From the IMG/VR virus record IMGVR_UViG_3300036770_003386, positions 20,139 through 84,138 of that record: a DNA stretch of 64,000 bases; one strand, written 5' to 3'. Under the pieces are notes generated by a model. The model searched no databases. It had not been told where the DNA came from and saw only the letters and a list, made by a program, of their open reading frames with translations. Position numbers and translations under genes: made by a program. Below, piece after piece: positions 1 to 64,000 of this stretch (position 1 is the first letter of the stretch; each line of letters begins with the position of its first letter). The DNA is from a virus.

Positions 1-823
1 TAATTGAAATCATCTTTGTCTGAATCTTCAATTTTTTAGAAGACTTATCTGCAGAGATCAATCGCTCCCCACCATTGGCATTATTATTAAACCACCAAAA
101 CATTTCACGAAAATAATCATCATGAAATAATGGAAGAAAATTACTTTCAGTATCTCCTATATGTCTAATATAAGGTTTAAGACCATCATACATGGATACT
201 CCTTTTGTTGTACCGTATAATGAAGTTGTCTCAAAGTATTGTAAATCAGTTCCATACTTTAAATCAAATTGTCTTTTGAGTTCATTAGAAGATGCTAGAA
301 GGGCAAGAAGTTTTCCCCCAAGGTAATTATATCCAAATGGTTGAACTGGAACAATATTGAATCCCATTACAAACTCATGATTAATTTTTGATAAAGGTAA
401 AACTTCACCAAAATAATCATTTCTTGGTTTCGAATTAATTGTTGGTGAACCGAAACGAATTACACCAATGATTTTTTCTGTAGTGTCCTCGGTAACAATC
501 CATTTAATCGTTCTTCCTGGAATTGCTTCTTCAATTGCATTGGAAGCAGTTATGTTTAAAATCTCAGAATATAAATCTTGATTGTACTTTGATTTTGGTT
601 TAGAACTGGTATCAACCTCATGAATTGTGAATGACATATCATTTGGATTTATGTCAAAATTAGAAAACATTTCATCTTCTGGGCCAAATAACTTTCCAGA
701 AGAATTAGATATTCTACTTTGTTTTACATATCTTAAATAATCATCAATTCGCTTAAATTTGGAGTAGTAATCAATAAATTGATCTGCTGCCCATATTGCA
801 TCTTTTTCAGATAATAAACTCAT
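1..823 (-). CDS. DruA/DUF4338-like protein (3' end truncated by window edge; not in ORF track)
   Basis: Hand translation from ATG at 823 (ATGA overlap with upstream stop) is open to base 1: MSLLSEKDAIWAADQF...IPGRTIKWIV...IIGVIRFGSP...IVPVQPFGYNYLGGKLLALLASS...FETTSLYG; these motifs resemble DruA/DUF4338. Confidence 0.65.
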   Translation of the reverse strand, partial: MSLLSEKDAIWAADQFIDYYSKFKRIDDYLRYVKQSRISNSSGKLFGPEDEMFSNFDINPNDMSFTIHEVDTSSKPKSKYNQDLYSEILNITASNAIEEAIPGRTIKWIVTEDTTEKIIGVIRFGSPTINSKPRNDYFGEVLPLSKINHEFVMGFNIVPVQPFGYNYLGGKLLALLASSNELKRQFDLKYGTDLQYFETTSLYGTTKGVSMYDGLKPYIRHIGDTESNFLPLFHDDYFREMFWWFNNNANGGERLISADKSSKKLKIQTKMISI

Positions 824-1371
824 ACCACTAAAAACTGGGTCTCATATTCAAGAAGTTGCTCTGGTACATTAATAATATTAGATTCCATAACAACAGAATC
901 TTTCCATTTAGCACCTATTCTATTATATAATACAATTCCAAGATGATTGTACTTTAGGTTTGTTGGAACATGTACTTTATACACACATCCATCATTCTCA
1001 GTTAATTGACTTAACAAATTATTTTCTTTTTTAGTTACAGTAATTGTAGAGCAAGATAACCAAAAGAGTTTTTCAAATTCTTCATAATTTTCCAAAAATT
1101 TATCGGGATTATCCATTACCATTCTACCAATAAATTGAGGAGAAAGGCAGTGATCATGTGTCCTTTCTTTAGGATTATTAATAGCATTTTCGCTGATAAA
1201 TCCAGTATGATTTACACCAGCACAATCAAAAACATTAATATAAAAAGTTCTTGTAATAGGTCGATAATAATCTTCTTTACCCCAATTATTTAAATTAGAT
1301 TTTAAATTATTAAAAGCAGTCTCACAATATGCTTTCCAATTTTTTTTGTATTTTTTAGTCATTGTTTTCAT
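820..1371 (-). CDS. hypothetical protein, possible HNH-like nuclease fold
   Basis: Track ORF 820..1401; ATG at 1371 or 1362 more likely start; THDHCLSP motif followed by TITVTKKENN. Confidence 0.55.
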   Translation of the reverse strand: MKTMTKKYKKNWKAYCETAFNNLKSNLNNWGKEDYYRPITRTFYINVFDCAGVNHTGFISENAINNPKERTHDHCLSPQFIGRMVMDNPDKFLENYEEFEKLFWLSCSTITVTKKENNLLSQLTENDGCVYKVHVPTNLKYNHLGIVLYNRIGAKWKDSVVMESNIINVPEQLLEYETQFLVV

Positions 1372-1567
1372 AATCAGGTTTGTTGTACTTAAGGTACTCA
1401 AAAAAAGTCAATTTCATTTCTTTCTGAGTCATACCACAATGCTTTGCGGCAGCAGGAAGAGTCATTTTAGCACGAAAGAGACCTTCATTTGCCTCTTTTA
1501 CATTCTCGGGAGTTGTTTTAACTGGATATTCGTATAGAGTTGTTCTATTTATCTTATAGGGATTCAT
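1355..1567 (-). CDS. small conserved cyanophage protein, HTH-like
   Basis: 70 aa, overlaps gp44 stop; MTLPAAAKHCGMTQKEM resembles a helix-turn-helix. Confidence 0.6.
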   Translation of the reverse strand: MNPYKINRTTLYEYPVKTTPENVKEANEGLFRAKMTLPAAAKHCGMTQKEMKLTFFEYLKYNKPDYENND

Positions 1568-2514
1568 TTAAATTCAACCTCACACATCATTTCAGTCAGA
1601 GCAGCAAGAAGATTAATCTCTTGATCGGCAACAAAGGATCCCTGATACATATACTTCGCAATAATCAAAATCGCAGAAGGAATTGTAGAAGGAACTAAAG
1701 ATTCATAACACGAATCATAAACACGACGCAAAATAAGATTAGCATCATTGTCAATATTTGCTACTACCCACTTTCTCACTTCTGCAAAGTTCTTATCTTT
1801 CATATTCTTGATAAGATCATCTACTGCAATGTCTGAAAAAGATGCAAGAATTCCCGCGTCAATTTGTCCTCCCGTAGCATATCTTTGGCATTCGTTGAGA
1901 ACTCTTCTAAAATCTGGGAAGTGTTTTGAGACCAGTTCTGCAACGACCTTTTGATCATATTCGATCCTCTCCGCATCCAAGATGTTTTGTAGACGCTTGA
2001 AGAAGGATCCTGCCAACTGCGCTTTTTGTTTCCCTTTGATCGTAAAGTCGATGACGGCACATCGGGAGTGAAGGGGTTCAATGATTTTATTTTTGTAATT
2101 GCAGGTGAAGATGAAGCGGCAGTTGTTATAAAATGCCTCAATATTTGCCCGTAGTAGGAGTTGAACGTCGTTGCCTGTGTTATCTGCTTCATCGATGATG
2201 ATGACTTTGTGTTTAGAAGATCCCATAAGTGATACGGTCGAAGCAAAGTTCTTCGCTTGGTTCCGTACAGTATCCAGGAAACGCCCTTCGTCGGATCCGT
2301 TGATGATATAAAAGTCTGCTCCCAATTCATTACATAATGCTTTTGCAATAGTTGTTTTACCGATACCAGGAGGTCCTGCGAGAAGAAGATTTGGAATCTC
2401 ACCCTTCTCCACAAACTCCTTGAATGTTTTTTTAGTATCATCGGGAAGGATACAGTCATCAATTACTTGAGGACGATACCGTTCCACCCAAAGAAAGTCA
2501 CTTGTCATAATCAA
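1564..2514 (-). CDS. gp44: sliding clamp loader subunit (T4 gp44)
   Basis: LWVERYRP, Walker A GPPGIGKT, IIIDEAD, SRC motif, FPDFRR. Confidence 0.95.
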   Translation of the reverse strand: MIMTSDFLWVERYRPQVIDDCILPDDTKKTFKEFVEKGEIPNLLLAGPPGIGKTTIAKALCNELGADFYIINGSDEGRFLDTVRNQAKNFASTVSLMGSSKHKVIIIDEADNTGNDVQLLLRANIEAFYNNCRFIFTCNYKNKIIEPLHSRCAVIDFTIKGKQKAQLAGSFFKRLQNILDAERIEYDQKVVAELVSKHFPDFRRVLNECQRYATGGQIDAGILASFSDIAVDDLIKNMKDKNFAEVRKWVVANIDNDANLILRRVYDSCYESLVPSTIPSAILIIAKYMYQGSFVADQEINLLAALTEMMCEVEFK

Positions 2515-2852
2515 CCTCCAATTGATTGGCGAAATTGATTACTAACATTGCATGAATATTTTGCTTCTGTAAAAATATTTTCAGGAATCTCATCTGTTTC
2601 ATGATGAATCATGAGTTTTTTGTAGATAGAATGAAAAACTTCATACTCTTGAACTTCACGATCTTCTCCAGGAACATAATCTGAATGTTCAGATTCCTCT
2701 CCATTATCACGAAAAGTTTCATACATACTATCTTGATATGCTATGTTGTTCTCATAATTAAGATACATTATTACATTTTCTAGGACAATTAATTCTTTGG
2801 GAGAAAAAACTTCCATTAATTTGGGATTCCATTCACAATACATAAATTTCAT
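2511..2852 (-). CDS. hypothetical acidic protein
   Basis: 113-aa ORF tightly packed between DenV-like gene and gp44. Confidence 0.55.
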   Translation of the reverse strand: MKFMYCEWNPKLMEVFSPKELIVLENVIMYLNYENNIAYQDSMYETFRDNGEESEHSDYVPGEDREVQEYEVFHSIYKKLMIHHETDEIPENIFTEAKYSCNVSNQFRQSIGG

Positions 2853-2859
2853 AATTTAA

Positions 2860-3372
2860 TTAAATCCAATCAGGTTTTCGTTGCGGCATACGAAGATAAT
2901 TAGATGCAACCCAAGGTTTGCTGCTAATGTACATCTTGTAAGCAGTAAAAGTGTCAATGCTTGTGTCAAATTTAAACTCATCTGGCATCGCACGGGCAAA
3001 TGGTGTTACTTCTGTAATCTTCCCTTTTGGAAAGATATAATAGGTGTGTACAAGAGTATTATAACACGAATGGGTTTTACCATATCGCAAATGATACTCA
3101 TCACACAAATTCATCCCCCACTTGATTAACCAATAAGCATTGTGGATACTATCCATTGCCCATTTGGTACAGGGATGATTTCTAAACGCCCCCTTTTCAG
3201 TCTTGTAAGGAGTGTTGTCTTTTTTATAGAGAGGACCATAATTATGACCCCACTTTTCTGATGCCACAATAGAAAGCATTTGACAGCATTCTAACGGCAT
3301 CTTGACGATGTGTTTGTCTGGAAGTACGATTGCACTTTCAGCAGGCCATGGTGATGTAACAAATATATTCAA
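2860..3372 (-). CDS. pyrimidine-dimer DNA glycosylase (DenV/endonuclease V-like family)
   Basis: MNIF...DKHIVKMPLECCQMLS...NHPCTKW...LCDEYHLRYGKTH; TTG start with GAGG SD. Confidence 0.7.
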   Translation of the reverse strand: MNIFVTSPWPAESAIVLPDKHIVKMPLECCQMLSIVASEKWGHNYGPLYKKDNTPYKTEKGAFRNHPCTKWAMDSIHNAYWLIKWGMNLCDEYHLRYGKTHSCYNTLVHTYYIFPKGKITEVTPFARAMPDEFKFDTSIDTFTAYKMYISSKPWVASNYLRMPQRKPDWI

Positions 3373-3427
3373 AGTTAATCCCTCAAAGTTTTTTAATAAT
3401 TTAAAAGTAGTTCCAACTAAATGTTCA

Positions 3428-3862
3428 TTAGAAGCAATACTTTTTAAGAACGTACTTTACTTTATTAGGTTTAGTTTCCATCCAATATGCTTCTCTTTCT
3501 ATATTGGCAACAGCGGAACCAAAATTTTTTACCGAAACCTTTAAATCTTTTTCTAAATTTTTAGAAAGATTCATTGTAGATGGTGAAATTCCAAATGCTT
3601 TTATTTCTCTCATATTTTGTTTACATGCCTGAGCAACATGAACAGATTCATGAAATAAAACCATATTGAAGTTGTAATTAGGATTTGGTTTTGAAAGAAT
3701 CTTATCAGTACAAAATACCATAGTTTTTGATCGATTATCATACCACCCAAATATGTCATGTTTCCGACATATTGGAGTATTTTCAACTACCCCAATTTTT
3801 TTGGAAATCATGTTATAAATTTCCATTCCTTGGGGAGAAAGATAAAGAAGAAAGTCCATCAA
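3428..3862 (-). CDS. zincin-like metallopeptidase domain protein
   Basis: LFHESVHVAQ (HExxH) plus downstream EREAY. Confidence 0.6.
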   Translation of the reverse strand: MMDFLLYLSPQGMEIYNMISKKIGVVENTPICRKHDIFGWYDNRSKTMVFCTDKILSKPNPNYNFNMVLFHESVHVAQACKQNMREIKAFGISPSTMNLSKNLEKDLKVSVKNFGSAVANIEREAYWMETKPNKVKYVLKKYCF

Positions 3863-4545
3863 CCAAAAGTAGAATCAGGCTCTAGAGCAATATAATACTT
3901 TAAATTGTACTTAGAATTCGTGAACTGTGACAGTAATTTTTCTGACACAACTACATCATAAGCACCAGGAATAATCTTAATGTTTTCAACCTTAAAGTTG
4001 AAGGTAAATTCAGAATCAGTTTCACCAACAATGATAGCGTATTCATTAGAGGTGTCATTTTTTTTATCGCGCACCACCAATTTAATAACGCCCGCTTCTC
4101 CAATAGCAGAAAGATCAGGAAGTTGATAAACTGCTGCTGCTTTTACCAATTTCTCCAGAGAAGTGCTATCCAATTGAAAGCAAACATCCTTAGAAGGAAG
4201 ATTAATCTCTTTCTCTGGAGGAGAAATAATCACATTAGGATCTGCAAAGAAATACTTCACACGTCGTTTACCTTCTTTGATACTCAAATGAGAATCTTCT
4301 TTGAAATCCAAATCAGGATCATTATGAAGACTCAAACCATTCAGAAATTGATTGAGATCGTAAATGGCAAAATCGCGGGGAAAATCTTCAGTAATTTCTG
4401 CTTCTGCCAAAATATTTTTAGCAACAGAAATAGTACGAAGTTTAGTACCTTGCTTTACAAGAATAGAATTATTAATTCCAGCAAAGTTCTTCAGAATAGT
4501 TAAAGTGTTATCAGAGAGTTTCATAGTTTTGTCTTTAAGTTTCAC
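3859..4545 (-). CDS. gp45: sliding clamp (T4 gp45)
   Basis: MKLSDNTLTILKNFAGINNSIL...FAIYDLNQFL...YYIALEPDS; synteny with gp44. Confidence 0.92.
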   Translation of the reverse strand: MKLKDKTMKLSDNTLTILKNFAGINNSILVKQGTKLRTISVAKNILAEAEITEDFPRDFAIYDLNQFLNGLSLHNDPDLDFKEDSHLSIKEGKRRVKYFFADPNVIISPPEKEINLPSKDVCFQLDSTSLEKLVKAAAVYQLPDLSAIGEAGVIKLVVRDKKNDTSNEYAIIVGETDSEFTFNFKVENIKIIPGAYDVVVSEKLLSQFTNSKYNLKYYIALEPDSTFG

Positions 4546-5051
4546 TTGTTTTCAATAAGATTAAGATGATTGATCAAAAGAATAGTATAGTGAAGAACTT
4601 TGAACAAATCAGCACGGGGAGTTCCCTTTGTATCGTATCGATCAATGTATTTGGTCACATTACCAGCACAGAAACCTTCCCGACGATTATGTTTGATTTT
4701 ATCTAGGGTTTGCTCTTTACCACCTCCAGTACGATCAACATAATGTTGCCGATAAGTGCTGGCAATATATTCTTCAAGTTGCTTGAGAATTTTATCTTCG
4801 TTATATTTCCAAAAACCGTTTTTGTTTGTATCTTCAGGCATGTTCAAATTAAAGGTAATAGTATCAGAAGCAAAGAAAGGATTTCCAGTCAAACTATATC
4901 CATCATCATACCAGAAGTTTTGAGAATGATCTACCATTTCACCAGGAAGACGAGAACTTGTAAAAGAAATAGTATCTGAACTAGCACTACCAAAGATGGT
5001 TTGTGGGGGAATATAATCCGAATAATTTGTTTCTAAATTTTCAGAAGACAT
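4542..5051 (-). CDS. hypothetical protein with DUF3310-like C-terminus
   Basis: HY...GFCAGNVTKYIDRY...DLFKVLHY in the C-terminal half; low-complexity N-terminus with SDTISF/SDTITF repeat. Confidence 0.55.
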   Translation of the reverse strand: MSSENLETNYSDYIPPQTIFGSASSDTISFTSSRLPGEMVDHSQNFWYDDGYSLTGNPFFASDTITFNLNMPEDTNKNGFWKYNEDKILKQLEEYIASTYRQHYVDRTGGGKEQTLDKIKHNRREGFCAGNVTKYIDRYDTKGTPRADLFKVLHYTILLINHLNLIENK

Positions 5052-5073
5052 AATTTTTCATAGTAAAGTTAAC

Positions 5074-5094
5074 AAAAAGAGGTACATCTACCTC
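5074..5094 (-). terminator. intrinsic terminator after cobS
   Basis: GAGGTA-GATG-TACCTC followed by TTTTT on the minus strand. Confidence 0.6.
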
Positions 5095-5099
5095 CTTAT

Positions 5100-5128
5100 A
5101 TTCTATCAGTTTGTTTGTTGTTCGTCAA
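5100..5128 (-). promoter_or_regulatory. sigma70-type promoter
   Basis: TTGACG-N17-TAGAAT on the minus strand at the 3' end of cobS. Confidence 0.65.
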
Positions 5129-6209
5129 TGGGCATTTGAAAATCAACATCCACTTTGTCATACAATTCAAGAAAGGATTGCTTGGTTTCGTCGTCAAATC
5201 GATTGACGCAAACTTGGATTGCCTTTGCCTTGTCTTGGAAGATGCTGTAGGCACGGATGATGTGAACCAGACGACGGGTGCTGATGATTTCCTCAATACC
5301 ACCATCGTAGAAGGTCTTGCGGATAATGTCTGCCCAGTCCACCAGACGCTTACAGAAGTCGCGGTCTTCAACACCCAAGTCCAGAGCAACCCCTTCAAGG
5401 ATCTTCTGCTCGGTTGCAGGGGCAGGATAGGACTGCTCAAAGGTCACAGGAAAACGCTCCAGGAATGCCTCATTGAGCACATTGGTGCCGATGAATCGCC
5501 CATCATCACTACCCTTACCTTTCGTGTTGGCAGTAGCAAATACGTTGAAACCTTCAGCAGGTTTTACAAACTTACCAATCTTCTTAAGGAAAACACCTTT
5601 ACCTTCTAGCACGGATTGTAGACAAAGGATTTTGTTAGAGGCAAGGTCAATCTCATCCAGCAGAAGGATTGCACCTCGCTGGAGTGCTTCGATGACTGGA
5701 CCATTATGCCAAACAGTAGCACCATCCACAAGACGGAAACCACCGATCAGATCGTCTTCATCAGTTTCAATAGTAATATTGACACGAATCAGTTCACGCT
5801 TAAGTTGAGCACACGCTTGTTCAACACTGAACGTTTTACCATTACCCGAAAGACCCGTAATGAACGTCGGATAAAAAAGATTGGACTGAATAATTTTCTT
5901 AATATCGTTAAAGTTACCAAACTTGACGAAGGTATCATCTTTATCAGGAATGAGGTTTTGCTCAACTGTAGGGAGAACAGAAGGTGCTTGATAAGAACGC
6001 TCAATCTCTTCAACACGTTCTTGAGTCACTTCCAGGTTCCAACGTCCACGATCAGTTTTAAACTTTTCAAGGCGATTAGTGACAGTGGGATAAGAAATGC
6101 CTTTGGAGGCACAATATCCACGAACATCACCAGAAGAGAACTCTGTACCAAACAAAGATTTGAGGTCGGAGATGAGTTGTTCGTCGGTCACAGAAATTTT
6201 ACGAGGCAT
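5106..6209 (-). CDS. cobS: CobS-like MoxR AAA+ ATPase
   Basis: GLSGNGKT Walker A, LLLDEID Walker B, ATANTKG, LNEAFLERF. Confidence 0.88.
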   Translation of the reverse strand: MPRKISVTDEQLISDLKSLFGTEFSSGDVRGYCASKGISYPTVTNRLEKFKTDRGRWNLEVTQERVEEIERSYQAPSVLPTVEQNLIPDKDDTFVKFGNFNDIKKIIQSNLFYPTFITGLSGNGKTFSVEQACAQLKRELIRVNITIETDEDDLIGGFRLVDGATVWHNGPVIEALQRGAILLLDEIDLASNKILCLQSVLEGKGVFLKKIGKFVKPAEGFNVFATANTKGKGSDDGRFIGTNVLNEAFLERFPVTFEQSYPAPATEQKILEGVALDLGVEDRDFCKRLVDWADIIRKTFYDGGIEEIISTRRLVHIIRAYSIFQDKAKAIQVCVNRFDDETKQSFLELYDKVDVDFQMPIDEQQTN

Positions 6210-6243
6210 GATGTAGTTAGGCGTATTTCATTTGAACTCCCAT

Positions 6244-6301
6244 ATTATACCAATAAAAAAGGAGCAACCAAGTGCCCCATGTGACGGTTTGGAAAGTGGT
6301 T
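6244..6301 (-). promoter_or_regulatory. box + stem-loop + -10 element (copy A)
   Basis: AACCACTTTCCAAACCGTCACA, GGGGCA/TGCTCC hairpin, T-run, TATAAT. Confidence 0.55.
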
Positions 6302-6302
6302 T

Positions 6303-7397
6303 TTATCTACCACTTGCTCTGCGTCTGCGAGCACGATAGTCGGTAGGTTGATCATCTTCTTCTCTTCTTCTAAGAGCACTACCTGGAGCAAACTCATTTC
6401 CTCCTACACGACTATCATTACTTCTATTTGTTGCCTTTTCAATTCCTCTTTTAGTAGCAACAGTTAATCTTCCAGCATCCATTTCAGACTCTCTCTTCTT
6501 TTTTTTATCAGATAATTTCTGAGAAAATCTTCTTCTTTCTATCTGATCAGGATTTTCATGTTCATGATAATCAGAATCTACGGTTGCACCTGGTCTTTTT
6601 TTAGATCTTTTTTCTCCCGTTGGAGATGTGACTGACATAATAGGATGTTTTCTTTCAACAATACTCTGTCTCCACTCTTCACTCATATTTGCCATAATCG
6701 CAAGTGCTTCCTCATTAGTATCAGCATAACCTTCAGCAACCAGATGCTCAAGAATAATATCAAAAATATCACCTCCAAACTCTTCATTTGCAAGTGATTT
6801 TAAACCATGCTTCTTAACATGTTCTCCAGCACGACGACCTGCTTCGTGAGTTACTGCTGCTGCCTTTGCAACTGTTTTACCAGTTTCTCTAGCAAGTTCC
6901 ATTGCTTTACGATGACGCTCCATACCAGCAAGAACTTGTCTTGCAATCGCATCACGAATTGGTCTTTTCTTTGGTTGTTGTGCCTTTGCTTCAGTATCAG
7001 CACCTTTTGATTCTGGTTCTTTTTTTTCAGTTTCAGATCTTTCTTGTGCTGCTGCCTTTGCTTTTTTCTTTGCCTCTTCTTTTGCGGCAATTTTTGCTTT
7101 TACTTCTTCATATGAAGGGCCACCTTTTCTTTTTTTAGCAGATCTCGCTTCAGTCAAAACTGTAAGATCTTCAGAAAGACCATGAACAAATTCTACAAAA
7201 TTATCAAGACCAACTTTTTCAATTAAAATATTAACACCATCTTCATTGAGACCATAAGTATAAAAATATTCTGTTGCAACTTCTACAATATCCTCATCAA
7301 AGATAGTGTTATTATATTCATCTGCTTGCTCTCTAAGATTTTCATCATAAACCGCTTGATAAAGCAGTTCAAAATCCTTTACCTGTTGTGTGTTCAT
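6303..7397 (-). CDS. putative capsid-packaged/internal protein (modular, K/E-rich)
   Basis: 364 aa; contains DIILEHLVAEGYADTNEEALAIMANMSEEWRQSIVE shared with 9846..10382; late-type promoter upstream. Confidence 0.6.
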   Translation of the reverse strand: MNTQQVKDFELLYQAVYDENLREQADEYNNTIFDEDIVEVATEYFYTYGLNEDGVNILIEKVGLDNFVEFVHGLSEDLTVLTEARSAKKRKGGPSYEEVKAKIAAKEEAKKKAKAAAQERSETEKKEPESKGADTEAKAQQPKKRPIRDAIARQVLAGMERHRKAMELARETGKTVAKAAAVTHEAGRRAGEHVKKHGLKSLANEEFGGDIFDIILEHLVAEGYADTNEEALAIMANMSEEWRQSIVERKHPIMSVTSPTGEKRSKKRPGATVDSDYHEHENPDQIERRRFSQKLSDKKKKRESEMDAGRLTVATKRGIEKATNRSNDSRVGGNEFAPGSALRRREEDDQPTDYRARRRRASGR

Positions 7398-7418
7398 TTT
7401 TTTTATTTTAGTATAATT

Positions 7419-7580
7419 TTATTTATTTTTTGAATACTTCTTATTTTTTTTAGGGTTTACTGAGAAATATGAAATAGGTTTTACTGAAAGTTCTGGAGCA
7501 GTTTCTGCCACAGGTTCTGAAACAGTTTCTACCACAGGTTCTAATGTTGATACTTGGAATAAATCTGTAAATCTACTCAT
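7419..7580 (-). CDS. 53-aa hypothetical protein (not in ORF track)
   Basis: MSRFTDLFQVSTLEPVVETVSEPVAETAPELSVKPISYFSVNPKKNKKYSKNK; fills the gap; GATAAATA at 7606..7613 upstream; 24-bp internal tandem repeat at 7499..7542. Confidence 0.6.
   Translation of the reverse strand: MSRFTDLFQVSTLEPVVETVSEPVAETAPELSVKPISYFSVNPKKNKKYSKNK
7420..7427 (-). promoter_or_regulatory. T4-type late promoter variant AATAAATA
   Basis: 23 nt upstream of ATG at 7397. Confidence 0.45.
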
Positions 7581-7611
7581 TAATCCTAATAGAATTTTAT
7601 AAAATTATTTA

Positions 7612-9768
7612 TCAAGCAACGAGTTCTACAAACTCACTAAGAATACGCTTATTCATTTTTTTAGTCTTTAAACTCTTAACAAAAGCAGATTTGATTTGTG
7701 CTTTTGTTGCATCCTCAACAACGGAAAATTCAGATTCTTGAGAAAGAGCACTTGCAGAAAGACCAAAATAAGAATGATACCCAGACTTTTTGATGGTAAA
7801 TGCTTTCTCTTTTTTCCAAGAGTTCATCACCTTATCATACTCATTACCATAATACCCATAGTAACGGCGAATAAAGTGTCCAGCATCACGAGATTCAAGA
7901 ACACGAATACCAATAAAGTTGATGTCAGTAAATTTGTCCCGCAGATTGCGAAGAAGAACATCAGTAAAATTAGGATATTCAACGTCACATGAGTAAGTCA
8001 TTCCAGTCTTACGATCTCGCAAGAAAGAATTAGGCCCAATATGAGAAGTTCCAAGATACGGGTCATCTTCCCAACGACGCTGAACTTCACGATGATACTT
8101 AAGCATACATCCTTCACCATCAGTCAGCACAACACATTGAACTTTTTGCAATTTATTTTCTTTTTGAAACTTTGGTAGAATTTGATGAAGTGAAATAAGT
8201 GCTTCATTTAAAGGAGTGCCCGAAAGAGTTAATCCAACAGGAGCACTATAATAACAATGAGAATTATATCTAAAAGATTCTGCAAGGCGATAAATGTTTT
8301 TCATTTGATCCTCTAAGGTTTTACCATTCACTTTACTAGTAAGAAGGTTCATCAAAGAAAACCATTCGCCAACTTGAACTAATCCATCCTTCTTTTTATA
8401 AGAAAGTTGGCGCATATTTGCTTTACCATTTTCATCATACTTCACCAGAGGATAATCAGTAGTAAAAGCATAAACCTCAAAAGGAATAGAAACCTTTTTA
8501 CAGAACCAAACAAGATTAAAAAGTTGCTTGACAGTATCTGCCATCACATTTGACATAGATCCAGACCAATCAAGAATAAACACCAGTCCATGGTTCTTAC
8601 CATCAGAAAAAGTAGTTACTTTCTTAAACAGATCTTCATTATACTTGTAAGTATGAAGTTTAGAACAATCAAGAACACCAGTACGTGCGGTAGAGGCACG
8701 AGCATAAGAGTCTGCTGCTTTACGACATTCAAACTCTTTCACAAGATAATTAACTTCCTTTTGAGCAGAACGCTTAAATTCTGCAAATTGCTTATCAACT
8801 GCACCAAAAATATCTTGAAAATTCCATCCCTGAACCTCAAGGTAATTATCCCAATACTGTTTACAACTAGAATGAATTTCTTCGTTTGGAACAATTACTT
8901 GATCAAGATTAAGTTGAGGCAATTCAAGATAAACATTCTCACATGAGTCAGGATTAACAAGATCCTTCAGTGCCTCTTCCAGAGAGTCCATAGTTTTAAC
9001 CTCTGGATCCTCATCCTTTTCTCCACCCTCTTGAGTGTTTTTAGGTTGTTGCTGATCATTTTTCTCGGCAGTTCCACCATACGATCCAGGTTCGGCAGGT
9101 TGCTCCTGTTGATCATTCTCACCTTCCTGCTGATCAGTAAAATCAGAGGCAGGTTGCTGATTCGCACCACTATCTTGCGATTCCAGATTATCAATCTTAG
9201 TCTTGGTTTCTTCCTGCTGCTTTTGCTTACAATACTTATACAGTGCTTCTGCCGCAATCAGAACATCACCAAAAGTCTCACTATCAGCAATCAGATTAAT
9301 AATTTCAGTCTCTTCACCCCTCTCAACAGGAATATCTACATAGTTACCAATCTTAAACCACAGGTTAGCACGATCGGCAAGATTATAGGTTTCGATTTTG
9401 TCGTCTTTGATTTGAAAGAAATCTTGATCTGCAAGTTCTTTATAACCATTGAAGAAAGTCTTTGCCAGACCAGCATAACGACGTTTCATCAGTTTCTCAA
9501 TGCGAGCATCCTCAACCACATTTACAAACTGTGGAGGAATCTTATGCTCCTTCAACCAATCCTCATCAGGAGTATAAAGTGCGTGACCCACCTCGTGACC
9601 CACCAGAAGGTCATACACGGTGTTGCTTGCCTTTTCCCACATCGGCAGTGTCAAAACACGAGTGTGGACATTGAAACAAGCAGTCTCTACTTTCTTGTGC
9701 TCTACCACCAAATCCTCAGTGGCAAGCAGTTTAGCGAGTTGGGACTTAATTTCGTGGCGGACAGTCAT
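7612..9768 (-). CDS. CobT-like VWA protein with N-terminal HExxH metallopeptidase domain
   Basis: GHEVGHALYT; MIDAS DWSGSM, GTPLNEAL, LTDGE; usual partner of phage CobS. Confidence 0.8.
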   Translation of the reverse strand: MTVRHEIKSQLAKLLATEDLVVEHKKVETACFNVHTRVLTLPMWEKASNTVYDLLVGHEVGHALYTPDEDWLKEHKIPPQFVNVVEDARIEKLMKRRYAGLAKTFFNGYKELADQDFFQIKDDKIETYNLADRANLWFKIGNYVDIPVERGEETEIINLIADSETFGDVLIAAEALYKYCKQKQQEETKTKIDNLESQDSGANQQPASDFTDQQEGENDQQEQPAEPGSYGGTAEKNDQQQPKNTQEGGEKDEDPEVKTMDSLEEALKDLVNPDSCENVYLELPQLNLDQVIVPNEEIHSSCKQYWDNYLEVQGWNFQDIFGAVDKQFAEFKRSAQKEVNYLVKEFECRKAADSYARASTARTGVLDCSKLHTYKYNEDLFKKVTTFSDGKNHGLVFILDWSGSMSNVMADTVKQLFNLVWFCKKVSIPFEVYAFTTDYPLVKYDENGKANMRQLSYKKKDGLVQVGEWFSLMNLLTSKVNGKTLEDQMKNIYRLAESFRYNSHCYYSAPVGLTLSGTPLNEALISLHQILPKFQKENKLQKVQCVVLTDGEGCMLKYHREVQRRWEDDPYLGTSHIGPNSFLRDRKTGMTYSCDVEYPNFTDVLLRNLRDKFTDINFIGIRVLESRDAGHFIRRYYGYYGNEYDKVMNSWKKEKAFTIKKSGYHSYFGLSASALSQESEFSVVEDATKAQIKSAFVKSLKTKKMNKRILSEFVELVA

Positions 9769-9789
9769 AGGTTTGTTTCAGATGCCCTC

Positions 9790-9846
9790 ATTATACAAAA
9801 AAAGAGGGTGGTGAAACCCTCTAGTGTGCCAGTTTGAAAAGTGGTT
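9790..9846 (-). promoter_or_regulatory. box + stem-loop + -10 element (copy B)
   Basis: AACCACTTTTCAAACTGGCACA, AGAGGGT/ACCCTCT hairpin, T-run, TATAAT. Confidence 0.55.
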
Positions 9847-10382
9847 CAGTTTGGACGACGCTTTTGCATCATTTCTTTATTTTTCTTTTCACCAACGCCA
9901 AGAACTGCTTTTGTGACACCCTTTATAGCATGTCCTACGGGATCTGCAAGATTTTTTTGGAAGTTTTTAGCACCCTCTTCTGGAGATGTGCGTGGATTTG
10001 AAAGTAATCTTCCCGCAAGTTTTGATGCCCCAACACTCAGACCCATACCCTCAACAATACTTTGCTTCCACTCTTCACTCATTGCACTTATAATTTTTTC
10101 TGCAGATTTCTCATCAGATGCAAATCCTTCACCAAGAAGATAATCAATCAAATATTCTTCATTATGTCTATAAGAAACTCTTGGATTAACTTCGTGCTCA
10201 GAACCACGACCTCTACTACCAGTCATTCGATGTTGAGAAAAAGTATCTCCCACTCTATCATCTCCTCTTTCCTTTCTTGCCATCCTTCTTTTCTTTTCAA
10301 ATTCATGTCTTTTTTTAGCACTCATTTTTTTCTTAGGAATAGGTAGTCCCGTAATACCCTCTTCGGTTTCGTCTTTTGCCAT
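9846..10382 (-). CDS. putative capsid-packaged/internal protein
   Basis: 178 aa; YLIDYLLGEGFASDEKSAEKIISAMSEEWKQSIVE module; exact TATAAATA 21 nt upstream. Confidence 0.6.
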   Translation of the reverse strand: MAKDETEEGITGLPIPKKKMSAKKRHEFEKKRRMARKERGDDRVGDTFSQHRMTGSRGRGSEHEVNPRVSYRHNEEYLIDYLLGEGFASDEKSAEKIISAMSEEWKQSIVEGMGLSVGASKLAGRLLSNPRTSPEEGAKNFQKNLADPVGHAIKGVTKAVLGVGEKKNKEMMQKRRPN

Positions 10383-10402
10383 CTTACTAATACTTTTTTA
10401 GA

Positions 10403-10410
10403 TATTTATA
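10403..10410 (-). promoter_or_regulatory. T4-type late promoter TATAAATA
   Basis: Exact consensus directly after a terminator. Confidence 0.75.
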
Positions 10411-10540
10411 AAAAAGAAGCGCCCCTTGAGAGGCGCTTCTTGAGTGCTTGGCGTCGTGCCTTTGCTTGTCGGAGTGCTTGCGGTTTGAGTTTACGCTTCT
10501 GCTCCTTTTTAGAGTGATGTTGCCAGTTTGGAAGTTTCAT
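10406..10540 (-). CDS. 44-aa basic hypothetical protein (not in ORF track)
   Basis: MKLPNWQHHSKKEQKRKLKPQALRQAKARRQALKKRLSRGASFL; follows stem-loop promoter copy C. Confidence 0.55.
   Translation of the reverse strand: MKLPNWQHHSKKEQKRKLKPQALRQAKARRQALKKRLSRGASFL
10410..10441 (-). terminator. intrinsic terminator
   Basis: AGAAGCGCCTC-TCAA-GGGGCGCTTCT followed by TTTTT. Confidence 0.75.
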
Positions 10541-10563
10541 TTGTTCGTTGTTTATGATTCTAC

Positions 10564-10607
10564 TTTATATGAGAATCCTCCTTCGTGCGAAGGGGGTGTG
10601 CCAGTTT
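10564..10607 (-). promoter_or_regulatory. box + stem-loop + -10 element (copy C)
   Basis: AAACTGGCACA, CCTTC/GAAGG hairpin, then TATAAA (TAGAAT also present just downstream). Confidence 0.45.
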
Positions 10608-11193
10608 ATTTATTGCCCCATCTTTTGAGTGCTGCTTGCCTCATTTTTTCCTTTGCTTCAGGAGAATGAGATTTACCTTTCATGGGATTATTTTCACTCA
10701 TTTTTAAACTCATATTTTTTTTAAACTCTTCATTATGATTTTTTCCATACATTCCATTTTTTTCTCCAGAATTTTTTCTCCTTGGATCATTTTTCATTTT
10801 CTCAATGGTTTCGGGTGAATGTTTTTTACCCAGCATAGGCGGTGTTTTTTGTTTTAGTTTTTCTATTGTTTCTGGAGAATGTTTCCAACCAGAATTTATA
10901 GTCATCCCCCCACCACCAGGAGAAACATTTAATAAGTTAGAATTTTCACAAATATATTTTATTTCCAAATTTTCAATATAAGAAGCATCTTCACTTTGTT
11001 CCAAAATAGATAATTCAAAATTTTCAACTCCATATTTTCTAATAGAGTTATAAAATTTGGGACAATCATTTTTCTTCTTTTCGGTTTTATAAGCATATTG
11101 ATGTTTTTTCCAACGTTCTTCTGGTTTAAGAGAAGTTATGCCAATATATTTTTGTCCCGTAATTTTATTTTCAATACAATATAAACTATACAC
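10606..11193 (-). mobile_element. free-standing GIY-YIG homing endonuclease with NUMOD3 repeats (Seg-like)
   Basis: SLYCIENKITGQKYIGIT...ERWKKH...E; four NUMOD3-like units (KHSPETIEKLK, KHSPETIEKMK, NHNEEFKKNMS, SHSPEAKEKMR). Confidence 0.85.
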
Positions 11194-11220
11194 TGAACTA
11201 AATGAGAACTGAACTATGAT

Positions 11221-11228
11221 TATTTATA
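11221..11228 (-). promoter_or_regulatory. late promoter TATAAATA for the homing endonuclease
   Basis: Exact consensus between gp46 stop and endonuclease start. Confidence 0.7.
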
Positions 11229-11233
11229 AAATA

Positions 11234-12949
11234 TTACATTTCAGTCTTATAAGAAAAACCAGATTTTTTTTCAAACTTTAGTGTACGGTCAAATTTTTCT
11301 TGAAGATCTGATTTATGTGAAATTACAAATACATTAGTGTCTTTAACAACATACCTAATAATTTTTAAGAACTCATCGGCACCAAATCCATCAAGAGATC
11401 CATCAAAAACTTCATCAAATATAAGGATATTGCAATTTACAGAATTTTTTAGTTTTGCTATTTCACGCCAAGCAAAAATCAAAGCAAGATCTATACGTGC
11501 TTTTTCACCCTCACTGAAAGAACTATAAGAAAAGTCTTCGTGAATAGGTGATTTCACAGTTTCTGTAAATTCTTCATTCAAATGAAAATTAATATAAAAA
11601 TCCATCATTTGAAGATAACGGTTCACCTGCTGATTTATGAACGGAAGATACTTCTTAATGATCTTCGTTTTTACACCATCATCCTTAAGTAAGGAATAGG
11701 CAAAATCGTAATGTACGATTTGTTGTTTTTTATCTGAGAGATCTTCGATTGTCTTTTGGAGATTTTCCTTAAATTCTTCTAATTTCTCGTGTTCAGTATT
11801 TCGGTTTGCAAGATTCTTGGCAATTGTTTGAATTTCATGTTCAAGATCTCGGATTTGTCTCTGGTTGAGGGAAATCCTAGTATTATTTTGAGAAATGCCA
11901 TGCGTTAGTTTCGTAATCTCCTTGGATAGAGCAATGAATTGACGCTCTCTCTCCTGTTCGAACTTGATAGTGTTTTCGAGTTCTTCGTAACCTTCCTTAA
12001 GTTCCTTTGCCTTATTTTGAGCGTCTGTAATTCTATTTAACCGAAACTCTTCCTCGATTGTTTGTGTGCAAGTAGGGCATACCGTATTCCCTGTAAAAAA
12101 CTTATGCTCTTTGGTAATCACAGATACCTTCTGTGATATTTTACCCTTAAGATTGTTTAGTTTTACTAACTTATCACCAGCACCAACAACTTCTTCCTGT
12201 TCTTTCGTATAAGCAAAAATCTGCTCTTCGGTACGAGCATTTTCAGTCATATAAACACCAACTTCAACATCTAACTTGGTAATCTTTTCCTTATTGGCAT
12301 TTATATTGGCATTTCCTCTATTCTCAAGTTCTTCAATGAAACTTTCTTGCATACTAATTTTATCTTTGAGATTATCTTTTTTTAAATTTAAAGATTTAAT
12401 CTCTTCCTTTTGTTCTTTAATCTTTTCCTTCACAATACTGCCCATCGCAGAAAAAACGCGAATATCCAAAAGGTCTTCAATTACTTCACGACGATTCGAA
12501 GAAGTAAGTTGCATAAATGGTACAAAATTACTGCTACCCAATATCACAATTTGAGTAAAAGATTTATAATTTACTTTAAGAATATTTTCTTCTAAGATTT
12601 TTTGATTGGCACGATCATCTGACTCTTTATGAAGAAGAACTCCATTCACTTCAATGTCAAAAATATTTGGTTTAATTCCACGACGAACCAAATATTTTTT
12701 ATTATTGACTGAGAATTCAATTTCAACTATACAATCTTTTTCATTTACACTATTTACAAGTTGTGGTTTTGTGATTCCCCTAAAACTTTTATTGAAAAGA
12801 ACAAATGTAAGAGCATCCAACATAGTGGACTTTCCTGCTCCATTTGTACCAATTATAAGATTTGTATTACTTTTTTGAAAGTCAATTTCAGTAAATTGAT
12901 TACCAGATGAGAGAAAATTTTTATATTTGATCTTATGAAATAACAACAT
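11234..12949 (-). CDS. gp46: recombination endonuclease ATPase subunit (T4 gp46, Rad50/SbcC-like)
   Basis: GTNGAGKS, CPTC zinc hook, FSEGEK signature, LIFDEVFD. Confidence 0.95.
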   Translation of the reverse strand: MLLFHKIKYKNFLSSGNQFTEIDFQKSNTNLIIGTNGAGKSTMLDALTFVLFNKSFRGITKPQLVNSVNEKDCIVEIEFSVNNKKYLVRRGIKPNIFDIEVNGVLLHKESDDRANQKILEENILKVNYKSFTQIVILGSSNFVPFMQLTSSNRREVIEDLLDIRVFSAMGSIVKEKIKEQKEEIKSLNLKKDNLKDKISMQESFIEELENRGNANINANKEKITKLDVEVGVYMTENARTEEQIFAYTKEQEEVVGAGDKLVKLNNLKGKISQKVSVITKEHKFFTGNTVCPTCTQTIEEEFRLNRITDAQNKAKELKEGYEELENTIKFEQERERQFIALSKEITKLTHGISQNNTRISLNQRQIRDLEHEIQTIAKNLANRNTEHEKLEEFKENLQKTIEDLSDKKQQIVHYDFAYSLLKDDGVKTKIIKKYLPFINQQVNRYLQMMDFYINFHLNEEFTETVKSPIHEDFSYSSFSEGEKARIDLALIFAWREIAKLKNSVNCNILIFDEVFDGSLDGFGADEFLKIIRYVVKDTNVFVISHKSDLQEKFDRTLKFEKKSGFSYKTEM

Positions 12950-13202
12950 TTTTAGGAGGAATTACAATATCATTGGGAGTAATTATAGAATACTTGTAAT
13001 TATACATTTTACAAGTTTTGATGGCAAGTTCAGCATCAACTTCAACAACATCCATTTCAGCATCTTCTTGATCTTCTAACATTAAAGCATATCGAGTAGC
13101 ATCATCTTCTTCTTCAAAAAGAAATAAAACCTTATGTCCATATTGATCTTGGACAGCATATGCTCCATCATCTTTTCTATCTTTAAGAGTTAGAAGAAAC
13201 AT
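12933..13202 (-). CDS. conserved cyanophage hypothetical protein between gp47 and gp46
   Basis: 89 aa; LFLFEEEDDATRYALML; packing and synteny. Confidence 0.7.
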   Translation of the reverse strand: MFLLTLKDRKDDGAYAVQDQYGHKVLFLFEEEDDATRYALMLEDQEDAEMDVVEVDAELAIKTCKMYNYKYSIITPNDIVIPPKNVVIS

Positions 13203-13203
13203 T

Positions 13204-14238
13204 TTACTCTACTTGCGATGCTTGCTGATAAAGATCTTGAATGATCGTTTTAATAACATTTTTATCAAAATTAAATTCAGAATCATCTATATAGCGATTT
13301 AATACAGAAAGAGTATTTTCATCTTCGTCCACTTGAAAATCTCCACTTTCCTGAATTTCAAAGTTTTCAATAATTTTTAGTTCTTGGACACCAACATTAT
13401 AAAGTTTATCTATAAATTTTTCAAAATCTTTTGGTTTAGATTTTTTACGAACAATCACTTTGACAATTTTGTTTTGATACTCTGTTGTATCAAATAATTG
13501 ATGTGGAGTATCTTCATAATAAATGTTATAGAATAATTTATAAGGATTGTTGATTGGAGTATGTTCTAATGTTTCCGTATCAAAAATATGGAAACCACGA
13601 GTATCATTCACATCAGTCCAATACATTTCATATGGATTTCCTAAGTAAAAGATTGTCCCGTTAGTCGATCGAGTGTGATAGTGTCCCGAGTAGACCCTAT
13701 CGAACTTCTCAAATAATTCGCTCTCCAAACCATGTTCCATGATGAGTTGTCGATTAACTCTAAATCCTTGGCATTCAAGGTGCCCCATCGCACACTTGCA
13801 AGTTGTCTTTTCAATAAGTTTAAAAGTAAGTTCTTCATTTTCTTGATTAATCCAGGGTAAAAATAAAATATTCAATCCACCGATATTTACTTCAGTTGGT
13901 TTACTATAAGTTTTAATATTTGAATAAGTTTGAAGAAGAAGTTCTGGAGAGTTTACGTTATTAGTATTCTTATAATAAGTATCATGATTACCAATAATCA
14001 TATAGACTTTATACTTTTTAAGAGGATCAAATACAACTCTTTTTGCCCATTCAAGACTTTGATAGTCAATCGATTTCCGACTATCAAATGCATCTCCCAT
14101 ATGAATCACTGCCTCTACATTATTTTCTTCTAATGCAGGGAAAAACACATTATTGTAAAATAATTCAAAATAATCGTGAATATATTTTGAACCTTTACGA
14201 GCACCGTAGTGAGTATCAGTGATAATTGCTACCTTCAT
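13204..14238 (-). CDS. gp47: recombination endonuclease nuclease subunit (T4 gp47, Mre11/SbcD-like)
   Basis: ITDTHYG, GDAFD, GNHD, GHLE, SGHYH. Confidence 0.95.
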   Translation of the reverse strand: MKVAIITDTHYGARKGSKYIHDYFELFYNNVFFPALEENNVEAVIHMGDAFDSRKSIDYQSLEWAKRVVFDPLKKYKVYMIIGNHDTYYKNTNNVNSPELLLQTYSNIKTYSKPTEVNIGGLNILFLPWINQENEELTFKLIEKTTCKCAMGHLECQGFRVNRQLIMEHGLESELFEKFDRVYSGHYHTRSTNGTIFYLGNPYEMYWTDVNDTRGFHIFDTETLEHTPINNPYKLFYNIYYEDTPHQLFDTTEYQNKIVKVIVRKKSKPKDFEKFIDKLYNVGVQELKIIENFEIQESGDFQVDEDENTLSVLNRYIDDSEFNFDKNVIKTIIQDLYQQASQVE

Positions 14239-14756
14239 TTATTGCGATATTGAATGGCATCCTTGATACTATTATACTCCGAACTGTGCCCAGAAAGCAA
14301 GCTGTCATCAATCATCATAACCTCATCAAAACCAGTCTTTTCAATAATCTTTGTTTTTATTTCTAACTGGCGTTTTTCCTTTCCTATTCTTCTCAAAAAT
14401 GCGTAGTGAATAATTTGAGTAAAATATGAAAATGGATTGGTTGACTTTTCTGGATCAAAGTTGTGAATGTATTGAACACAATTTTCTATTCCATCAGAGA
14501 TCATATCCTCACGAAACATATAATTTACAAAGTTTGGTTTATATGAAAGATGAGTAGCAATCTTCAAAAAACATTCTCCAATATAATTTGGAATTGGTGG
14601 TTTACCTTCCCAATGCTTTCCTCTATCTTCTCTAGTGGGAGATCTATTATTTTTTTTAATAAAAGATTCTTCTACTTTTTTCCTATAAACAACTAAAGAT
14701 TCTAACAATTCTTTGTTATTGACATAATGTTCAGACTTGGTTTTACCTCTAGACAT
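14235..14756 (-). CDS. gp55: late transcription sigma factor (T4 gp55)
   Basis: HYVNNKELL...YIGECFLKIATHLS...DMISDGIENC...NPFSYFTQI. Confidence 0.95.
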   Translation of the reverse strand: MSRGKTKSEHYVNNKELLESLVVYRKKVEESFIKKNNRSPTREDRGKHWEGKPPIPNYIGECFLKIATHLSYKPNFVNYMFREDMISDGIENCVQYIHNFDPEKSTNPFSYFTQIIHYAFLRRIGKEKRQLEIKTKIIEKTGFDEVMMIDDSLLSGHSSEYNSIKDAIQYRNK

Positions 14757-14794
14757 AAAAATAATTTATATTAAGTTTAAAAATTGTTATGTCC

Positions 14795-14824
14795 ATTATA
14801 GCACATAATTAAAAGGCTTGACAA
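14795..14824 (-). promoter_or_regulatory. sigma70-type promoter for gp55
   Basis: TTGTCA-N18-TATAAT with extended TG. Confidence 0.65.
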
Positions 14825-14846
14825 ACAGTATAAAACTTAGTAGACT
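14818..14846 (+). promoter_or_regulatory. antisense sigma70-type promoter
   Basis: TTGACA-N17-TAGACT on the plus strand. Confidence 0.55.
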
Positions 14847-14873
14847 ACCTTTGTCTCGGTTGAAGATGAGAGT

Positions 14874-15284
14874 TTAGTTTTCTTTAATACCATTAAAGAT
14901 TCTTTCGAGTTTCTTACGAGCATCTTCAACGGAAGATAAGTATCCCATTTTAGGAGATGGTTTAACACAACCACTAGGTTCATACAATTCAATCGAATTA
15001 TCATCTTCATTAATATAATTGTTATAAAGACCAATCATTCTTTTATCTTTAGTTTCAGTCATAGTAATAATCTTATCAAGTTTTACAATAAAGAAATCAT
15101 CATCTGACATTTCCATCCAAGGTTTTACTTTAATGTATGATCCTTGAGAACTTGTAACCATTTTCATTATGATAGGATCTTGAAGAATTATAATAGGATC
15201 CCCATCATTATCATCAGTCATTACAAGGGACATGATTTCTTCCCCTGATACTAATTTTATAATTGCGTAGAATTCTTCTCCCAT
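14874..15284 (-). CDS. conserved T4-like phage protein, Sm-like fold suspected
   Basis: YAIIKLVSGEEIMS; position between uvsW and gp55. Confidence 0.65.
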   Translation of the reverse strand: MGEEFYAIIKLVSGEEIMSLVMTDDNDGDPIIILQDPIIMKMVTSSQGSYIKVKPWMEMSDDDFFIVKLDKIITMTETKDKRMIGLYNNYINEDDNSIELYEPSGCVKPSPKMGYLSSVEDARKKLERIFNGIKEN

Positions 15285-16747
15285 TAGTTTTTAAGTGGTA
15301 TATTTACAATATCATAATTAAAGTTTTCTTCATTATAGACTTTGATTCTTTCAATTAAGTGATTAAGTGTATAATTCTTTCTTGACTTATAACTGATATC
15401 ATCGGCAATGTCATATAGAGTTGCTTTTGTTTTATTATTTCCTTTTCTTAAGACTCTTCCGATTGATTGGAGGTTTCTGATTCTTGATTTACTAGGGGAA
15501 GCAAAGATAACATTATGTAAATTTCGGATGTTAACACCAGTAGAAAAAGTACCGTAAGAAGCAACGATGATTGCATTGTTTTCTTTTTCAGTGATTTCTC
15601 TTACCTTCTCACGATTTTCAGTATCAACGCCACCATGCACAAAGAATACATGGCGGTCATCAGTAATACTCTTATTTATTAATTCATATAAGGGTTGTCC
15701 GTGACCTTCAACACGAGCAAAGAGAATCAAAGTGTTTCCCTTTAAATCAAGAGCAAGATTCTTGATAAACTTATTTCTTTTTTCGTGATTGATAATATAC
15801 TGGACTTCATCTTCAAAAGTCTCAAAACGATTTGGTGGGTGTTTCAATAAAAGAATGTTAATGTCTAATGTAGCAACATGACCTTTCTTCATTAACTCAT
15901 CAGTTTTAATAATCTTGTAAGAAGGACCGAATAAACCCTCTAAAACCCACTTATGAGTTTGACTTCCATCAAGTGTTCCTGTGAATCCAAAACGATATTT
16001 ACAATCAGAAAGTTTTGTCATTATAGATACTAATGACTTTGATTTAAACTGGTGTGCTTCATCTCCTACGACCACATTAAATCTTGAAAAGTATTGGCGG
16101 GGGAGTTTGTAGATGGACTGCCAGGTAGTGATAATTACCTGAGAATCCGTTTCTCTTTCTTTCCCAGCATAAATCTTGTGGCAATATGACCCCACATCAA
16201 ACCCATAATCTTCAAAATCTTTATACATCTGCTCTACAAGGGATGTCGTTGGGACAACTACGAGAATATTTTGTCCTTTCTCAACGTAATATCTCACAAT
16301 CGAGTATATCATCAAAGACTTTCCAGAAGCAGTTGGAGATATCAACAACTTTCTATTATGTCTTAATGCGTCGTATACTCCCTCAACTTGGTAATCGCGG
16401 GGAGCGTACTTACAGATAGAATTCATATAATCTTTTACACCTTCCTTTGAGATGTGCTCATTGACCTCAAAAGGAAGACCGTAATACTTATTGTTTAGAA
16501 ACTCATAAGTGTATTCGTGTTGCTCACAAAATCTTATGAGTTTATCTAATAGACCAACGTATATTTCTTGCGTATTAATATTGAACAGGTGAATGTAACC
16601 ATCCCACCACTTATTCTTGTAGGCAGGTGCGAATTTAGCATTTGGAACTTCAAATTGAAATGCGTCTCTTAACTCATAGTAGACGTGTGGCTCTGCTTCA
16701 ACTTGAAGAAATACCTCATTCTTCTTTGAAATAATCAAATGTGACAT
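15284..16747 (-). CDS. uvsW: RNA-DNA/DNA helicase UvsW
   Basis: SPTASGKS, DEAH, GFTGT, QSIGRVLR. Confidence 0.93.
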   Translation of the reverse strand: MSHLIISKKNEVFLQVEAEPHVYYELRDAFQFEVPNAKFAPAYKNKWWDGYIHLFNINTQEIYVGLLDKLIRFCEQHEYTYEFLNNKYYGLPFEVNEHISKEGVKDYMNSICKYAPRDYQVEGVYDALRHNRKLLISPTASGKSLMIYSIVRYYVEKGQNILVVVPTTSLVEQMYKDFEDYGFDVGSYCHKIYAGKERETDSQVIITTWQSIYKLPRQYFSRFNVVVGDEAHQFKSKSLVSIMTKLSDCKYRFGFTGTLDGSQTHKWVLEGLFGPSYKIIKTDELMKKGHVATLDINILLLKHPPNRFETFEDEVQYIINHEKRNKFIKNLALDLKGNTLILFARVEGHGQPLYELINKSITDDRHVFFVHGGVDTENREKVREITEKENNAIIVASYGTFSTGVNIRNLHNVIFASPSKSRIRNLQSIGRVLRKGNNKTKATLYDIADDISYKSRKNYTLNHLIERIKVYNEENFNYDIVNIPLKN

Positions 16748-16768
16748 TCATAACATATCAGTTATGAT

Positions 16769-16776
16769 TATTTATT
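16769..16776 (-). promoter_or_regulatory. late promoter variant AATAAATA
   Basis: Intergenic, upstream of uvsW. Confidence 0.45.
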
Positions 16777-16780
16777 TCTG

Positions 16781-17212
16781 TTAATTAAACCCTGCTTGGA
16801 AACGGTGCCATTCCAGTGCGTTTTTTATTTGAAACGTCCTATTTGATATACACTTAATAATCTCTTCAAGAAACTTCAGCATAATGTCATAATATCTAAT
16901 TTTAAGATCAACTTTATTCAGTTTCTCATCGGCATCCATATGCCTCTGTAAGGCATCCTTTTCTCTAACTTTATACGGAAATGGTTCTTCGACGTAAACC
17001 TCTGCTGGTGCCTTTCCAGTGTAATAATTGTAGCGTTCTAGTTTAACTCTATTGTAAGTTTCTCTTGCTTTTTCTCTAAGTAGAGTAATTGTATTGTATA
17101 TGGTATAATATTTGGAGTGAAGTTGCGGAATCTTTAAAGATTCATCATGTAAATTATCAGGATCTATGACAGAATCTCTCTCCCACATTTCCTGAATTTG
17201 TTCAAGATTCAT
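16781..17212 (-). CDS. uvsY: recombination mediator UvsY
   Basis: MNLEQIQEMWERDSVID...IPQLHSKY...RTFQIKNALEW. Confidence 0.88.
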   Translation of the reverse strand: MNLEQIQEMWERDSVIDPDNLHDESLKIPQLHSKYYTIYNTITLLREKARETYNRVKLERYNYYTGKAPAEVYVEEPFPYKVREKDALQRHMDADEKLNKVDLKIRYYDIMLKFLEEIIKCISNRTFQIKNALEWHRFQAGFN

Positions 17213-17754
17213 AAAGGCCTATTTTGCATATTTAAGATATTATAGACAGTATACTTGAAAGATACCTCTGCTGTAAAGTATTGTATATCAGTTGCTGTTG
17301 CATTAAAATCTAAAGAAGTTAATGAAACTGGAAATAAGTCTTTGAACTTTACCTGTGCTTTTGGATTATAATTGCTATTCAATATAATTAATGTACCATC
17401 ACTAAAAAAGTTTAAAGGATCTCTTATACCATCTTCATTTAATTGATTCGCGTACTGTTCGGTAGTTTCTGGAAATCCAAGAGAAGTTAACCATTTATGT
17501 ATCGTTGTATAGTTAACTAATTCTTCGTCAACTAAAAATCTTAAAGTTAAATCGGAATAAGTAAGTTGATCACCGGGAACATCAATTTGCTTTAAGTATG
17601 ACGATTGTATTTGTGTCTCTAAAGATATTTCTGGAATCTTTGCTGAATTGCAGAAAAATGAAACTTTTGGATATTTTGCTAAAGAAAACTCAAATCCTAC
17701 TGGAGATAAAAAGTTTCTATTTTGTAATTGTTTATTAAAAGGAGAAGTTGCCAT
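17209..17754 (-). CDS. gp3: tail completion/sheath stabiliser (T4 gp3)
   Basis: NFLSPVGFEF...PGDQLTYSDLTLRFLVDE...FKDLFPVSL. Confidence 0.88.
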   Translation of the reverse strand: MATSPFNKQLQNRNFLSPVGFEFSLAKYPKVSFFCNSAKIPEISLETQIQSSYLKQIDVPGDQLTYSDLTLRFLVDEELVNYTTIHKWLTSLGFPETTEQYANQLNEDGIRDPLNFFSDGTLIILNSNYNPKAQVKFKDLFPVSLTSLDFNATATDIQYFTAEVSFKYTVYNILNMQNRPL

Positions 17755-17760
17755 TATTTT

Positions 17761-17997
17761 TTATAAAGGGGAAAACATTGTACTTCCAACAAGTCTTTTT
17801 ACAAATTTATCCGAATAAGATGAATTTGGTTTTGGAGTTTGTTTTTTTGGTTTTGATAAACTCATAGGAGGTGGACCAGCAGGTCTCATTGCAGATTGTA
17901 TATTTTTTTGCACTCCCGCATCACTAAGTTTAAATACGCTATTTGGACTTATTGGATCTCCTACTGCCTCATTAATAAATTGTTTGAATGTCTTCAT
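17761..17997 (-). CDS. small protein with T4 internal-protein-like capsid-targeting N-terminus
   Basis: MKTFKQFINE resembles T4 IP N-termini (MKTFKEF.., MKTYQEFIAE); TCTAAATA upstream. Confidence 0.6.
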   Translation of the reverse strand: MKTFKQFINEAVGDPISPNSVFKLSDAGVQKNIQSAMRPAGPPPMSLSKPKKQTPKPNSSYSDKFVKRLVGSTMFSPL

Positions 17998-18009
17998 TCT
18001 TTTTATTTT

Positions 18010-18017
18010 TATTTAGA
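18010..18017 (-). promoter_or_regulatory. late promoter variant TCTAAATA
   Basis: Immediately after the gp23 terminator, 12 nt before ATG at 17997. Confidence 0.5.
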
Positions 18018-18018
18018 T

Positions 18019-18044
18019 AAAAAAAGACCCCCTTTCGGGGGTCT
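18019..18044 (-). terminator. intrinsic terminator after major capsid gene
   Basis: AGACCCCC-GAAA-GGGGGTCT followed by TTTTTT. Confidence 0.85.
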
Positions 18045-18064
18045 GATAGATATGTGAATCGAGA

Positions 18065-19480
18065 TCACATGAGGTTGCTGATTGCAACTCTTCTGTAGTA
18101 AGCGTTCTTATTACGGGTAAGAGCACCTTGTCCAACATCTGCACCTTCAGCGAATGGGTTAGCAACAAGACCATATCTGGTCTTAAAGCCGATCTTAGGC
18201 TGGAAGGTGTTCTCACCAACGGCACGAACCATTTGGAGAGGAACATATGGGCAGTAGAAGAGTCCTGCGTCATAAGGATTAGCACCCTTATAACCAACTA
18301 CGTAGTACTGACCACCAGAAGCGCCAGGGTTTGAACCACCAGCATAAGGATCGATATAAACACGATACTTACCTTGGAGAACACCAGCGAAGGTATTACC
18401 AGTCTCATCAACCTGAAGGTTAGCGTTGAGTGCAGGGGTGTAGTCGAGAACGCCTGCCATGGTGAGTGCAGAAGCAACATCAGCAGAGCAAAGGATCATG
18501 TTACCCTTTCCTCTACGAGTTGTGTTTGCAATAGCATTTGCATCACGCTCGATTTGGAAGATCAGACCCTTGAACTTCTCAACAGACCAACGACCATTGG
18601 AGTCAACGTCGAGGTCAAAAGTACCTGCAGTAGCAACGTTGTGCTGAGCACCAGGTCTAGCAACGTTGTAGATGGTACGGATGATTTCGCGGTTGATTTC
18701 AGCAAGAATCTCAGTTGAGAGAATATTTGCTAATTCAGCCTCAGCATTCAGACCATGAATTGCCTTCAGGTCTTGTGCGAGTTCGAGTGAGTACTCAGCT
18801 TTCAGTGCGCGTGACTTAGCAGTTACGGTGACTTTCTCGATTGAGAATGCCATCTGGTTGAATGCACCAGAACCGTCTCCAAGATCTTCTGCACTGTCAG
18901 TACGCATACCCTGACCTACGTTGTAGGTAGTTGCGTCAGTTGGAGGAACAGTACCATCAAGGATTCCAGGATTGCTACCTGATTGTGCGGTAGTACCCAT
19001 ACCAACGCTAGCACCAGTGAATCCACTGGTAACGTTGAAGGATCCACTCTGACCAGAGAATGCAGAATTTGCTTCATTGTAGAACGCTTCAGTTCCACTC
19101 TGGTCATTATAGCGGGAACGCATTGCGAAGATGAGTCCAGTAGGACCGTTCATTGGTTGAACACCACACAGGTCATAAGCGACCAGGTTGGGCATTGCGC
19201 GACGGATCAGGGAGATCAGAACAGGGTCGAAACCTGCGGTAGGACCAGCACTGAATCCTTGTGCGCTACCACCAAAACCAGCAGCACCAGTAGTAGAAGC
19301 GGTGAAGTTGGTTGGTGATTCGTGAAGAAACTCGCGTGCTTCACGGAGTTCTTTTTCTTGGTTTTCGAGCAGGATAGCGGTTACAGCTCTACGATGTGAA
19401 TCTTTGATTTCATCGAGTCCTGAGTAGTCCAGGATAGGTGCCCACTTCTCCTGCAAATATTCTGCGTTGAACATTTGCAT
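18065..19480 (-). CDS. gp23: major capsid protein (T4 gp23)
   Basis: FDPVLISLIRRAMPNL, GVQPMNGPTGLIFAMRS, KSRALKAEYS, GLFYCPYVPL. Confidence 0.98.
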   Translation of the reverse strand: MQMFNAEYLQEKWAPILDYSGLDEIKDSHRRAVTAILLENQEKELREAREFLHESPTNFTASTTGAAGFGGSAQGFSAGPTAGFDPVLISLIRRAMPNLVAYDLCGVQPMNGPTGLIFAMRSRYNDQSGTEAFYNEANSAFSGQSGSFNVTSGFTGASVGMGTTAQSGSNPGILDGTVPPTDATTYNVGQGMRTDSAEDLGDGSGAFNQMAFSIEKVTVTAKSRALKAEYSLELAQDLKAIHGLNAEAELANILSTEILAEINREIIRTIYNVARPGAQHNVATAGTFDLDVDSNGRWSVEKFKGLIFQIERDANAIANTTRRGKGNMILCSADVASALTMAGVLDYTPALNANLQVDETGNTFAGVLQGKYRVYIDPYAGGSNPGASGGQYYVVGYKGANPYDAGLFYCPYVPLQMVRAVGENTFQPKIGFKTRYGLVANPFAEGADVGQGALTRNKNAYYRRVAISNLM

Positions 19481-19531
19481 TGGATTTTACCTCTTTTAAA
19501 AAATTTAGTTTGATTGTTTATGATTTAAAAA

Positions 19532-20659
19532 TCACTTCTTGGCGACTCTACTGAGAGTCTGAAGATATGCTCCCATCATTGGTGATACAGATTCAGTTAA
19601 ATCTGAACCATAAGAAGTCTCTTCAGATAATGTCTCGGAGTCATCTCTTTGAGTACCAGCAGGTCTGGTTGGGAAATATGATTCCCTCAGAGTTACCAGT
19701 TTCTCACGATAGTTTTCTTCACTATCAAACTCAACATTTTCTGCAAGAGAAGCGAGTTTGTCCTTCTGAGAAAGTGCGAGACCCTCAGCGACATCTGCAA
19801 AGATTACATCAGCAACCGACTCTGCTAATCTTCTATTCAGAGCAATATTTCTTTCAATTTGCTCGTTGAGTTTTTCTTCCATTTCATCAAGTTTATCTAC
19901 CATACTCTCGATTACATCATATCTATCTTCAGGGATTGAAACATAATGATCTTCAAAAAGACCTTTCATTCCTTGGAGGAATGATTCTGTCATTTCGGTC
20001 TTAAGACCGTGCTCAACTGCGAGTGCATTCTCTTGAATCCACTCGTCAGCAACATACTCAAGATAAGCGTCTAAACGCTCAGTAAGTTCTTGTTTGATGA
20101 ACTCAACTTCTTCAACAAGAGCATTTTCATAAGTCTCTTGAAGTTGTTCTTTAATTTCAGAAACTTTTGAACGAATAGCAGTCTCAAAAATAGTACGTGC
20201 TTTTTCTTGAAACTCCTCAGAAAGCTCTTCACCAGCAAGAAGAGCATTGACATCTTCTTCGATATCAAATTCTTCTTCTACTACTTCTTCTTCGTCGTCA
20301 CCTTCTTCTGTGACTTCTTCTTCTGCTACTTCTTCTTCACCACCCTCTTCTGCAACTACCTCTTCCTCTTCTTCGGAAATAGTTTCAGATTCTTCATCAA
20401 CAGTTTCTTCTTTAACTGCTGCTGCTTTTGCATTAACAACATCCTTTACTTGAGCAAGAGTTGTTGCTGGATCTTTAATTTTTGCAGAATCGTCGTCTGG
20501 ACGATAGTTATCTGGAGTAGGGCCACCTAAATCTTCCCATGCACCAGTCTGCCCAGGTGTTGCGACACCGGAAGCATTTCCAGATTGCATTGGTTCTGCA
20601 GGTTTTGCGCCTTTGGTTACTACGTTTTCCATTTCTTGTAAATTTTTACCAACGGACAT
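19532..20659 (-). CDS. gp22: prohead core scaffold (T4 gp22)
   Basis: Very acidic; ELSEEFQEKARTIFETA, VDAYLEYVADEW-type motifs; synteny. Confidence 0.9.
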   Translation of the reverse strand: MSVGKNLQEMENVVTKGAKPAEPMQSGNASGVATPGQTGAWEDLGGPTPDNYRPDDDSAKIKDPATTLAQVKDVVNAKAAAVKEETVDEESETISEEEEEVVAEEGGEEEVAEEEVTEEGDDEEEVVEEEFDIEEDVNALLAGEELSEEFQEKARTIFETAIRSKVSEIKEQLQETYENALVEEVEFIKQELTERLDAYLEYVADEWIQENALAVEHGLKTEMTESFLQGMKGLFEDHYVSIPEDRYDVIESMVDKLDEMEEKLNEQIERNIALNRRLAESVADVIFADVAEGLALSQKDKLASLAENVEFDSEENYREKLVTLRESYFPTRPAGTQRDDSETLSEETSYGSDLTESVSPMMGAYLQTLSRVAKK

Positions 20660-20690
20660 TTGTTTTAGATCGTTTATTATAATCTATATT

Positions 20691-20698
20691 TATTTATA
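20691..20698 (-). promoter_or_regulatory. late promoter TATAAATA
   Basis: Exact consensus upstream of gp22. Confidence 0.7.
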
Positions 20699-20700
20699 AT

Positions 20701-21351
20701 TTATAAATTTGAAAGAAACTCTTGGAACAATAAAACCTTATTTTCTTGAAAAGTTCTTTCATCAACTAAAGTATTAATTCTACGCTTTGTTGATTCGGCA
20801 AGTCTTTCACGAAGAATTCCACCTTCCCAAATCCACTCTTTACCTTCCATAATTCCTTGAACAAAAGCATCAGGAGCAGAAGGATCGGCAACGATATCAG
20901 CAGCAGTTGCTAACATGAAATCTTCGCCAACAACTTTATGACCTTCATTAGTCATTTTAAGTGATCCTACTCCACGAGAAGAAACACCAAGGCAAACACC
21001 TTCACCAATTAATGATTGGGCAATTTTACCCATTGGTGTATCAAGAAGTTGTGCCTTACCTCTAAAATTATTTCCCTCACACTGAAGAGAAACAATTTTA
21101 TGAGAAACACGATCAAGATTTACAGTTGGACCATCTGGGTGACCAAGTTCACCTAAAGCACGTCCTTTATTGACAAAAGATTCTGTATATCTCTTTACTT
21201 CACGGGAGAGTGTTTCCATAGGATACATTCTTCCATTACGATTACAAATGTCTCCCTGAAGGAAGATTCCCTCAATAAACATTTTTTTAGAATTACCCTT
21301 TCCTTCGGTAATAAATTTAACTTCTGATACTTCTTCCGTGATTAATTTCAT
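20701..21351 (-). CDS. gp21: prohead protease (T4 gp21)
   Basis: NRNGRMYP, GELGHP, GVSSRGVGS, DIVADPSAPDA. Confidence 0.95.
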   Translation of the reverse strand: MKLITEEVSEVKFITEGKGNSKKMFIEGIFLQGDICNRNGRMYPMETLSREVKRYTESFVNKGRALGELGHPDGPTVNLDRVSHKIVSLQCEGNNFRGKAQLLDTPMGKIAQSLIGEGVCLGVSSRGVGSLKMTNEGHKVVGEDFMLATAADIVADPSAPDAFVQGIMEGKEWIWEGGILRERLAESTKRRINTLVDERTFQENKVLLFQEFLSNL

Positions 21352-21355
21352 GGTT

Positions 21356-21622
21356 TTAATTTGTAAATCCTACTTTTGTTCCTCTAACTAAAGCACTATC
21401 TGCAAAAACACAATGACTTGCAACTTTTACAAGTTGTTCAACAGAACCACCTGGCATAGTGATAGAACCGATACCTGTTCCTCCTTGAGTTTCAACAACT
21501 GATACAACATGAGAAGAAGTATCTGTATTTACAAGACGAACTACAGTTGCAGAACTAAAACTAGTTGCAGTCCCAGTTAATATTGGCAGTGCAATCTCAT
21601 CACCTAAAATTTTTGTTGTCAT
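21356..21622 (-). CDS. hypothetical virion-associated protein
   Basis: 88 aa in head operon between gp20 and gp21. Confidence 0.65.
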   Translation of the reverse strand: MTTKILGDEIALPILTGTATSFSSATVVRLVNTDTSSHVVSVVETQGGTGIGSITMPGGSVEQLVKVASHCVFADSALVRGTKVGFTN

Positions 21623-21825
21623 TATTCCTCTTCCTGATCTTGATTATCATCATATTCAAGTTCATCTTCACTCTCAACATCTTCCACTTCAAACATAGCA
21701 TTTGCAACATAAGGACGAATTTGGTCAATTTTTTCTGTTGATTTTGCAAAAAGTGCTGCTTTAATGCCGTCAGAAATTTCTGCAGGAGAAGAATCTGTCG
21801 CAATCAAATCGATAATGTTTTCCAT
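21622..21825 (-). CDS. prohead core protein (gp67-like)
   Basis: 67 aa with acidic tail, directly after gp20 as for T4 gp67. Confidence 0.5.
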   Translation of the reverse strand: MENIIDLIATDSSPAEISDGIKAALFAKSTEKIDQIRPYVANAMFEVEDVESEDELEYDDNQDQEEE

Positions 21826-21849
21826 AAAGTTATTTTATTATTATATTGA

Positions 21850-21857
21850 TATTTATA
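21850..21857 (-). promoter_or_regulatory. late promoter TATAAATA
   Basis: Exact consensus overlapping the gp20 stop. Confidence 0.65.
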
Positions 21858-23541
21858 TTTTTCCACCTTTTGGTTTAATTTCAGGTGGTTGAACCATAGA
21901 TGCATCAATTCCTGGTTCTTCTGGAACTTCTCCAAGAGGTGCTTCCTCTGCTCCAGTCATGCCCTGTTTTGGTGAAACTCCTTCACCTTCTTGTGGAATG
22001 GGATTTCCCATTTCATCAACTGGAGCATTTGGATCTGGTAAAATGCCCCTCTGAATTTCATCTTGAATTTGCAAATCAATTTCAATAATTTCTGAATCAG
22101 TTTGACGAAGTACTCTTTTTCTTACATATTCTGTTGAATAATATTTTCCAATATAAGGTTCTATAGTGGTTGCAAGAGTCAATCTATTAGTTAACATTTC
22201 CGACTCTTTTAATTCAGCAAACTGATTATCATAAAGAAAATCATATTGAATATGATCTTCCATTTTTTCCCAGTCTTCTGGTGATACTATATTTTTTAAT
22301 AATAATTGAGTGCGAAGCATGTCACTAAACATGCTTGCAAATCTTTTTCTAAGTCTTCCTACAAACTTTGCAAATTTTAATTCGTCTCTGAGAATTTCAG
22401 ATGATCTACCTAGGTTAAAACCAGTGTCTCCAGTAATTCTTGATTCTGGAACATTTAATGAACGATAAAGTTTCTTTTGAAAATAATTAACATCTGATAA
22501 TTCTCCAAGATTTTGACCTCCAGGTAAAGTAGTGATTTCTGTGCCTCTACCACCCTCTCTTCTTGGAAGCCAAAAATCTTCAAGCATACTCATGAATTTA
22601 CGATCATCACGAACTTCACCAGTATTAGCATCGTAAACAAGTTTGTTACGATAGCGACTCATGACCTCTTTTAGATATTGCTCAGCCTTTACTTTAGGAA
22701 GATTTCCAACATCAATATAAAAAATACGACGTTCTGGTGCTCTTGACAATCTATAGATAACCAAAGAATCTTCAATCATTCTTAATTGATTGAGTGCCTT
22801 GATTGCTTTATGAAGATAAGATAAAATAGTTCCCTTGTTTCTATCAACTAAACCTGATGTACAGTATGTAATTGAATCTTTAGTTATTTTAATTCCTTTT
22901 TGTGGTCTACTGTTATATGAAGTTAATGAATAACTTGACGATGGAGTGTAGATATAATATTCTTCTATTTCTGGAAACTTAACATCTTCCTGCCCTGCTA
23001 AAAATCTTGTTGATTGCTGATTTTTTACTTTCTTTTCTTGCTTAACATGCTTTATTCGCATGGAATCAATATAACGTATTTCCTGTATTCCATCTTCTGG
23101 TCTTTTTACATCAATAACTTTCAGGTAAAATAATCTTCCATCAACATACCAATTCCTAAAAATTTCATGACATTTTCTATCAAAATCCATCATTTCTTTA
23201 ATGGATTTAAATTCTTTACGCATAATCTCTTTCAACTTGTCACTTGCATTCAAGTTTGAAAGTTCTATTTCTACAGGAGAATCATATAAGTCACTTACCA
23301 ATGCTTCATTTACAACATCTTCTATGGCATTGTCACACTCTGGATGCAATGCCATTTCTCTATATCTTTTAATTAAATCGTACTCTGTACGATAAACACC
23401 TTCAATATCAACATACTGACCATAAAAACCACTTTGTATATAATGATCAACCCCGTCCTCATTTGAAGGAGGTACGGGGGATACTATAGACTTAGATTTT
23501 TTTTCGCTATCCTCAATTGAAAAACCAAAAAGTTTCGCCAT
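21853..23541 (-). CDS. gp20: portal protein (T4 gp20)
   Basis: MAKLFGFSI, RAPERRIFYIDVGNLPK, EDFWLPRREGGRGTEITTLPGGQNL. Confidence 0.98.
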   Translation of the reverse strand: MAKLFGFSIEDSEKKSKSIVSPVPPSNEDGVDHYIQSGFYGQYVDIEGVYRTEYDLIKRYREMALHPECDNAIEDVVNEALVSDLYDSPVEIELSNLNASDKLKEIMRKEFKSIKEMMDFDRKCHEIFRNWYVDGRLFYLKVIDVKRPEDGIQEIRYIDSMRIKHVKQEKKVKNQQSTRFLAGQEDVKFPEIEEYYIYTPSSSYSLTSYNSRPQKGIKITKDSITYCTSGLVDRNKGTILSYLHKAIKALNQLRMIEDSLVIYRLSRAPERRIFYIDVGNLPKVKAEQYLKEVMSRYRNKLVYDANTGEVRDDRKFMSMLEDFWLPRREGGRGTEITTLPGGQNLGELSDVNYFQKKLYRSLNVPESRITGDTGFNLGRSSEILRDELKFAKFVGRLRKRFASMFSDMLRTQLLLKNIVSPEDWEKMEDHIQYDFLYDNQFAELKESEMLTNRLTLATTIEPYIGKYYSTEYVRKRVLRQTDSEIIEIDLQIQDEIQRGILPDPNAPVDEMGNPIPQEGEGVSPKQGMTGAEEAPLGEVPEEPGIDASMVQPPEIKPKGGKI

Positions 23542-23569
23542 TTTATAAATTTAACTGCTTATTATGTAT

Positions 23570-23577
23570 TATTTATC
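23570..23577 (-). promoter_or_regulatory. late promoter variant GATAAATA
   Basis: At gp19 stop, upstream of gp20. Confidence 0.5.
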
Positions 23578-24166
23578 AATTGATATTTGTTCCACCAGAT
23601 ACGGGAGAATTACCCTTGAGTGCTTCCCACCAAAGAACTTGCATTTCTACAGTAAATTCTTGAATATTGGCATTGTCTGCGGAAACAGGAATTGCTGCAA
23701 CGGAAGTTGGGAAAAGATCATATAAATGATATGCTCTTAAAGTTTTTCCGTCACGATCTAATTGATAGACAAATGCATCTGCAGTATATGAAGCTGGATC
23801 TGTTGCACCAGTTCCATCAGAAACTCTATTGATTTTGTTGACCCAGTTTTCAAATGCTGAGCGAATGCTAAAGTCAGTGTCGTTAACAATTGTAATTGTC
23901 CAACTTTCAAAAGATCTGTCACCAGCAACTTTTAATGTACGACCTCTAAAAGGCACATCGATCATTGCAACTTGAGATGCTGGTAAGTTAGCAGCTTTAA
24001 TTAAAAATCTAGATTTTTCTAAAACTGCATTTTCAACTTTTGCAATATCCGGAAAAGAAATTACAACTTCAAATAGATTACTTCTTGCACCACCTCCAGT
24101 TAACTGACTTTTGAAGTCAGTAATTTTTCTAAGAGGAGGTGGATTAAATTGTGTTCTTGTTGCCAT
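23576..24166 (-). CDS. gp19: tail tube protein (T4 gp19)
   Basis: GGGARSNLFEV, VPFRGRTLKVAGDRSFESWTITIVND. Confidence 0.95.
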   Translation of the reverse strand: MATRTQFNPPPLRKITDFKSQLTGGGARSNLFEVVISFPDIAKVENAVLEKSRFLIKAANLPASQVAMIDVPFRGRTLKVAGDRSFESWTITIVNDTDFSIRSAFENWVNKINRVSDGTGATDPASYTADAFVYQLDRDGKTLRAYHLYDLFPTSVAAIPVSADNANIQEFTVEMQVLWWEALKGNSPVSGGTNIN

Positions 24167-24183
24167 TTGATTTAACCTCTAAA

Positions 24184-26337
24184 TTAGAAATTGCCGATTA
24201 CTTCTTCAAAAGCGACACCAGTTCTGGTGGCAATGAAGGTCAGACCAATGAAGTTTATTGACTTCGCTGGTTTGATGTAAATATCTGCAACAAACTCGTT
24301 AGCATCAATAATTGCAGGAGTGTTGTTAGTTTCATCGCAGACTACAACATAATCAAAGATACCTCTCTTAGATTGGACATCTCTTAAGAATGGTTCAACA
24401 ATATTAACAAAGTTTGTTCTGGTTAATTCGTCATTAAACTCAAAGAGTTGATCCTTTGCTGCTGCAGAAATTGCATTTTCAAGGTAAACGAACAATCTAC
24501 GAACATTAATTCTATCAAATGCAGATGCTTTTCCGTATCCAGTTTTATCTCCAAAGAGAATGATACCATCTCCAGGAGATAAAATCACAGAATTAATTCT
24601 GTTTGTATAAAGACGATCTCTTTGAATTTTTCCTGGATTATATGCAAGTTTAACTGCATTCAAGATTGCTCCTCTGGTAGTTCCTGCTGGAGAATACCAT
24701 GGGAAATTGTTAATATCATTTCTTGCACAACAACCAGCAATGTCTCCATTTAAAGGAACATATCTGAATGTGCTATTGAATCTATCATACATGTACTTAT
24801 AACCACTATCGAAAATGGCATAAGTTGATGATGCGACTGGAGCGTAGAAACTAACTACATTTTCAGTAACTGTATCAACATCTCTGATTGTTTCAGCAAT
24901 CTGTGATGATGTATCAGTAATTGCAGCACCTCTGTATGGTGAGATGAAAGCAATTGCATCTTTTCTCAATTCTGCAACAGAAATTAGTTTATTTGCAAGT
25001 GCTTGAGCATCTTCTTTAGCATAACCTGCAGATCCCATCAGAAGAAAATCAATATCAGTTTCTTCCTCATTAATAAATGCATCATATCCTGAGATTATTT
25101 CTCCAAGTGTAGCAGATAACGAACCAGCGGTATCTATAGTGGAATTTCCATCATAGTTCTTTCCTCCACTGAGTGACAGATCTAAAGCACCACCACCAGC
25201 AAAAATAACATCTTGTGCCTCTTGATCCCAACCAGTATCGGTTGCAAGTTCAAATCCTTCACCAAATCCTGTAGTTACAATACCTGCTGGAGAAGATCCT
25301 GCAAAAATGTATTGTGAACCAGTGGTTAAATACTTTCTCCAGTAAGAAGGACTTCCAGAAGAGTAGAGAGCATCTTTTGCCTTTGAAAGACCTACATGCT
25401 TTTCTAATATTGTTCCAGAATTTCCAGTAATCTTTCCTTCATCATCAATTACTACAATATGCAGTTCGTCAAATCTAGAATTTCTTTCTGCAGCAAATTC
25501 AGAAGTACTTGGTCTTGGTGTCAGTGAATTCCAAGAAACTTGTGTTCCTGATGAAAGAGTAACTTTTTGTTGATCAAACCAATCTAATTCTACTGAATAA
25601 GATCTCGATGTAAACGCCATAGATACATTAGTTGTATGTATACCTACAGTACCATTATCAGCAAAATTATATACACCTAATGGTTGATAATCAACATTAG
25701 TTGCAGTTCCTGCAGCAGATACATGATTAATAACTTTAACGTTAATTTGACTCGCGCCAACTTCAGTAATCACACCTTTTAAATAACCATCTAAAACAGA
25801 AGTGGTTCCTGCTCCAGGTAAAGTATTAGAAATTGCTTGAGTTATTCCATATCCAACTGATACACCGTCAGTATTAAATCCAGTTAAAATTTGATCTGCT
25901 TGAGCATCAATTATTGAAACCTTGATTCCATTTGCCCAAGATCCTGGGTTTTGTGCAAGTACAGTTACATCTGTAATTGGATTATCTAAGTAACCTAACT
26001 CAGTATAATGACCTAAACTTTTTACCTTAATCTCTACGGAACCAGATCTTGCATTTTTTAAGTCAGAACTATCAGTTCTAACAACTTGCATTGTTCCACC
26101 ATATGCCAGATAAGAAGAAGCGACCATCCAATGCTCATAGTGCTTATCTGTAGAATATGGTTTTCCAAAGGTGTTCAGTAAATCATTTTCATTTTCAACT
26201 AAAGTTGGTTCATCTACAGGTCCTTTTGCAAATGGTGATGCGATTGCACCCACAGAAGCTGATACTGGATCTATTCTTCCAACAGTTAAATCAACCTCTC
26301 TTATTAAAATTCCAGGAGATGCTAAATTAAGTGGCAT
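24184..26337 (-). CDS. gp18: tail sheath protein (T4 gp18)
   Basis: LASPGILIREVDLT, WYSPAGTTRG, SAFDRINVRRLF, IKPAKSINFI. Confidence 0.97.
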   Translation of the reverse strand: MPLNLASPGILIREVDLTVGRIDPVSASVGAIASPFAKGPVDEPTLVENENDLLNTFGKPYSTDKHYEHWMVASSYLAYGGTMQVVRTDSSDLKNARSGSVEIKVKSLGHYTELGYLDNPITDVTVLAQNPGSWANGIKVSIIDAQADQILTGFNTDGVSVGYGITQAISNTLPGAGTTSVLDGYLKGVITEVGASQINVKVINHVSAAGTATNVDYQPLGVYNFADNGTVGIHTTNVSMAFTSRSYSVELDWFDQQKVTLSSGTQVSWNSLTPRPSTSEFAAERNSRFDELHIVVIDDEGKITGNSGTILEKHVGLSKAKDALYSSGSPSYWRKYLTTGSQYIFAGSSPAGIVTTGFGEGFELATDTGWDQEAQDVIFAGGGALDLSLSGGKNYDGNSTIDTAGSLSATLGEIISGYDAFINEEETDIDFLLMGSAGYAKEDAQALANKLISVAELRKDAIAFISPYRGAAITDTSSQIAETIRDVDTVTENVVSFYAPVASSTYAIFDSGYKYMYDRFNSTFRYVPLNGDIAGCCARNDINNFPWYSPAGTTRGAILNAVKLAYNPGKIQRDRLYTNRINSVILSPGDGIILFGDKTGYGKASAFDRINVRRLFVYLENAISAAAKDQLFEFNDELTRTNFVNIVEPFLRDVQSKRGIFDYVVVCDETNNTPAIIDANEFVADIYIKPAKSINFIGLTFIATRTGVAFEEVIGNF

Positions 26338-26372
26338 CTTTATTCTCCTACAAGTCCAGAATTATCTAAAAA

Positions 26373-26380
26373 TATTTATA
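26373..26380 (-). promoter_or_regulatory. late promoter TATAAATA
   Basis: Exact consensus upstream of gp18. Confidence 0.75.
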
Positions 26381-26399
26381 ATTTTGTCCGCTTTAAGAC

Positions 26400-28097
26400 C
26401 TACATGTAATCCCACATATATGATCTGTCTCCGTATTCATCTACATTCCAGACTTCCATCGCATGATTACTTTTATCTGTTCCTGCCCAAATCCATTTAT
26501 CCTCACTATTTTTATCAATGATTGGTTCAAAATCATCCAAACCATCAGAAATGAATCCAAATGGAGACATATCTTGCTCTATTTGATTTTTTTGCTCTTC
26601 ATAAATTCTTTTACGAACATCATTATTAGTCATTTCTTTGAAGTAAGGTTGTGCAACTAACCAGGAAAAAATGACAAGACACATTGCCAAGTCATCATTA
26701 CAACCCTCTTCTGCCTCAAATGAATTATGTCTCTGTGCAAATGTTGTAAGTTCTGATATAATATCATAGTCAATTGTTATCAGTTTATCATCTTCCATTA
26801 ATGTTTTGAGATTAGAACATCCCAGTTTTTTAACTGCAGATGTCATTCTTATTCCAAGTTGAGATTTTTTACCACTAAATCCAGTCCCAACAATTTGTCC
26901 AGCACGTCCTCTCATAGAACACATAAGAACGTTATCATATTCTAAGTCGAAATGTAAAATATTAGCAACTTGATCTCCAATATCATTAACTTCAACTAAT
27001 AACCAAGCATTATTATAACCTCTTGCCACTTCATTAATTATACTTGGAAATAACATTGGTTTTATTTCATTATTTCTATACTTTGCAACTACTTTATATG
27101 GAAAATTTGTAATATCGAAAACGACAAACGCAGAATAATCATTACTCATACCGCGAGCAACGTCAACAGTCATTAGATAATTATTATCCTTTTTTGGATG
27201 TTCATAAATGTCCAACCCAGCATTTCTCTTAATTGGATCCTCATAAACTAGATTTCTGAGTTTTGCTGGATTGATAAGGGTATTTGTAGAACCCAAGAAC
27301 TCGCAGTTAAATTCCACATTAAACTGCTGCTCAGAAGTGTTAGCAATCGTCTGCTCCTTCCAGGCAGCGTCTCTACCAGGTACTTCCGACCAATGGACAT
27401 CTGTAGGTACGTATTCATTCTTGCCCCGTTCAGCGTCATGCCACATGCGGTAGAAATGGTTCATACCGCGTGGAGTAGAAACGATAATTACTTTCGTACT
27501 CTGTCCAGAAGAAATAGTAGGATAAACAGAGGCAAAGAAGTCATCAGCAATGTGATTCGGGATGAAAGCGAACTCGTCAAGAAAGATGACATTATAGGAT
27601 CCACCTCGGACAGCAGATGAAGAAGTAGAGTTAGATGAAATTTTGGATCCATTTTCTAATTCTAAACTACCTTTATTCCATGATATAATTCCTTGTTGCA
27701 TCCATTTTGGTAGATTTTCATAAGCAAGTTGCAATCTACCAAGAAGATCTCTAGCAGTAGATGCTTTGTTTGCTAAGATTGCGATGTTAACATTATCGTT
27801 GAAAACTGCATAATGTAAAAGATATGAAACTACTGTAGTACTTTTCCCCGTCTGACGAGGCATCTTACAAATGTTAAAACGATTATTATGAAAATTTTCA
27901 ATCAGTTTTTCTTGAAATGGATACATTTCAAATGGAACAAGACCATGATCGAGAGAAACAATCTTGATATAGTTTCTGGCAAAATATACTGGATCTTCTT
28001 TACATTTTAAAAACTCAATAACTTGCTTTTCTGTAAACTCAATTGGGGTATTTGCTTTTTTGAGCAGAGGATTGCCCAAATAGATATTATCAGACAT
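26400..28097 (-). CDS. gp17: terminase large subunit (T4 gp17)
   Basis: YLGNPLLK, PRQTGKST, IFLDEFAF, VDVARG, DDLAM; no intein. Confidence 0.97.
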   Translation of the reverse strand: MSDNIYLGNPLLKKANTPIEFTEKQVIEFLKCKEDPVYFARNYIKIVSLDHGLVPFEMYPFQEKLIENFHNNRFNICKMPRQTGKSTTVVSYLLHYAVFNDNVNIAILANKASTARDLLGRLQLAYENLPKWMQQGIISWNKGSLELENGSKISSNSTSSSAVRGGSYNVIFLDEFAFIPNHIADDFFASVYPTISSGQSTKVIIVSTPRGMNHFYRMWHDAERGKNEYVPTDVHWSEVPGRDAAWKEQTIANTSEQQFNVEFNCEFLGSTNTLINPAKLRNLVYEDPIKRNAGLDIYEHPKKDNNYLMTVDVARGMSNDYSAFVVFDITNFPYKVVAKYRNNEIKPMLFPSIINEVARGYNNAWLLVEVNDIGDQVANILHFDLEYDNVLMCSMRGRAGQIVGTGFSGKKSQLGIRMTSAVKKLGCSNLKTLMEDDKLITIDYDIISELTTFAQRHNSFEAEEGCNDDLAMCLVIFSWLVAQPYFKEMTNNDVRKRIYEEQKNQIEQDMSPFGFISDGLDDFEPIIDKNSEDKWIWAGTDKSNHAMEVWNVDEYGDRSYMWDYM

Positions 28098-28108
28098 AAT
28101 ATATCTCC

Positions 28109-29419
28109 TTATGTTAAATCATAAAAACTAATAGAACCGATACAATCCGCAGAACCACTGACTGCTCTGACTGCTAGAGTTAAAATATCACTCACCTTTG
28201 CTTGAGTTCTTCCAAGTTGCAAGTCCCAGTTATAGTTACTCTCAATATTTAAAGGAGTATCTGATTTATTTGCAGAAGAAACAAAGTCATTCAATATAAA
28301 ACTTCCACCAGTCATTGTGGTTGCATCAGTATTGAATTGTGCATTTGGGGTATTTACTGCAGTCCAAGTTAAAGTTCCTACATTGGATAGAGTTGCATTT
28401 CTTATCAAAGCAACCTCTAAAACTGCAGTAGATGCAGAACTTCCCAAAAATGCAAAAGATTTTGGAAGGATGATTGAATCTTCTCTTCCTGGAGTGAGAC
28501 GAATACTTAATAAAGGAACAAAAGAAGTTCCCGAAACCGAAACTGTGGTTGTTCTTCTAGCAATATCTCTTTTTACTAATCTCTCATAACCACCATTTGA
28601 TTGAACAGATACACAAATCTGTTTCATAGTAGAAGCAGATGTTGTAATTCCTGTGTTTAGAATTTCATATCTAACTGGAAGTGTCGCAGTAGTCATATAA
28701 GTGGAATCAATACGATTTGCGTGATTAAATTGATGAACTGGAATAAATTTTCCATCAATTGCAAATCCTACTCTAACTGAACCTACACCCAACCATTCAT
28801 ATTCAGTAAAAAGAATTTGTGCTTTAGATATATCTAACTCAATACCACTTGGATTACTTGTGCTAAATCCAGTTCCATCAAGAGTATCCAAATTCCACTC
28901 CGATTGCGGAACTGTGATAGTGGTTCCTACTCCAGAAGTTGCAGTCCTCTTAATAATGTTGAGTTGGGAACCATTTAGTTCAAGCATTACACCATTCTCT
29001 GATGATGCATATCCTGCTCTTTGAACTAGATTTTCCTTTGCAGGATTGAATACAAATGTTTGAAGAACTTGTAAGGATTTTCCTGGTTGATATGAGAATA
29101 CTCTTTTGCTTTCACGAATGTAAGAACATCCTGCAGTAGTTCCAATACCTAATGTTGCGGTACTTTGTGCGGTGATGATTCCTACAGTAGAACCAGATCC
29201 AATGACGACATCACTGAAATCACCATCCTGCGAATATCTGTGAGACGAATCAAAAAGTGTAAAAGGTTGTGATACTTTTAATCTTCCAAAAAGATCCCCA
29301 CTAAATCCTTGCCCTAGGTCATCATAAATATTTCCGTACCTATCAGCACGCATATAAACTTCAAAAAGACTTCTTTCTTGATTTAGATAGTCTTGTGTAT
29401 TCTTATTCCATTGTGCCAT
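28109..29419 (-). CDS. hypothetical beta-rich (probably virion) protein
   Basis: 436 aa between gp16 and gp17; DLFGRLKVSQPFTLFDS. Confidence 0.7.
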   Translation of the reverse strand: MAQWNKNTQDYLNQERSLFEVYMRADRYGNIYDDLGQGFSGDLFGRLKVSQPFTLFDSSHRYSQDGDFSDVVIGSGSTVGIITAQSTATLGIGTTAGCSYIRESKRVFSYQPGKSLQVLQTFVFNPAKENLVQRAGYASSENGVMLELNGSQLNIIKRTATSGVGTTITVPQSEWNLDTLDGTGFSTSNPSGIELDISKAQILFTEYEWLGVGSVRVGFAIDGKFIPVHQFNHANRIDSTYMTTATLPVRYEILNTGITTSASTMKQICVSVQSNGGYERLVKRDIARRTTTVSVSGTSFVPLLSIRLTPGREDSIILPKSFAFLGSSASTAVLEVALIRNATLSNVGTLTWTAVNTPNAQFNTDATTMTGGSFILNDFVSSANKSDTPLNIESNYNWDLQLGRTQAKVSDILTLAVRAVSGSADCIGSISFYDLT

Positions 29420-29421
29420 TA

Positions 29422-29730
29422 TTAATCAGTCCAAGTTAATCTTTCTGGTTGATATCTTTGTGCGCTTTTAATCCTAGAAGTATTTACCTCACCAGGATAA
29501 ATGTTATGAACAATTGCACCAGGATATTCTCCTTGAATTTGCTCTGCAAGTTCATTTCTGGTGAGCATTTTTCCTTCTACTTCTAAACGATACATTTTTC
29601 CTTCCCAGACAACATCAGCAAAAAAAGACTCGCTTGCTTGCTCTGGTTGCGAAGACCCTATATTTAAAGTCCCATTGAAATCTCCATTAATGGTGATGCT
29701 TTCTGATAAAAACTGTTGAAAACTTTTCAT
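29422..29730 (-). CDS. protein with capsid-targeting-like N-terminus
   Basis: ATG at 29730 (TAATG overlap with upstream stop) gives MKSFQQFLSE. Confidence 0.6.
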   Translation of the reverse strand: MKSFQQFLSESITINGDFNGTLNIGSSQPEQASESFFADVVWEGKMYRLEVEGKMLTRNELAEQIQGEYPGAIVHNIYPGEVNTSRIKSAQRYQPERLTWTD

Positions 29731-31244
29731 TAGTTGCACCTCCAACGGCGTAATGCTTTGTTAATTCTTGAATCTGGATCTCTTGCAGTTTTTGCAGAAG
29801 TCAGTTTTGATTTCATCCCAGACATACGACGACAAAATGAAGCACGACGCTTTGCTCTCTTACCTTTTGGTTTCTTCTCAGTTACTGCAGTTTGAAGTTT
29901 TGAACCTGGATTTTCACGACGATAAGCATTTACTGCTGCTTGACTTAAACCATCGGTTTTATCTTTACGATTTACTTTTTGCCAATCTTCGGATAATCCA
30001 AAATCTTCTCTCCAATTAGAAAATTCTTCTTTTTTTACACAGTTTGGATATCTTTTTCCAAACATTGTCTTCATACCTTTTTTCTTATATCCAGGCCAAC
30101 ACTTTTCATCAAGTTGATTACCTTCTGGTTGATAATGTGCTTGCTGAAGTTTGGGGAGTTTTGGTTCTTTATCACCATGTTTTTTGGGAGATTTACCTTC
30201 AGGATAAGAAATAACCGCTCCTCCAAGACCAGAACCAGATTTTATTTTTACAGATCCACCAACTTGTTGCTCATCAATTCTTTGCAATTTTCCTGCTTGT
30301 TTAAGAGCAATTATTCTTTGAGTTGGAGTCATTTTTCCCTTTCTTTTCATAATTTTTTGTACTGCAATATCGAAAGGTTTTTTATCGGACATAGAATCTG
30401 TGTCAGCAACTTGCTCACTCATTTCACCACTGTCAACATAATCTGCTGCAGAATCAAGATAATCTGCCGCTTTAGTAATTTTTGATTGAACCCATGCTTC
30501 AATATTTCCTTCACCTTTCATTTTTTTACGAAGTCTTCTTGCTGCAGAAATGATGGTAGAAATTTCAGATCTTGCCATTGAATACTCATGATCTTTTGAT
30601 TCTGGCATAGTTCCTGGATGTGGAGTGTTAGGTGTATAATCTTTCAGTTTAATTGGCATTGAAAACATGTCCCAATATTTTGAACCATACTTACATTCAT
30701 TTCTAGTTTCTTCTTTTTTACATTTTGGACAATACCTAATCATTTCTACAGATTCTCCCCAATTTGAAGCACCAACTTTACGACACTTAACTAATGCTCC
30801 AGATGCATAAGCACTTGGCCAAACACTATATCTCGACTTAACCTTGTGGTAACAAGCATCTTTTGTTCCGCTACCTTTTCCAGGTTTGTCTTTTCTTGCT
30901 TCGGTAAGTTCCATTGATTCTTTAATTCCTGGTTCTGCCTTAATATAATTAGGATCTTTTTTTCCTTTAGCGAAAGTTTTAACCATTGTTGGTTTTGCTG
31001 CTCCAGACTTTAACTGTTGATTTTTATCTTTTTGTCTTTTACGGCGAACAGAAGATCTAATTAAAGATTCACCCTTTTTACCCTTTTTCTTTAATGATTT
31101 AAGTCTTCCACTACTAAAACACTTTGGTGTCTTAGTTTCACCAGGTTCATTTGCACATGGGGAACCGTCTGCCTGAACCCATCCAGGCTTTCCATCCTTT
31201 GATTTAGAACCTTTAAACCAATGATGAAGAGTTCCCTCGTTCAT
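29730..31244 (-). CDS. modular basic polyprotein-like protein, putative head cargo
   Basis: 504 aa of short K/R-rich modules separated by (L/I/M)xE junctions; TCTAAATA upstream. Confidence 0.6.
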   Translation of the reverse strand: MNEGTLHHWFKGSKSKDGKPGWVQADGSPCANEPGETKTPKCFSSGRLKSLKKKGKKGESLIRSSVRRKRQKDKNQQLKSGAAKPTMVKTFAKGKKDPNYIKAEPGIKESMELTEARKDKPGKGSGTKDACYHKVKSRYSVWPSAYASGALVKCRKVGASNWGESVEMIRYCPKCKKEETRNECKYGSKYWDMFSMPIKLKDYTPNTPHPGTMPESKDHEYSMARSEISTIISAARRLRKKMKGEGNIEAWVQSKITKAADYLDSAADYVDSGEMSEQVADTDSMSDKKPFDIAVQKIMKRKGKMTPTQRIIALKQAGKLQRIDEQQVGGSVKIKSGSGLGGAVISYPEGKSPKKHGDKEPKLPKLQQAHYQPEGNQLDEKCWPGYKKKGMKTMFGKRYPNCVKKEEFSNWREDFGLSEDWQKVNRKDKTDGLSQAAVNAYRRENPGSKLQTAVTEKKPKGKRAKRRASFCRRMSGMKSKLTSAKTARDPDSRINKALRRWRCN

Positions 31245-31258
31245 TCTATATTAAAATA

Positions 31259-31708
31259 TTATTCTTTATTATTTAGAAAACCTTGCTTTAACAATTTTGA
31301 TAGTTCAGAAGTAGACCCTACAAATACTGCATTGTTTGTAACATTATTTGTTGTTTTTATTGATTCTTCTTCAATATCCTTTAATTTCTTTTGCAAGTCT
31401 ATCAGTTTATCTGTAACATCACCAACACTTTTAATTAATTGTCCAGCAACTTCATATGCTCTTGGTTGATCACTTTCTGAAGCAAGTTCCATAATTCCAT
31501 CAATTGCTTCTTGCCCCTTTTCAATTAAAGAATAAAGATTTGCTCTTGTATATTCATAATCTCTTTTTATATCAACAGAAGATGACGAAAATTCTTTCAC
31601 TTCATTGTTAACTACAATTGCATCAGAATTATTACATACTTGAATTTCGCTAGATGTATTTAATACATCATCTAATTTATCAAAATTTTTAGGTTTCATA
31701 ATAATCAA
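31259..31708 (-). CDS. gp16: terminase small subunit (T4 gp16)
   Basis: DYEYTRANLYSLIEKG, PRAYEVAGQLIK, NNAVFVGSTSELSKLLK. Confidence 0.92.
   Translation of the reverse strand: MIIMKPKNFDKLDDVLNTSSEIQVCNNSDAIVVNNEVKEFSSSSVDIKRDYEYTRANLYSLIEKGQEAIDGIMELASESDQPRAYEVAGQLIKSVGDVTDKLIDLQKKLKDIEEESIKTTNNVTNNAVFVGSTSELSKLLKQGFLNNKE
31270..31277 (-). promoter_or_regulatory. late promoter variant TCTAAATA
   Basis: Inside gp16 3' end, 25 nt upstream of ATG at 31244. Confidence 0.45.
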
Positions 31709-32502
31709 AGATCCGTTTGTTGAACTGGACTATAAACTTTAGCGTCTCCAAAGAACTCCCAATTTTCATTGAATCCAAAATCATCATCAGGATCTGCATT
31801 AATTGGATCTGGTGTAACTGTATATCTCATTTCCCTTTTCGCAGTCTGAGTATCAGTAGATGAATACATATCCACTTGTACTTTACGAATGAGACCATCA
31901 GTGCTATCAGATATTGGACCGAAGAGATAAGTTTTTGCAGTAAATTGTAAAGTGTATAAAAGAATTCTTCTGGTAGAAAAATCACCTTCATAATCATCTC
32001 TAAAAGAAATATCATCCAAAACTATTGGTATATCTTTCTTTTCTCCAATAGTATCAATCATATCTACCGTTACTGTAAACGCTGGTTGAAAAAATGGCAA
32101 AATTTGTTCGATAATTTGAAGTACATCATCATTTAATTTTGCCATTATGTTCAGTTCAAATCCTATATTATAAGGAACTGGCATAAAAACTTTTTTTATA
32201 TTATTTCCATCAGAAGCTTTGAATGACTGTGAAATACCAGATTTTCTTGAGGCATCATATTTTATAGAGTTCATTTCAAAAGACATTCTAGGTAAAGTTA
32301 TTGCAACTGGTTTATTTAAATCTGCCTGTTGCTCTAAACGTGCCAAAAATTTTTGAGTCGGACCATATGCTAAAGGAACTCTAATATCACTATAATCATT
32401 TCCATCACCATCTTTATGTTGTATGGTTATGTTATTAAATAGATTACCAAAAGAAATAATTGTTTTTCTAATATTCTGGTGATAAAAATATGTTCCTAGC
32501 AT
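31705..32502 (-). CDS. gp15: tail terminator/sheath stabiliser (T4 gp15)
   Basis: YFYHQNIRKTIISFGNLF, VPLAYGP, LPRMSFE, PVPYNIGFEL. Confidence 0.93.
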   Translation of the reverse strand: MLGTYFYHQNIRKTIISFGNLFNNITIQHKDGDGNDYSDIRVPLAYGPTQKFLARLEQQADLNKPVAITLPRMSFEMNSIKYDASRKSGISQSFKASDGNNIKKVFMPVPYNIGFELNIMAKLNDDVLQIIEQILPFFQPAFTVTVDMIDTIGEKKDIPIVLDDISFRDDYEGDFSTRRILLYTLQFTAKTYLFGPISDSTDGLIRKVQVDMYSSTDTQTAKREMRYTVTPDPINADPDDDFGFNENWEFFGDAKVYSPVQQTDL

Positions 32503-33899
32503 TAATAATTACCGAATAAATTGGATTCTGAAAAATCAACAATAGAATCTGACTCTTGTTGAATTTCATCGTTTTGTTCATATTTATCATATAAATCAGA
32601 TACTTGGTACTTTTGAAGTGGATATCTTGCTGAAGATATTGATCCAACTATGATTTCACCTGGTATAAAGTCACCACTTACTGTACCGACCTTTAAAGTG
32701 TTAGTAGTACTGTCCCAAGTTTTTACTCTACTCTTGGCACCAGATGTTTCCCCAGTAACTACTTCATTAAATATATAAGTATTTATTCCTACAAGTAGTG
32801 GTGGATTTGCTATTGATATTGTTGGATTTGATGTATAACCAATTCCAGCATCAGAAATTAATATTCTACTAATTTGACCATCAGCATTTACAATAGTTCT
32901 TGCCGCTGCAGTGATTGCAGCACCAACAGTTGGCGCAGAAAATCCTATTGATGGAGAAGTAACGTATCCAGATCCATTATCAGTTATTGTTATACTCCCA
33001 ATTCCAGAATATGTTTTTTCAATAACTGCTCTTGCAGTTGCTCCAATACCAGTAGATCCTGAGATTATTACTGTAGGTTCTACAGTATATCCTACACCAG
33101 GATTTACTAGTAAAATTTCTTTTACGGAACAGAAATTTCCTATACAAGAAGTAATTGCAACTGCCTCTGCATTTACACCGCCTGAAGGAGCCGTACTAAT
33201 TGATACTGTGGGTGTTGTAGTATAATTATATCCATCGTTAATCAAATTTATTTTTCTAACATATCCAGTTACGATAGAAGTTTCTGCGGTTGCTTGTGTT
33301 CCAGAAGGAAATAATTTAAGAGTTGTGATATATCCTTGATTTTCTAAAGTTCTATCAATTTCTTCAACAGTTGTATTTACATTATCCCATCCACCAATAT
33401 TATCAGAGTATTCGAACAGTTCACATTTCAATTCATAAACATAAGTTTTTCCTAACTGATAAAATGGTTGTTCGTGCTCAACAAACTTTATTTCAAATAA
33501 TCTTTTACCTAATGGAAAATAAATTAAATCGCCTTCTCTTGGTCTAGTAGATACTATTATTTCATCTGGATCCATATCAGTTAAGAATGGTGCAATAAAA
33601 TCCTCAAATCTTTCTTTAGATATAATTAATGTTAATTCATCCTTCAAATTCATTCCAAATTTTGATAAAATATCTCCAGATCCAGTATACCCATCAAAAT
33701 TACTTACGTAGGCTTCTATTGAAAAGTTATCATCAAATTTTGATGCACTAACTTCTCTTATTATTGTTTCCTTTCTAATAAATTTTTGGGGTAAATATGA
33801 TACTTCTACACCAAAAATCTTAAGTTGTTCATTGATCAACTGTTGAATTAAATCTTGTTCAGAATCTGAACCTTGAAGAAAAAATGGATTTAATGCCAT
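32502..33899 (-). CDS. gp14: neck protein (T4 gp14) with inserted GxGYxxxP repeat region
   Basis: MALNPFF, PREGDLIYFP, FEIKFVEHEQPFYQLGK, CELFEYS. Confidence 0.92.
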   Translation of the reverse strand: MALNPFFLQGSDSEQDLIQQLINEQLKIFGVEVSYLPQKFIRKETIIREVSASKFDDNFSIEAYVSNFDGYTGSGDILSKFGMNLKDELTLIISKERFEDFIAPFLTDMDPDEIIVSTRPREGDLIYFPLGKRLFEIKFVEHEQPFYQLGKTYVYELKCELFEYSDNIGGWDNVNTTVEEIDRTLENQGYITTLKLFPSGTQATAETSIVTGYVRKINLINDGYNYTTTPTVSISTAPSGGVNAEAVAITSCIGNFCSVKEILLVNPGVGYTVEPTVIISGSTGIGATARAVIEKTYSGIGSITITDNGSGYVTSPSIGFSAPTVGAAITAAARTIVNADGQISRILISDAGIGYTSNPTISIANPPLLVGINTYIFNEVVTGETSGAKSRVKTWDSTTNTLKVGTVSGDFIPGEIIVGSISSARYPLQKYQVSDLYDKYEQNDEIQQESDSIVDFSESNLFGNY

Positions 33900-33901
33900 A
33901 A

Positions 33902-34729
33902 TTATCCTATGAAATCATATGGGGGAAGTTCGTATTCGGAGGCCATTCTTTGCTTTAAATCATCCAATTCTCTTTGTCCATCATCATATAGTTCTCTTCC
34001 ATTCAATTCAATACCACCAGGTAATTTAACACCTCTAAACTTAATTAAATTTTGTCCCCACTGTCTTTTTATTAAAGATGTTAAGTATTGTTTTAAGAAA
34101 CTATCATTATATACTTTAGTAAAATCATTGGGATTTAAAATTCTATAACAATCAATAACTATAAAATTGCCAGCAGATTGTGCTCCCCAATCAATATCTA
34201 AATACATTCTATTTTGTCTTTTATTAAATCTTATTTGCTTATCTGTTGTCAATAAAAAATCTATATCCTCAAGATATGATTTAACCATTGCATATTGTAA
34301 TAGTTCAACTGAATTAAAATAATATAAGTCGTTTAAAAACAATTGATATTTTATACTAAACATACCACCAGATATCGAACTGGTATCAAATTTAAATACT
34401 TTTTCTATTCCAATTACAGAATCTGGTACTTGAATATAATTAGAGGTCTCGTAAAAATTAAAAGCACCAATACTTGATGTTCCAGTAGTAGTTGTTATTC
34501 CAGTGCCATTAGTTTCTTTTGCTCTACCTCTATCAATATCTTCTTGTGTTATTTGATATTTTAAGTACATTCTCTCAACACCATCAAAATGGCGCTCATT
34601 AAAATACTGAAGAGCATCATCAACTAAATCATCAATTTGATCATCATCTACGTTAATTTCCAATACTGGTGCTCCAAGTCTTCTGAGACAATAATCAATT
34701 AATTCTTGTCTTGTTGATGGTTTTGCCAT
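33902..34729 (-). CDS. gp13: neck protein (T4 gp13)
   Basis: YCLRRLGAPVLEINV, KRQWGQNLIKF, LPGGIELNG. Confidence 0.95.
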   Translation of the reverse strand: MAKPSTRQELIDYCLRRLGAPVLEINVDDDQIDDLVDDALQYFNERHFDGVERMYLKYQITQEDIDRGRAKETNGTGITTTTGTSSIGAFNFYETSNYIQVPDSVIGIEKVFKFDTSSISGGMFSIKYQLFLNDLYYFNSVELLQYAMVKSYLEDIDFLLTTDKQIRFNKRQNRMYLDIDWGAQSAGNFIVIDCYRILNPNDFTKVYNDSFLKQYLTSLIKRQWGQNLIKFRGVKLPGGIELNGRELYDDGQRELDDLKQRMASEYELPPYDFIG

Positions 34730-34733
34730 AGCA

Positions 34734-35084
34734 TTAACTATCTCTTGTTATACTTTTTGAAACTAACGCAGAACCCTCTATAACTTTTGTTTTTTCACCA
34801 GTTCCATTATTTGTTATTATAATATCATACATATATCTTCCAGATTTTAAACTGGTAGTAGAAGATGGTTCTAATTCAATTTTTATAACTCCTGTAGAAG
34901 GCGGAGAAACTGCAGTAGCAATGAAATTAACGTATGAGTTACTTTGTGGGTGCTTTCTTAATTGAGATTTAATATCATAATTTGTAAGATTAAGTGCAGA
35001 CCCATTTTCATTAGCTAAAGTAAAAGTCTGGGTAAAAGAAGTCCCACTATTGATGCTTAAATTAACTACATATGGTGATGCCAT
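34734..35084 (-). CDS. virion structural protein, BppU-N-like beta-sandwich suspected
   Basis: 116 aa; GVIKIEL...SLKSGRYMYDI...VIEG pattern. Confidence 0.55.
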   Translation of the reverse strand: MASPYVVNLSINSGTSFTQTFTLANENGSALNLTNYDIKSQLRKHPQSNSYVNFIATAVSPPSTGVIKIELEPSSTTSLKSGRYMYDIIITNNGTGEKTKVIEGSALVSKSITRDS

Positions 35085-35110
35085 CTACCATCAAAAATAC
35101 GCCTATGGAC

Positions 35111-35118
35111 TATTTATG
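35111..35118 (-). promoter_or_regulatory. late promoter variant CATAAATA
   Basis: Upstream of 35084 ATG. Confidence 0.5.
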
Positions 35119-35283
35119 TTAATTAAATAATGATATTACTTCTTGCTGTTTTAAATATAATTTAAAATACAATTTAGAAAAAGTCCTTAGTTCATCAGCA
35201 CTTAATTCGTCAATTACTCTACAATGTTTTTCGTATTCGAATAATTTGTTAATATCACTAAGTTCAATGTCTTCTGGTTTCAT
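35119..35283 (-). CDS. NblA-like phycobilisome degradation adaptor (54 aa; not in ORF track)
   Basis: MKPEDIELSDINKLFEYEKHCRVIDELSADELRTFSKLYFKLYLKQQEVISLFN; GGGAG SD; two-helix pattern like NblA. Confidence 0.55.
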   Translation of the reverse strand: MKPEDIELSDINKLFEYEKHCRVIDELSADELRTFSKLYFKLYLKQQEVISLFN

Positions 35284-35479
35284 TTAATAACTCCCGTAAT
35301 AGAGATTTAATTTCTTGAACTTCACCTTTTAGATTTTGAATTTCTTTTTTTGTATTCATTCTATTTGAAACACTATTTAAATAATGTTCATATGCTACAT
35401 TATCACAATTCACTATGGCACCCGTTTTTTCATCTCTAAAAAGATTAGGGTGCCCTTCAACTGATATTAAATGATCCAT
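35264..35479 (-). CDS. small conserved phage protein
   Basis: 71 aa; VEGHPNLFRDEKTGAIVN plus coiled-coil C-terminus. Confidence 0.7.
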   Translation of the reverse strand: MDHLISVEGHPNLFRDEKTGAIVNCDNVAYEHYLNSVSNRMNTKKEIQNLKGEVQEIKSLLRELLNETRRH

Positions 35480-38400
35480 TATGCTAATGCAATTGCTCTT
35501 AAATCTCTAAATCTGGGATATTTATCTTGTCTTGTACCTGACATCACGATTTTAATAGTAAATCCAATAAATGGACCAACATTTGCTGCAGTATACTGAT
35601 ACTCTAAGAATTGATTTTCCAAACTACTTGGAACAAACGTATCCGATAATCCACTATTTTTACTTTCATCAACAACATCAAAGTAACCATCAAGATTATT
35701 GTCAATTGTCAAATTATTATATCCAGGGAACAAGTTAAATGATGGTAATGATTCATTTGATTCTGGTCTTACTAACGAATACAAAACTCTGAAATCTGAA
35801 GATGGATGTTTGTATGCGGATAATAAAACTCTTAGACTGTTTGAAGGTTGTGATAATCTAATAGTTCTAGAAACGTAAATCGCTGCATGAGGATCATCTG
35901 TAAGACCATTTACTCTACCATCGTTCACATAATTGGAAACTGGATTATTCAATCTTGCATTATGGAATTCTATGAATGTATCATCCAAGAAAACCATTGG
36001 TGAAAGATTATAATTATCTGATGATAAAGTTAATGCTGTTATTAGAGATTTATTTCTAGGTAATGCATCCAAATATTCGTCAGAATTAACCTTAGACGAA
36101 ATCATTCTAATACTATTCAATTTATTTGCCTGATTAATTTGAACATTTTCATAACCAAGATCAGTAAATGAAATTTCATTTCCATTTGCACTAGTACCAG
36201 TTATTGTTCTCATCTGTGCAGTAACTTCAGTTGTCGCTCCAGGTATGATAGTATTGTAGAACGGTATTGTGGTGTCATAAATGATATTTTCCGATGCATA
36301 TGCTGTAGATCCTCCAACATTCTTTTCAGAATTAAATGATAACATTGGATATGGATCTGCATCACTAGATCTATCATATCCAAAATTATTTGAACCATCT
36401 AAACCATCCTTATCAATTTCCAAATAATAACTGTCCAGTTCAATTCCAGAATCAACAATATTATGAGTTTTGTTAATTCTTCTAAGAGAAACACCACTAA
36501 GTTCATATTTACGAATAATTGAATTTTCTGGATGATTAATTGCAATAGTATTATCAATACCTCTTTCTAAACCTTCCAGAGATGATGATTGGACAGTGGT
36601 ATATTTAATTATTTCGTTGTTAATTATTAAATATCCAGGATTTGATGCACTAACTGCAGATCCTTCAAAAGTTTGAAAATACGTGGCATCTACAGAAGGT
36701 ATATTTAGTGTAGAATCTGTTCTTAGAAGTTGAGATGATAAAATTACTCCAGGTGTATCTGGTGTAATACCACTTAGTTCAACTATGTTATTTGCTGCAT
36801 ACATTCCATGATTGAAATGATTTACTTTCATGTAATTTCCTTCAGAGTATGAACCATAAGTCTCAGACGATTGAATAATGGTAGAACCTAAAGTAACTCT
36901 AGTATTGGAATCATTATAATAGACTAATTCTGCACTTCCATTTGTAAATGTATTTCCTTGAACACCACTTAAATACAAAGTATCAATAGCATCATTATTT
37001 CCTGTTATTGTTATTAAAGCATTTTGACCTTTACTCAAATTAGAAGATCCTGTAATATTTGAAGTTACAATTCCAACTACATCACCAATTGAATATCCAT
37101 TTCCAGGTTGATTAATGGTCGTAGATGTAATAGTTCCATTTGAACCTGCAGTAACTTCTAATTTTAAACCAGAACCATTTCCAGTAACATTAAATGTTTC
37201 TACAGTAGAAATTCCAACAGAATAGTTTCTTCCACCAGTACTAATAGCAACGGATGATACTGAACATCCCGTACCAACAATATTTCCATATATGAAGGTT
37301 TTGGATGTTTCACCCACCTTTCTACCTACAGTTAAGATAGTATCCACTTGTGTACTATCATATACTGTTGTTATCCCTACTTTAAGTTTTCTTGGCAATG
37401 TTGTAATCGGATTGTTTATCAGATTTCTAACATATCCATTACTCTTACTTAATGTTGGGTTTTGGAAATATGCAATGCCATTTAAAGAATTGAATTTAGC
37501 TTTATATAGTTTAAATTTCAAGTCTTCATATTGATCATCAGTCCATATTGATCCATTTTGAGACTTAAACAAACTTCCAATAGCAAACTGTTTTGTATAT
37601 CTAACACTTTCAACATCTGGAAGATTTAATGTATTAACTGTTGTCTCTCCCATTCTAGCAACCCAAAGTTCATATTGATCACTTTGTGGTGCCAATATTA
37701 CTATTGCATATTCTAATCCAGGTGGTAAAAATATTGGATATGGGAATGTAACTTTAGTTGCAACTGAACCATCAGTTGAAGTTTGTATATCGTTCGGTCT
37801 TAGAGTTACTGGATCACCAATAATTGTTAATGTTGGTGTTCCAAATTCAACTGTTCTTATTTGCACAGTAACAGTTGCATTTCCTGGATCTTTTTTAGCA
37901 AAGAAAAGATCAACCGAAGTTAAAAATGCACCATTAATGTCATCATTGAATGAATTTAAACCCCTACTAGATCCAACAAGGAATGTTTGTGCTAAAGGAT
38001 CAGCATGTCTTTGTTGTTGTAGTATCCTTGTTACATTTGTTATATTTTGCGTAATATTTTGCGTAACATTTTGCGTAATATTTTGCGTAATATTTTGAGT
38101 TACATTAACTACAGGTTCTGGAAGATTTATTGTTGAAATGTTTTCATTTCTAACGGCATTTAATGTTCTTGTTCTTATATTATTTGTAGTAGTTAATGAA
38201 GCATTTATAGTGTGAATTCTAATTATATTTTGATATGTTTGTACAGTTCCCTCAGATAAGTAACTGGTTTCTGCTGATGATATATCAGTTCCATTTAATA
38301 ATCCATTTTCATTTATTTGACTTGAAGATAATTTAAATGTTTTGTTACCTGTAGGAACTCTTATGACTGGTGGTGGTAATGTATTTGGATCTCTAATAAA

Positions 38401-41400
38401 GAAAGTTCCAATTAAATCACCATAATTATCTGTAATTAATCTTAAATCTTTAACATATGCTGCGGCACCACTAGTTTCTCCGATTAAAATTGCTCTACGA
38501 ACTAAGTAACCAGAATATAATCCTTGTGCTTCTTCCGATAGTGAAAATGTATCAATGTTTAATACTGTAGATGATTCACTATATGCTGTTGGTAAAATTT
38601 CTGATTTTGAATATGGATTTACATCGTATGTTTTTGATGGATTATTAAAAGGCCCAGATTTATGATTTGGTTGTGCAAGTCTAAATGTTATAATTGGAAC
38701 ACCATTATCAAATCCAACTATATTTTCCCCAACAGTAAAACTACCATCAGTTCCTGGATTTTGTAGTTGTACATCACTAGTTACTTCGATTAATTTTGGA
38801 GTAAAATCAATTGTAGAAATACCATCTAGGAATGAATAATATTGAGTAAATGCTCTTAAATTAGATACAGAAAACTCAGTATTTCTTGATCTCATGAAAG
38901 TATCAAATTCACTTTCAATAAATGATCTTTCTGTTGATCTTGAAGTGCCACTGTCAGAAGAAGTAAATGTTTCTTGAGAAACTGTACCATCACTTAAACT
39001 TAATTCTGTCCAAGTGTCTCTTACTTGACCAACACCCAATCCACCAGATCCAGTTCCTGTAGTATTATCAACATTATTTAAAGTAATCCTCTCAGTATTG
39101 ACTTTACTTTCTAAATTCAGACTATTATTGTGTGTAATAACTCTATCGGGAAGTTCAACAGTCCTTATCCAAGTATCTCTAAATGGATTTAATCTAACAT
39201 CACCAACATATTGAATAACGTGGAATGGATTTACATTTTCAACTCTTGTTGCCAATGGTTGTTCTATCCAATCAACACTTTCATAATCCAAAGTAATTAC
39301 TTGTCCCGTCTTTTTAACTCTATTATCTAATAGTTCAAAATTTTGAGATAAATCTAACTCATAATCCGCAGAATTTGCTAATGGTATAATTTGATTTTTT
39401 AAACTATTTTTTGATATTAATGGAGTTAATTCATTGTTATCTGAAATTTCTGCTAGAGAATTTCCTAAATCAATAAAATTATCATTTCTAAAAGAATCGG
39501 CAAAAAATCCTGTTTTGAATCTGTTTATACCATCAGCATCCTGTATCTGCAATGTTTGTGTGTCTAATTCTAATAGTGATAATGAAGTTACAACCTCTAA
39601 ATTTTCTACTCTATCTTCAATCTTTCCAATATCTCTCATAGTATATCTTCTATTATCAACTAAAGATACTTTTGCATCACTAGTATCATAAAGATATGGT
39701 GGTAATGAAATAGATGCTATTTCTAACAAATCTCCTGACTTATAAGGTTCTTTTGGATTAGTTGATGATATTCCTTTTTCAACAACAAAAGATCCATAAC
39801 TATCCAAATATACTTTATCAATTCTTCCAAGATAGAAATTGTAGTTTACTAAACTAGACTCATTTGGGGTAAATATTACTTTTGGACCGTTTCCAAAATT
39901 TCTTGATGAAAAATCAAAAGGTGAAGATGATGATCCACTAAAGTATGATACTCTTGGTCTAAAGTCCAATGTGTCAGAGGATCTAATATTTAAAAATCCT
40001 ATGTTTGGTATATCTTTACCATAATTTTCATCATTGTAACTTAATATGCTAAATAAGTCTCCCGAATCTGTTGAAGAAACATCATAATGATCAATAACTA
40101 TAGTGAGTTTTTTAGTTGGTTCTTGTTCGTTTGAATTTCTTATTATTTTTGAATAATCATAATATTGGTTTTTTTGTCCTTTATCTAATTTAAAAATATT
40201 GGTAATATTTTTATATCTTCCAAATGACACTGATTCTATTGGTGATGTAATATTAGATTGTTCAAATGATACTTCTTCACCAACTTGGAATTTATTGCCA
40301 TTTAAATATACAATCTCAACACTATTTGGATAAAGAGGATCTTTTTTAACAATTCTTGCTATAGAATTGCTTGTTTTACCTGTTATATTTTCCCCAACTA
40401 TTGAATTATTATAAACTCCATATAGAGAAGAAAAGTTTAATCTGTCAAAAGTTGGAAGAGATGAATCCAAAGATTCATAAACTGCCAAAACTCTAATTAC
40501 ATCTGGATATCTTAAACAAATTTCATTATCTTGAACTCTTAATCCATAATATCTATTAAAAGTTAATCCATCGTTAATAGATGATCCAGAATTAGATCCA
40601 GATTGTTCATATTTTGATAACTCAACATTAACTAAAGTACTCTTTTTATGAACTTTAGTTTTACTTTGTATACCAGTCTTTACAAATGTGCCATTAACAA
40701 TATAGGTAGTCTTACCATTAGTTATGCCATTAAATGTAATTTGTGTATATTCGGGATTAAAAGTAACTTGGTCATCAGTTAAAGACTCTATAGTTCCATC
40801 GTCATAATGAATAGAATACTTCTCTGCATCAAAAGTGTCAAATTTTATAGATCCAGAATTTCCCGGTAAAGTAAAATCTCCTGTTGATAATGTTAATGAT
40901 CCTCCAGATATTGTATTAGAAGATACTGATTGTGCAGAAAATGTTAATTGTGAGTTACTAAGATCTATACTAGAAATATTTGTATTAGGTAATACTGAAT
41001 ATAAATATCCAGAATTTTGATCTCTTATTACAGAATTGCCAACTATGAATCTAGATTGTAGATTTGAATCTGTAATGTCACCATTATTTACATTAGATAC
41101 TGAAGATACACTTGATAATGTAAAAGTTGTTCCATCAGCAGATACATTAGTAACACTATTATAAGTTTCTGTACTAAATCCAACTCTAGAATATTTTACT
41201 ATTGTATCAGTCGATATTCCACTAAAAGGTTTATTTGCAGTTCTTACTACCCCATCAGATCCTATAGTAATTTGATCTTGACCACTAAAACCAACTGGAA
41301 TAAAGGATTCTAAAACAGAATCTGCTAAAAATGCAGGACTTCCAGAAGAATAAACAGATTTAATATCTGATGATTTATAAGACCTTACACCTAAAATCGA

Positions 41401-42993
41401 TCTAGATTGTAAAGTTATACCATTAATAGAAATATTTTCATTAACTAAAAATGTTCCAGATGTTTGTCTTACAACTGCAAGATTATTACTAGTTCCTGCA
41501 GAAACAACATATCCAGTAGCACCACTGCTATTTCCTGTAATAATTGATCCTGCTGGTAATTCTGTTGCAGTTAATGAATTATTTAAAGTTAAATGTGTAT
41601 AAAACTGAATATCATAAAGATATAAATCCCATTTTGTCCTTGCTCCTTCATAAGCAGCATCAGTAAGTTTACATAAATAAATTCTTGCAGATCCCAATTC
41701 AACTCCACCTGGAGTTGAAGTTGCACCATTTCTTCTCCTACTGTAAAAATAGACTGTAGATCTATTTACAGGAGCTCCGTAAATATTATTGATTCTTAAA
41801 ATATTACCCATCTTAAAGGGTACTAAAGCACCAGTAACTGTTTGAGTATCTCTTGGTTTTTCAATATCTAAAATAGTTGTGCTGGTTTTTTCAACGTCAT
41901 ATCCTTTTACATATGCTTTGCCAGGACTTATAGTAACACACATTAAATCATCTGAAGGTGTATTTCCTCCAGTTGTAGTATTACCATCAAAGTAAATTCC
42001 ATTATTACCTAATAAATTATTTAATGAATTATTGATAGAAATATTAAAGGGTGTTACTGTGTAATTACCAGATTCATCATAAGTTCTCTGGGCAAGATAG
42101 TCTTTTATTAAATTGTAATCAGTTTTGTTCTCTATTCTTTTAAGAAATCCATTTTCAACTCTTAGTAATTCTATAAAATCAGTATCATTTATATCAGACA
42201 AAGATTTTTTTGTTAATGATAAATTTATTTTTAAACGATCTGCACCAGGTGCAACAAAGTTTGTAAATCCTTTTGCGTTATCAAATAAAGATTCATCTTC
42301 TTTTGTTGTTATAATATTCTCAGATACTCTTAACCCAACTCTATATGAAGAAATGTTATTATAATAATCTAATATTAAAGTTTGTTTATTTACATTTACA
42401 AAAGTTCCTCTAACAAAATATATACCATTATCAATTGAAACTGAAGATCCTAACACAGTTGCATTATCAGATATTAATGATGCAAAGGGAGTTCCATCAG
42501 ATATTAATACGTTGTTTATTCCATAAGATACTGGTTGTGTTGATAATAAAGATTCTCCATCCGAAAAGACTGATTGATTGAAACTATTGTCAGAATCTAA
42601 GTACTTTACATAAATTGTAATATTTTCTACACCACTACTATTCGGAAAAACTACTTCTTTTACAATTGCTGATATCCCAGATACCTCTCCTCTAATTATC
42701 TGACCAACATATTTTTCTATATAGAGTGAAATATCAACTCCGAAAGATGTAGAATTTAATTTTACTGCACAATATTCTGAGTCATATGATACACCACCAG
42801 GTATTACCATAGAACCTTCTTTGAAAATATGACTTCCAAAAGATTCTATTTGGTTTTGTAAAATAGACTGTATTGTATTTAATTCTCTAGACTGAACTGG
42901 CTTTGCCGGATTGAAAAGAACTTTATAAAAGTTCTTTGTAGAATCAAAGTCATCAAAATATGGATTAACATTGAGATTAGTTTTTTGTGCCAT
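35479..42993 (-). CDS. large virion structural protein (VrlC/DUF4815-like)
   Basis: 2504 aa; TNLNVNPYFDDF, QSRELNTIQSILQNQI, LAQRTYDESGNY; follows gp8. Confidence 0.75.
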   Translation of the reverse strand: MAQKTNLNVNPYFDDFDSTKNFYKVLFNPAKPVQSRELNTIQSILQNQIESFGSHIFKEGSMVIPGGVSYDSEYCAVKLNSTSFGVDISLYIEKYVGQIIRGEVSGISAIVKEVVFPNSSGVENITIYVKYLDSDNSFNQSVFSDGESLLSTQPVSYGINNVLISDGTPFASLISDNATVLGSSVSIDNGIYFVRGTFVNVNKQTLILDYYNNISSYRVGLRVSENIITTKEDESLFDNAKGFTNFVAPGADRLKINLSLTKKSLSDINDTDFIELLRVENGFLKRIENKTDYNLIKDYLAQRTYDESGNYTVTPFNISINNSLNNLLGNNGIYFDGNTTTGGNTPSDDLMCVTISPGKAYVKGYDVEKTSTTILDIEKPRDTQTVTGALVPFKMGNILRINNIYGAPVNRSTVYFYSRRRNGATSTPGGVELGSARIYLCKLTDAAYEGARTKWDLYLYDIQFYTHLTLNNSLTATELPAGSIITGNSSGATGYVVSAGTSNNLAVVRQTSGTFLVNENISINGITLQSRSILGVRSYKSSDIKSVYSSGSPAFLADSVLESFIPVGFSGQDQITIGSDGVVRTANKPFSGISTDTIVKYSRVGFSTETYNSVTNVSADGTTFTLSSVSSVSNVNNGDITDSNLQSRFIVGNSVIRDQNSGYLYSVLPNTNISSIDLSNSQLTFSAQSVSSNTISGGSLTLSTGDFTLPGNSGSIKFDTFDAEKYSIHYDDGTIESLTDDQVTFNPEYTQITFNGITNGKTTYIVNGTFVKTGIQSKTKVHKKSTLVNVELSKYEQSGSNSGSSINDGLTFNRYYGLRVQDNEICLRYPDVIRVLAVYESLDSSLPTFDRLNFSSLYGVYNNSIVGENITGKTSNSIARIVKKDPLYPNSVEIVYLNGNKFQVGEEVSFEQSNITSPIESVSFGRYKNITNIFKLDKGQKNQYYDYSKIIRNSNEQEPTKKLTIVIDHYDVSSTDSGDLFSILSYNDENYGKDIPNIGFLNIRSSDTLDFRPRVSYFSGSSSSPFDFSSRNFGNGPKVIFTPNESSLVNYNFYLGRIDKVYLDSYGSFVVEKGISSTNPKEPYKSGDLLEIASISLPPYLYDTSDAKVSLVDNRRYTMRDIGKIEDRVENLEVVTSLSLLELDTQTLQIQDADGINRFKTGFFADSFRNDNFIDLGNSLAEISDNNELTPLISKNSLKNQIIPLANSADYELDLSQNFELLDNRVKKTGQVITLDYESVDWIEQPLATRVENVNPFHVIQYVGDVRLNPFRDTWIRTVELPDRVITHNNSLNLESKVNTERITLNNVDNTTGTGSGGLGVGQVRDTWTELSLSDGTVSQETFTSSDSGTSRSTERSFIESEFDTFMRSRNTEFSVSNLRAFTQYYSFLDGISTIDFTPKLIEVTSDVQLQNPGTDGSFTVGENIVGFDNGVPIITFRLAQPNHKSGPFNNPSKTYDVNPYSKSEILPTAYSESSTVLNIDTFSLSEEAQGLYSGYLVRRAILIGETSGAAAYVKDLRLITDNYGDLIGTFFIRDPNTLPPPVIRVPTGNKTFKLSSSQINENGLLNGTDISSAETSYLSEGTVQTYQNIIRIHTINASLTTTNNIRTRTLNAVRNENISTINLPEPVVNVTQNITQNITQNVTQNITQNITNVTRILQQQRHADPLAQTFLVGSSRGLNSFNDDINGAFLTSVDLFFAKKDPGNATVTVQIRTVEFGTPTLTIIGDPVTLRPNDIQTSTDGSVATKVTFPYPIFLPPGLEYAIVILAPQSDQYELWVARMGETTVNTLNLPDVESVRYTKQFAIGSLFKSQNGSIWTDDQYEDLKFKLYKAKFNSLNGIAYFQNPTLSKSNGYVRNLINNPITTLPRKLKVGITTVYDSTQVDTILTVGRKVGETSKTFIYGNIVGTGCSVSSVAISTGGRNYSVGISTVETFNVTGNGSGLKLEVTAGSNGTITSTTINQPGNGYSIGDVVGIVTSNITGSSNLSKGQNALITITGNNDAIDTLYLSGVQGNTFTNGSAELVYYNDSNTRVTLGSTIIQSSETYGSYSEGNYMKVNHFNHGMYAANNIVELSGITPDTPGVILSSQLLRTDSTLNIPSVDATYFQTFEGSAVSASNPGYLIINNEIIKYTTVQSSSLEGLERGIDNTIAINHPENSIIRKYELSGVSLRRINKTHNIVDSGIELDSYYLEIDKDGLDGSNNFGYDRSSDADPYPMLSFNSEKNVGGSTAYASENIIYDTTIPFYNTIIPGATTEVTAQMRTITGTSANGNEISFTDLGYENVQINQANKLNSIRMISSKVNSDEYLDALPRNKSLITALTLSSDNYNLSPMVFLDDTFIEFHNARLNNPVSNYVNDGRVNGLTDDPHAAIYVSRTIRLSQPSNSLRVLLSAYKHPSSDFRVLYSLVRPESNESLPSFNLFPGYNNLTIDNNLDGYFDVVDESKNSGLSDTFVPSSLENQFLEYQYTAANVGPFIGFTIKIVMSGTRQDKYPRFRDLRAIALA
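38035..38103 (-). repeat. 12-bp in-frame tandem repeat encoding (I/V)TQN
   Basis: VTQN ITQN ITQN VTQN ITQN ITN; plus-strand unit GCGTAATATTTT. Confidence 0.85.
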
Positions 42994-42996
42994 TTT

Positions 42997-44580
42997 TTAA
43001 AATTCTAGAATAATTTTAATATCTTCTTTTTGTCTAGAGTTTCTTTGTACTAAAGGTCTGTTATCGATGTAAATAATATCTCCAGATGTTTTATTTATTT
43101 CAGGACTTGCAATACCAGAAGTAAAAGATACATCAAGGTTAATTATTTTATTTTGAACTGTTAATGTTGATGCGCTAAACGATGAATCTATCGAACATAA
43201 AAATCCACTATCAATACCTCTAATTGAACCACCAGAAGAACTAAAGTCAATTGAAGCGTTTGCTGAAGAGGAAATACCAACATAATCAGTTTGATCATAT
43301 GTTGATTGATTATAGTATAATGATCTGTCTTTAAAATATTTTAAAACTTTTGTATCTCTATCATAAGATGCCACATATCCAACTACTTTATCTCCATTCG
43401 TCAGAGTTTGTTCTATTTTTTCACCAACAGTTGGTAAAGTTGTTCCATATGGTATAACTTTTAATGATGTTAAACCAGAAAATCTGTCCGAAGTATAAGA
43501 TTCTGTGGATATAAATTTAGTTGGATTTTTTAATATTCCTATTTGAGCAAATTTTGTATCTACCGGGAAATCTTTGGAAGAATCATCAAATCTAGAGTAG
43601 ATTAAAACCTTATCTGATCCCATTTCCCTATATAAATCATATCCATGCCCTCTTGAAGGTGGTATTATTGGTATTAGTTTTGCTGGAAATGGAATAGTGT
43701 CTACAGTTTGAAGTGGACCAAGATCAACAATTCCATAAGTATATCCACTACCACCTGCAGTTACTGTGGTTTTTATTATTTGACCATCTTCGTTTGCTTC
43801 AACAAAAACTCTACCTCCAGATCCATCACCTAAAATATCTACCTCTCCTGTAGCATAATTACTTCCTTGACTTTCAATATACACAAACTTAATTTGATTA
43901 TTGTTAAGGGTAGAATCTCCATTATCTCTAATAGATTGTATTTGGGATAATGTTGAAGTTTCCCAACTATTTGGTAATGGTATATATTCAGTGGAATCAA
44001 ATTTAATAATATCTGTAGGGGGAACAGTAAATAGATATTTCCAAATATAACCATCTCCACTATTGCCGGCTCTAGATGGTTCTAAATCTGTAAATAGTGG
44101 TTCATCTTGAGATTGATTTCCAGTTGTATTGATACCACTAGAACCATTAGATATGCAAATATATACTTGATACTGACTATTCATTACATAATAATTAGAA
44201 TCATATAATCTAGCCCTATTAGTAACTGCGGATGGATTTGTGACACTATAATCGTGTCTATACATATCATATCTTACACCTTGCGTCCAATCAATCTTTC
44301 TTACACATCTCCTAATATTTTGAGATGTTACTTTTTTTCCATATAAAATAGTGTCTCCATAATGAGGAAGATAATCAAAGTTGTCAGTAGGATTTGGTAA
44401 TACTGCACTATCAGCATCAACTAAATCTGGACTGTCCCAATTTTCACTTCTACCAAATCCATTTATTCCTGGATTTGGTAGACCAACGAAAATATAATAA
44501 TTATCAGTCCCAGTATCTATTGAATTAATAAAATTATTTGTATTTAAAATTCTAAATTGGTCTGTAACAAAGGCTGGCAT
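42997..44580 (-). CDS. gp8: baseplate wedge subunit (T4 gp8)
   Basis: WTQGVRYDMYRHDY, YQVYICISNG, DGYIWKYLFTV, EDIKIILEF. Confidence 0.9.
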   Translation of the reverse strand: MPAFVTDQFRILNTNNFINSIDTGTDNYYIFVGLPNPGINGFGRSENWDSPDLVDADSAVLPNPTDNFDYLPHYGDTILYGKKVTSQNIRRCVRKIDWTQGVRYDMYRHDYSVTNPSAVTNRARLYDSNYYVMNSQYQVYICISNGSSGINTTGNQSQDEPLFTDLEPSRAGNSGDGYIWKYLFTVPPTDIIKFDSTEYIPLPNSWETSTLSQIQSIRDNGDSTLNNNQIKFVYIESQGSNYATGEVDILGDGSGGRVFVEANEDGQIIKTTVTAGGSGYTYGIVDLGPLQTVDTIPFPAKLIPIIPPSRGHGYDLYREMGSDKVLIYSRFDDSSKDFPVDTKFAQIGILKNPTKFISTESYTSDRFSGLTSLKVIPYGTTLPTVGEKIEQTLTNGDKVVGYVASYDRDTKVLKYFKDRSLYYNQSTYDQTDYVGISSSANASIDFSSSGGSIRGIDSGFLCSIDSSFSASTLTVQNKIINLDVSFTSGIASPEINKTSGDIIYIDNRPLVQRNSRQKEDIKIILEF

Positions 44581-44600
44581 ATTAACCTGGTTTTTTTTAT

Positions 44601-44608
44601 TATTTATA
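44601..44608 (-). promoter_or_regulatory. late promoter TATAAATA
   Basis: Exact consensus between gp7-like stop and gp8. Confidence 0.75.
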
Positions 44609-47600
44609 TTATGTTTTTAAATCTTTTTTAAGAGCACCTGTTCTTCTTAGTCCATATCCTTTTCTTTGAACTGTTGGATGAGTTGTCAAACCAGAATTAA
44701 TCTCATATCCACTTACACCTATAGAGACAGGATTAGAAGATCTAGTAAATCCACTAATTTTACCCCAAGAAAACTTTCCTACAGGATTTGACAATGTTCC
44801 AGTGGTTGCAATACCAACAATATTTGTACTATTTGATATATTACAGGTTATAATTCCAGTAAGTGTATCAATTCCATGTATATAATAAATATTATCCAAG
44901 TAAGAAGTTGATACTCCAATAATATCACTTTCATTTTGATCTATAGTTGTCAATCCAGTACCAACTTGAGTATCAAAAATATAAATTGGATATCCAACTG
45001 AAAGATCTGAATAAACCTCATCAGATTTAAACAGTTTAAATTCTATGGATAAATCTGTTCCAATACCATTAGTTGTCCCAATACCTGTAATTATTCCATC
45101 AAATCCTACAACAACATTTGCATTTAAACATTCCTCAAACTCAATATCAGGGTATTCTATTATTACTTGAGGTGGATTTGTGTTTGTGTAACCAAATCCT
45201 GGGTTGACAATAGTTGCATTTGATATAGATCCAGATGAAATAGTTAATGATGCTGTAGCAGTTGTTCCAACACCAACTCCAACTCCATAATAAGGATTTG
45301 ATATTTTTATGTCTATAGATCCCCCCGCATAACCAAAACCACTATTTACTATGGAAAGTGATTGTATTGTACCAGCTGCAGAAACAACCGCAGTTACAAT
45401 ACCAACTTCTATAGACTCATTAGATGGAATAATTAAAAGATTAATTTTTTCTGTGGGAAGTTCTTCTTCATAATCAAAGAAACTTGCATTGTCAACAAAT
45501 ACCTCATTATCTGACGATGAAAAGTCTTTTATAATTTTTGCAGTTGGATATACTTGAGGTTCTAAAGAATCTCTAGATTTTGAGTATAAAATGTCATTAA
45601 TTATAATATCTTCCTTTTGCTTTATCCAAAATATCGGTTTTTGATTTTCTTCATCCACTCCCTGTTCAGAATATAAATTAGTTTCCATTAAATCTGATGA
45701 AATAAAGTCAAAAATAGTCCTTGTATTTTGAGTAACTGTATTTTGTAAATTAGAATTATTACTATAAATCTGTACAGTATCACCAATCTGAAGTAATTCA
45801 TCGACTTCTACTCTCTGAGAGTCCACATCTCTAGTTCCTACGTAGAAATAAATTTCCACATTATCATCTACTTTGGGGGCTGTTAAAAATCTTACTGATG
45901 ACCCACCAGTAAATTCATATGCAGTTCCTGGTTCTTGAAGAATTCCATTTACAAAAATAACTAACAGTGAATCAAAATCTATAACCTGAGAATCTGGATC
46001 ATCAATATTTGTTTGGAAACTTAAAAGTTCATCTTCATAATATAATGGATAGTTTAATCTTGACCCATTTTGGAAACGTCTTATAGAGTCAATTAAATTT
46101 AACTCTCCAAATTGCCATGCAGCAAAATCATCATTATAAGTTTCTAAAACTGCAAGTTTAAATTCTTCTATTGGCTCTGATAAATCTTTTGCTGTTACTA
46201 ACCCAACTGGTCTAAAAATATCACCTCTTCTAAAATTGTAACCAGGTCTTGTAATTTTAAAGGATGAAACTTCAAATAATGTAGTACCAATACCAACATT
46301 ATTAGGACTTGCACCAACTTCAACATTCATTAGTAACCCAATTCCAGTTTCAGTTGTCTCACCAATTCCCAATCTTGATACGCCTATAATTGGTAAATTT
46401 TCATAACTTGGTGGTGACACTTGAATTATTGGATTGCTATATCCTGTGCCACCTGCCCCTACAGTAAACGATAAAGTTCCACCCGCCCCAACAGAAGCAG
46501 TTATAGTTGCAGGGTCTCCCATGTGTCCAGACTCAGTAACTCCGATGGAAATAGTACCTCTATATCCAGAACCAAAATTTAAATCTTCGTACCAAGGATA
46601 TATCGTTCCATAACCAATATAATAATGTGGTAAGGTGCTTGTGCCAACTTGAACTGAGAATGATGTTGTACCAATGCCAACAAGATTTAAAGAATAATTA
46701 TGAGATGGAAAGTAAGAAACAATTCCTGGATTTGATGGGCAAGTAAATGCTAATCCGACAATTTTTACTTGATTAGCACCAATAAGACCATCTGTAGAAG
46801 GTGCAAAAACTCTTAGTATACCAGTTTCATTATTATATGAAACCGTAGTAAATGCAATTGAATTTCCTGTTGTTGCTATACCAATTATGTCAGTAATAGT
46901 ACCATTTACATCCAAAGATGCTTTTACTTTTGCTCCAACCAATGGGGCATATCCAAGACCTGCAGTAGATCCTAAAGAAACAATAATTCCACCTCTTGGT
47001 AATTGGTTTTGGTTTACATCTGATTCGGAAATTGTAATTTCATCATTATCATTTCTTATTCCACTGAAAACAACACTAGTAATTCCAACTGAAGGATTTT
47101 CTACAATTTTAAAATTATAATCTGTTATATTTTCAGTAAGTGGAGTCTGATAAATTCCATTTATGAATAATATGCCATTTCCAGATGTAGTACCTAAACC
47201 AACAGTATTAATTCCTTGAGACTTTAATATAAATGTTTCGCCTATACCTGTAAACTGTGAAGAGATATCATCAAAAATAACATTTGTAGAGTAATCTTGC
47301 CTTAAAAATACTCTTCCACTAAAACTTGCTCTAGATCTCTCTAAATTTCTTTCATCCTTTGTAACTAAGTCAAATATGTTTCCTCTAGGTGGTTGTGTGA
47401 AATATATTTCATCTTCGAATATGTTATAAGAACCTCTGTAAATTTTAACTTCTGAGTCATCCAGATGTGAAGTTGCCGAAGTTCCAACAAATCCTCTTTC
47501 AACTTCTACAATGTTCTTATCTCCAGTAAAGAATAATATTGGTCCGGAATTACTAGTTCCAATTCCAACATTTAAAACTCGCATATATTCATCACCTATT

Positions 47601-50600
47601 TTCAATAAATCAGTTGGTTTAATTGAACTTATTCCACTTAATGTAAAGAAAGTGGATCCAATGGAAATTTGCCCGTCATTACCCGACAAGGAATGTGCTA
47701 TACCAGTATAAGTTAATGGATATTGTGCTAAGTTATTAATAGTAATCAGAGACTTTTCATTTTTTTTGTACATTTCAAATATGTGAGCATTACCTTCACC
47801 AAGATCAGTAAATGTAACTCCTGTTCCAGAATTTGCATTTGATTCAGTTAATGCAATTTTAAATTCACTATTTGATAACTTAATAGCATAAACACTTGAA
47901 GGTAATCTATCTGTTGAAATTCCAGTATCAGTTATTGATCCAGATGGAATTCCCATGGCACTTTGACCAAGACCAATAAAAGTTGATTTTGGTTTATAAA
48001 TTAAATTCTCCCCAGTACTGAAGAAATGATTATTTATTGTAAAAACACCAGTAACAGGATTTAAAACATTAGTGTCGAAAGGATCAAAAGATTTTGCAAA
48101 TATTGGAGTATTTCTGTATCTTAATTTGAAGTTTAATCTATCAATGTTATTTGAATTCAATCCAAAATATTTTGCAATGTTTAAATCTTCATACAGTGGA
48201 GTTAATGAAAGTGGTTGAGGAATATTTATTTGATCTAAGAATTTATAAAAAACTTCATTATAATGCTGTACAGTTATAGATTCTCCATTAAATTCATTGT
48301 AAGGTGTAAATATTACTTCAAATTTGTTTTGATCTACGAAAGAACTAAATGTTCCTATTCCAGAACTGTTACTAACTATTAAAATTGGATATTCTACAAT
48401 AACGGAATTAAGATCATCGTGAATAACCGCCAATTGGTGCAATGAACTAGTATTCCCAACACTAACTTTAACAAAAGATTTTACACTAGAGAAAAGTTCG
48501 GAATCATATGAGAAGATTGTAGAAGATGATGAAACAGTAGATGTCCCAGAGTCTAATATAACAGTTCTCTCACTAGTATCCGATTGTCTTGTTGATTTAA
48601 ATCTATATGTATCTATTCCAGAAGAAGTATCATCAAAACAGATAGTTTTTGTCCTAACTGTGATATTATTTTCTGATTGATTTAAATAATTTAATTTTAT
48701 TAATCCACCACTCACTGACAGCCCAAATGATCCTATAAATCCGTAACTAAAATCATTCTCATCGTTTCCATCAAAATAATAATCACTATGATAAACATCA
48801 TTCCCATCATAAGTTGCATAAATCTCAACATAATTCATTTCAAAAGTAGTTTTATTTAAAACATGAATTTGTGAATAAAATGAAGAATATAGTGAAGAAT
48901 CTAATGATAAAATATCTTCAGACTCTTCTGGTAATATTACATTTACTGTGTTGAATATATTGGATGATCCTACAGTTAAAGAAGATTCCGATTCTAATGT
49001 AGTTAAAAATCTACTTCCTAATATTTTTATTTCATAATCAATATTATATGGGTCTGTTGGTTCAAATAAGAAGTAGTAATTTTTAACATCGTCAACTACT
49101 GGAGTTATTTCTGCAATTTTTGTACCAAATACATTTGAATCTTCCCCAATAACATATAAATTACTTACTGTATTTTTTTCAAGGAAAAATACATCATCAT
49201 TATTTTTAAGGGAAATAATTTCAGAAAATTGAACTTCATTTGTACCATCCTCCACTAAATTTTGATTAGCAGATCTTATTTGAATTAAAAATCTTCCATA
49301 AAGTTGATCTTTTGGGAGAGATAAAATAATTTGATTCAATCTTCGTTCATTATCATCAGAACTGGAAAATTCTCTACTTATATCGTCTATTTGTAAAACT
49401 CTATTAGTTCTTGCTTCTACATAATCAGTTAACTTTAAATTTTTAAATCTTATAATTCTAGATACGTCGGAAATCGTATCATAATCACGAACAAAATCTA
49501 AATTTTTAATTACATCAACCCTAGATTCGGATATAAAGGATTGTATTGAGTCTATTCTTGAACTTGGTACTAACCCTGTAGAAACTATTCCACTAGTAAC
49601 TGATGAAATTTGTGTATCCGCAAAATTTTTGGTTCCAATTGGATGAACCATAGAGTTGACAACGGGAGAAATTTGATCCCAAGTTTTTTCACTCTTTATA
49701 GTATATGATAAATTTTGGTAATAATCATTATCTGGTAAGTATTGAAAATCATTACTGAGTTTACCTATATCGTCTTCCCAATCTAAAGATTTAATATTTT
49801 CTGCTCCAACTATAAAAGAACCGCTAACAACAGATAAATTTTCAACTGTAGCTAAATATCCACTAGAAAATCCTTTTATTACATCACCTACATGTAATTG
49901 ATAATCACCAGAAAGTTTTAAATAATTTTTATTAGATTTTTCAACAATTAAATCGGTAATAATAATATCATCAGACTGTAAAACAATCGATATTTGTTCT
50001 CCTAATTCAAATATACTATAGTCTTGTTCAACGCTAAAAATTGGGTAATTGGATTTTTTAACTATAGTAGCAAAAGTATTAATTTGGAATGTTACTGCAA
50101 TTCCTGGATCACCATACAACTCTGGTATTTGAATTACCATTCTTCCAGGGTTTGAATTTGAAGTGTAATCAATTACTTTGAAGAATTGATATCCATGATT
50201 TTCAGAATCAAATCCAATACCACTATCTGGTATTATTTCAATGTTTTCAATAAATACTTCATCATTAATAGCAAACGGATCATTTGTAAATCCTAAAATA
50301 GGAGTTTTTATCAAACATGTTAATATTCCCGCTCTTGATGATTCAATTCTGTCTATTATAATACCATTAGAATTATCTACAGATTTTATAGTTACCGGAG
50401 TTGATGGTAACCCATTGACTGGTACTTCAATAGTAACCAATTCTATATTTGCATTACCAAGTCCACCCCCAGACATTTTAGCTCTAAGGAGACCGTTATC
50501 TATTTTTTTTCCACTATTAGAATCAACAACAACCAAATTTGGTGCTGATGGATACTTTTTACCACCATTTACAACATTTACTCTTACTAAAGTATTTGAG

Positions 50601-53600
50601 TTGATTATTTTTACATTGTTTGATATATCTGCTTTTGGTGACAATGTTTTGTCATTGGAGTAATCAAATCCAGTATTTTTTAATGATATACTTCTAAGTT
50701 TACCAATACTCAATGATGATGGAATTACATTTAATCCCCTATCAGAATTTGATGAAGATAGGGAGTAACTTGGGATATCTTTATAATTAATTCCCGGATT
50801 AATTATTTTAACTTTACTTATAGATCCAATTCCAGATGCGGAATTTGTAGTATATGATAATACTTCACAATCATTAGAACTATAAGAAGATTCCTCTGGT
50901 GTATCATTCAAGTTAATATCAAAAGTTGTATCAGTAACATTAAAAATATTATATCTTCCAGAATACTTACTATCAATAAAATTAATTTCTGAAGAATTTT
51001 TAATGGTATCCTTTAATGTTACAAGTTCAGTATTTTTTTCTAAAGTGTAATAAAGTTTTTCTGGATAATTGTCAGAATATTTTAAAGTTATAGTTGCATC
51101 ACTACCAATACCTATGCTATTTACACCCACCAAGGAAAATTCTCCAGTAGAAGCAAAAGATACAAATTCTTTTGATAGAGTTTTATTTGCATATAGTTTA
51201 AATGTATACCCTTCTAATGATGAATCAGATACATTAAAGACTAAATCATTATTTTTTATAACATTTATTTTTGGTTGAACTAAGTTCAATTCTTGAGTTC
51301 CAATTCCAACTGATGTAAATTCAATAAAGTTTGGTGGTGCTGATATGGAATCTACATATGTTTGACATAGATTGACATTATTTGAATCAATTTTATGAAC
51401 ATAATAAGTTCCAGTGCTTAGACCTCCAATTACAGATGTTGAAATATAGTAAACTTTATCACCTGTAAATAGACCATGCTCAGATAAAGTTATTTTATTA
51501 TTTTGCAAATTAACTTCTGATGGTGTAAATGATAATAATTTTGTAGTGATTGATTTTATCTCATCATTATATTTCAAATTAATAAATGATGATCCACCAA
51601 TACCAACACTTTTTCTTGGTTTGACATCAATATTAACTGTATCATTCAAAGATAAATTATGAGATGTTGAAACTGAAACTGTACTTTTTACATCAATAAT
51701 ATTACACAAAATTTCATCAAAGGTAGATTCAAATGAATATTTGTAATTATTAGAACCAACTATGCCAGTAAAATATAATCCATTGGTGGTGGTAGTTAAT
51801 CCAACAGAAGTAACTATTCCAATATAATCTTCAGATTTGTTTATTATATACAATTCACGCTCTGTTTCAGATCCAGACAAAATCTGGAAAGAAATGTTAC
51901 CATCATTACTAACCTGAATACCTTGTGTTCCAGATGGTCTTCTTAAAATAACTTTTTGATTTGTTTTAAATCCATGATTTGGTAGATATATTGATTGAGT
52001 TGGTATTGGTACTGTAACTAACTTTAATCCATTATAAAAAGTTTTATTAGTAAAGGTTCCCGACCAAGTACCAATCCCAATAGAATTATTTGGGTTAAAA
52101 TATCTTAAATAATTTTCTACTTGTGTTGGTATATTGTTTTCAACGCTAATTCTTAAAACATCTGACAAAAATGAAACTGTAGAGTTTGCTGTATTTAAAC
52201 CAGAAGATATAGTTCTTTCAACTCTTAAAACATTAAGGTCATTAAAATAATTTAATATAGTAAAATATTGCTCATAATCTTCACCAATTATTTTAATAGA
52301 ACTTCCAATAGACACACGTTTTGGAAAATCCTGTAGATATATGTCAGTGATTATTCCTACAGCACCAAATGGTATACTATTGGATAATTTAGTATTAAAT
52401 TCTTCTACAAAAACAGTATGTTGACCATTTAATTGATCAAAAGATGAAGTTAATCCAGTTATGTTTACAGTAGAATTATTAACTAAATTAAAATTTGGTA
52501 AATATTTTACATAAATTTCAGCATTTGAATTTTTATAAACTTTCGAATTTTCGTATATTCTAACTGTGGATTGTATGCTGTCTACCTCTTTACCTATTAT
52601 TGATTCTACCGAAGACTCCAATCCATATCCAGAAGTTTTTTCATTGTCAAAATATAATATATCACCTACTTTATAGTTATTTTCACTATTACTCACTTCT
52701 AAAGATTCCACACTTCCAGAAGTAGTTGATTCTACATCACATATTTGTCCAAATATATTTGGAATAAAATCATTTCTTCCAAATTTTTGTCCGGATTTAT
52801 AGGGTAATGTATTTCTTAATAAGTTTGACTGATTAAAATCAAATTTTTGATTAAAGTCTGGATTGGTGTTTTCTGCTATAAATTTAGATCTATAATATTT
52901 TCCAATAAAATATGGAAATACTCCTATGTAATTATTTTCTGGGTTTAATTTTGCAGTTGCAAAATAAGCATAAACACCATTTGGGTATTCGGGAGTTTTG
53001 CAAAATCTTCCATTATATTCATCAAGATCTCCAGAATTTGTAAACTTGTAATCCTCGATAAAGTAACCAAGAGGAAAATCTGAAGTGCTTACTCTATTTT
53101 CAACCTCAAATAAAGAATAACCAGATTCTATTAATTTTATTTCTGAACTAAAATTTTCTGGATCAGAATAACCAAATGGACCATAAATTGGAATTCCATC
53201 ATAAGACCATCCTATAATTGGAGAGTGATTTGTGATAGACTCATTGAATAGAGATTTTAATAATTCTGAATATCCTGTCACTACATATTGAAGAGTATTT
53301 TCTTTTGTTTTATGCAACAGTTCATAAGATTGATCTCTATATAATTCATACTGTATTCCATATTTGTAACAATTATCTAGTGTTAAAGATCTAATTTTTG
53401 GGAGGAATACTGCATTTTTTCCAGTGGAAATAACTTTCAAAGTAGTATCATCGGGGTTATATCCATATCCCTGATTTAGCACTGTTACAGAATTTAATCT
53501 TCCATTTAGTATATTTGCTCTTAAAAGAGCTCCAACACCACTCTTGCTTTCGATAATTATATCTGGTACGGAATAATAGTTATTTCCATAGTATGAAACT

Positions 53601-56600
53601 AAAACATCCACAATTCTTCCTGCAGATATTACAGGAGTTAATTGTGCAAATTCACCATCCAATATTTTTACATCAGGAACATTTTCTAAATTTAATATAG
53701 TAGATCCATAATTAGATCCTTCTTCATAAAGATAAGTCTGAACTATAGAACCTTTTACAACTGGTGTTGCTACAATAGACCTGATTGATTGACCATCTGG
53801 TAAAGTGTATGAAACATTTACTGTTATTTCTGGATAGTTAAAATATTGATATCCAGATCCTGTAGATTCAAATTTAATATAATTTTCTCTTAAGTAATTT
53901 TGATTATCTGTACCACCAATACCAGCATTGCATACCCTAAAGGAATTGTTATCTACCTTTAAAACATAATACTGGTTTGATGTAGACAAACCTGATATTG
54001 GTGTTGTCTGAAAATCATAAGTAACTAATTCTCCACTAGAAAATCCATGTGAAGTAAAGTTAATTGTATGATTATATGTTGATATACCACTTGGCTTTAC
54101 AATTAATTTTCTATTTATAAAACCTTCTCCACTATCTATAATTTTAAGTGAATCTAATACATTTTTTGGTTCAGTTTTAAATTTATGGATTCCAAAATTA
54201 CCAACAGTAGTAAATCCAACAGTGTTTATTCCAGATACATAATCACCATATGTTGGATAAATTTGTATAGTCTTGGAGTTAATTATTTTTGCGTAAAAAA
54301 TAGAATTATTCCCCAAATATCTTCCAGTATCAGAATCTGATCCCTGAAATACTCCTAGTCCTATTTTTTCATTATTAATATTATTAATATCATAAATTAC
54401 TTTTTGACCATCTATAAAGTTGTGATCGGTTAAAAAAGTAATCGTTTCAGATGTTATACTTAAACCACCACCTTCTTCTAAAATTCTTGCATCAAAAAAT
54501 ACTTCTCTACTTTTTAACTTAGTTACTGGAGACAAAATTGCTCCTTTTCCATTTCCACCAGAAACTTTTATTGTTAATGGTCTATCAATATTGAATTCTT
54601 GTGAATCTATGTGTATTCTTTCAATCTTTCCTTGAACAACAGGTTGTAATTTTGCACTCCCATAAGAAAATTCTAATCTTGGAGGATTAATAACATCATA
54701 ATCTTCACCAGGATTTACTACCATAACAGATTCTAATGGGCCATAATAAATTTTATCATTAGATTTAGGACTAAGAATTTCTACACCATTTGCAAGAATT
54801 CCTACTGTTTCAGTACCAATTTCATCCTTACCGTCATAATAAATGTCAACATTAAGTTTGATTTTTTTTAATAATTTTTGTGGATGTATAGATTCATCTT
54901 CAGTTTTTTGTGAAGAGAGTGTGAAATTATGAGTTCCACTGGGTATGGACTCTAAATATACGAATTTATCTATTGATATAAAAGATCGAGAAAGATATAA
55001 TTTAATTTGTTTTTTATCTGAAGATACTGTAATATAGTACAATCCTTCAGAAAGTCCTCCTATAGCAGAATCTGAATATGAATAATATACTCTATCTCCA
55101 CTTAAAAAAGATACTTCATTATTAAAACTTACTGAAGTATATTTTCCTTCTTCACTATCAAAATTAACCAAAGACGATGCATTATATGAAAACAAATCTT
55201 TAGTTATTTCATATGAAGGTAATGAATTTGATGCGATGTAAACATTTTCATCATCTTCAGTGTATACATTAGTAACATCACAAGTAAGATTATTGTATTT
55301 TAATGGAACTATTGAACTTGTTGAAGTTTTTACTTTTCTTCTAATATCATAATCCTTTAGTGTATTCAGAGAACTTAAATTTGTATTGAATTCTAGTTCT
55401 CCTGTTTCTTTGTCTATTGAAGTTATTTCTACATTACTTAAAGAATCCTCTAATATTTCAGTATTTCTTTCCAAAAATTCTACATAGTCACCCACTTTAA
55501 GTGATGAATCATCAATTTCACTTAAAGTGAAAGCAGTTCTTGAATTTACATTAAAACTACTAAGTTCATATCTAGAACTAGTATTGTAGATAAAAGTATT
55601 TGCGATTATTTCTACATCTGTCTTAGTTGATTGTGGATTTTCAATTAAATTTCCTAAATGTTTAATATAAATTTTATCCCCTTCTGTAAAGATATAATCA
55701 GAATTACTTTCATTTCTTATTTGAAGATCATTAACAACGCCTAGAAGGCGAAGGTTGACTCTTTTAGTTTTATCACCATTTTCATATCCAAAATAAGTAT
55801 CATTAGAATAAACATTAGATGTTTTTTCTATATTAGCATCAATATAGTTCTTATTTGCAGTATAGCATCCAAAAAATTGGTTAATACTTTTATCGGTATA
55901 AAAAATTTCAACCCCATTCTGGAATATACTTCCAGAATTTTCAAATCCAATTGTAGAATCTACTGTAAGGACATTTGCATTATCTGTGGAAGATATTTTT
56001 TCTATGACTTTAGTTGTTGGAGTTACTGTAAATTCTCCACTATTTTCAGAGTTAGAATCATCATAACCTAAAAATATATAAAACTTATAATAAGTCTTAT
56101 TATTTCTTGTGAAAATTTCTGCTTCTGATACTGAACCAAATACATTTGAATTATTGTTTTTTGTTACTTGATATCCAGTTAATAATAAAGGATCTTTATC
56201 TGTAGATAGATTTTCAAATAATAATTCTTTTCTACGTCTATAATTCGATGCAGAAGTTTTAAATAAAAATGTTTCTAAATCAACGATCTTTGGATCTATT
56301 CCATATAATGCATTAAATAGAATTCTGAAAGATTCTTTACTTCCTTTTGCTTGATAGAAAGACTTCGAATTCTTTATAAAATTGTTTACATTTAACTGAT
56401 CATACAAACTTACTTTTTCTAATCCTGGGAGAAAAGTAAATTTAATTTTCTCATAGAATTTTTGTAGAAACAACACACTCAAATTTACAACCTTTGAGTT
56501 ATTTGAGTGTGTTGCTGAATTAGTAGTACTAAAAACTAATTCAGTGTTATAAGATTCAATTCCACTAAATCCTCTTACACATCCAGTAAATCTATCAGAT

Positions 56601-56941
56601 AATCTTTCTTTGTAAGTAATAATTTCATCATCAATCTGAAGTAATCCATAAGAATTTGGAAAACCTAATGTGTTGTTAACATAAATTACTTCATCTCCGA
56701 TAGCAACATCTTGAGTCAGTAAAGTATTACCCGCAACTACTTCAGGAGTTAAATTATCTAATTTAAGATATTCTACTAAATTTTGAACAACATCTACACT
56801 TCCTCCTTGGTGCTCTTGAGAAATGTAGTACTGTTTTAAAAATTCAGAAAATTTTGGGTTTTCTTCTAATATAAATTCTGGTATTTGATTATCAATAATT
56901 TCTTGAATTCTTACCTTTGATTCAAAATTTGATTGTCCCAT
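44609..56941 (-). CDS. giant baseplate wedge initiator (gp7-like), 4110 aa
   Basis: Between gp6 and gp8; FLKQYYISQE, FYQAKGSKESFRILF, VHPIGTKNF motifs. Confidence 0.75.
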   Translation of the reverse strand: MGQSNFESKVRIQEIIDNQIPEFILEENPKFSEFLKQYYISQEHQGGSVDVVQNLVEYLKLDNLTPEVVAGNTLLTQDVAIGDEVIYVNNTLGFPNSYGLLQIDDEIITYKERLSDRFTGCVRGFSGIESYNTELVFSTTNSATHSNNSKVVNLSVLFLQKFYEKIKFTFLPGLEKVSLYDQLNVNNFIKNSKSFYQAKGSKESFRILFNALYGIDPKIVDLETFLFKTSASNYRRRKELLFENLSTDKDPLLLTGYQVTKNNNSNVFGSVSEAEIFTRNNKTYYKFYIFLGYDDSNSENSGEFTVTPTTKVIEKISSTDNANVLTVDSTIGFENSGSIFQNGVEIFYTDKSINQFFGCYTANKNYIDANIEKTSNVYSNDTYFGYENGDKTKRVNLRLLGVVNDLQIRNESNSDYIFTEGDKIYIKHLGNLIENPQSTKTDVEIIANTFIYNTSSRYELSSFNVNSRTAFTLSEIDDSSLKVGDYVEFLERNTEILEDSLSNVEITSIDKETGELEFNTNLSSLNTLKDYDIRRKVKTSTSSIVPLKYNNLTCDVTNVYTEDDENVYIASNSLPSYEITKDLFSYNASSLVNFDSEEGKYTSVSFNNEVSFLSGDRVYYSYSDSAIGGLSEGLYYITVSSDKKQIKLYLSRSFISIDKFVYLESIPSGTHNFTLSSQKTEDESIHPQKLLKKIKLNVDIYYDGKDEIGTETVGILANGVEILSPKSNDKIYYGPLESVMVVNPGEDYDVINPPRLEFSYGSAKLQPVVQGKIERIHIDSQEFNIDRPLTIKVSGGNGKGAILSPVTKLKSREVFFDARILEEGGGLSITSETITFLTDHNFIDGQKVIYDINNINNEKIGLGVFQGSDSDTGRYLGNNSIFYAKIINSKTIQIYPTYGDYVSGINTVGFTTVGNFGIHKFKTEPKNVLDSLKIIDSGEGFINRKLIVKPSGISTYNHTINFTSHGFSSGELVTYDFQTTPISGLSTSNQYYVLKVDNNSFRVCNAGIGGTDNQNYLRENYIKFESTGSGYQYFNYPEITVNVSYTLPDGQSIRSIVATPVVKGSIVQTYLYEEGSNYGSTILNLENVPDVKILDGEFAQLTPVISAGRIVDVLVSYYGNNYYSVPDIIIESKSGVGALLRANILNGRLNSVTVLNQGYGYNPDDTTLKVISTGKNAVFLPKIRSLTLDNCYKYGIQYELYRDQSYELLHKTKENTLQYVVTGYSELLKSLFNESITNHSPIIGWSYDGIPIYGPFGYSDPENFSSEIKLIESGYSLFEVENRVSTSDFPLGYFIEDYKFTNSGDLDEYNGRFCKTPEYPNGVYAYFATAKLNPENNYIGVFPYFIGKYYRSKFIAENTNPDFNQKFDFNQSNLLRNTLPYKSGQKFGRNDFIPNIFGQICDVESTTSGSVESLEVSNSENNYKVGDILYFDNEKTSGYGLESSVESIIGKEVDSIQSTVRIYENSKVYKNSNAEIYVKYLPNFNLVNNSTVNITGLTSSFDQLNGQHTVFVEEFNTKLSNSIPFGAVGIITDIYLQDFPKRVSIGSSIKIIGEDYEQYFTILNYFNDLNVLRVERTISSGLNTANSTVSFLSDVLRISVENNIPTQVENYLRYFNPNNSIGIGTWSGTFTNKTFYNGLKLVTVPIPTQSIYLPNHGFKTNQKVILRRPSGTQGIQVSNDGNISFQILSGSETERELYIINKSEDYIGIVTSVGLTTTTNGLYFTGIVGSNNYKYSFESTFDEILCNIIDVKSTVSVSTSHNLSLNDTVNIDVKPRKSVGIGGSSFINLKYNDEIKSITTKLLSFTPSEVNLQNNKITLSEHGLFTGDKVYYISTSVIGGLSTGTYYVHKIDSNNVNLCQTYVDSISAPPNFIEFTSVGIGTQELNLVQPKINVIKNNDLVFNVSDSSLEGYTFKLYANKTLSKEFVSFASTGEFSLVGVNSIGIGSDATITLKYSDNYPEKLYYTLEKNTELVTLKDTIKNSSEINFIDSKYSGRYNIFNVTDTTFDINLNDTPEESSYSSNDCEVLSYTTNSASGIGSISKVKIINPGINYKDIPSYSLSSSNSDRGLNVIPSSLSIGKLRSISLKNTGFDYSNDKTLSPKADISNNVKIINSNTLVRVNVVNGGKKYPSAPNLVVVDSNSGKKIDNGLLRAKMSGGGLGNANIELVTIEVPVNGLPSTPVTIKSVDNSNGIIIDRIESSRAGILTCLIKTPILGFTNDPFAINDEVFIENIEIIPDSGIGFDSENHGYQFFKVIDYTSNSNPGRMVIQIPELYGDPGIAVTFQINTFATIVKKSNYPIFSVEQDYSIFELGEQISIVLQSDDIIITDLIVEKSNKNYLKLSGDYQLHVGDVIKGFSSGYLATVENLSVVSGSFIVGAENIKSLDWEDDIGKLSNDFQYLPDNDYYQNLSYTIKSEKTWDQISPVVNSMVHPIGTKNFADTQISSVTSGIVSTGLVPSSRIDSIQSFISESRVDVIKNLDFVRDYDTISDVSRIIRFKNLKLTDYVEARTNRVLQIDDISREFSSSDDNERRLNQIILSLPKDQLYGRFLIQIRSANQNLVEDGTNEVQFSEIISLKNNDDVFFLEKNTVSNLYVIGEDSNVFGTKIAEITPVVDDVKNYYFLFEPTDPYNIDYEIKILGSRFLTTLESESSLTVGSSNIFNTVNVILPEESEDILSLDSSLYSSFYSQIHVLNKTTFEMNYVEIYATYDGNDVYHSDYYFDGNDENDFSYGFIGSFGLSVSGGLIKLNYLNQSENNITVRTKTICFDDTSSGIDTYRFKSTRQSDTSERTVILDSGTSTVSSSSTIFSYDSELFSSVKSFVKVSVGNTSSLHQLAVIHDDLNSVIVEYPILIVSNSSGIGTFSSFVDQNKFEVIFTPYNEFNGESITVQHYNEVFYKFLDQINIPQPLSLTPLYEDLNIAKYFGLNSNNIDRLNFKLRYRNTPIFAKSFDPFDTNVLNPVTGVFTINNHFFSTGENLIYKPKSTFIGLGQSAMGIPSGSITDTGISTDRLPSSVYAIKLSNSEFKIALTESNANSGTGVTFTDLGEGNAHIFEMYKKNEKSLITINNLAQYPLTYTGIAHSLSGNDGQISIGSTFFTLSGISSIKPTDLLKIGDEYMRVLNVGIGTSNSGPILFFTGDKNIVEVERGFVGTSATSHLDDSEVKIYRGSYNIFEDEIYFTQPPRGNIFDLVTKDERNLERSRASFSGRVFLRQDYSTNVIFDDISSQFTGIGETFILKSQGINTVGLGTTSGNGILFINGIYQTPLTENITDYNFKIVENPSVGITSVVFSGIRNDNDEITISESDVNQNQLPRGGIIVSLGSTAGLGYAPLVGAKVKASLDVNGTITDIIGIATTGNSIAFTTVSYNNETGILRVFAPSTDGLIGANQVKIVGLAFTCPSNPGIVSYFPSHNYSLNLVGIGTTSFSVQVGTSTLPHYYIGYGTIYPWYEDLNFGSGYRGTISIGVTESGHMGDPATITASVGAGGTLSFTVGAGGTGYSNPIIQVSPPSYENLPIIGVSRLGIGETTETGIGLLMNVEVGASPNNVGIGTTLFEVSSFKITRPGYNFRRGDIFRPVGLVTAKDLSEPIEEFKLAVLETYNDDFAAWQFGELNLIDSIRRFQNGSRLNYPLYYEDELLSFQTNIDDPDSQVIDFDSLLVIFVNGILQEPGTAYEFTGGSSVRFLTAPKVDDNVEIYFYVGTRDVDSQRVEVDELLQIGDTVQIYSNNSNLQNTVTQNTRTIFDFISSDLMETNLYSEQGVDEENQKPIFWIKQKEDIIINDILYSKSRDSLEPQVYPTAKIIKDFSSSDNEVFVDNASFFDYEEELPTEKINLLIIPSNESIEVGIVTAVVSAAGTIQSLSIVNSGFGYAGGSIDIKISNPYYGVGVGVGTTATASLTISSGSISNATIVNPGFGYTNTNPPQVIIEYPDIEFEECLNANVVVGFDGIITGIGTTNGIGTDLSIEFKLFKSDEVYSDLSVGYPIYIFDTQVGTGLTTIDQNESDIIGVSTSYLDNIYYIHGIDTLTGIITCNISNSTNIVGIATTGTLSNPVGKFSWGKISGFTRSSNPVSIGVSGYEINSGLTTHPTVQRKGYGLRRTGALKKDLKT

Positions 56942-56942
56942 A

Positions 56943-58844
56943 TTATTTTCTAATTAGACTTCCGTTGGAGTAACTTGATTGATAATAATCTCTAGTGAAT
57001 AAAACACCAGAAGTATTTTCACCAGAAGATATTACATCTTTAATCATATTTATTTTACTTTTTGGAATATCTAAAGAAAGATATAAATCTTTAAGAGCTA
57101 TTACATCATTTGATTCTGGATATGCCTGAATTTCAACTACACTGTCTGGAAGTTCAGTTGCAACAATATTAATTGCATTTAATCTAATTTCTCCAGTTAC
57201 ATAATCAACTATTCCAGCAGAACTTATGATAGTCCTTGGTAACTGTGTAGGATTTTCAGATAACTTGATTATTGCAATAGTTCCAGTAAGTTTATCTTCT
57301 TTTGGAATATCTGTTAAGTAAACAAATTCATTTTCTGATGGTATTTTAAAACCTGTAGATTTTATATTTGTCCCTTCATGATTAACATGGAATCTATTAC
57401 CATAACATAATTCATACTCTGCAAATTGATTTAATAAGACGTTTAAATTTCTTCTGATTGTTATTTTAGTAATGTTTGAGGTTATGGAGACATCTGTGTT
57501 GTCTATTACCTGCAATAATTTACTATATTTGAATCTACCACCAAATCTATTAACATCTAAAGAATTTGAGTATGATATTAATGAGTTTTCAACTTTTGTC
57601 TTTAATGTTTCAACACCAGGAGAATTAGATGTATTATAGTAGATATAAGAATCTAATTCGACGTAAAGAACTTTAATATCTACAATTTTTTGATTAATTC
57701 CAGTAATTGTATATTGCTTAAGTCTTGATAATACATTTTGCTTATCAAATTGAGAAATATATAAACCATCTTTTGGTTTAATTGCTATAGTTATTGATCC
57801 AAATTCAGGTGGATCCAAATCTTCGCCACCAATTACATTGACTACTTCTGCATTTGGATATATGATATTTTTAATAATTGATTCATAATCGCCAGATGTT
57901 ACTGCTCTGTATTGGGATGAATAAAGTCTTGGTGCAAAATAACGAATTGAGTCTACTGATTCTATATTTGAACCATTTTTAGATGATTGATTTGTTGTGA
58001 TTGTAACAGTATTTGATGGTGCGATTAAGACCCCATTTGAATTTTTAACTGATCCTACAAATGAGAAGTCAGACGCCCCATTACCATCTCTACCATCAGT
58101 TACAATATAATTTACCGTAATAACTGATCCATTCTCAAGAGATTTTCCAAAAACACCGTCACCAAACAGAAGTTCATATTTCTCATCTTTTACTTCTTGT
58201 ATTAAAAATATTTCTGATTCACTATTTACAGTAATTATATTATCTACAAGTGAATATTTTTTACCAATTCCTGTATCACTAATACCCTTTACATAGACGC
58301 GAATAGTGCTGGTATCTACATATGGGTTTGGAATAATGAATTTTTGATCTAATGAACTATCAACAGTAAAGGTCAGGGATAAAAATCTCCCTTGATAAAT
58401 TTCAATATTTTCAAATGATGCGACACCATTTGAAACTGTTCTAGTAATTTCTTCTGGTATTGAAAATATATAAGAAGTATTATCTACTGCACCAACACAA
58501 AGTAATTCTGGTTGAAGAGCAAGAGTTGTGGTCTCACTATTGGTTTCTATATCAAACGATACTACTGCAGTTGAACATTTTCTGGATCTGGGTACATATC
58601 CAATATTTCTTGCAAGAGATACTACATTTTCACGAAGAGTTGCAGAATCTAAAAATACCTCATTAACAGATAAGTTTGAATTAAATGCATTAATATAGGT
58701 ATTATATGCTAATGTATCAATTAGAACTGAAAAATTAGATCCCTCAAAGTCAAAATCAGTAAAGTTACTGTTTGCTCTTAAATAATCCTTTATCGAAGAT
58801 TTTATCTGATCAAAATCTAAGTTGGTATAATTGGTGAAAGGCAT
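56943..58844 (-). CDS. gp6: baseplate wedge subunit (T4 gp6)
   Basis: LDFDQIKSSIKDYL, FTDFDFEGS, SQYRAVTSGDY. Confidence 0.93.
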   Translation of the reverse strand: MPFTNYTNLDFDQIKSSIKDYLRANSNFTDFDFEGSNFSVLIDTLAYNTYINAFNSNLSVNEVFLDSATLRENVVSLARNIGYVPRSRKCSTAVVSFDIETNSETTTLALQPELLCVGAVDNTSYIFSIPEEITRTVSNGVASFENIEIYQGRFLSLTFTVDSSLDQKFIIPNPYVDTSTIRVYVKGISDTGIGKKYSLVDNIITVNSESEIFLIQEVKDEKYELLFGDGVFGKSLENGSVITVNYIVTDGRDGNGASDFSFVGSVKNSNGVLIAPSNTVTITTNQSSKNGSNIESVDSIRYFAPRLYSSQYRAVTSGDYESIIKNIIYPNAEVVNVIGGEDLDPPEFGSITIAIKPKDGLYISQFDKQNVLSRLKQYTITGINQKIVDIKVLYVELDSYIYYNTSNSPGVETLKTKVENSLISYSNSLDVNRFGGRFKYSKLLQVIDNTDVSITSNITKITIRRNLNVLLNQFAEYELCYGNRFHVNHEGTNIKSTGFKIPSENEFVYLTDIPKEDKLTGTIAIIKLSENPTQLPRTIISSAGIVDYVTGEIRLNAINIVATELPDSVVEIQAYPESNDVIALKDLYLSLDIPKSKINMIKDVISSGENTSGVLFTRDYYQSSYSNGSLIRK

Positions 58845-58845
58845 T

Positions 58846-59256
58846 TTATCTCGTTGCCTCTAGGATGAAAGTAAACTCTTGTGTTGGAAAGTCCTGTCCA
58901 ATAATATCGAAGATTACAGTAACTTCTAAAGCATTATTATCAAGTTCTGGATCTACTGTAACCCGAACATTTTCAACTCTTGGTTCATATGAATTAATCG
59001 CTATGAGAATTTGGTCTTCAATAATAGATACCGTTGCATAATCAACGATTCCAAATAGACTTGATCTTACATCTGAACCAAAATCTGGATTAAAAAATCT
59101 TTCTGTAGGTATTGTTTCTACAATATTACGAACAGATCTTATAATCGCCCTTTCATTTTTTAGAATTGGCAAATCTTTAGTTACTGGATGTGGTTCAAAA
59201 GACAAACTAATGTCCTTAAATGATCTAGATATCCTTGTAATTGGATTAATTGCCAT
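58846..59256 (-). CDS. gp25: baseplate wedge subunit (T4 gp25)
   Basis: FKDISLSF, AIIRSVRNIV, ERFFNPDFGS, NSYEPRV. Confidence 0.92.
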   Translation of the reverse strand: MAINPITRISRSFKDISLSFEPHPVTKDLPILKNERAIIRSVRNIVETIPTERFFNPDFGSDVRSSLFGIVDYATVSIIEDQILIAINSYEPRVENVRVTVDPELDNNALEVTVIFDIIGQDFPTQEFTFILEATR

Positions 59257-59279
59257 TTGAACAGGACTTTTTCTTCAGT

Positions 59280-59287
59280 TATTTATG
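59280..59287 (-). promoter_or_regulatory. late promoter variant CATAAATA
   Basis: Upstream of gp25. Confidence 0.55.
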
Positions 59288-59288
59288 G

Positions 59289-59540
59289 TTATTTCCAAGA
59301 AATACCATAATTTGGTTCTGTACCATATTCCCAATCATCATAGTCATTCGAATTTCTAATTTTTTGGTGCAATTCAGACTGTTCTTTTAAATGATGTTGA
59401 TTTTTTGGGATATCATCATGCATAATTTCTTGTATCACCTTAGGTTTTTTACTTAAACTCCCATAATCAGATGTCAATGATGTGGTTCCCCACATTTGAT
59501 ACATGTAATTTTTGTCTCTATCAACGGGCAAATTGGACAT
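59289..59540 (-). CDS. hypothetical protein
   Basis: 83 aa, AGGAG SD. Confidence 0.65.
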   Translation of the reverse strand: MSNLPVDRDKNYMYQMWGTTSLTSDYGSLSKKPKVIQEIMHDDIPKNQHHLKEQSELHQKIRNSNDYDDWEYGTEPNYGISWK

Positions 59541-59579
59541 TTTAGCTCCTGTTTTAGTGAATAAAACAGAACTTTTATA

Positions 59580-59599
59580 AAGGAGGTTGCTATCTCCTT
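59580..59599. terminator. possible bidirectional terminator after speD
   Basis: AAGGAG/CTCCTT stem with T-rich flanks on both strands. Confidence 0.4.
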
Positions 59600-59607
59600 A
59601 TTTTTAT

Positions 59608-59964
59608 TTAACGATTTAGTTCTCTGATGTTATAATTGTCAGAATTTAAGTATTTTAACAGTTCAAGAGCAATTAATCGAGGATTTCCATCCCCACAAGT
59701 ATAAACATCAATTGCAAGACATCCATTTTCTGGCCATGTATGGCAAGAAACATGACTTTCTGCAAGCGCAATGACGATTGTACAACCTTGTGGAACAAAA
59801 CAGTGGGAAAACGTGTTTAAAATAGTCATTTTTGCACGTTCTATTCCACTAATCATAACATTTTGAAGAGAAATACTGTCATTGATAAGTGAAAAATCTA
59901 CATCATAGACTTCTAAAAGCAGATGTCTGCCCATTGAATGTTGTTCCAATTCAGTATTGTGCAA
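59608..59964 (-). CDS. speD: S-adenosylmethionine decarboxylase proenzyme family (pyruvoyl)
   Basis: GRHLL, HCFVPQG, LAESHVSCHTWPE (E-S self-cleavage site), DVYTCG. Confidence 0.85.
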   Translation of the reverse strand: MHNTELEQHSMGRHLLLEVYDVDFSLINDSISLQNVMISGIERAKMTILNTFSHCFVPQGCTIVIALAESHVSCHTWPENGCLAIDVYTCGDGNPRLIALELLKYLNSDNYNIRELNR

Positions 59965-59969
59965 AAAAA

Positions 59970-60608
59970 TTATTTATTTTGATCTAAATTATTAATTTCA
60001 TATATGTAATGATCAGAGGTCTCTAATTTTCTTTTGTTTTCTACAGAATATATTGTTAGATCAATTTCATATCCTGGATTTTTATCAATTCTGTTAAATG
60101 TCCAGGCATTGTCATACCAAATAATGCGATTATTTGGATATGCATAATAATTTCCAGTTTCAACTTTGAATAAATGGGCACATTTGTGCTCTGGTGTTTC
60201 AGAAAAGTTTAAATCTGGTATACCTTTATTCTCCCATGACCAATCTAAGGTGAACATATAAGTTCCTAGAACTTTTTTTCCATCTGGGCGAATTAATTCT
60301 GCTTGTAATCCAGAAAGACGCGATCTTTTTTGTACATCAATATAGGGTGAAAAACAGTCCCAATACATAATGTCTTCAAGTGGTTCAATCACAGCATTAG
60401 GTTTCCAACAAAAAGCGTGAAGTGGCCTACGAGTCCAATTCACGCCGTTCTCAAGAAACGCCTCAAACAGAGGCACTCTTTTTTCAATACTTGCAACAGA
60501 ATGTATATCACATTTAGTTACTTCACCATGACCTTTTTTATGATTGAATAAGAACTCATTTCTTATGTAACAAGACCAATCTGGAAGGTTATGGTTTAAA
60601 TATGCCAT
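59970..60608 (-). CDS. conserved hypothetical protein
   Basis: Likely start MAYLNHNLP at 60608; the track's longer N-terminus overlaps the 60610..60762 ORF. Confidence 0.7.
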   Translation of the reverse strand: MAYLNHNLPDWSCYIRNEFLFNHKKGHGEVTKCDIHSVASIEKRVPLFEAFLENGVNWTRRPLHAFCWKPNAVIEPLEDIMYWDCFSPYIDVQKRSRLSGLQAELIRPDGKKVLGTYMFTLDWSWENKGIPDLNFSETPEHKCAHLFKVETGNYYAYPNNRIIWYDNAWTFNRIDKNPGYEIDLTIYSVENKRKLETSDHYIYEINNLDQNK

Positions 60609-60609
60609 A

Positions 60610-60762
60610 TTACCCCTTTCCTTGACCTCTATACTTCTTTCGTGCTCCATTACGAGAAGACGCGGCATACTTAGTACCACCACCTTCTCCTTGACGAGAC
60701 TTTTTAGGTGGGCCTGGATTATAACCAGTCTTATTCAAACCACCTTTTGCTTTAACTGCCAT
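60610..60762 (-). CDS. 50-aa basic Gly-rich protein (not in ORF track)
   Basis: MAVKAKGGLNKTGYNPGPPKKSRQGEGGGTKYAASSRNGARKKYRGQGKG; GGAG SD upstream. Confidence 0.6.
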   Translation of the reverse strand: MAVKAKGGLNKTGYNPGPPKKSRQGEGGGTKYAASSRNGARKKYRGQGKG

Positions 60763-60776
60763 AAGACTTAATCTCC

Positions 60777-60938
60777 TTATATAATTTCAGTGTGTATTTC
60801 ATGAGGTGCAGGAGTTCCATTTTCGTAAAACTCCTGCGATAAATCCATCATCACATCCAAATAGTCTTCTTCTGAAAGATCGGAATAAATTTTGCGACCA
60901 TTGCAGTAGATGTTATATTTTTCGTGATTATTTGTCAT
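60777..60938 (-). CDS. 53-aa hypothetical protein
   Basis: Start MTNNHEKYNIY at 60938, 4 nt after upstream stop. Confidence 0.65.
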   Translation of the reverse strand: MTNNHEKYNIYCNGRKIYSDLSEEDYLDVMMDLSQEFYENGTPAPHEIHTEII

Positions 60939-60942
60939 AAAC

Positions 60943-61701
60943 TCAAATAACTCTTGTTTTTTCGTGACCAACGCGAATACGAGGATCGCACCAAATTTCA
61001 AATCCTGCTTCTTTTGCATCCAGACAGAATGACACATCTTCGCCACACATGTCTTGAACTTCTCCAGATTCAAAGACTTGCATCTTAGGAGCGAACCAAG
61101 GGTACTTCATTTCAGGATGTTCAAAGACTCCTCTCTTAATCATCAACCAACCAAATCCAGCATAATCAACTGTAAATGGTTTACGACGCTTACTAATACT
61201 TTCGATAGTCTCATGATTCATGACACCACCATTTGAACGGAAATCTTCTTCTTCCATCCAGTGTGCAACTGATGTGGTGTGTCCATCTTCGGTACAATAC
61301 CAACCACTTGCAATATCTTTGTCCAGAAGAATCAATTGCCAGAACTTTTCGGTATTGAAAACGATGTCAGAGTCAATCCAAAGTTGCCAATCATAATTTA
61401 ATTTACCATCCCAAGGAAGTTGATCTGGTCCACGAAGTACATTTGCTCCCAGACACTTACATCTGGCAAAATTAACCATGGATGAATAGTCTTGTGAGAT
61501 TTGAATACTTGCTCCTGCTTGCACTAAGTCAAAACAAAGTTGTACGAAGTTTTTTAGGTAAGTATAAGAAACTCCTCTTCCAGGTAAGCAAAAGACAACG
61601 GATTTTCCTTTGACCATTTCTTTTGCTAAATTATAATCCCATTCTTGAGTGCTTTGTGAAACAATTGGTGTTTTTGCCTTTACAGTAAATCCTTTAGCCA
61701 T
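60943..61701 (-). CDS. GT-A-fold glycosyltransferase-like protein
   Basis: LWIDSDIVF (DxD), GFGW, GEDVSFC, VGHEK. Confidence 0.65.
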   Translation of the reverse strand: MAKGFTVKAKTPIVSQSTQEWDYNLAKEMVKGKSVVFCLPGRGVSYTYLKNFVQLCFDLVQAGASIQISQDYSSMVNFARCKCLGANVLRGPDQLPWDGKLNYDWQLWIDSDIVFNTEKFWQLILLDKDIASGWYCTEDGHTTSVAHWMEEEDFRSNGGVMNHETIESISKRRKPFTVDYAGFGWLMIKRGVFEHPEMKYPWFAPKMQVFESGEVQDMCGEDVSFCLDAKEAGFEIWCDPRIRVGHEKTRVI

Positions 61702-61725
61702 AATTGAATGATTTTTTACTTCAAT

Positions 61726-61754
61726 ATCATACCAAGTATATAGTGTTTTGTCAA
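61726..61754 (-). promoter_or_regulatory. sigma70-type promoter
   Basis: TTGACA-N17-TATGAT. Confidence 0.75.
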
Positions 61755-61942
61755 TGAGATGAATTCAATACTAATTCCTTTGATCGTAGAACTTCCTCAT
61801 AAGAAAGATCGTTTTTCTTTGAGTCATCTGTGATTGAAAGAAACTCTGATATCATTTTCCATGTTAAATCAAACTCATCTTTTGTTAATGAGTGATAGAT
61901 GCACTTGTCTTTTAAGTATATGTGATAGAGTGTTTCAGTCAT
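61751..61942 (-). CDS. 63-aa hypothetical protein
   Basis: Overlaps upstream AbrB-like gene; similar to 60777..60938. Confidence 0.6.
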   Translation of the reverse strand: MTETLYHIYLKDKCIYHSLTKDEFDLTWKMISEFLSITDDSKKNDLSYEEVLRSKELVLNSSH

Positions 61943-62132
61943 TTTCTTTTTCTGAAAGTATAATTTCGTTGCCGTCGATTGTGAATTCTATTTCTGTATC
62001 CTCATACCATGAGAGATCGTTTATAATCCACTCAGGTATTCTAACATAATATTCACCATTTATTGGATCGACCTCTAGGGGTCTAAAATTTTCCGGAGAT
62101 TTTTTTTTCATGTAGGGGATTTCATTTTTCAA
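61935..62132 (-). CDS. AbrB/MazE-like swapped-hairpin DNA-binding protein
   Basis: YYVRIPEWIINDLSWYEDTEIEFTIDGNEIIL. Confidence 0.6.
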   Translation of the reverse strand: MKNEIPYMKKKSPENFRPLEVDPINGEYYVRIPEWIINDLSWYEDTEIEFTIDGNEIILSEKEND

Positions 62133-62375
62133 TTTTATATAGGAATTCTTTTACTTTGGGGTCAGTACTATACTTCCGGAATTTTTTGTTTTTGAAGTAT
62201 TGTTTGCCTTATATTTACTTTTATAGATTGACAAGGTTCCTTGACTTATTATACGCCCCCCCATGACCCCCCCGCTTACGCCATCGCGGCGCAAAGGCAC
62301 TGCCAAACACGAACGAACGCAGGCGATTAAGGCGGCAGAGTATCAACAACTGCCGCCCCACTAAGTGTAACTAAC

Positions 62376-62702
62376 TCATGAGAAGTAGGTGCCCACGATG
62401 ACAGTTCCATCGTAGCAGTATTTCATAACTACCCCACTGAAATAGGTGTCGGAAGTGTAACCATCCCACCCATAAAGGTGTTCGTGAGGTGCAGCAATGA
62501 CCCGAATAAAGTCACTCACAGAATACCAAACTCCGCGATACTTGAAGAACTCAGTGTCATCAAACTCGTCATCAGTAAGGTAATCAAACTGTTTGCGGAG
62601 TTGACTATACAAACTGCCGGGGTTCAATGCACCGAATCCAGGCAACCATTGCCCCATAGTGCAATCGCGTGGGATGAAATTAGACTTGATTGTGACAGTC
62701 AT
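62376..62702 (-). CDS. hypothetical protein
   Basis: Likely start MTVTIKSN at 62702; FFKYRGVWYSVSDFI, YFSGVVMKY. Confidence 0.6.
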   Translation of the reverse strand: MTVTIKSNFIPRDCTMGQWLPGFGALNPGSLYSQLRKQFDYLTDDEFDDTEFFKYRGVWYSVSDFIRVIAAPHEHLYGWDGYTSDTYFSGVVMKYCYDGTVIVGTYFS

Positions 62703-62766
62703 GATCGGAAAGTGTAGGGTGAAAGGTGGAAAGAAAGGGCGGAAGATTGCCGCCCTTAAGTGTAAC

Positions 62767-63186
62767 TCAGAGACCGAACTTTTCTCTGCAGATAGGACCA
62801 ATCCCCAACTCGATTGAAAGGGAGTTAGTTAACTCTCTGCCGCAACATGAGCAGGAACCTGTATTCTGCCCGTAAAGTTTAGCGGCAGAGTAAGGATCAG
62901 CGGCGACAGATTGCACTCGCTTGATGAGATCAATCTCACCCAAATTTGTGGCGTTCGATGTAATCCAACCCAGGTAAATGTTACTCAGTGTGCCCCACTG
63001 ATTGACCTCTTTATCGTGAGAGAAAACATAACATTTACCAGCATACTTGCTGGGTTTAACTATAAAGTTTGTGAAGCGCATTGTGATCCTTTTCAGACCA
63101 CGATTCTGTGCCTCTTCGATTGCATTTATGATCCCGCTAAAGTTGTATTGAGCGGGCGCATTGTGACGGATGATAGGATGGCGCAT
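62767..63186 (-). CDS. DUF6011-like zinc-finger protein
   Basis: C-terminal CSCCGRELTNSLSIELGIGPIC. Confidence 0.7.
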   Translation of the reverse strand: MRHPIIRHNAPAQYNFSGIINAIEEAQNRGLKRITMRFTNFIVKPSKYAGKCYVFSHDKEVNQWGTLSNIYLGWITSNATNLGEIDLIKRVQSVAADPYSAAKLYGQNTGSCSCCGRELTNSLSIELGIGPICREKFGL

Positions 63187-63249
63187 TGTGCTTACCTTTG
63201 GTGTGGTTTGTGTGAAATAGGGAGGCGATTGTGCCTCCCTCAGTGTAAC

Positions 63250-63495
63250 TTACCAGGCGTCAGATGTGAACACCCGATAATAGTCTAGACCATTAAGTTG
63301 ACAGAAGTGTTCTGCCAACTCCTCAAATACCTCATCCCCGATGTCATCAAACTCATCAGAATCAACAACGAAACTGACAACTTTTGCGCTAGGGATGACA
63401 TAATGAAACCCGCGATCTGAGGGGTGGAAATACTCTACAACCGTTTCGATTTGCGTCGGGTTGGTTGTATGCTGCCCGACAATGAGAGTAGTCAT
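63250..63495 (-). CDS. hypothetical acidic protein
   Basis: 81-aa ORF bounded by 9-mer repeats. Confidence 0.55.
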   Translation of the reverse strand: MTTLIVGQHTTNPTQIETVVEYFHPSDRGFHYVIPSAKVVSFVVDSDEFDDIGDEVFEELAEHFCQLNGLDYYRVFTSDAW

Positions 63496-63532
63496 AGGTC
63501 TTGAAAGTGTGGGGTGAAAGTGTAACTAAATG

Positions 63533-63619
63533 GCGAAACTTGAAACTATTAAATACGGCGACGGGTGATCAGTACACCCGCGCTCCGCCCCGTCGCCGTA
63601 TTCGGTTTTCAAGGTTCGC
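63533..63619. ncRNA. candidate structured RNA / long hairpin element
   Basis: Perfect 14-bp inverted repeat 63552..63565/63589..63602 nested in a 12-of-13 outer stem 63533..63545/63607..63619. Confidence 0.35.
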
Positions 63620-63798
63620 TCCGCTCACTGTAACCGATCGGCAGCGATCCCACAAGCGCCAAACGGTATCACCCGATACCAAACGGCAAACTCATCTCAT
63701 AAGCGATTCTGATTGGTCAGGTCTTGACAGATCGGGCGATGCCGTGGTATCTGCTGCAGCGATTGAATGTTAATTATAATTAAACAACGATTGCAGAA

Positions 63799-63994
63799 TA
63801 TAAAGAATCAAGAACCGATTGCAATTGCACCTGAATTAGAATTAAGAACCGATTAGGATTGCAAACTATAAAGAATAACTGTCCTTTGGGAAGTTCATTG
63901 TGATTAGAATTAACCACACCACTGACTATAAGAATCACAATGAACTTCAGAAAAGAAAGTATAAAGAATTACAAACTCGAAAAGTATAAAGAAT
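63799..63994. repeat. cluster of TATAAAGAAT direct repeats
   Basis: Exact at 63799, 63867, 63960, 63985; variant TATAAGAAT at 63927; AAGAACCGATT occurs twice. Confidence 0.7.
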
Positions 63995-64000
63995 TAAGAT

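Follow-up and report, generated by a model that had tools for sequence, protein, structure and literature searches.

The window (the whole stretch of DNA analysed, 64,000 nucleotides) lies in a T4-like cyanophage contig and holds, on the minus strand, an open reading frame for a 504-aa (57-kDa) protein, referred to here as P0001, exactly as delimited in a preliminary description of this DNA (Table 1). The frame adjoins gp16, after which it comes, and two genes separate it from gp17; the gp16-gp17 region is a known hypervariable region (PMC3037559). One of these two genes, of 102 aa, starts with a T4-type capsid targeting sequence (CTS), its ATG overlaps the stop codon of P0001 (TAATG), and polyproteins of other phages contain its core domain as one of their modules. 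A whole-genome search identified no paralogues of full-length P0001. As previously claimed, the protein is made up of mostly K/R-rich units, several with paired Cys residues: K+R amount to 113 and D+E to 57 (net charge +56), and the 11 Cys are distributed as two per module, but three in the CPKC module. The same phage encodes the cognate gp21 prohead protease, the presumed processing enzyme of P0001, as well as a gp22 scaffold and a gp23 major capsid protein; the gp23 propeptide site FLHE/S (slashes mark actual or predicted cuts), which the preliminary description had singled out as comparable, is present and conserved as h-x-E (h, hydrophobic).

Table 1. Genes of the window relevant to this study and segments of P0001 (nucleotide positions refer to the window, residues to P0001).
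Feature	Position	Strand	Residues	Remarks
gp23 major capsid protein	18065-19480	minus		propeptide site FLHE/S
gp22 scaffold	19532-20659	minus		long Glu-rich tract
gp21 prohead protease (Peptidase_S77)	20701-21351	minus		PF03420, E = 3e-36; phrog_207, E = 1.8e-80
78-aa gene with CTS	17761-17997	minus		MKTFKQFINE/A; directly after gp23
gp17	26400-28097			
virion structural protein, 436 aa	28109-29419	minus		phrog_1645
102-aa gene with T4-type CTS	29422-29730	minus		MKSFQQFLSE/S; downstream of P0001
P0001, multi-module ORF, proposed polyprotein	29730-31244	minus	504 aa	stop codon 29730-32
gp16	31259-31708			
module A (WF..SKSK..GW) and basic helical tail A2	30918-31235	minus	4-109	Cys30/Cys42; predicted product 11.7 kDa, net charge +19, C-terminal end IKE109
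spacer SMELTE	30900-30917	minus	110-115	between tandem sites IKE/S and LTE/A
module B (DACY..WPSAYASG..CRK) and module D (RYCPKC..C, zinc-ribbon-like)	30600-30899	minus	116-215	no canonical site between B and D; end MPE215
module H (DHEYSMARSE.., two long helices)	30414-30599	minus	216-277	end MSE277
variable centre M1 and M2	30105-30413	minus	278-380	M1 278-325, end IDE325; M2 326-380, end LDE380
module C (CWPGY..PNCV beta-hairpin) and pre-E element (..SNWREDFGLSE419)	29988-30104	minus	381-419	Cys382/Cys402
module E (DUF6321)	29733-29987	minus	420-504	first residues DWQKVN; Cys471/Cys503; predicted product 9.8 kDa, net charge +19

P0001 is a beads-on-a-string fusion of about eight mini-modules, which structure models predict to fold independently with disordered linkers between them. 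The AlphaFold model of the whole protein, which was used only to show disorder and was kept out of the fold search, has a mean pLDDT of 49, with disorder between short folded parts, and the DUF6321 module is modelled as a helical bundle (pLDDT 80). With regard to known families, the preliminary suggestion that modules may belong to DUF families holds for the last module, which matches DUF6321 over residues 427-501 (53.8 bits; gathering threshold, 28.5), but not for the rest, as a per-module Pfam search with E values up to 1 gave no other family. As a whole, P0001 matches PHROG 727 (E = 5.7e-89) and also PHROG 3477, while further PHROGs match single modules only; PHROG 727, 3477, 12753, and 38880, as well as DUF6321 and DUF5661, are families without functional description. 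A fold search of the DUF6321 module against the PDB and the AlphaFold DB clusters returned only unnamed family members and no known structural relative, and an ESM Atlas search with residues 116-215 returned only the protein's own family.

At 50% identity, the P0001 family falls into at least 7,579 clusters; its modules are extensively shuffled. Close homologues of P0001 occur in S-SRM01 (63% identity), S-SCSM1, and Syn9 (gp114). While a fixed module order had been named as a finding that would speak against a processed polyprotein, 108 architectures were observed among 270 homologues, in which B/C, H, and D-H swap places; in the homologue from S-SCSM1, for example, module C stands ahead of module D. 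Most relatives carry other modules in place of the variable centre, and many have an N-terminal extension containing DUF5661, which P0001 lacks. As with viral polyproteins, the units also exist as separate gene products: module E stands alone in P-SCSP1m, HTVC023P, and MED4-213 as well as in CTS-bearing forms, and module B stands alone in CRP-901.

The preliminary description proposed that acidic junctions between the modules are cut after Glu by a gp21-type protease, and all tripeptides that it quoted are present at the positions claimed. Among its eight junctions, LTE/A, MPE/S, MSE/Q, IDE/Q, LDE/K, and LSE/D stand, whereas two are doubtful; WGE/S has no canonical P3 residue, and close homologues lack the motif between B and D, while MNE/G is the plain N-terminus with Met1 in the place of P3. 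A conserved site, IKE/S at residues 107-109, was absent from that list, and tandem sites, such as it forms with LTE/A, are also present in L009. Altogether, P0001 contains nine [LIVM]xE sites, eight of which are found at module borders in low-confidence linkers; the sole internal site is VTE456. Motif counts within this single sequence were rejected as stand-alone evidence, since [LI]xE is not significantly enriched (5 versus 2.4 expected, P = 0.08), and the widened set [LIMW]xE of the preliminary description (10 versus 4.0 expected, P = 0.005) was chosen post hoc. In a global test, L/I/M/V were enriched at P3 relative to Glu (z = 6 to 10), but so was E-x-[LIV], the reverse pattern, and position-specific tests were therefore relied on instead.

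These position-specific tests, in which the motif consists of two fixed positions only and homologous junctions are not independent samples, found [LIVMF]-x-E just upstream of modules in 58-98% of distinct contexts, as compared to 21-44% in shuffles. By module, the share of distinct contexts with an hxE at most 16 residues ahead of the anchor was 77% for A, 94% for B, 58% for D, 62% for H, 98% for C, and 87% for E; for the control motif hxD, it was 0-39%. The Glu of the upstream hxE lies at peaked offsets from the anchor, and for the DWQ-type E module a P1 Glu was present in 58 of 58 contexts, across 30 different tripeptides. Glu residues with L, I, V, M, or F at P3 made up 29.8% in linkers versus 7.9% in module interiors, a difference not seen for Asp, and the motif is kept regardless of the neighbouring module. 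The comparison of contexts thus indicates that selection acts on P3 and P1 of the junction motif, but not on P2, and that the motif is avoided within modules. Rather than being unconserved among homologues, as would have weakened the proposal, the xxE junctions are thus conserved as hxE with a variable P2, and a protease-site motif, as expected of a viral polyprotein, is found at each junction except B-D in the P0001 lineage. As a sequence pattern, the motif matches the cleavage rule of T4 gp21, which cuts after the Glu of L/I-x-E (PMC9026906), and in P0001 it lies mostly in linkers predicted to be accessible, as expected of a gp21 substrate.

Conservation of this kind also bears on the possibility that P0001 remains uncleaved, as a multi-domain protein associated with the virion or DNA, and that its hxE motifs are left over from the CTS ends of internal-protein genes that became fused. 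A fusion history, including internal full CTS-like sequences, is indeed seen, proteins that start exactly at a module read M-x-E, and P0001 itself is without a CTS. Such relics should decay, however, yet in contexts with less than 50% identity P3 and P1 persist amid a freely varying P2 and adjacent linker, and module interiors are depleted of the motif. An origin of the P3 residues M/V/L/I from start codons could be ruled out, as the P3 codons of P0001 (CTT, CTT, TTA, ATT, and GTA) are not former start codons. We therefore regard an uncleaved fusion as rather unlikely.

A second line of evidence links the modules to the CTS. Modules of P0001 occur elsewhere as proteins of 94-137 aa with a T4-type CTS at their start, MK[TS]F.[QE]F[ILV].E, which is near-identical to the T4 CTS (sequence taken from PMC8442874), and in single- and two-module relatives the CTS joins at the exact residue of the polyprotein junction. 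Stand-alone relatives of module E have the same start residue directly after the CTS; among the best 120 short DUF6321 proteins, 45 show the CTS joined at ..E/DWQ, and two-module CTS-C-E forms exist. In L009, module E is a separate CTS gene, directly followed by a gene of the phrog_1645 family, and no E module is present in the long protein of L009. The preliminary description had tied the polyprotein to the CTS genes at 17.8 and 29.4 kb, and this tie is borne out by the CTS-bearing module relatives and by four CTS-type ORFs on the contig, one of which belongs to a cytidylyltransferase family, with CTS-bearing orthologues, that others have found in virions by mass spectrometry. Judged by these sequence relationships, the link to the T4 CTS/gp21 pathway is stronger than could be seen at that stage. 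Neither P0001, with the N-terminus MNEGTLHH, nor 269 of 270 long homologues has an N-terminal or internal full CTS, however, which counts against the polyprotein reading; full CTS-like sequences are found inside long homologues.

Rather than marking a cleavage site, the motif could have another role as a short linear motif, such as binding to scaffold or portal, or could cap each mini-fold at its N-terminus. Consistent with this, hxE abuts the conserved module start (e.g., E-G-S-L-H-x-W-F and E-D-W-Q), and an element of W type, with W at -7, a hydrophobic residue at -3, and Glu at -1, is found ahead of module E and also within two other genes of the window. This explanation nevertheless appears improbable, given that hxE is common to six unrelated modules, that stand-alone copies in three non-T4-like phages (one an Autographiviridae podovirus) lack it, and that the corresponding positions of the T4 CTS, 8 and 10, control processing, whereas positions 4 and 7 determine targeting (PMC9026906). 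The absence of hxE ahead of single-gene modules in podoviruses and pelagiphages also suggests that cleavage is not intrinsic to the function of the modules.

A possible association with the virion is suggested by S-SCSM1, whose homologue gp029 is annotated as "virion protein" in its record; 45 virion proteins were identified by mass spectrometry in the S-SCSM1 paper, but as this proteome is shotgun tryptic it gives neither product size nor neo-termini. In the accessible part of the Sullivan 2010 supplement, no virion protein given for Syn9, S-PM2, or S-SM1 could be tied to the P0001 family, an absence that is not decisive because peptides that are small and K/R-rich readily escape detection. 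A literature search found no published product sizes or neo-termini for the family. Strongly basic, Cys-containing mini-modules that resemble DNA-binding proteins, located in the hypervariable gp16-gp17 region, would also fit a late protein that acts outside the virion in the infected cell, e.g., by compacting or marking DNA before packaging. The label of the S-SCSM1 homologue, the existence of CTS-tagged paralogues, and the placement of P0001 among head-cargo genes, to which it is translationally coupled, make such a role highly improbable.

With nearly every module preceded by a putative head-protease signal, P0001 is probably cut to about seven small basic peptides in the capsid, and we favour, with moderate confidence, the reading of P0001 as a polyprotein precursor of small, mostly basic head-internal peptides. 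According to this model, the precursor would enter the prohead core. Its net charge of +56 could attach it electrostatically to the gp22 scaffold with its Glu-rich tract; alternatively, it could ride with the translationally coupled CTS protein. The predicted cuts by gp21 lie after E109/E115, E215, E277, E325, E380, and E419, with E3 and E456 as possible further sites. Its products, with masses between 4.7 and 11.7 kDa, would stay with the DNA in the head, either as counter-ions or as DNA-binding cargo, and might be carried into the host along with it. The sites predicted here would yield about seven peptides plus a 6-residue spacer instead of the approximately eight peptides previously proposed. 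In order along the chain, these peptides would have masses of about 11.7, 11.4, 6.9, 5.5, 5.8, 4.7, and 9.8 kDa and would begin at G4 (or M1), A116, S216, Q278, Q326, K381, and D420. Hence, while the preliminary observation is confirmed, its interpretation is partly supported.

Comparison with characterised systems places P0001 closest to, but apart from, the T4 internal proteins. Like the predicted peptides, T4 IPI, IPII, IPIII, and Alt are small basic head cargo; they have a CTS of about 10 residues that ends in hydrophobic-x-Glu and is removed by gp21, single-module relatives of P0001 carry a near-identical CTS, and the T4 IP locus is hypervariable, as is the P0001 locus. Unlike the T4 IPs, which are cut once, P0001 has no CTS of its own and carries many cargo units per chain with a site ahead of each; no homology to IPI, IPII, IPIII, or Alt was found among its 14 PHROG matches and single Pfam match. 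T4 gp22, gp67, and gp68 provide a precedent for one precursor being cut by gp21 at several L/I-x-E sites in the prohead (PMC9026906). The fragments of these core proteins are scaffold remnants that mostly leave the head, whereas the predicted products of P0001 are folded, mostly basic, Cys-paired, under their own selection, and shuffled between genomes. Those core-protein fragments that are retained in the T4 head are acidic. Head and ejection proteins of the giant phages phiKZ, 201phi2-1, and SPN3US are cut by their prohead proteases after Glu at A/S-x-E, a three-residue motif like that of P0001, and cuts in this head cargo were detected by semi-tryptic peptides (PMC5694885). These phiKZ-type proteins differ from P0001 in their P3 preference, show no homology to it, and are large proteins with trimmed propeptides rather than concatenated mini-modules. 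In adenovirus, pVII and pX (mu) are basic, DNA-associated core peptides that are cut by the viral maturation protease inside the capsid; as virus, protease, and sequences are unrelated, the analogy to P0001 is functional only.

More broadly, and only tentatively, a combinatorial head cargo may be carried by T4-like cyanophages, and probably by other T4-like phages of the sea as well. Under this wider reading, dozens of interchangeable Cys-paired mini-proteins would be delivered either singly via a CTS or in bulk via gp21-cut polyproteins, an NMNAT-like cytidylyltransferase and a GNAT acetyltransferase would use the same CTS route, and modules would be exchanged with podoviruses and pelagiphages; the peptides would be co-injected with the DNA, serving it as counter-ions and also acting early in infection as effectors directed against the defences or metabolism of the host. 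A cargo system of this type seems to be undescribed in T4-like cyanophages, which are among the most abundant marine viruses and whose head contents beyond DNA and shell are hardly known, and the reading of P0001 yields exact predicted neo-termini. If it is true, a functionless family of at least 7,579 clusters, including DUF6321 and DUF5661 proteins, would gain a role as protease-released head cargo, and the CTS would provide a simple explanation for the NMNAT-like enzymes seen in cyanophage virions by mass spectrometry. The hypervariable gp16-gp17 region would then have its counterpart in the T4 IP locus as a site of cargo diversification, and the T4 CTS/gp21 pathway would be conserved and much expanded in cyanophages.

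The gene for the 504-aa protein lies in the gp16-gp17 interval, which is known to be hypervariable in cyanomyoviruses (PMC3037559), on a 121,851 bp contig of a T4-like cyanophage; among isolates, Synechococcus phage S-SRM01 is the closest, with 81% identity at the nucleotide level across part of the region. The length of the ORF and its lysine- and arginine-rich character are as the preliminary description had stated, and every tripeptide quoted there as a junction is present. By count, Lys accounts for 81 residues, Arg for 32, Asp and Glu together for 57, and Cys for 11. Pfam identified a single match, DUF6321, in the last 75 residues, and two fold searches with this module gave no lead; PHROG 727 spans the whole protein and several further PHROGs match single pieces. 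Residues 1-276 and 407-504 are conserved in the 120 closest relatives and the central part is swapped for other sequence; many relatives are also extended at the N-terminus by a stretch containing DUF5661. Given 48 homologues as input, AlphaFold produced a model whose mean pLDDT was 49, with short folds of moderate confidence at approximately residues 170-200, 290-320, 381-404, and 420-504 and low confidence between them; the architecture, as modeled, is a beads-on-a-string picture. Pairing and conservation of the Cys residues point to a disulfide or metal staple.

Coordinates of the features discussed (window positions unless a record is named; a slash marks the predicted cut)
Feature	Coordinates	Strand	Remarks
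gp13, gp14, gp15		(-)	first in the gene order given here
gp16	31259-31708	(-)
504-aa ORF (proposed polyprotein)	29730-31244	(-)	after gp16
VTE/K	29877-29885		residues 454-456, inside the DUF6321 module
TAATG overlap	29728-29732	(-)	stop of the 504-aa ORF and ATG of the 102-aa gene
102-aa gene	29422-29730	(-)	after the polyprotein; CTS-type N-terminus
436-aa virion structural protein	28109-29419	(-)	phrog_1645
gp17	26400-28097	(-)	then gp18, gp19, gp20
gp21 protease	20701-21351	(-)	Peptidase_S77, E = 3e-36
gp22 scaffold	19532-20659	(-)	after gp21
gp23		(-)	after gp22; FLHE/S
78-aa gene	17761-17997	(-)	directly after gp23; CTS MKTFKQFINE/A
Two late-looking genes	6303-7397; 9846-10382	(-)	common module ending ..MSEEW[RK]QSIVE
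428-aa NMNAT-like cytidylyltransferase	G000:C1:9430-10716 (L017), outside the window	(-)	core T4-GC190; CTS MKLFSTFITE/A
173-aa GNAT acetyltransferase	G000:C1:93302-93823 (L018), outside the window	(-)	PF13508, E = 4.6e-8; CTS MKTFSQFVQE/A
Roseobacter phage CRP-901 (L007)	~2990-3500		unannotated; two small ORFs in different frames, stand-alone modules B and A
S-SRM01 record MW015081.1 (L001)	9584-13488		'tail sheath protein' and 'terminase large subunit' labels appear swapped, judged from the RefSeq copy and gene sizes in the window

Taken alone, motif counts in this single sequence are weak evidence: [LI]xE is found 5 times where 2.4 would be expected (P = 0.08), and a widened motif set is significant but was picked after looking. 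All but one of the nine [LIVM]xE sites fall between conserved blocks. We compared the distinct 16-residue stretches upstream of the anchor motif of each mini-module (designated A, A2, B, D, H, M1, M2, C, and E, with E being DUF6321), using representatives less than 50% identical overall. While homologous junctions are non-independent samples, [LIVMF]-x-E (i.e., hydrophobic P3, any P2, and Glu at P1) was found upstream of A in 77% (n=90 distinct contexts), B in 94% (n=115), D in 58% (n=26), H in 62% (n=29), C in 98% (n=118), and E in 87% (n=110), as compared to 21-44% in shuffles of the same stretches and 0-39% for [LIVMF]-x-D. The preliminary description had considered unconserved junctions as evidence against its proposal; the motif is instead kept before all six of these modules, irrespective of which module precedes. 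The distance from anchor to Glu is peaked, P3 is occupied by V, I, L, M, or F, P2 can be any of ten or more different residues, and G, A, K, and E predominate at P1'; that P2, P3, and neighbours are this varied implies many separate substitutions. For the DWQ-type E module, the preceding P1 was Glu in 58/58 distinct contexts, with 30 different tripeptides. A hydrophobic P3 precedes 29.8% of Glu in linkers (hydrophobic residue frequency 19.9%) and 7.9% of Glu inside modules (13.4%), with no comparable P3 bias for Asp. The three stand-alone copies from phages outside the T4-like group lack the motif, and the B-D junction has no canonical site. T4 gp21 cleaves after Glu in L/I-x-E (PMC9026906), and the pattern, as read from sequence comparison, is that expected of a site recognized by a protease with this rule; cleavage of several polyprotein junctions by gp21 appears somewhat likely.

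Two further elements may be relevant to processing or targeting. All members of the DWQ-type subfamily have VTE/K within module E, and the AAW-type subfamily (Syn9, S-SCSM1) lacks it; VTE456 may be a further cleavage site, yielding 37- and 48-residue halves, or may be protected by the fold. The two late-looking genes sharing a module, of which the one at 6303-7397 matches phrog_3477, the mosaic family of the polyprotein, both have W at -7, a hydrophobic residue at -3, and Glu at -1, resembling ..SNWREELSE before module E in many homologues; this W-type element may represent a second pre-cleavage or targeting element.

An exhaustive search identified 7,579 clusters at 50% identity (E at most 0.001). 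When eleven segments of the 504-aa protein were placed on 270 homologues by iterated profile searches, 108 different module orders were found. A and A2 stay joined and D and H mostly do; B, C, H, and D-H change position (e.g., C before B in 30 proteins, H before A in 26, and C before D in 32), and E lies behind every other core module where both occur, with at most one exception per pairing. S-SCSM1 gp029 has C ahead of D, and Syn9 gp114 has only A, B, C, and E. E stands alone in an 84-aa gene behind the capsid gene of podovirus P-SCSP1m and in a 105-aa gene of pelagiphage HTVC023P, and in MED4-213, where four small genes occupy the gp16-gp17 interval, it makes up the C-terminal portion of a 167-aa gene; B stands alone as an unannotated small ORF in roseophage CRP-901. 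Given these 108 orders, position changes, and stand-alone modules, the fixed order that the preliminary description would have counted against its proposal was not observed. S-SCSM1 gp029 contains the core domain of the 102-aa protein as one of its internal modules, and MED4-213 encodes it as a separate gene. For the 102-aa gene itself, the TTG start that the ORF finder lists at 29745 is unlikely to be the one in use.

The 504-aa protein has no capsid targeting sequence (CTS), and its C-terminal module links it to proteins that do. A search with residues 405-504 alone identified 4,916 short proteins; 45 of the best 120 carry a T4-type CTS at the N-terminus (e.g., MKTLKDFISE, MKSFQEFIQE, and MINLKEFLNE; T4 has MKTYQEFIAE [PMC8442874]), each followed directly by DWQ.VN, starting at the same residue as after ..GLSE in the 504-aa protein. 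CTS-C-E proteins with a second hydrophobic-x-E ahead of E were also found, as were some long homologues with a complete internal CTS-like sequence before E. On a 93-kb contig (L009), a CTS-DUF6321 gene is flanked by cytidylyltransferase and phrog_1645 genes, and the long multi-module protein of this phage is without E. In the T4 CTS, processing depends on residues 8 and 10 and targeting on residues 4 and 7; it is therefore the processing part of the CTS that the junction motif matches.

The gp23 propeptide site is kept as h-x-E across the compared phages (FLSE/A in P-SSM2, MINE/A in S-RSM4, ILSE/T in P-RSM1, and FLTE/A in T2), and exactly four ORFs on the contig have a CTS-type N-terminus, namely the 78-aa and 102-aa genes, the cytidylyltransferase, and the GNAT acetyltransferase. 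The 78-aa gene, which has no Pfam or PHROG match, probably encodes an internal head protein. We propose that the polyprotein precursor would be made late, translationally coupled to the CTS-bearing 102-aa protein through the TAATG overlap, and would enter the prohead core either through its net charge (+56 vs. the Glu-rich gp22) or by riding with a CTS protein; a gp22 tract of ~55 residues, almost all Glu, Asp, and Val, could plausibly serve as an electrostatic docking site for basic cargo without a CTS. Cleavage by gp21 after E109/E115, E215, E277, E325, E380, and E419 would release 4-109, 116-215, 216-277, 278-325, 326-380, 381-419, and 420-504 (4.7 to 11.7 kDa as computed, 5/7 clearly basic); at our best guess, these peptides would neutralise DNA charge or bind DNA and be injected along with it. 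The polyprotein would work like the internal proteins and the multiply cut core proteins of T4; it belongs to neither group by sequence, and its distinguishing features are the joining of many cargo units in one chain, every unit having a site of its own, and the extent to which modules are exchanged. In full-text searches on cyanophages covering capsid targeting, internal head proteins, prohead protease cleavage, and DUF6321, no account of such a cargo system was found.

The S-SCSM1 homologue of the polyprotein carries the label virion protein in a record from authors who used mass spectrometry to identify the proteins of the virion; no member of the family turned up in the examined parts of older virion lists. 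The CTS-bearing GNAT acetyltransferase could be an enzyme that is packaged and injected, in principle a parallel to T4 Alt. The CTS is kept in cytidylyltransferase orthologues of S-SSM4, P-SSM4 (T4-GC190), and S-RIM8, and detections in virions include T4-GC190 for S-SM1 and NMNAT-like proteins for S-SCSM1 and S-CBWM1; the CTS-type N-terminus thus marks proteins placed by experiment in cyanophage virions. A CTS on the NMNAT-like cytidylyltransferase would explain why mass spectrometry has repeatedly found this enzyme family in cyanophage virions.

Follow-up and report, generated by a model that had tools for sequence, protein, structure and literature searches.

Hairpin joints between small genes at a fixed locus of T4-like cyanophages: candidate PeSL-like linkers at the seams of gene exchange

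Promoter-early stem-loop (PeSL) cassettes have been described in the T4-type phages RB49/phi1, T4/PST, and KVP40/nt-1 (Arbiol 2010, PMC2839356; Comeau 2014, PMC4122927). The stems of these cassettes have the pattern GGGG...CCCC (PMC2839356). In S-PM2, PeSLs were judged to be sparse (Puxty 2015). The array described here resembles this system in its short conserved intergenic units, in which a GGGG...CCCC stem-loop comes immediately after the preceding ORF. Similarly, the units are placed in tandem between small orphan genes of a hyperplastic region, the genes differ between relatives, and the breakpoints are found in the units. An initial annotation of this DNA had compared the array with the regulatory cassettes of T4-type phages. 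The comparison was apt with respect to the stem, its position, the hyperplastic region, and the breakpoints.

The array was found in IMGVR_UViG_3300036770_003386, a fragment of a T4-like cyanomyovirus. The whole record is 121,851 bp long and is estimated to be 57% complete. The neighbouring proteins are 83-90% identical to their counterparts in S-SRM01, S-SKS1, and P-SSM2. The array is the end of an island of small minus-strand genes, and this island runs about 8 kb past the window, which is the whole stretch of 64,000 nucleotides that was analysed. The GC content of the island is 45-49%, compared with 35% for the record. The parts of the array and its borders are as follows.

63797..63824, minus strand: sigma-70-like promoter candidate (TTGCAA, 16 nt, TATATT) from a consensus scan, in the last copy of an AT-rich repeat
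63533..63782, minus strand: GC-rich non-coding element, about 250 nt long and free of ORFs; its long terminal hairpin ends 29 nt before box 1
63519..63527, minus strand: box 1, a copy of the 9-mer that lacks a hairpin and runs directly into the C/A-rich leader of gene 1 (63496-63518), 23 nt before the ATG
63250..63495, minus strand: cassette gene 1, 81 aa, acidic, of no known family; the sole relative found is 90% identical, on metagenome contig L148
63219..63250, minus strand: joint 2, box 63242-63250 with an 8-bp GC hairpin at 63219-63240; the first A of the box is part of the TAA stop of gene 1
62767..63186, minus strand: cassette gene 2, 139 aa, with a C-terminal DUF6011 motif (Pfam E 2.6e-14)
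62735..62767, minus strand: joint 3, box 62759-62767 with an 8-bp GC hairpin at 62735-62757; the first A of the box is part of the TGA stop of gene 2
62376..62702, minus strand: cassette gene 3, 108 aa, family 15, the most widely shared cassette
62328..62372, minus strand: terminal joint, box 4 (62364-62372) with a longer hairpin; another box-like hexamer lies in its 11-nt loop
62299..62317, minus strand: 19-nt motif that follows the terminal hairpin; it matches S-SRM01 at 95% identity over 19 nt and is conserved across many contigs

The initial annotation had reported four exact minus-strand copies of a 9-mer within 1.2 kb, and these were confirmed at 62364-62372, 62759-62767, 63242-63250, and 63519-63527. 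Their placement was also as reported: two copies overlap the stop codons of the 81-aa and 139-aa genes, one (box 4) lies 3 nt past the stop codon of the 108-aa gene, and one precedes the first gene. The leader common to genes 1 and 3, which had been described as having no Shine-Dalgarno sequence, is present, and a GGAG-type Shine-Dalgarno is missing from it. The hairpin of joint 3 is followed by a T/C-rich tail and this shared leader (62703-62734). The leader of gene 2 (63187-63218) is its own and carries a weak AAGG. A hairpin-less first box opens every array and was likewise found in L010, L031, L040, L055, and L148, where it runs into the leader with the box 20-30 nt before the ATG.

Both ends of the array are fixed. 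The non-coding element always heads the array; it has DNA similarity to S-SRM01 and many contigs and belongs to no Rfam family. Because the promoter candidate at 63797..63824 points into this element and the array, it is likely the main start of a predicted array transcript. At the other end, S-SRM01, L040, L054, L078, and L148 have arrays that finish with the same terminal hairpin. The 19-nt motif is the fixed right-hand border of the array, and the next gene is AbrB/MazE-like (61935-62132). A -10-like hexamer was observed on the 3' side of the 11-nt loop of the terminal hairpin (window 62328-62360), and it reads TATACT or TACACT in relatives. This single-stranded -10 might be a start signal for the downstream genes.

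The frequency of the 9-mer was compared with background, as the initial annotation had proposed. Four copies were found where chance predicts 0.62 for the 64-kb window, and no shuffle out of 100 gave as many as four. The rest of the 121,851-bp record contains one extra copy, on the opposite strand at genome position 103071. In S-SRM01, three clustered copies were found in the syntenic array and four were scattered elsewhere. The 9-mer is local to one array in this phage and in S-SRM01, and it is not a genome-wide signal.

As a conserved unit, the 9-mer proposed earlier is a real core, but the true unit is longer. Alignment of 38 joints from this phage and its relatives gave a 13-nt box, T-N-A followed by GTTACAYT and TA, with T at position -3 and A at position -1; these joints were picked by a match to the box, which fixes the core columns by selection and builds in part of their uniformity. 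The T-N-A of the box is usually the stop codon, and where the stop codon lies further upstream, the box still reads TTA. A dyad symmetry of the 13-mer (5-3-5) was considered and was not relied on, since position -2 varies freely (A, T, or G) with no compensation.

The stem begins 0-2 nt past the box, and the GC hairpin is followed by a T/C-rich tail. The GC-rich stems of the joints have 7-10 pairs, with AATC-like loops of 3-8 nt. The presence of three different GC stems in the window, as claimed earlier, was borne out by RNA folding energies of -16.6, -13.7, and -20 kcal/mol and z-scores of -4.2, -3.0, and -2.7. The MAFFT alignment of the joints was structurally too inconsistent for pair counting, and the stems were therefore compared directly by script. 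There are 30 distinct stem sequences among 35 joints. At least seven perfect pairs were found in 27 of the 35, compared with 0.05 expected from shuffles, a contrast inflated by the preselection of these joints for stems of six pairs or more. Selection acts on the structure of the hairpin. A strict terminator scan (at least five T in the eight nucleotides after the stem) flagged no site in 62200-64000, because the T tract is interrupted by C.

Relatives of the locus were collected in several ways. Joints at the same locus were found in Synechococcus phage S-SRM01, in about 30 uncultured viral contigs, and in one metagenome contig. S-SRM01 is the only one among 50,697 GenBank phage records to have a joint. 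A pattern scan of viral contigs returned 62 loci, about 30 of which have the stop codon, box, hairpin, and leader in that order. In addition, 36 loci were gathered via a conserved 252-aa gene, independently of the motif, and 5 of the 36 contain joints. The order of the locus in relatives is AT-rich repeats, the 250-nt non-coding element, the cassettes, the terminal hairpin, the AbrB-like gene, and the 252-aa gene. The position of the array is constant wherever the flanking sequence of the relatives is long enough.

S-SRM01 has a syntenic island with a four-gene array, and its four proteins are unrelated to the three of the window. The DNA matches to S-SRM01 in the array region are limited to one joint, the upstream element, the terminal hairpin, and the 19-nt motif. 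Joint 3 is 81% identical over 70 nt to an S-SRM01 joint between unrelated genes, and there is a second short match.

The gene content between the joints was then compared. The 485 ORFs upstream of the anchor gene were clustered into 160 families, and the arrays are written here as the order of these families.

This phage: 79-10-15
L010: 22-62-15-10
L055: 22-45-21-10
L031: 4-10-21-16
L054: 22-89-90-15
L040: 22-84-15
S-SRM01: 4-59-57-12

The order in L010 indicates that genes 2 and 3 are reversed relative to this phage. Gene 2 was found at other array positions in L010, L031, L055, and L078. The closest relative found is metagenome contig L148, which retains gene 1, joint 2, joint 3, and gene 3. 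In L148, the stretch from the 3' end of hairpin 2 to box 3, where this phage has gene 2 and its leader, holds a different 63-aa gene instead, and an additional cassette is inserted at box 4. Blocks of homology to this array stop at 63252/63250 (box 2) and at 63222-63208 (3' end of hairpin 2). Further block ends were found over the stop codon and box 3 (62770-62765) and where box 4 ends (62364).

The initial annotation had called for the gene order between repeats to be compared in relatives. The result is that the joints are kept, the ORFs are replaced, inserted, or re-ordered, and the homology ends at the joints, which indicates that the joints are probable recombination linkers. An exchangeable gene array, as first suggested, is supported by the comparisons with S-SRM01, L010, and L148. 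The alignments show, at the level of sequence, that the joints are seams of gene exchange at one fixed locus in one T4-like cyanophage lineage. An identical hairpin allele was found after upstream genes that differ, and four different hairpin alleles were found before a single gene; together these indicate crossovers on both sides of the stem. The shared cassettes are only about 80% identical at the DNA level. This indicates that the exchanges are old, and no recent exchange event was seen among the shared cassettes.

The cassette proteins were searched with Pfam and PHROGs, and nothing other than DUF6011 and unnamed families was found; gene 2 is the only one in a named family. The structure model of gene 2 is confident (pLDDT 89), with no convincing match among solved structures (Foldseek E-value 0.05 and Z 3.4 at best). 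The model of gene 3 is of low confidence (pLDDT 64) and gave no fold match. Longer proteins bearing the C-terminal DUF6011 module of gene 2 were observed in L037, L044, and L072.

Several other features of the island were recorded. The cassette arrays have 41-49% GC in L001, L002, L010, L031, L040, L054, L055, and L060, compared with 26-39% for the genes just downstream. Since the arrays are GC-rich relative to the downstream genes in every phage, the compositional island is a feature of the lineage and not a recent import here. A permissive-threshold Rfam search of the whole island returned two tRNAs and nothing more. Directly upstream of the non-coding element, an AT-rich block (window 63790-64000, continuing to L001 3900-4200) contains about seven copies of a 13-nt ATTCTTTATAC-like repeat, two of them inverted. 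The block is kept in many relatives, and some joints have its words after their hairpins. Possible identities of the block are a promoter cluster, a set of iterons, or a replication origin. Arrays of a CTCGACGAGA-like 10-nt repeat were found between small island genes at L001 4330-4450 and 7800-7880 (minus strand), and CACACA-rich spacers come after each of them. These arrays are conserved across relatives and are also present in L002, L031, L054, and L148. Two paralogous GC-rich non-coding elements of about 120-200 nt, at about 5400-5520 and 7240-7440 of L001 (minus strand), have their first and last words in common; they lack an ORF and an Rfam match, and copies exist in S-SRM01 and L046. 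A 143-aa ORF resembling an HNH-type endonuclease (L001 10175-10786, minus strand) overlaps a tRNA-Met and is followed by a tRNA-Leu(TAA). Endonuclease-like genes were also observed at either border of the array in relatives, as an annotated HNH gene in S-SRM01 and as a 104-216-aa family in L054, L098, L080, and L047.

The joints are best explained as PeSL-like regulatory joints that double as recombination linkers, forming a cyanophage variant of the T4-type PeSL cassettes. The probability of this reading is put at roughly 0.65. The box, the GC hairpin, and the T/C-rich tail would together form a joint of about 45 nt between single-gene cassettes, and a cassette would consist of a leader, an ORF, and the stop codon built into the box. 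Exchange would most simply be carried out by the phage's own homologous recombination. Each cassette may be insulated by its hairpin, as either a leaky intrinsic terminator or a protector of RNA ends. Transcription of the whole array could begin at the promoter candidate at 63824-63797 and pass through the 250-nt leader.

What the box does within this regulatory-linker explanation is more tentative. The favoured assignment would be a -10-type start signal, with a hexamer T-A-Y-A-Y-T ending 1-2 nt before the stem, and it is given somewhat less than an even chance. A start 7 nt downstream of the box would fall inside the 5' arm of the hairpin, so the transcript would escape the terminator that halts the upstream ones. 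The hexamer before the stem (TACACT here) has the T-A-N-N-N-T form of the bacterial -10 element with its variable middle. In the joints gathered independently of the motif, it reads TACACT, TACATT, TATACT, TATAAT, or TACAAT. Such a hexamer lies at most 4 nt from the stem in 37 joints, compared with 14 expected, related joints being counted that are not independent events. The variation from TACACT to TATAAT would favour the -10 reading. Similarly, the hairpin-less units would favour it, as their box is at the place expected for a -10, 20-30 nt before the ATG. Against it, the near-invariance of all eight core bases exceeds the needs of a -10 element, and the 38 joints have no conserved -35-like signal upstream of the box. 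Most of the remaining probability for the role of the box would go to an RNA-level signal and a protein-binding site. Two further assignments were rejected. The box cannot be a -35 hexamer with a -10 located 17 nt on, since the stem occupies that spot, and antisense promoters at the joints were discarded, as a scan of 62200-64000 gave no promoter-like plus-strand site.

A second class of joint in the record was considered in this context. It has a AACTGGCAC-type box at the stop codon, then a hairpin, and a TATAAT 30-31 nt on, in about 20 copies. Copies on the minus strand, for example at genome positions 120198, 117695, 116888, 116456, and 115537, have the extended box GACAsTT, 4 nt, AACTGkC. 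This box is roughly dyad-symmetric, often with a TGA stop within its left half, and the symmetry suggests a dimeric factor. The AACTGGCAC-type joints of T4-like cyanophages may correspond to the "novel early regulatory element" reported in Doron 2016 (ISME J).

If the 9-mer were a diverged AACTGGCAC box, recognised by the factor, from host or phage, that reads the AACTGGCAC box, it would serve the widespread early-type promoter of the phage as an upstream, operator-like half, and the true -10 would lie past the hairpin. Boxes of both types are found at the stop codon directly before a GC hairpin, contig L046 has spellings intermediate between them, and many relatives have TACACT or TATACT 27-30 nt past the box, which matches the geometry of the AACTGGCAC class. 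However, no T-A-N-N-N-T hexamer is present at that distance after boxes 2, 3, and 4 of the window, where only 21-36 nt separate the stem from the ATG. The dyad-symmetric left half of the AACTGGCAC class is missing from the 9-mer class, and box 1, 23 nt before the ATG, is too close for an upstream operator. This reading is considered unlikely. A box that acts at the RNA level alone is given a low probability, about one chance in seven. It would require a single transcript, for which a plausible promoter upstream and a 250-nt leader are present, with the box beside the stem cleaved or bound (e.g., by host RNase E) to give cistrons with a protective hairpin; shuffling would be a side effect. Host RNase E is exploited by a marine cyanophage, and this was counted in favour of an RNA-level role. 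The box rigidly adjoins the stem, with an A/U-rich ACUUA right before a stable stem, and the lack of a -35 signal also agrees with this role. The hexamer, however, varies in the T-A-N-A-N-T manner of a -10, and box 1 and the other hairpin-less boxes have no adjoining stem.

The layout of the array also recalls an integron, with a fixed entry platform, a hairpin-less first site as in attI, promoterless-looking cassettes that each close with a site and a hairpin as in attC, and combinatorial content. A dedicated capture platform would use the structured non-coding head and box 1 as the entry site, the box and hairpin as the cassette site, and a special terminal hairpin, with a putative nuclease or recombinase acting at the 13-nt box. 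If true, this would be an integron-like system without an integrase. The identical hairpin alleles after different upstream genes indicate crossovers inside the 10-15 nt that make up the box, and homing-endonuclease-like genes are often inserted at the array borders of relatives; both fit such a platform. The breakpoints, however, are found at several places within the joint. No tyrosine or serine recombinase (PF00589, PF00239) was found in this record, which is 57% complete, or in the complete S-SRM01 genome. As the initial annotation had stated, the 9-mer does not fit the integron core GTTRRRY: the fifth base is C and not a purine. There is no inverse core site, and the repeats flanking the hairpins are direct, not inverted. 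The joint stems are short, with 7-10 perfect pairs, compared with the imperfect 57-141-nt folds of attC. The integron reading was rejected on the recombinase and the core-site mismatch, and the broader capture platform is improbable. The restriction of the 9-mer to one locus would also agree with leftovers of local duplication, in which ordinary gene-end hairpins were copied with their flanking bases and the box has no function. This is likewise improbable, as the box is unchanged where stems and neighbouring genes have diverged or been replaced, across phages whose shared cassettes have no more than about 80% identity.

T4-like cyanophages rank with the most abundant aquatic viruses, and small orphans make up most of their variable genes. 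The locus shows joint by joint how phages exchange such small genes, each packaged as a self-contained unit. The 13-nt box with its hairpin can be used to fish cassette genes from metagenomes, and with the cultured phage S-SRM01, transcription, processing, and circle formation at the joints are accessible to direct study.

Compared with described elements, the joints resemble Rho-independent terminators in their GC-rich stem of 7-10 pairs, their 3-8-nt loop just past the stop codon, and their pyrimidine-rich tail. Rho-independent terminators have a run of T, whereas the T/C tail of the joints fails a 5-of-8 T rule and an invariant box precedes the stem. The joints resemble the AACTGGCAC class in the box at the stop codon, the GC hairpin that comes next, the C/A-rich leader without a Shine-Dalgarno, and the location between small genes of the same island. 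The AACTGGCAC class differs in its dyad-symmetric box, its near-perfect TATAAT, and its dispersal over the genome; the 9-mer class is local and has neither the symmetry nor the TATAAT in the window. The literature searched contained no description of the 13-nt box or of the locus.

The differences from PeSLs are in the promoter, the ribosome-binding site, and the setting. In PeSLs, a sigma-70 promoter (-35, about 17 nt, -10) follows the stem, and the unit ends in a Shine-Dalgarno and the start codon at its 3' end. A consensus scan found no sigma-70 promoter after the three stems of the window, because only 21-36 nt remain before the ATG, and in the joints only a -10-like hexamer precedes the stem. 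The joints mostly have no Shine-Dalgarno (gene 2 has AAGG only). Recombination mini-circles and promoter and terminator activity have been measured for PeSLs (PMC2839356). With the defining promoter and Shine-Dalgarno missing, the joints are probably a variant of PeSLs and not a strict member. Unlike PeSLs, they have a 13-nt box ahead of the stem with the stop codon built in, and they are found at one fixed locus whose head element and terminal hairpin are conserved. The PeSL idea, so far based on coliphages and vibriophages, would thus be extended to cyanophages with a different joint design, in which a stop-codon box comes before the hairpin, no -35/-10 pair comes after it, and the head and tail of the array are fixed.
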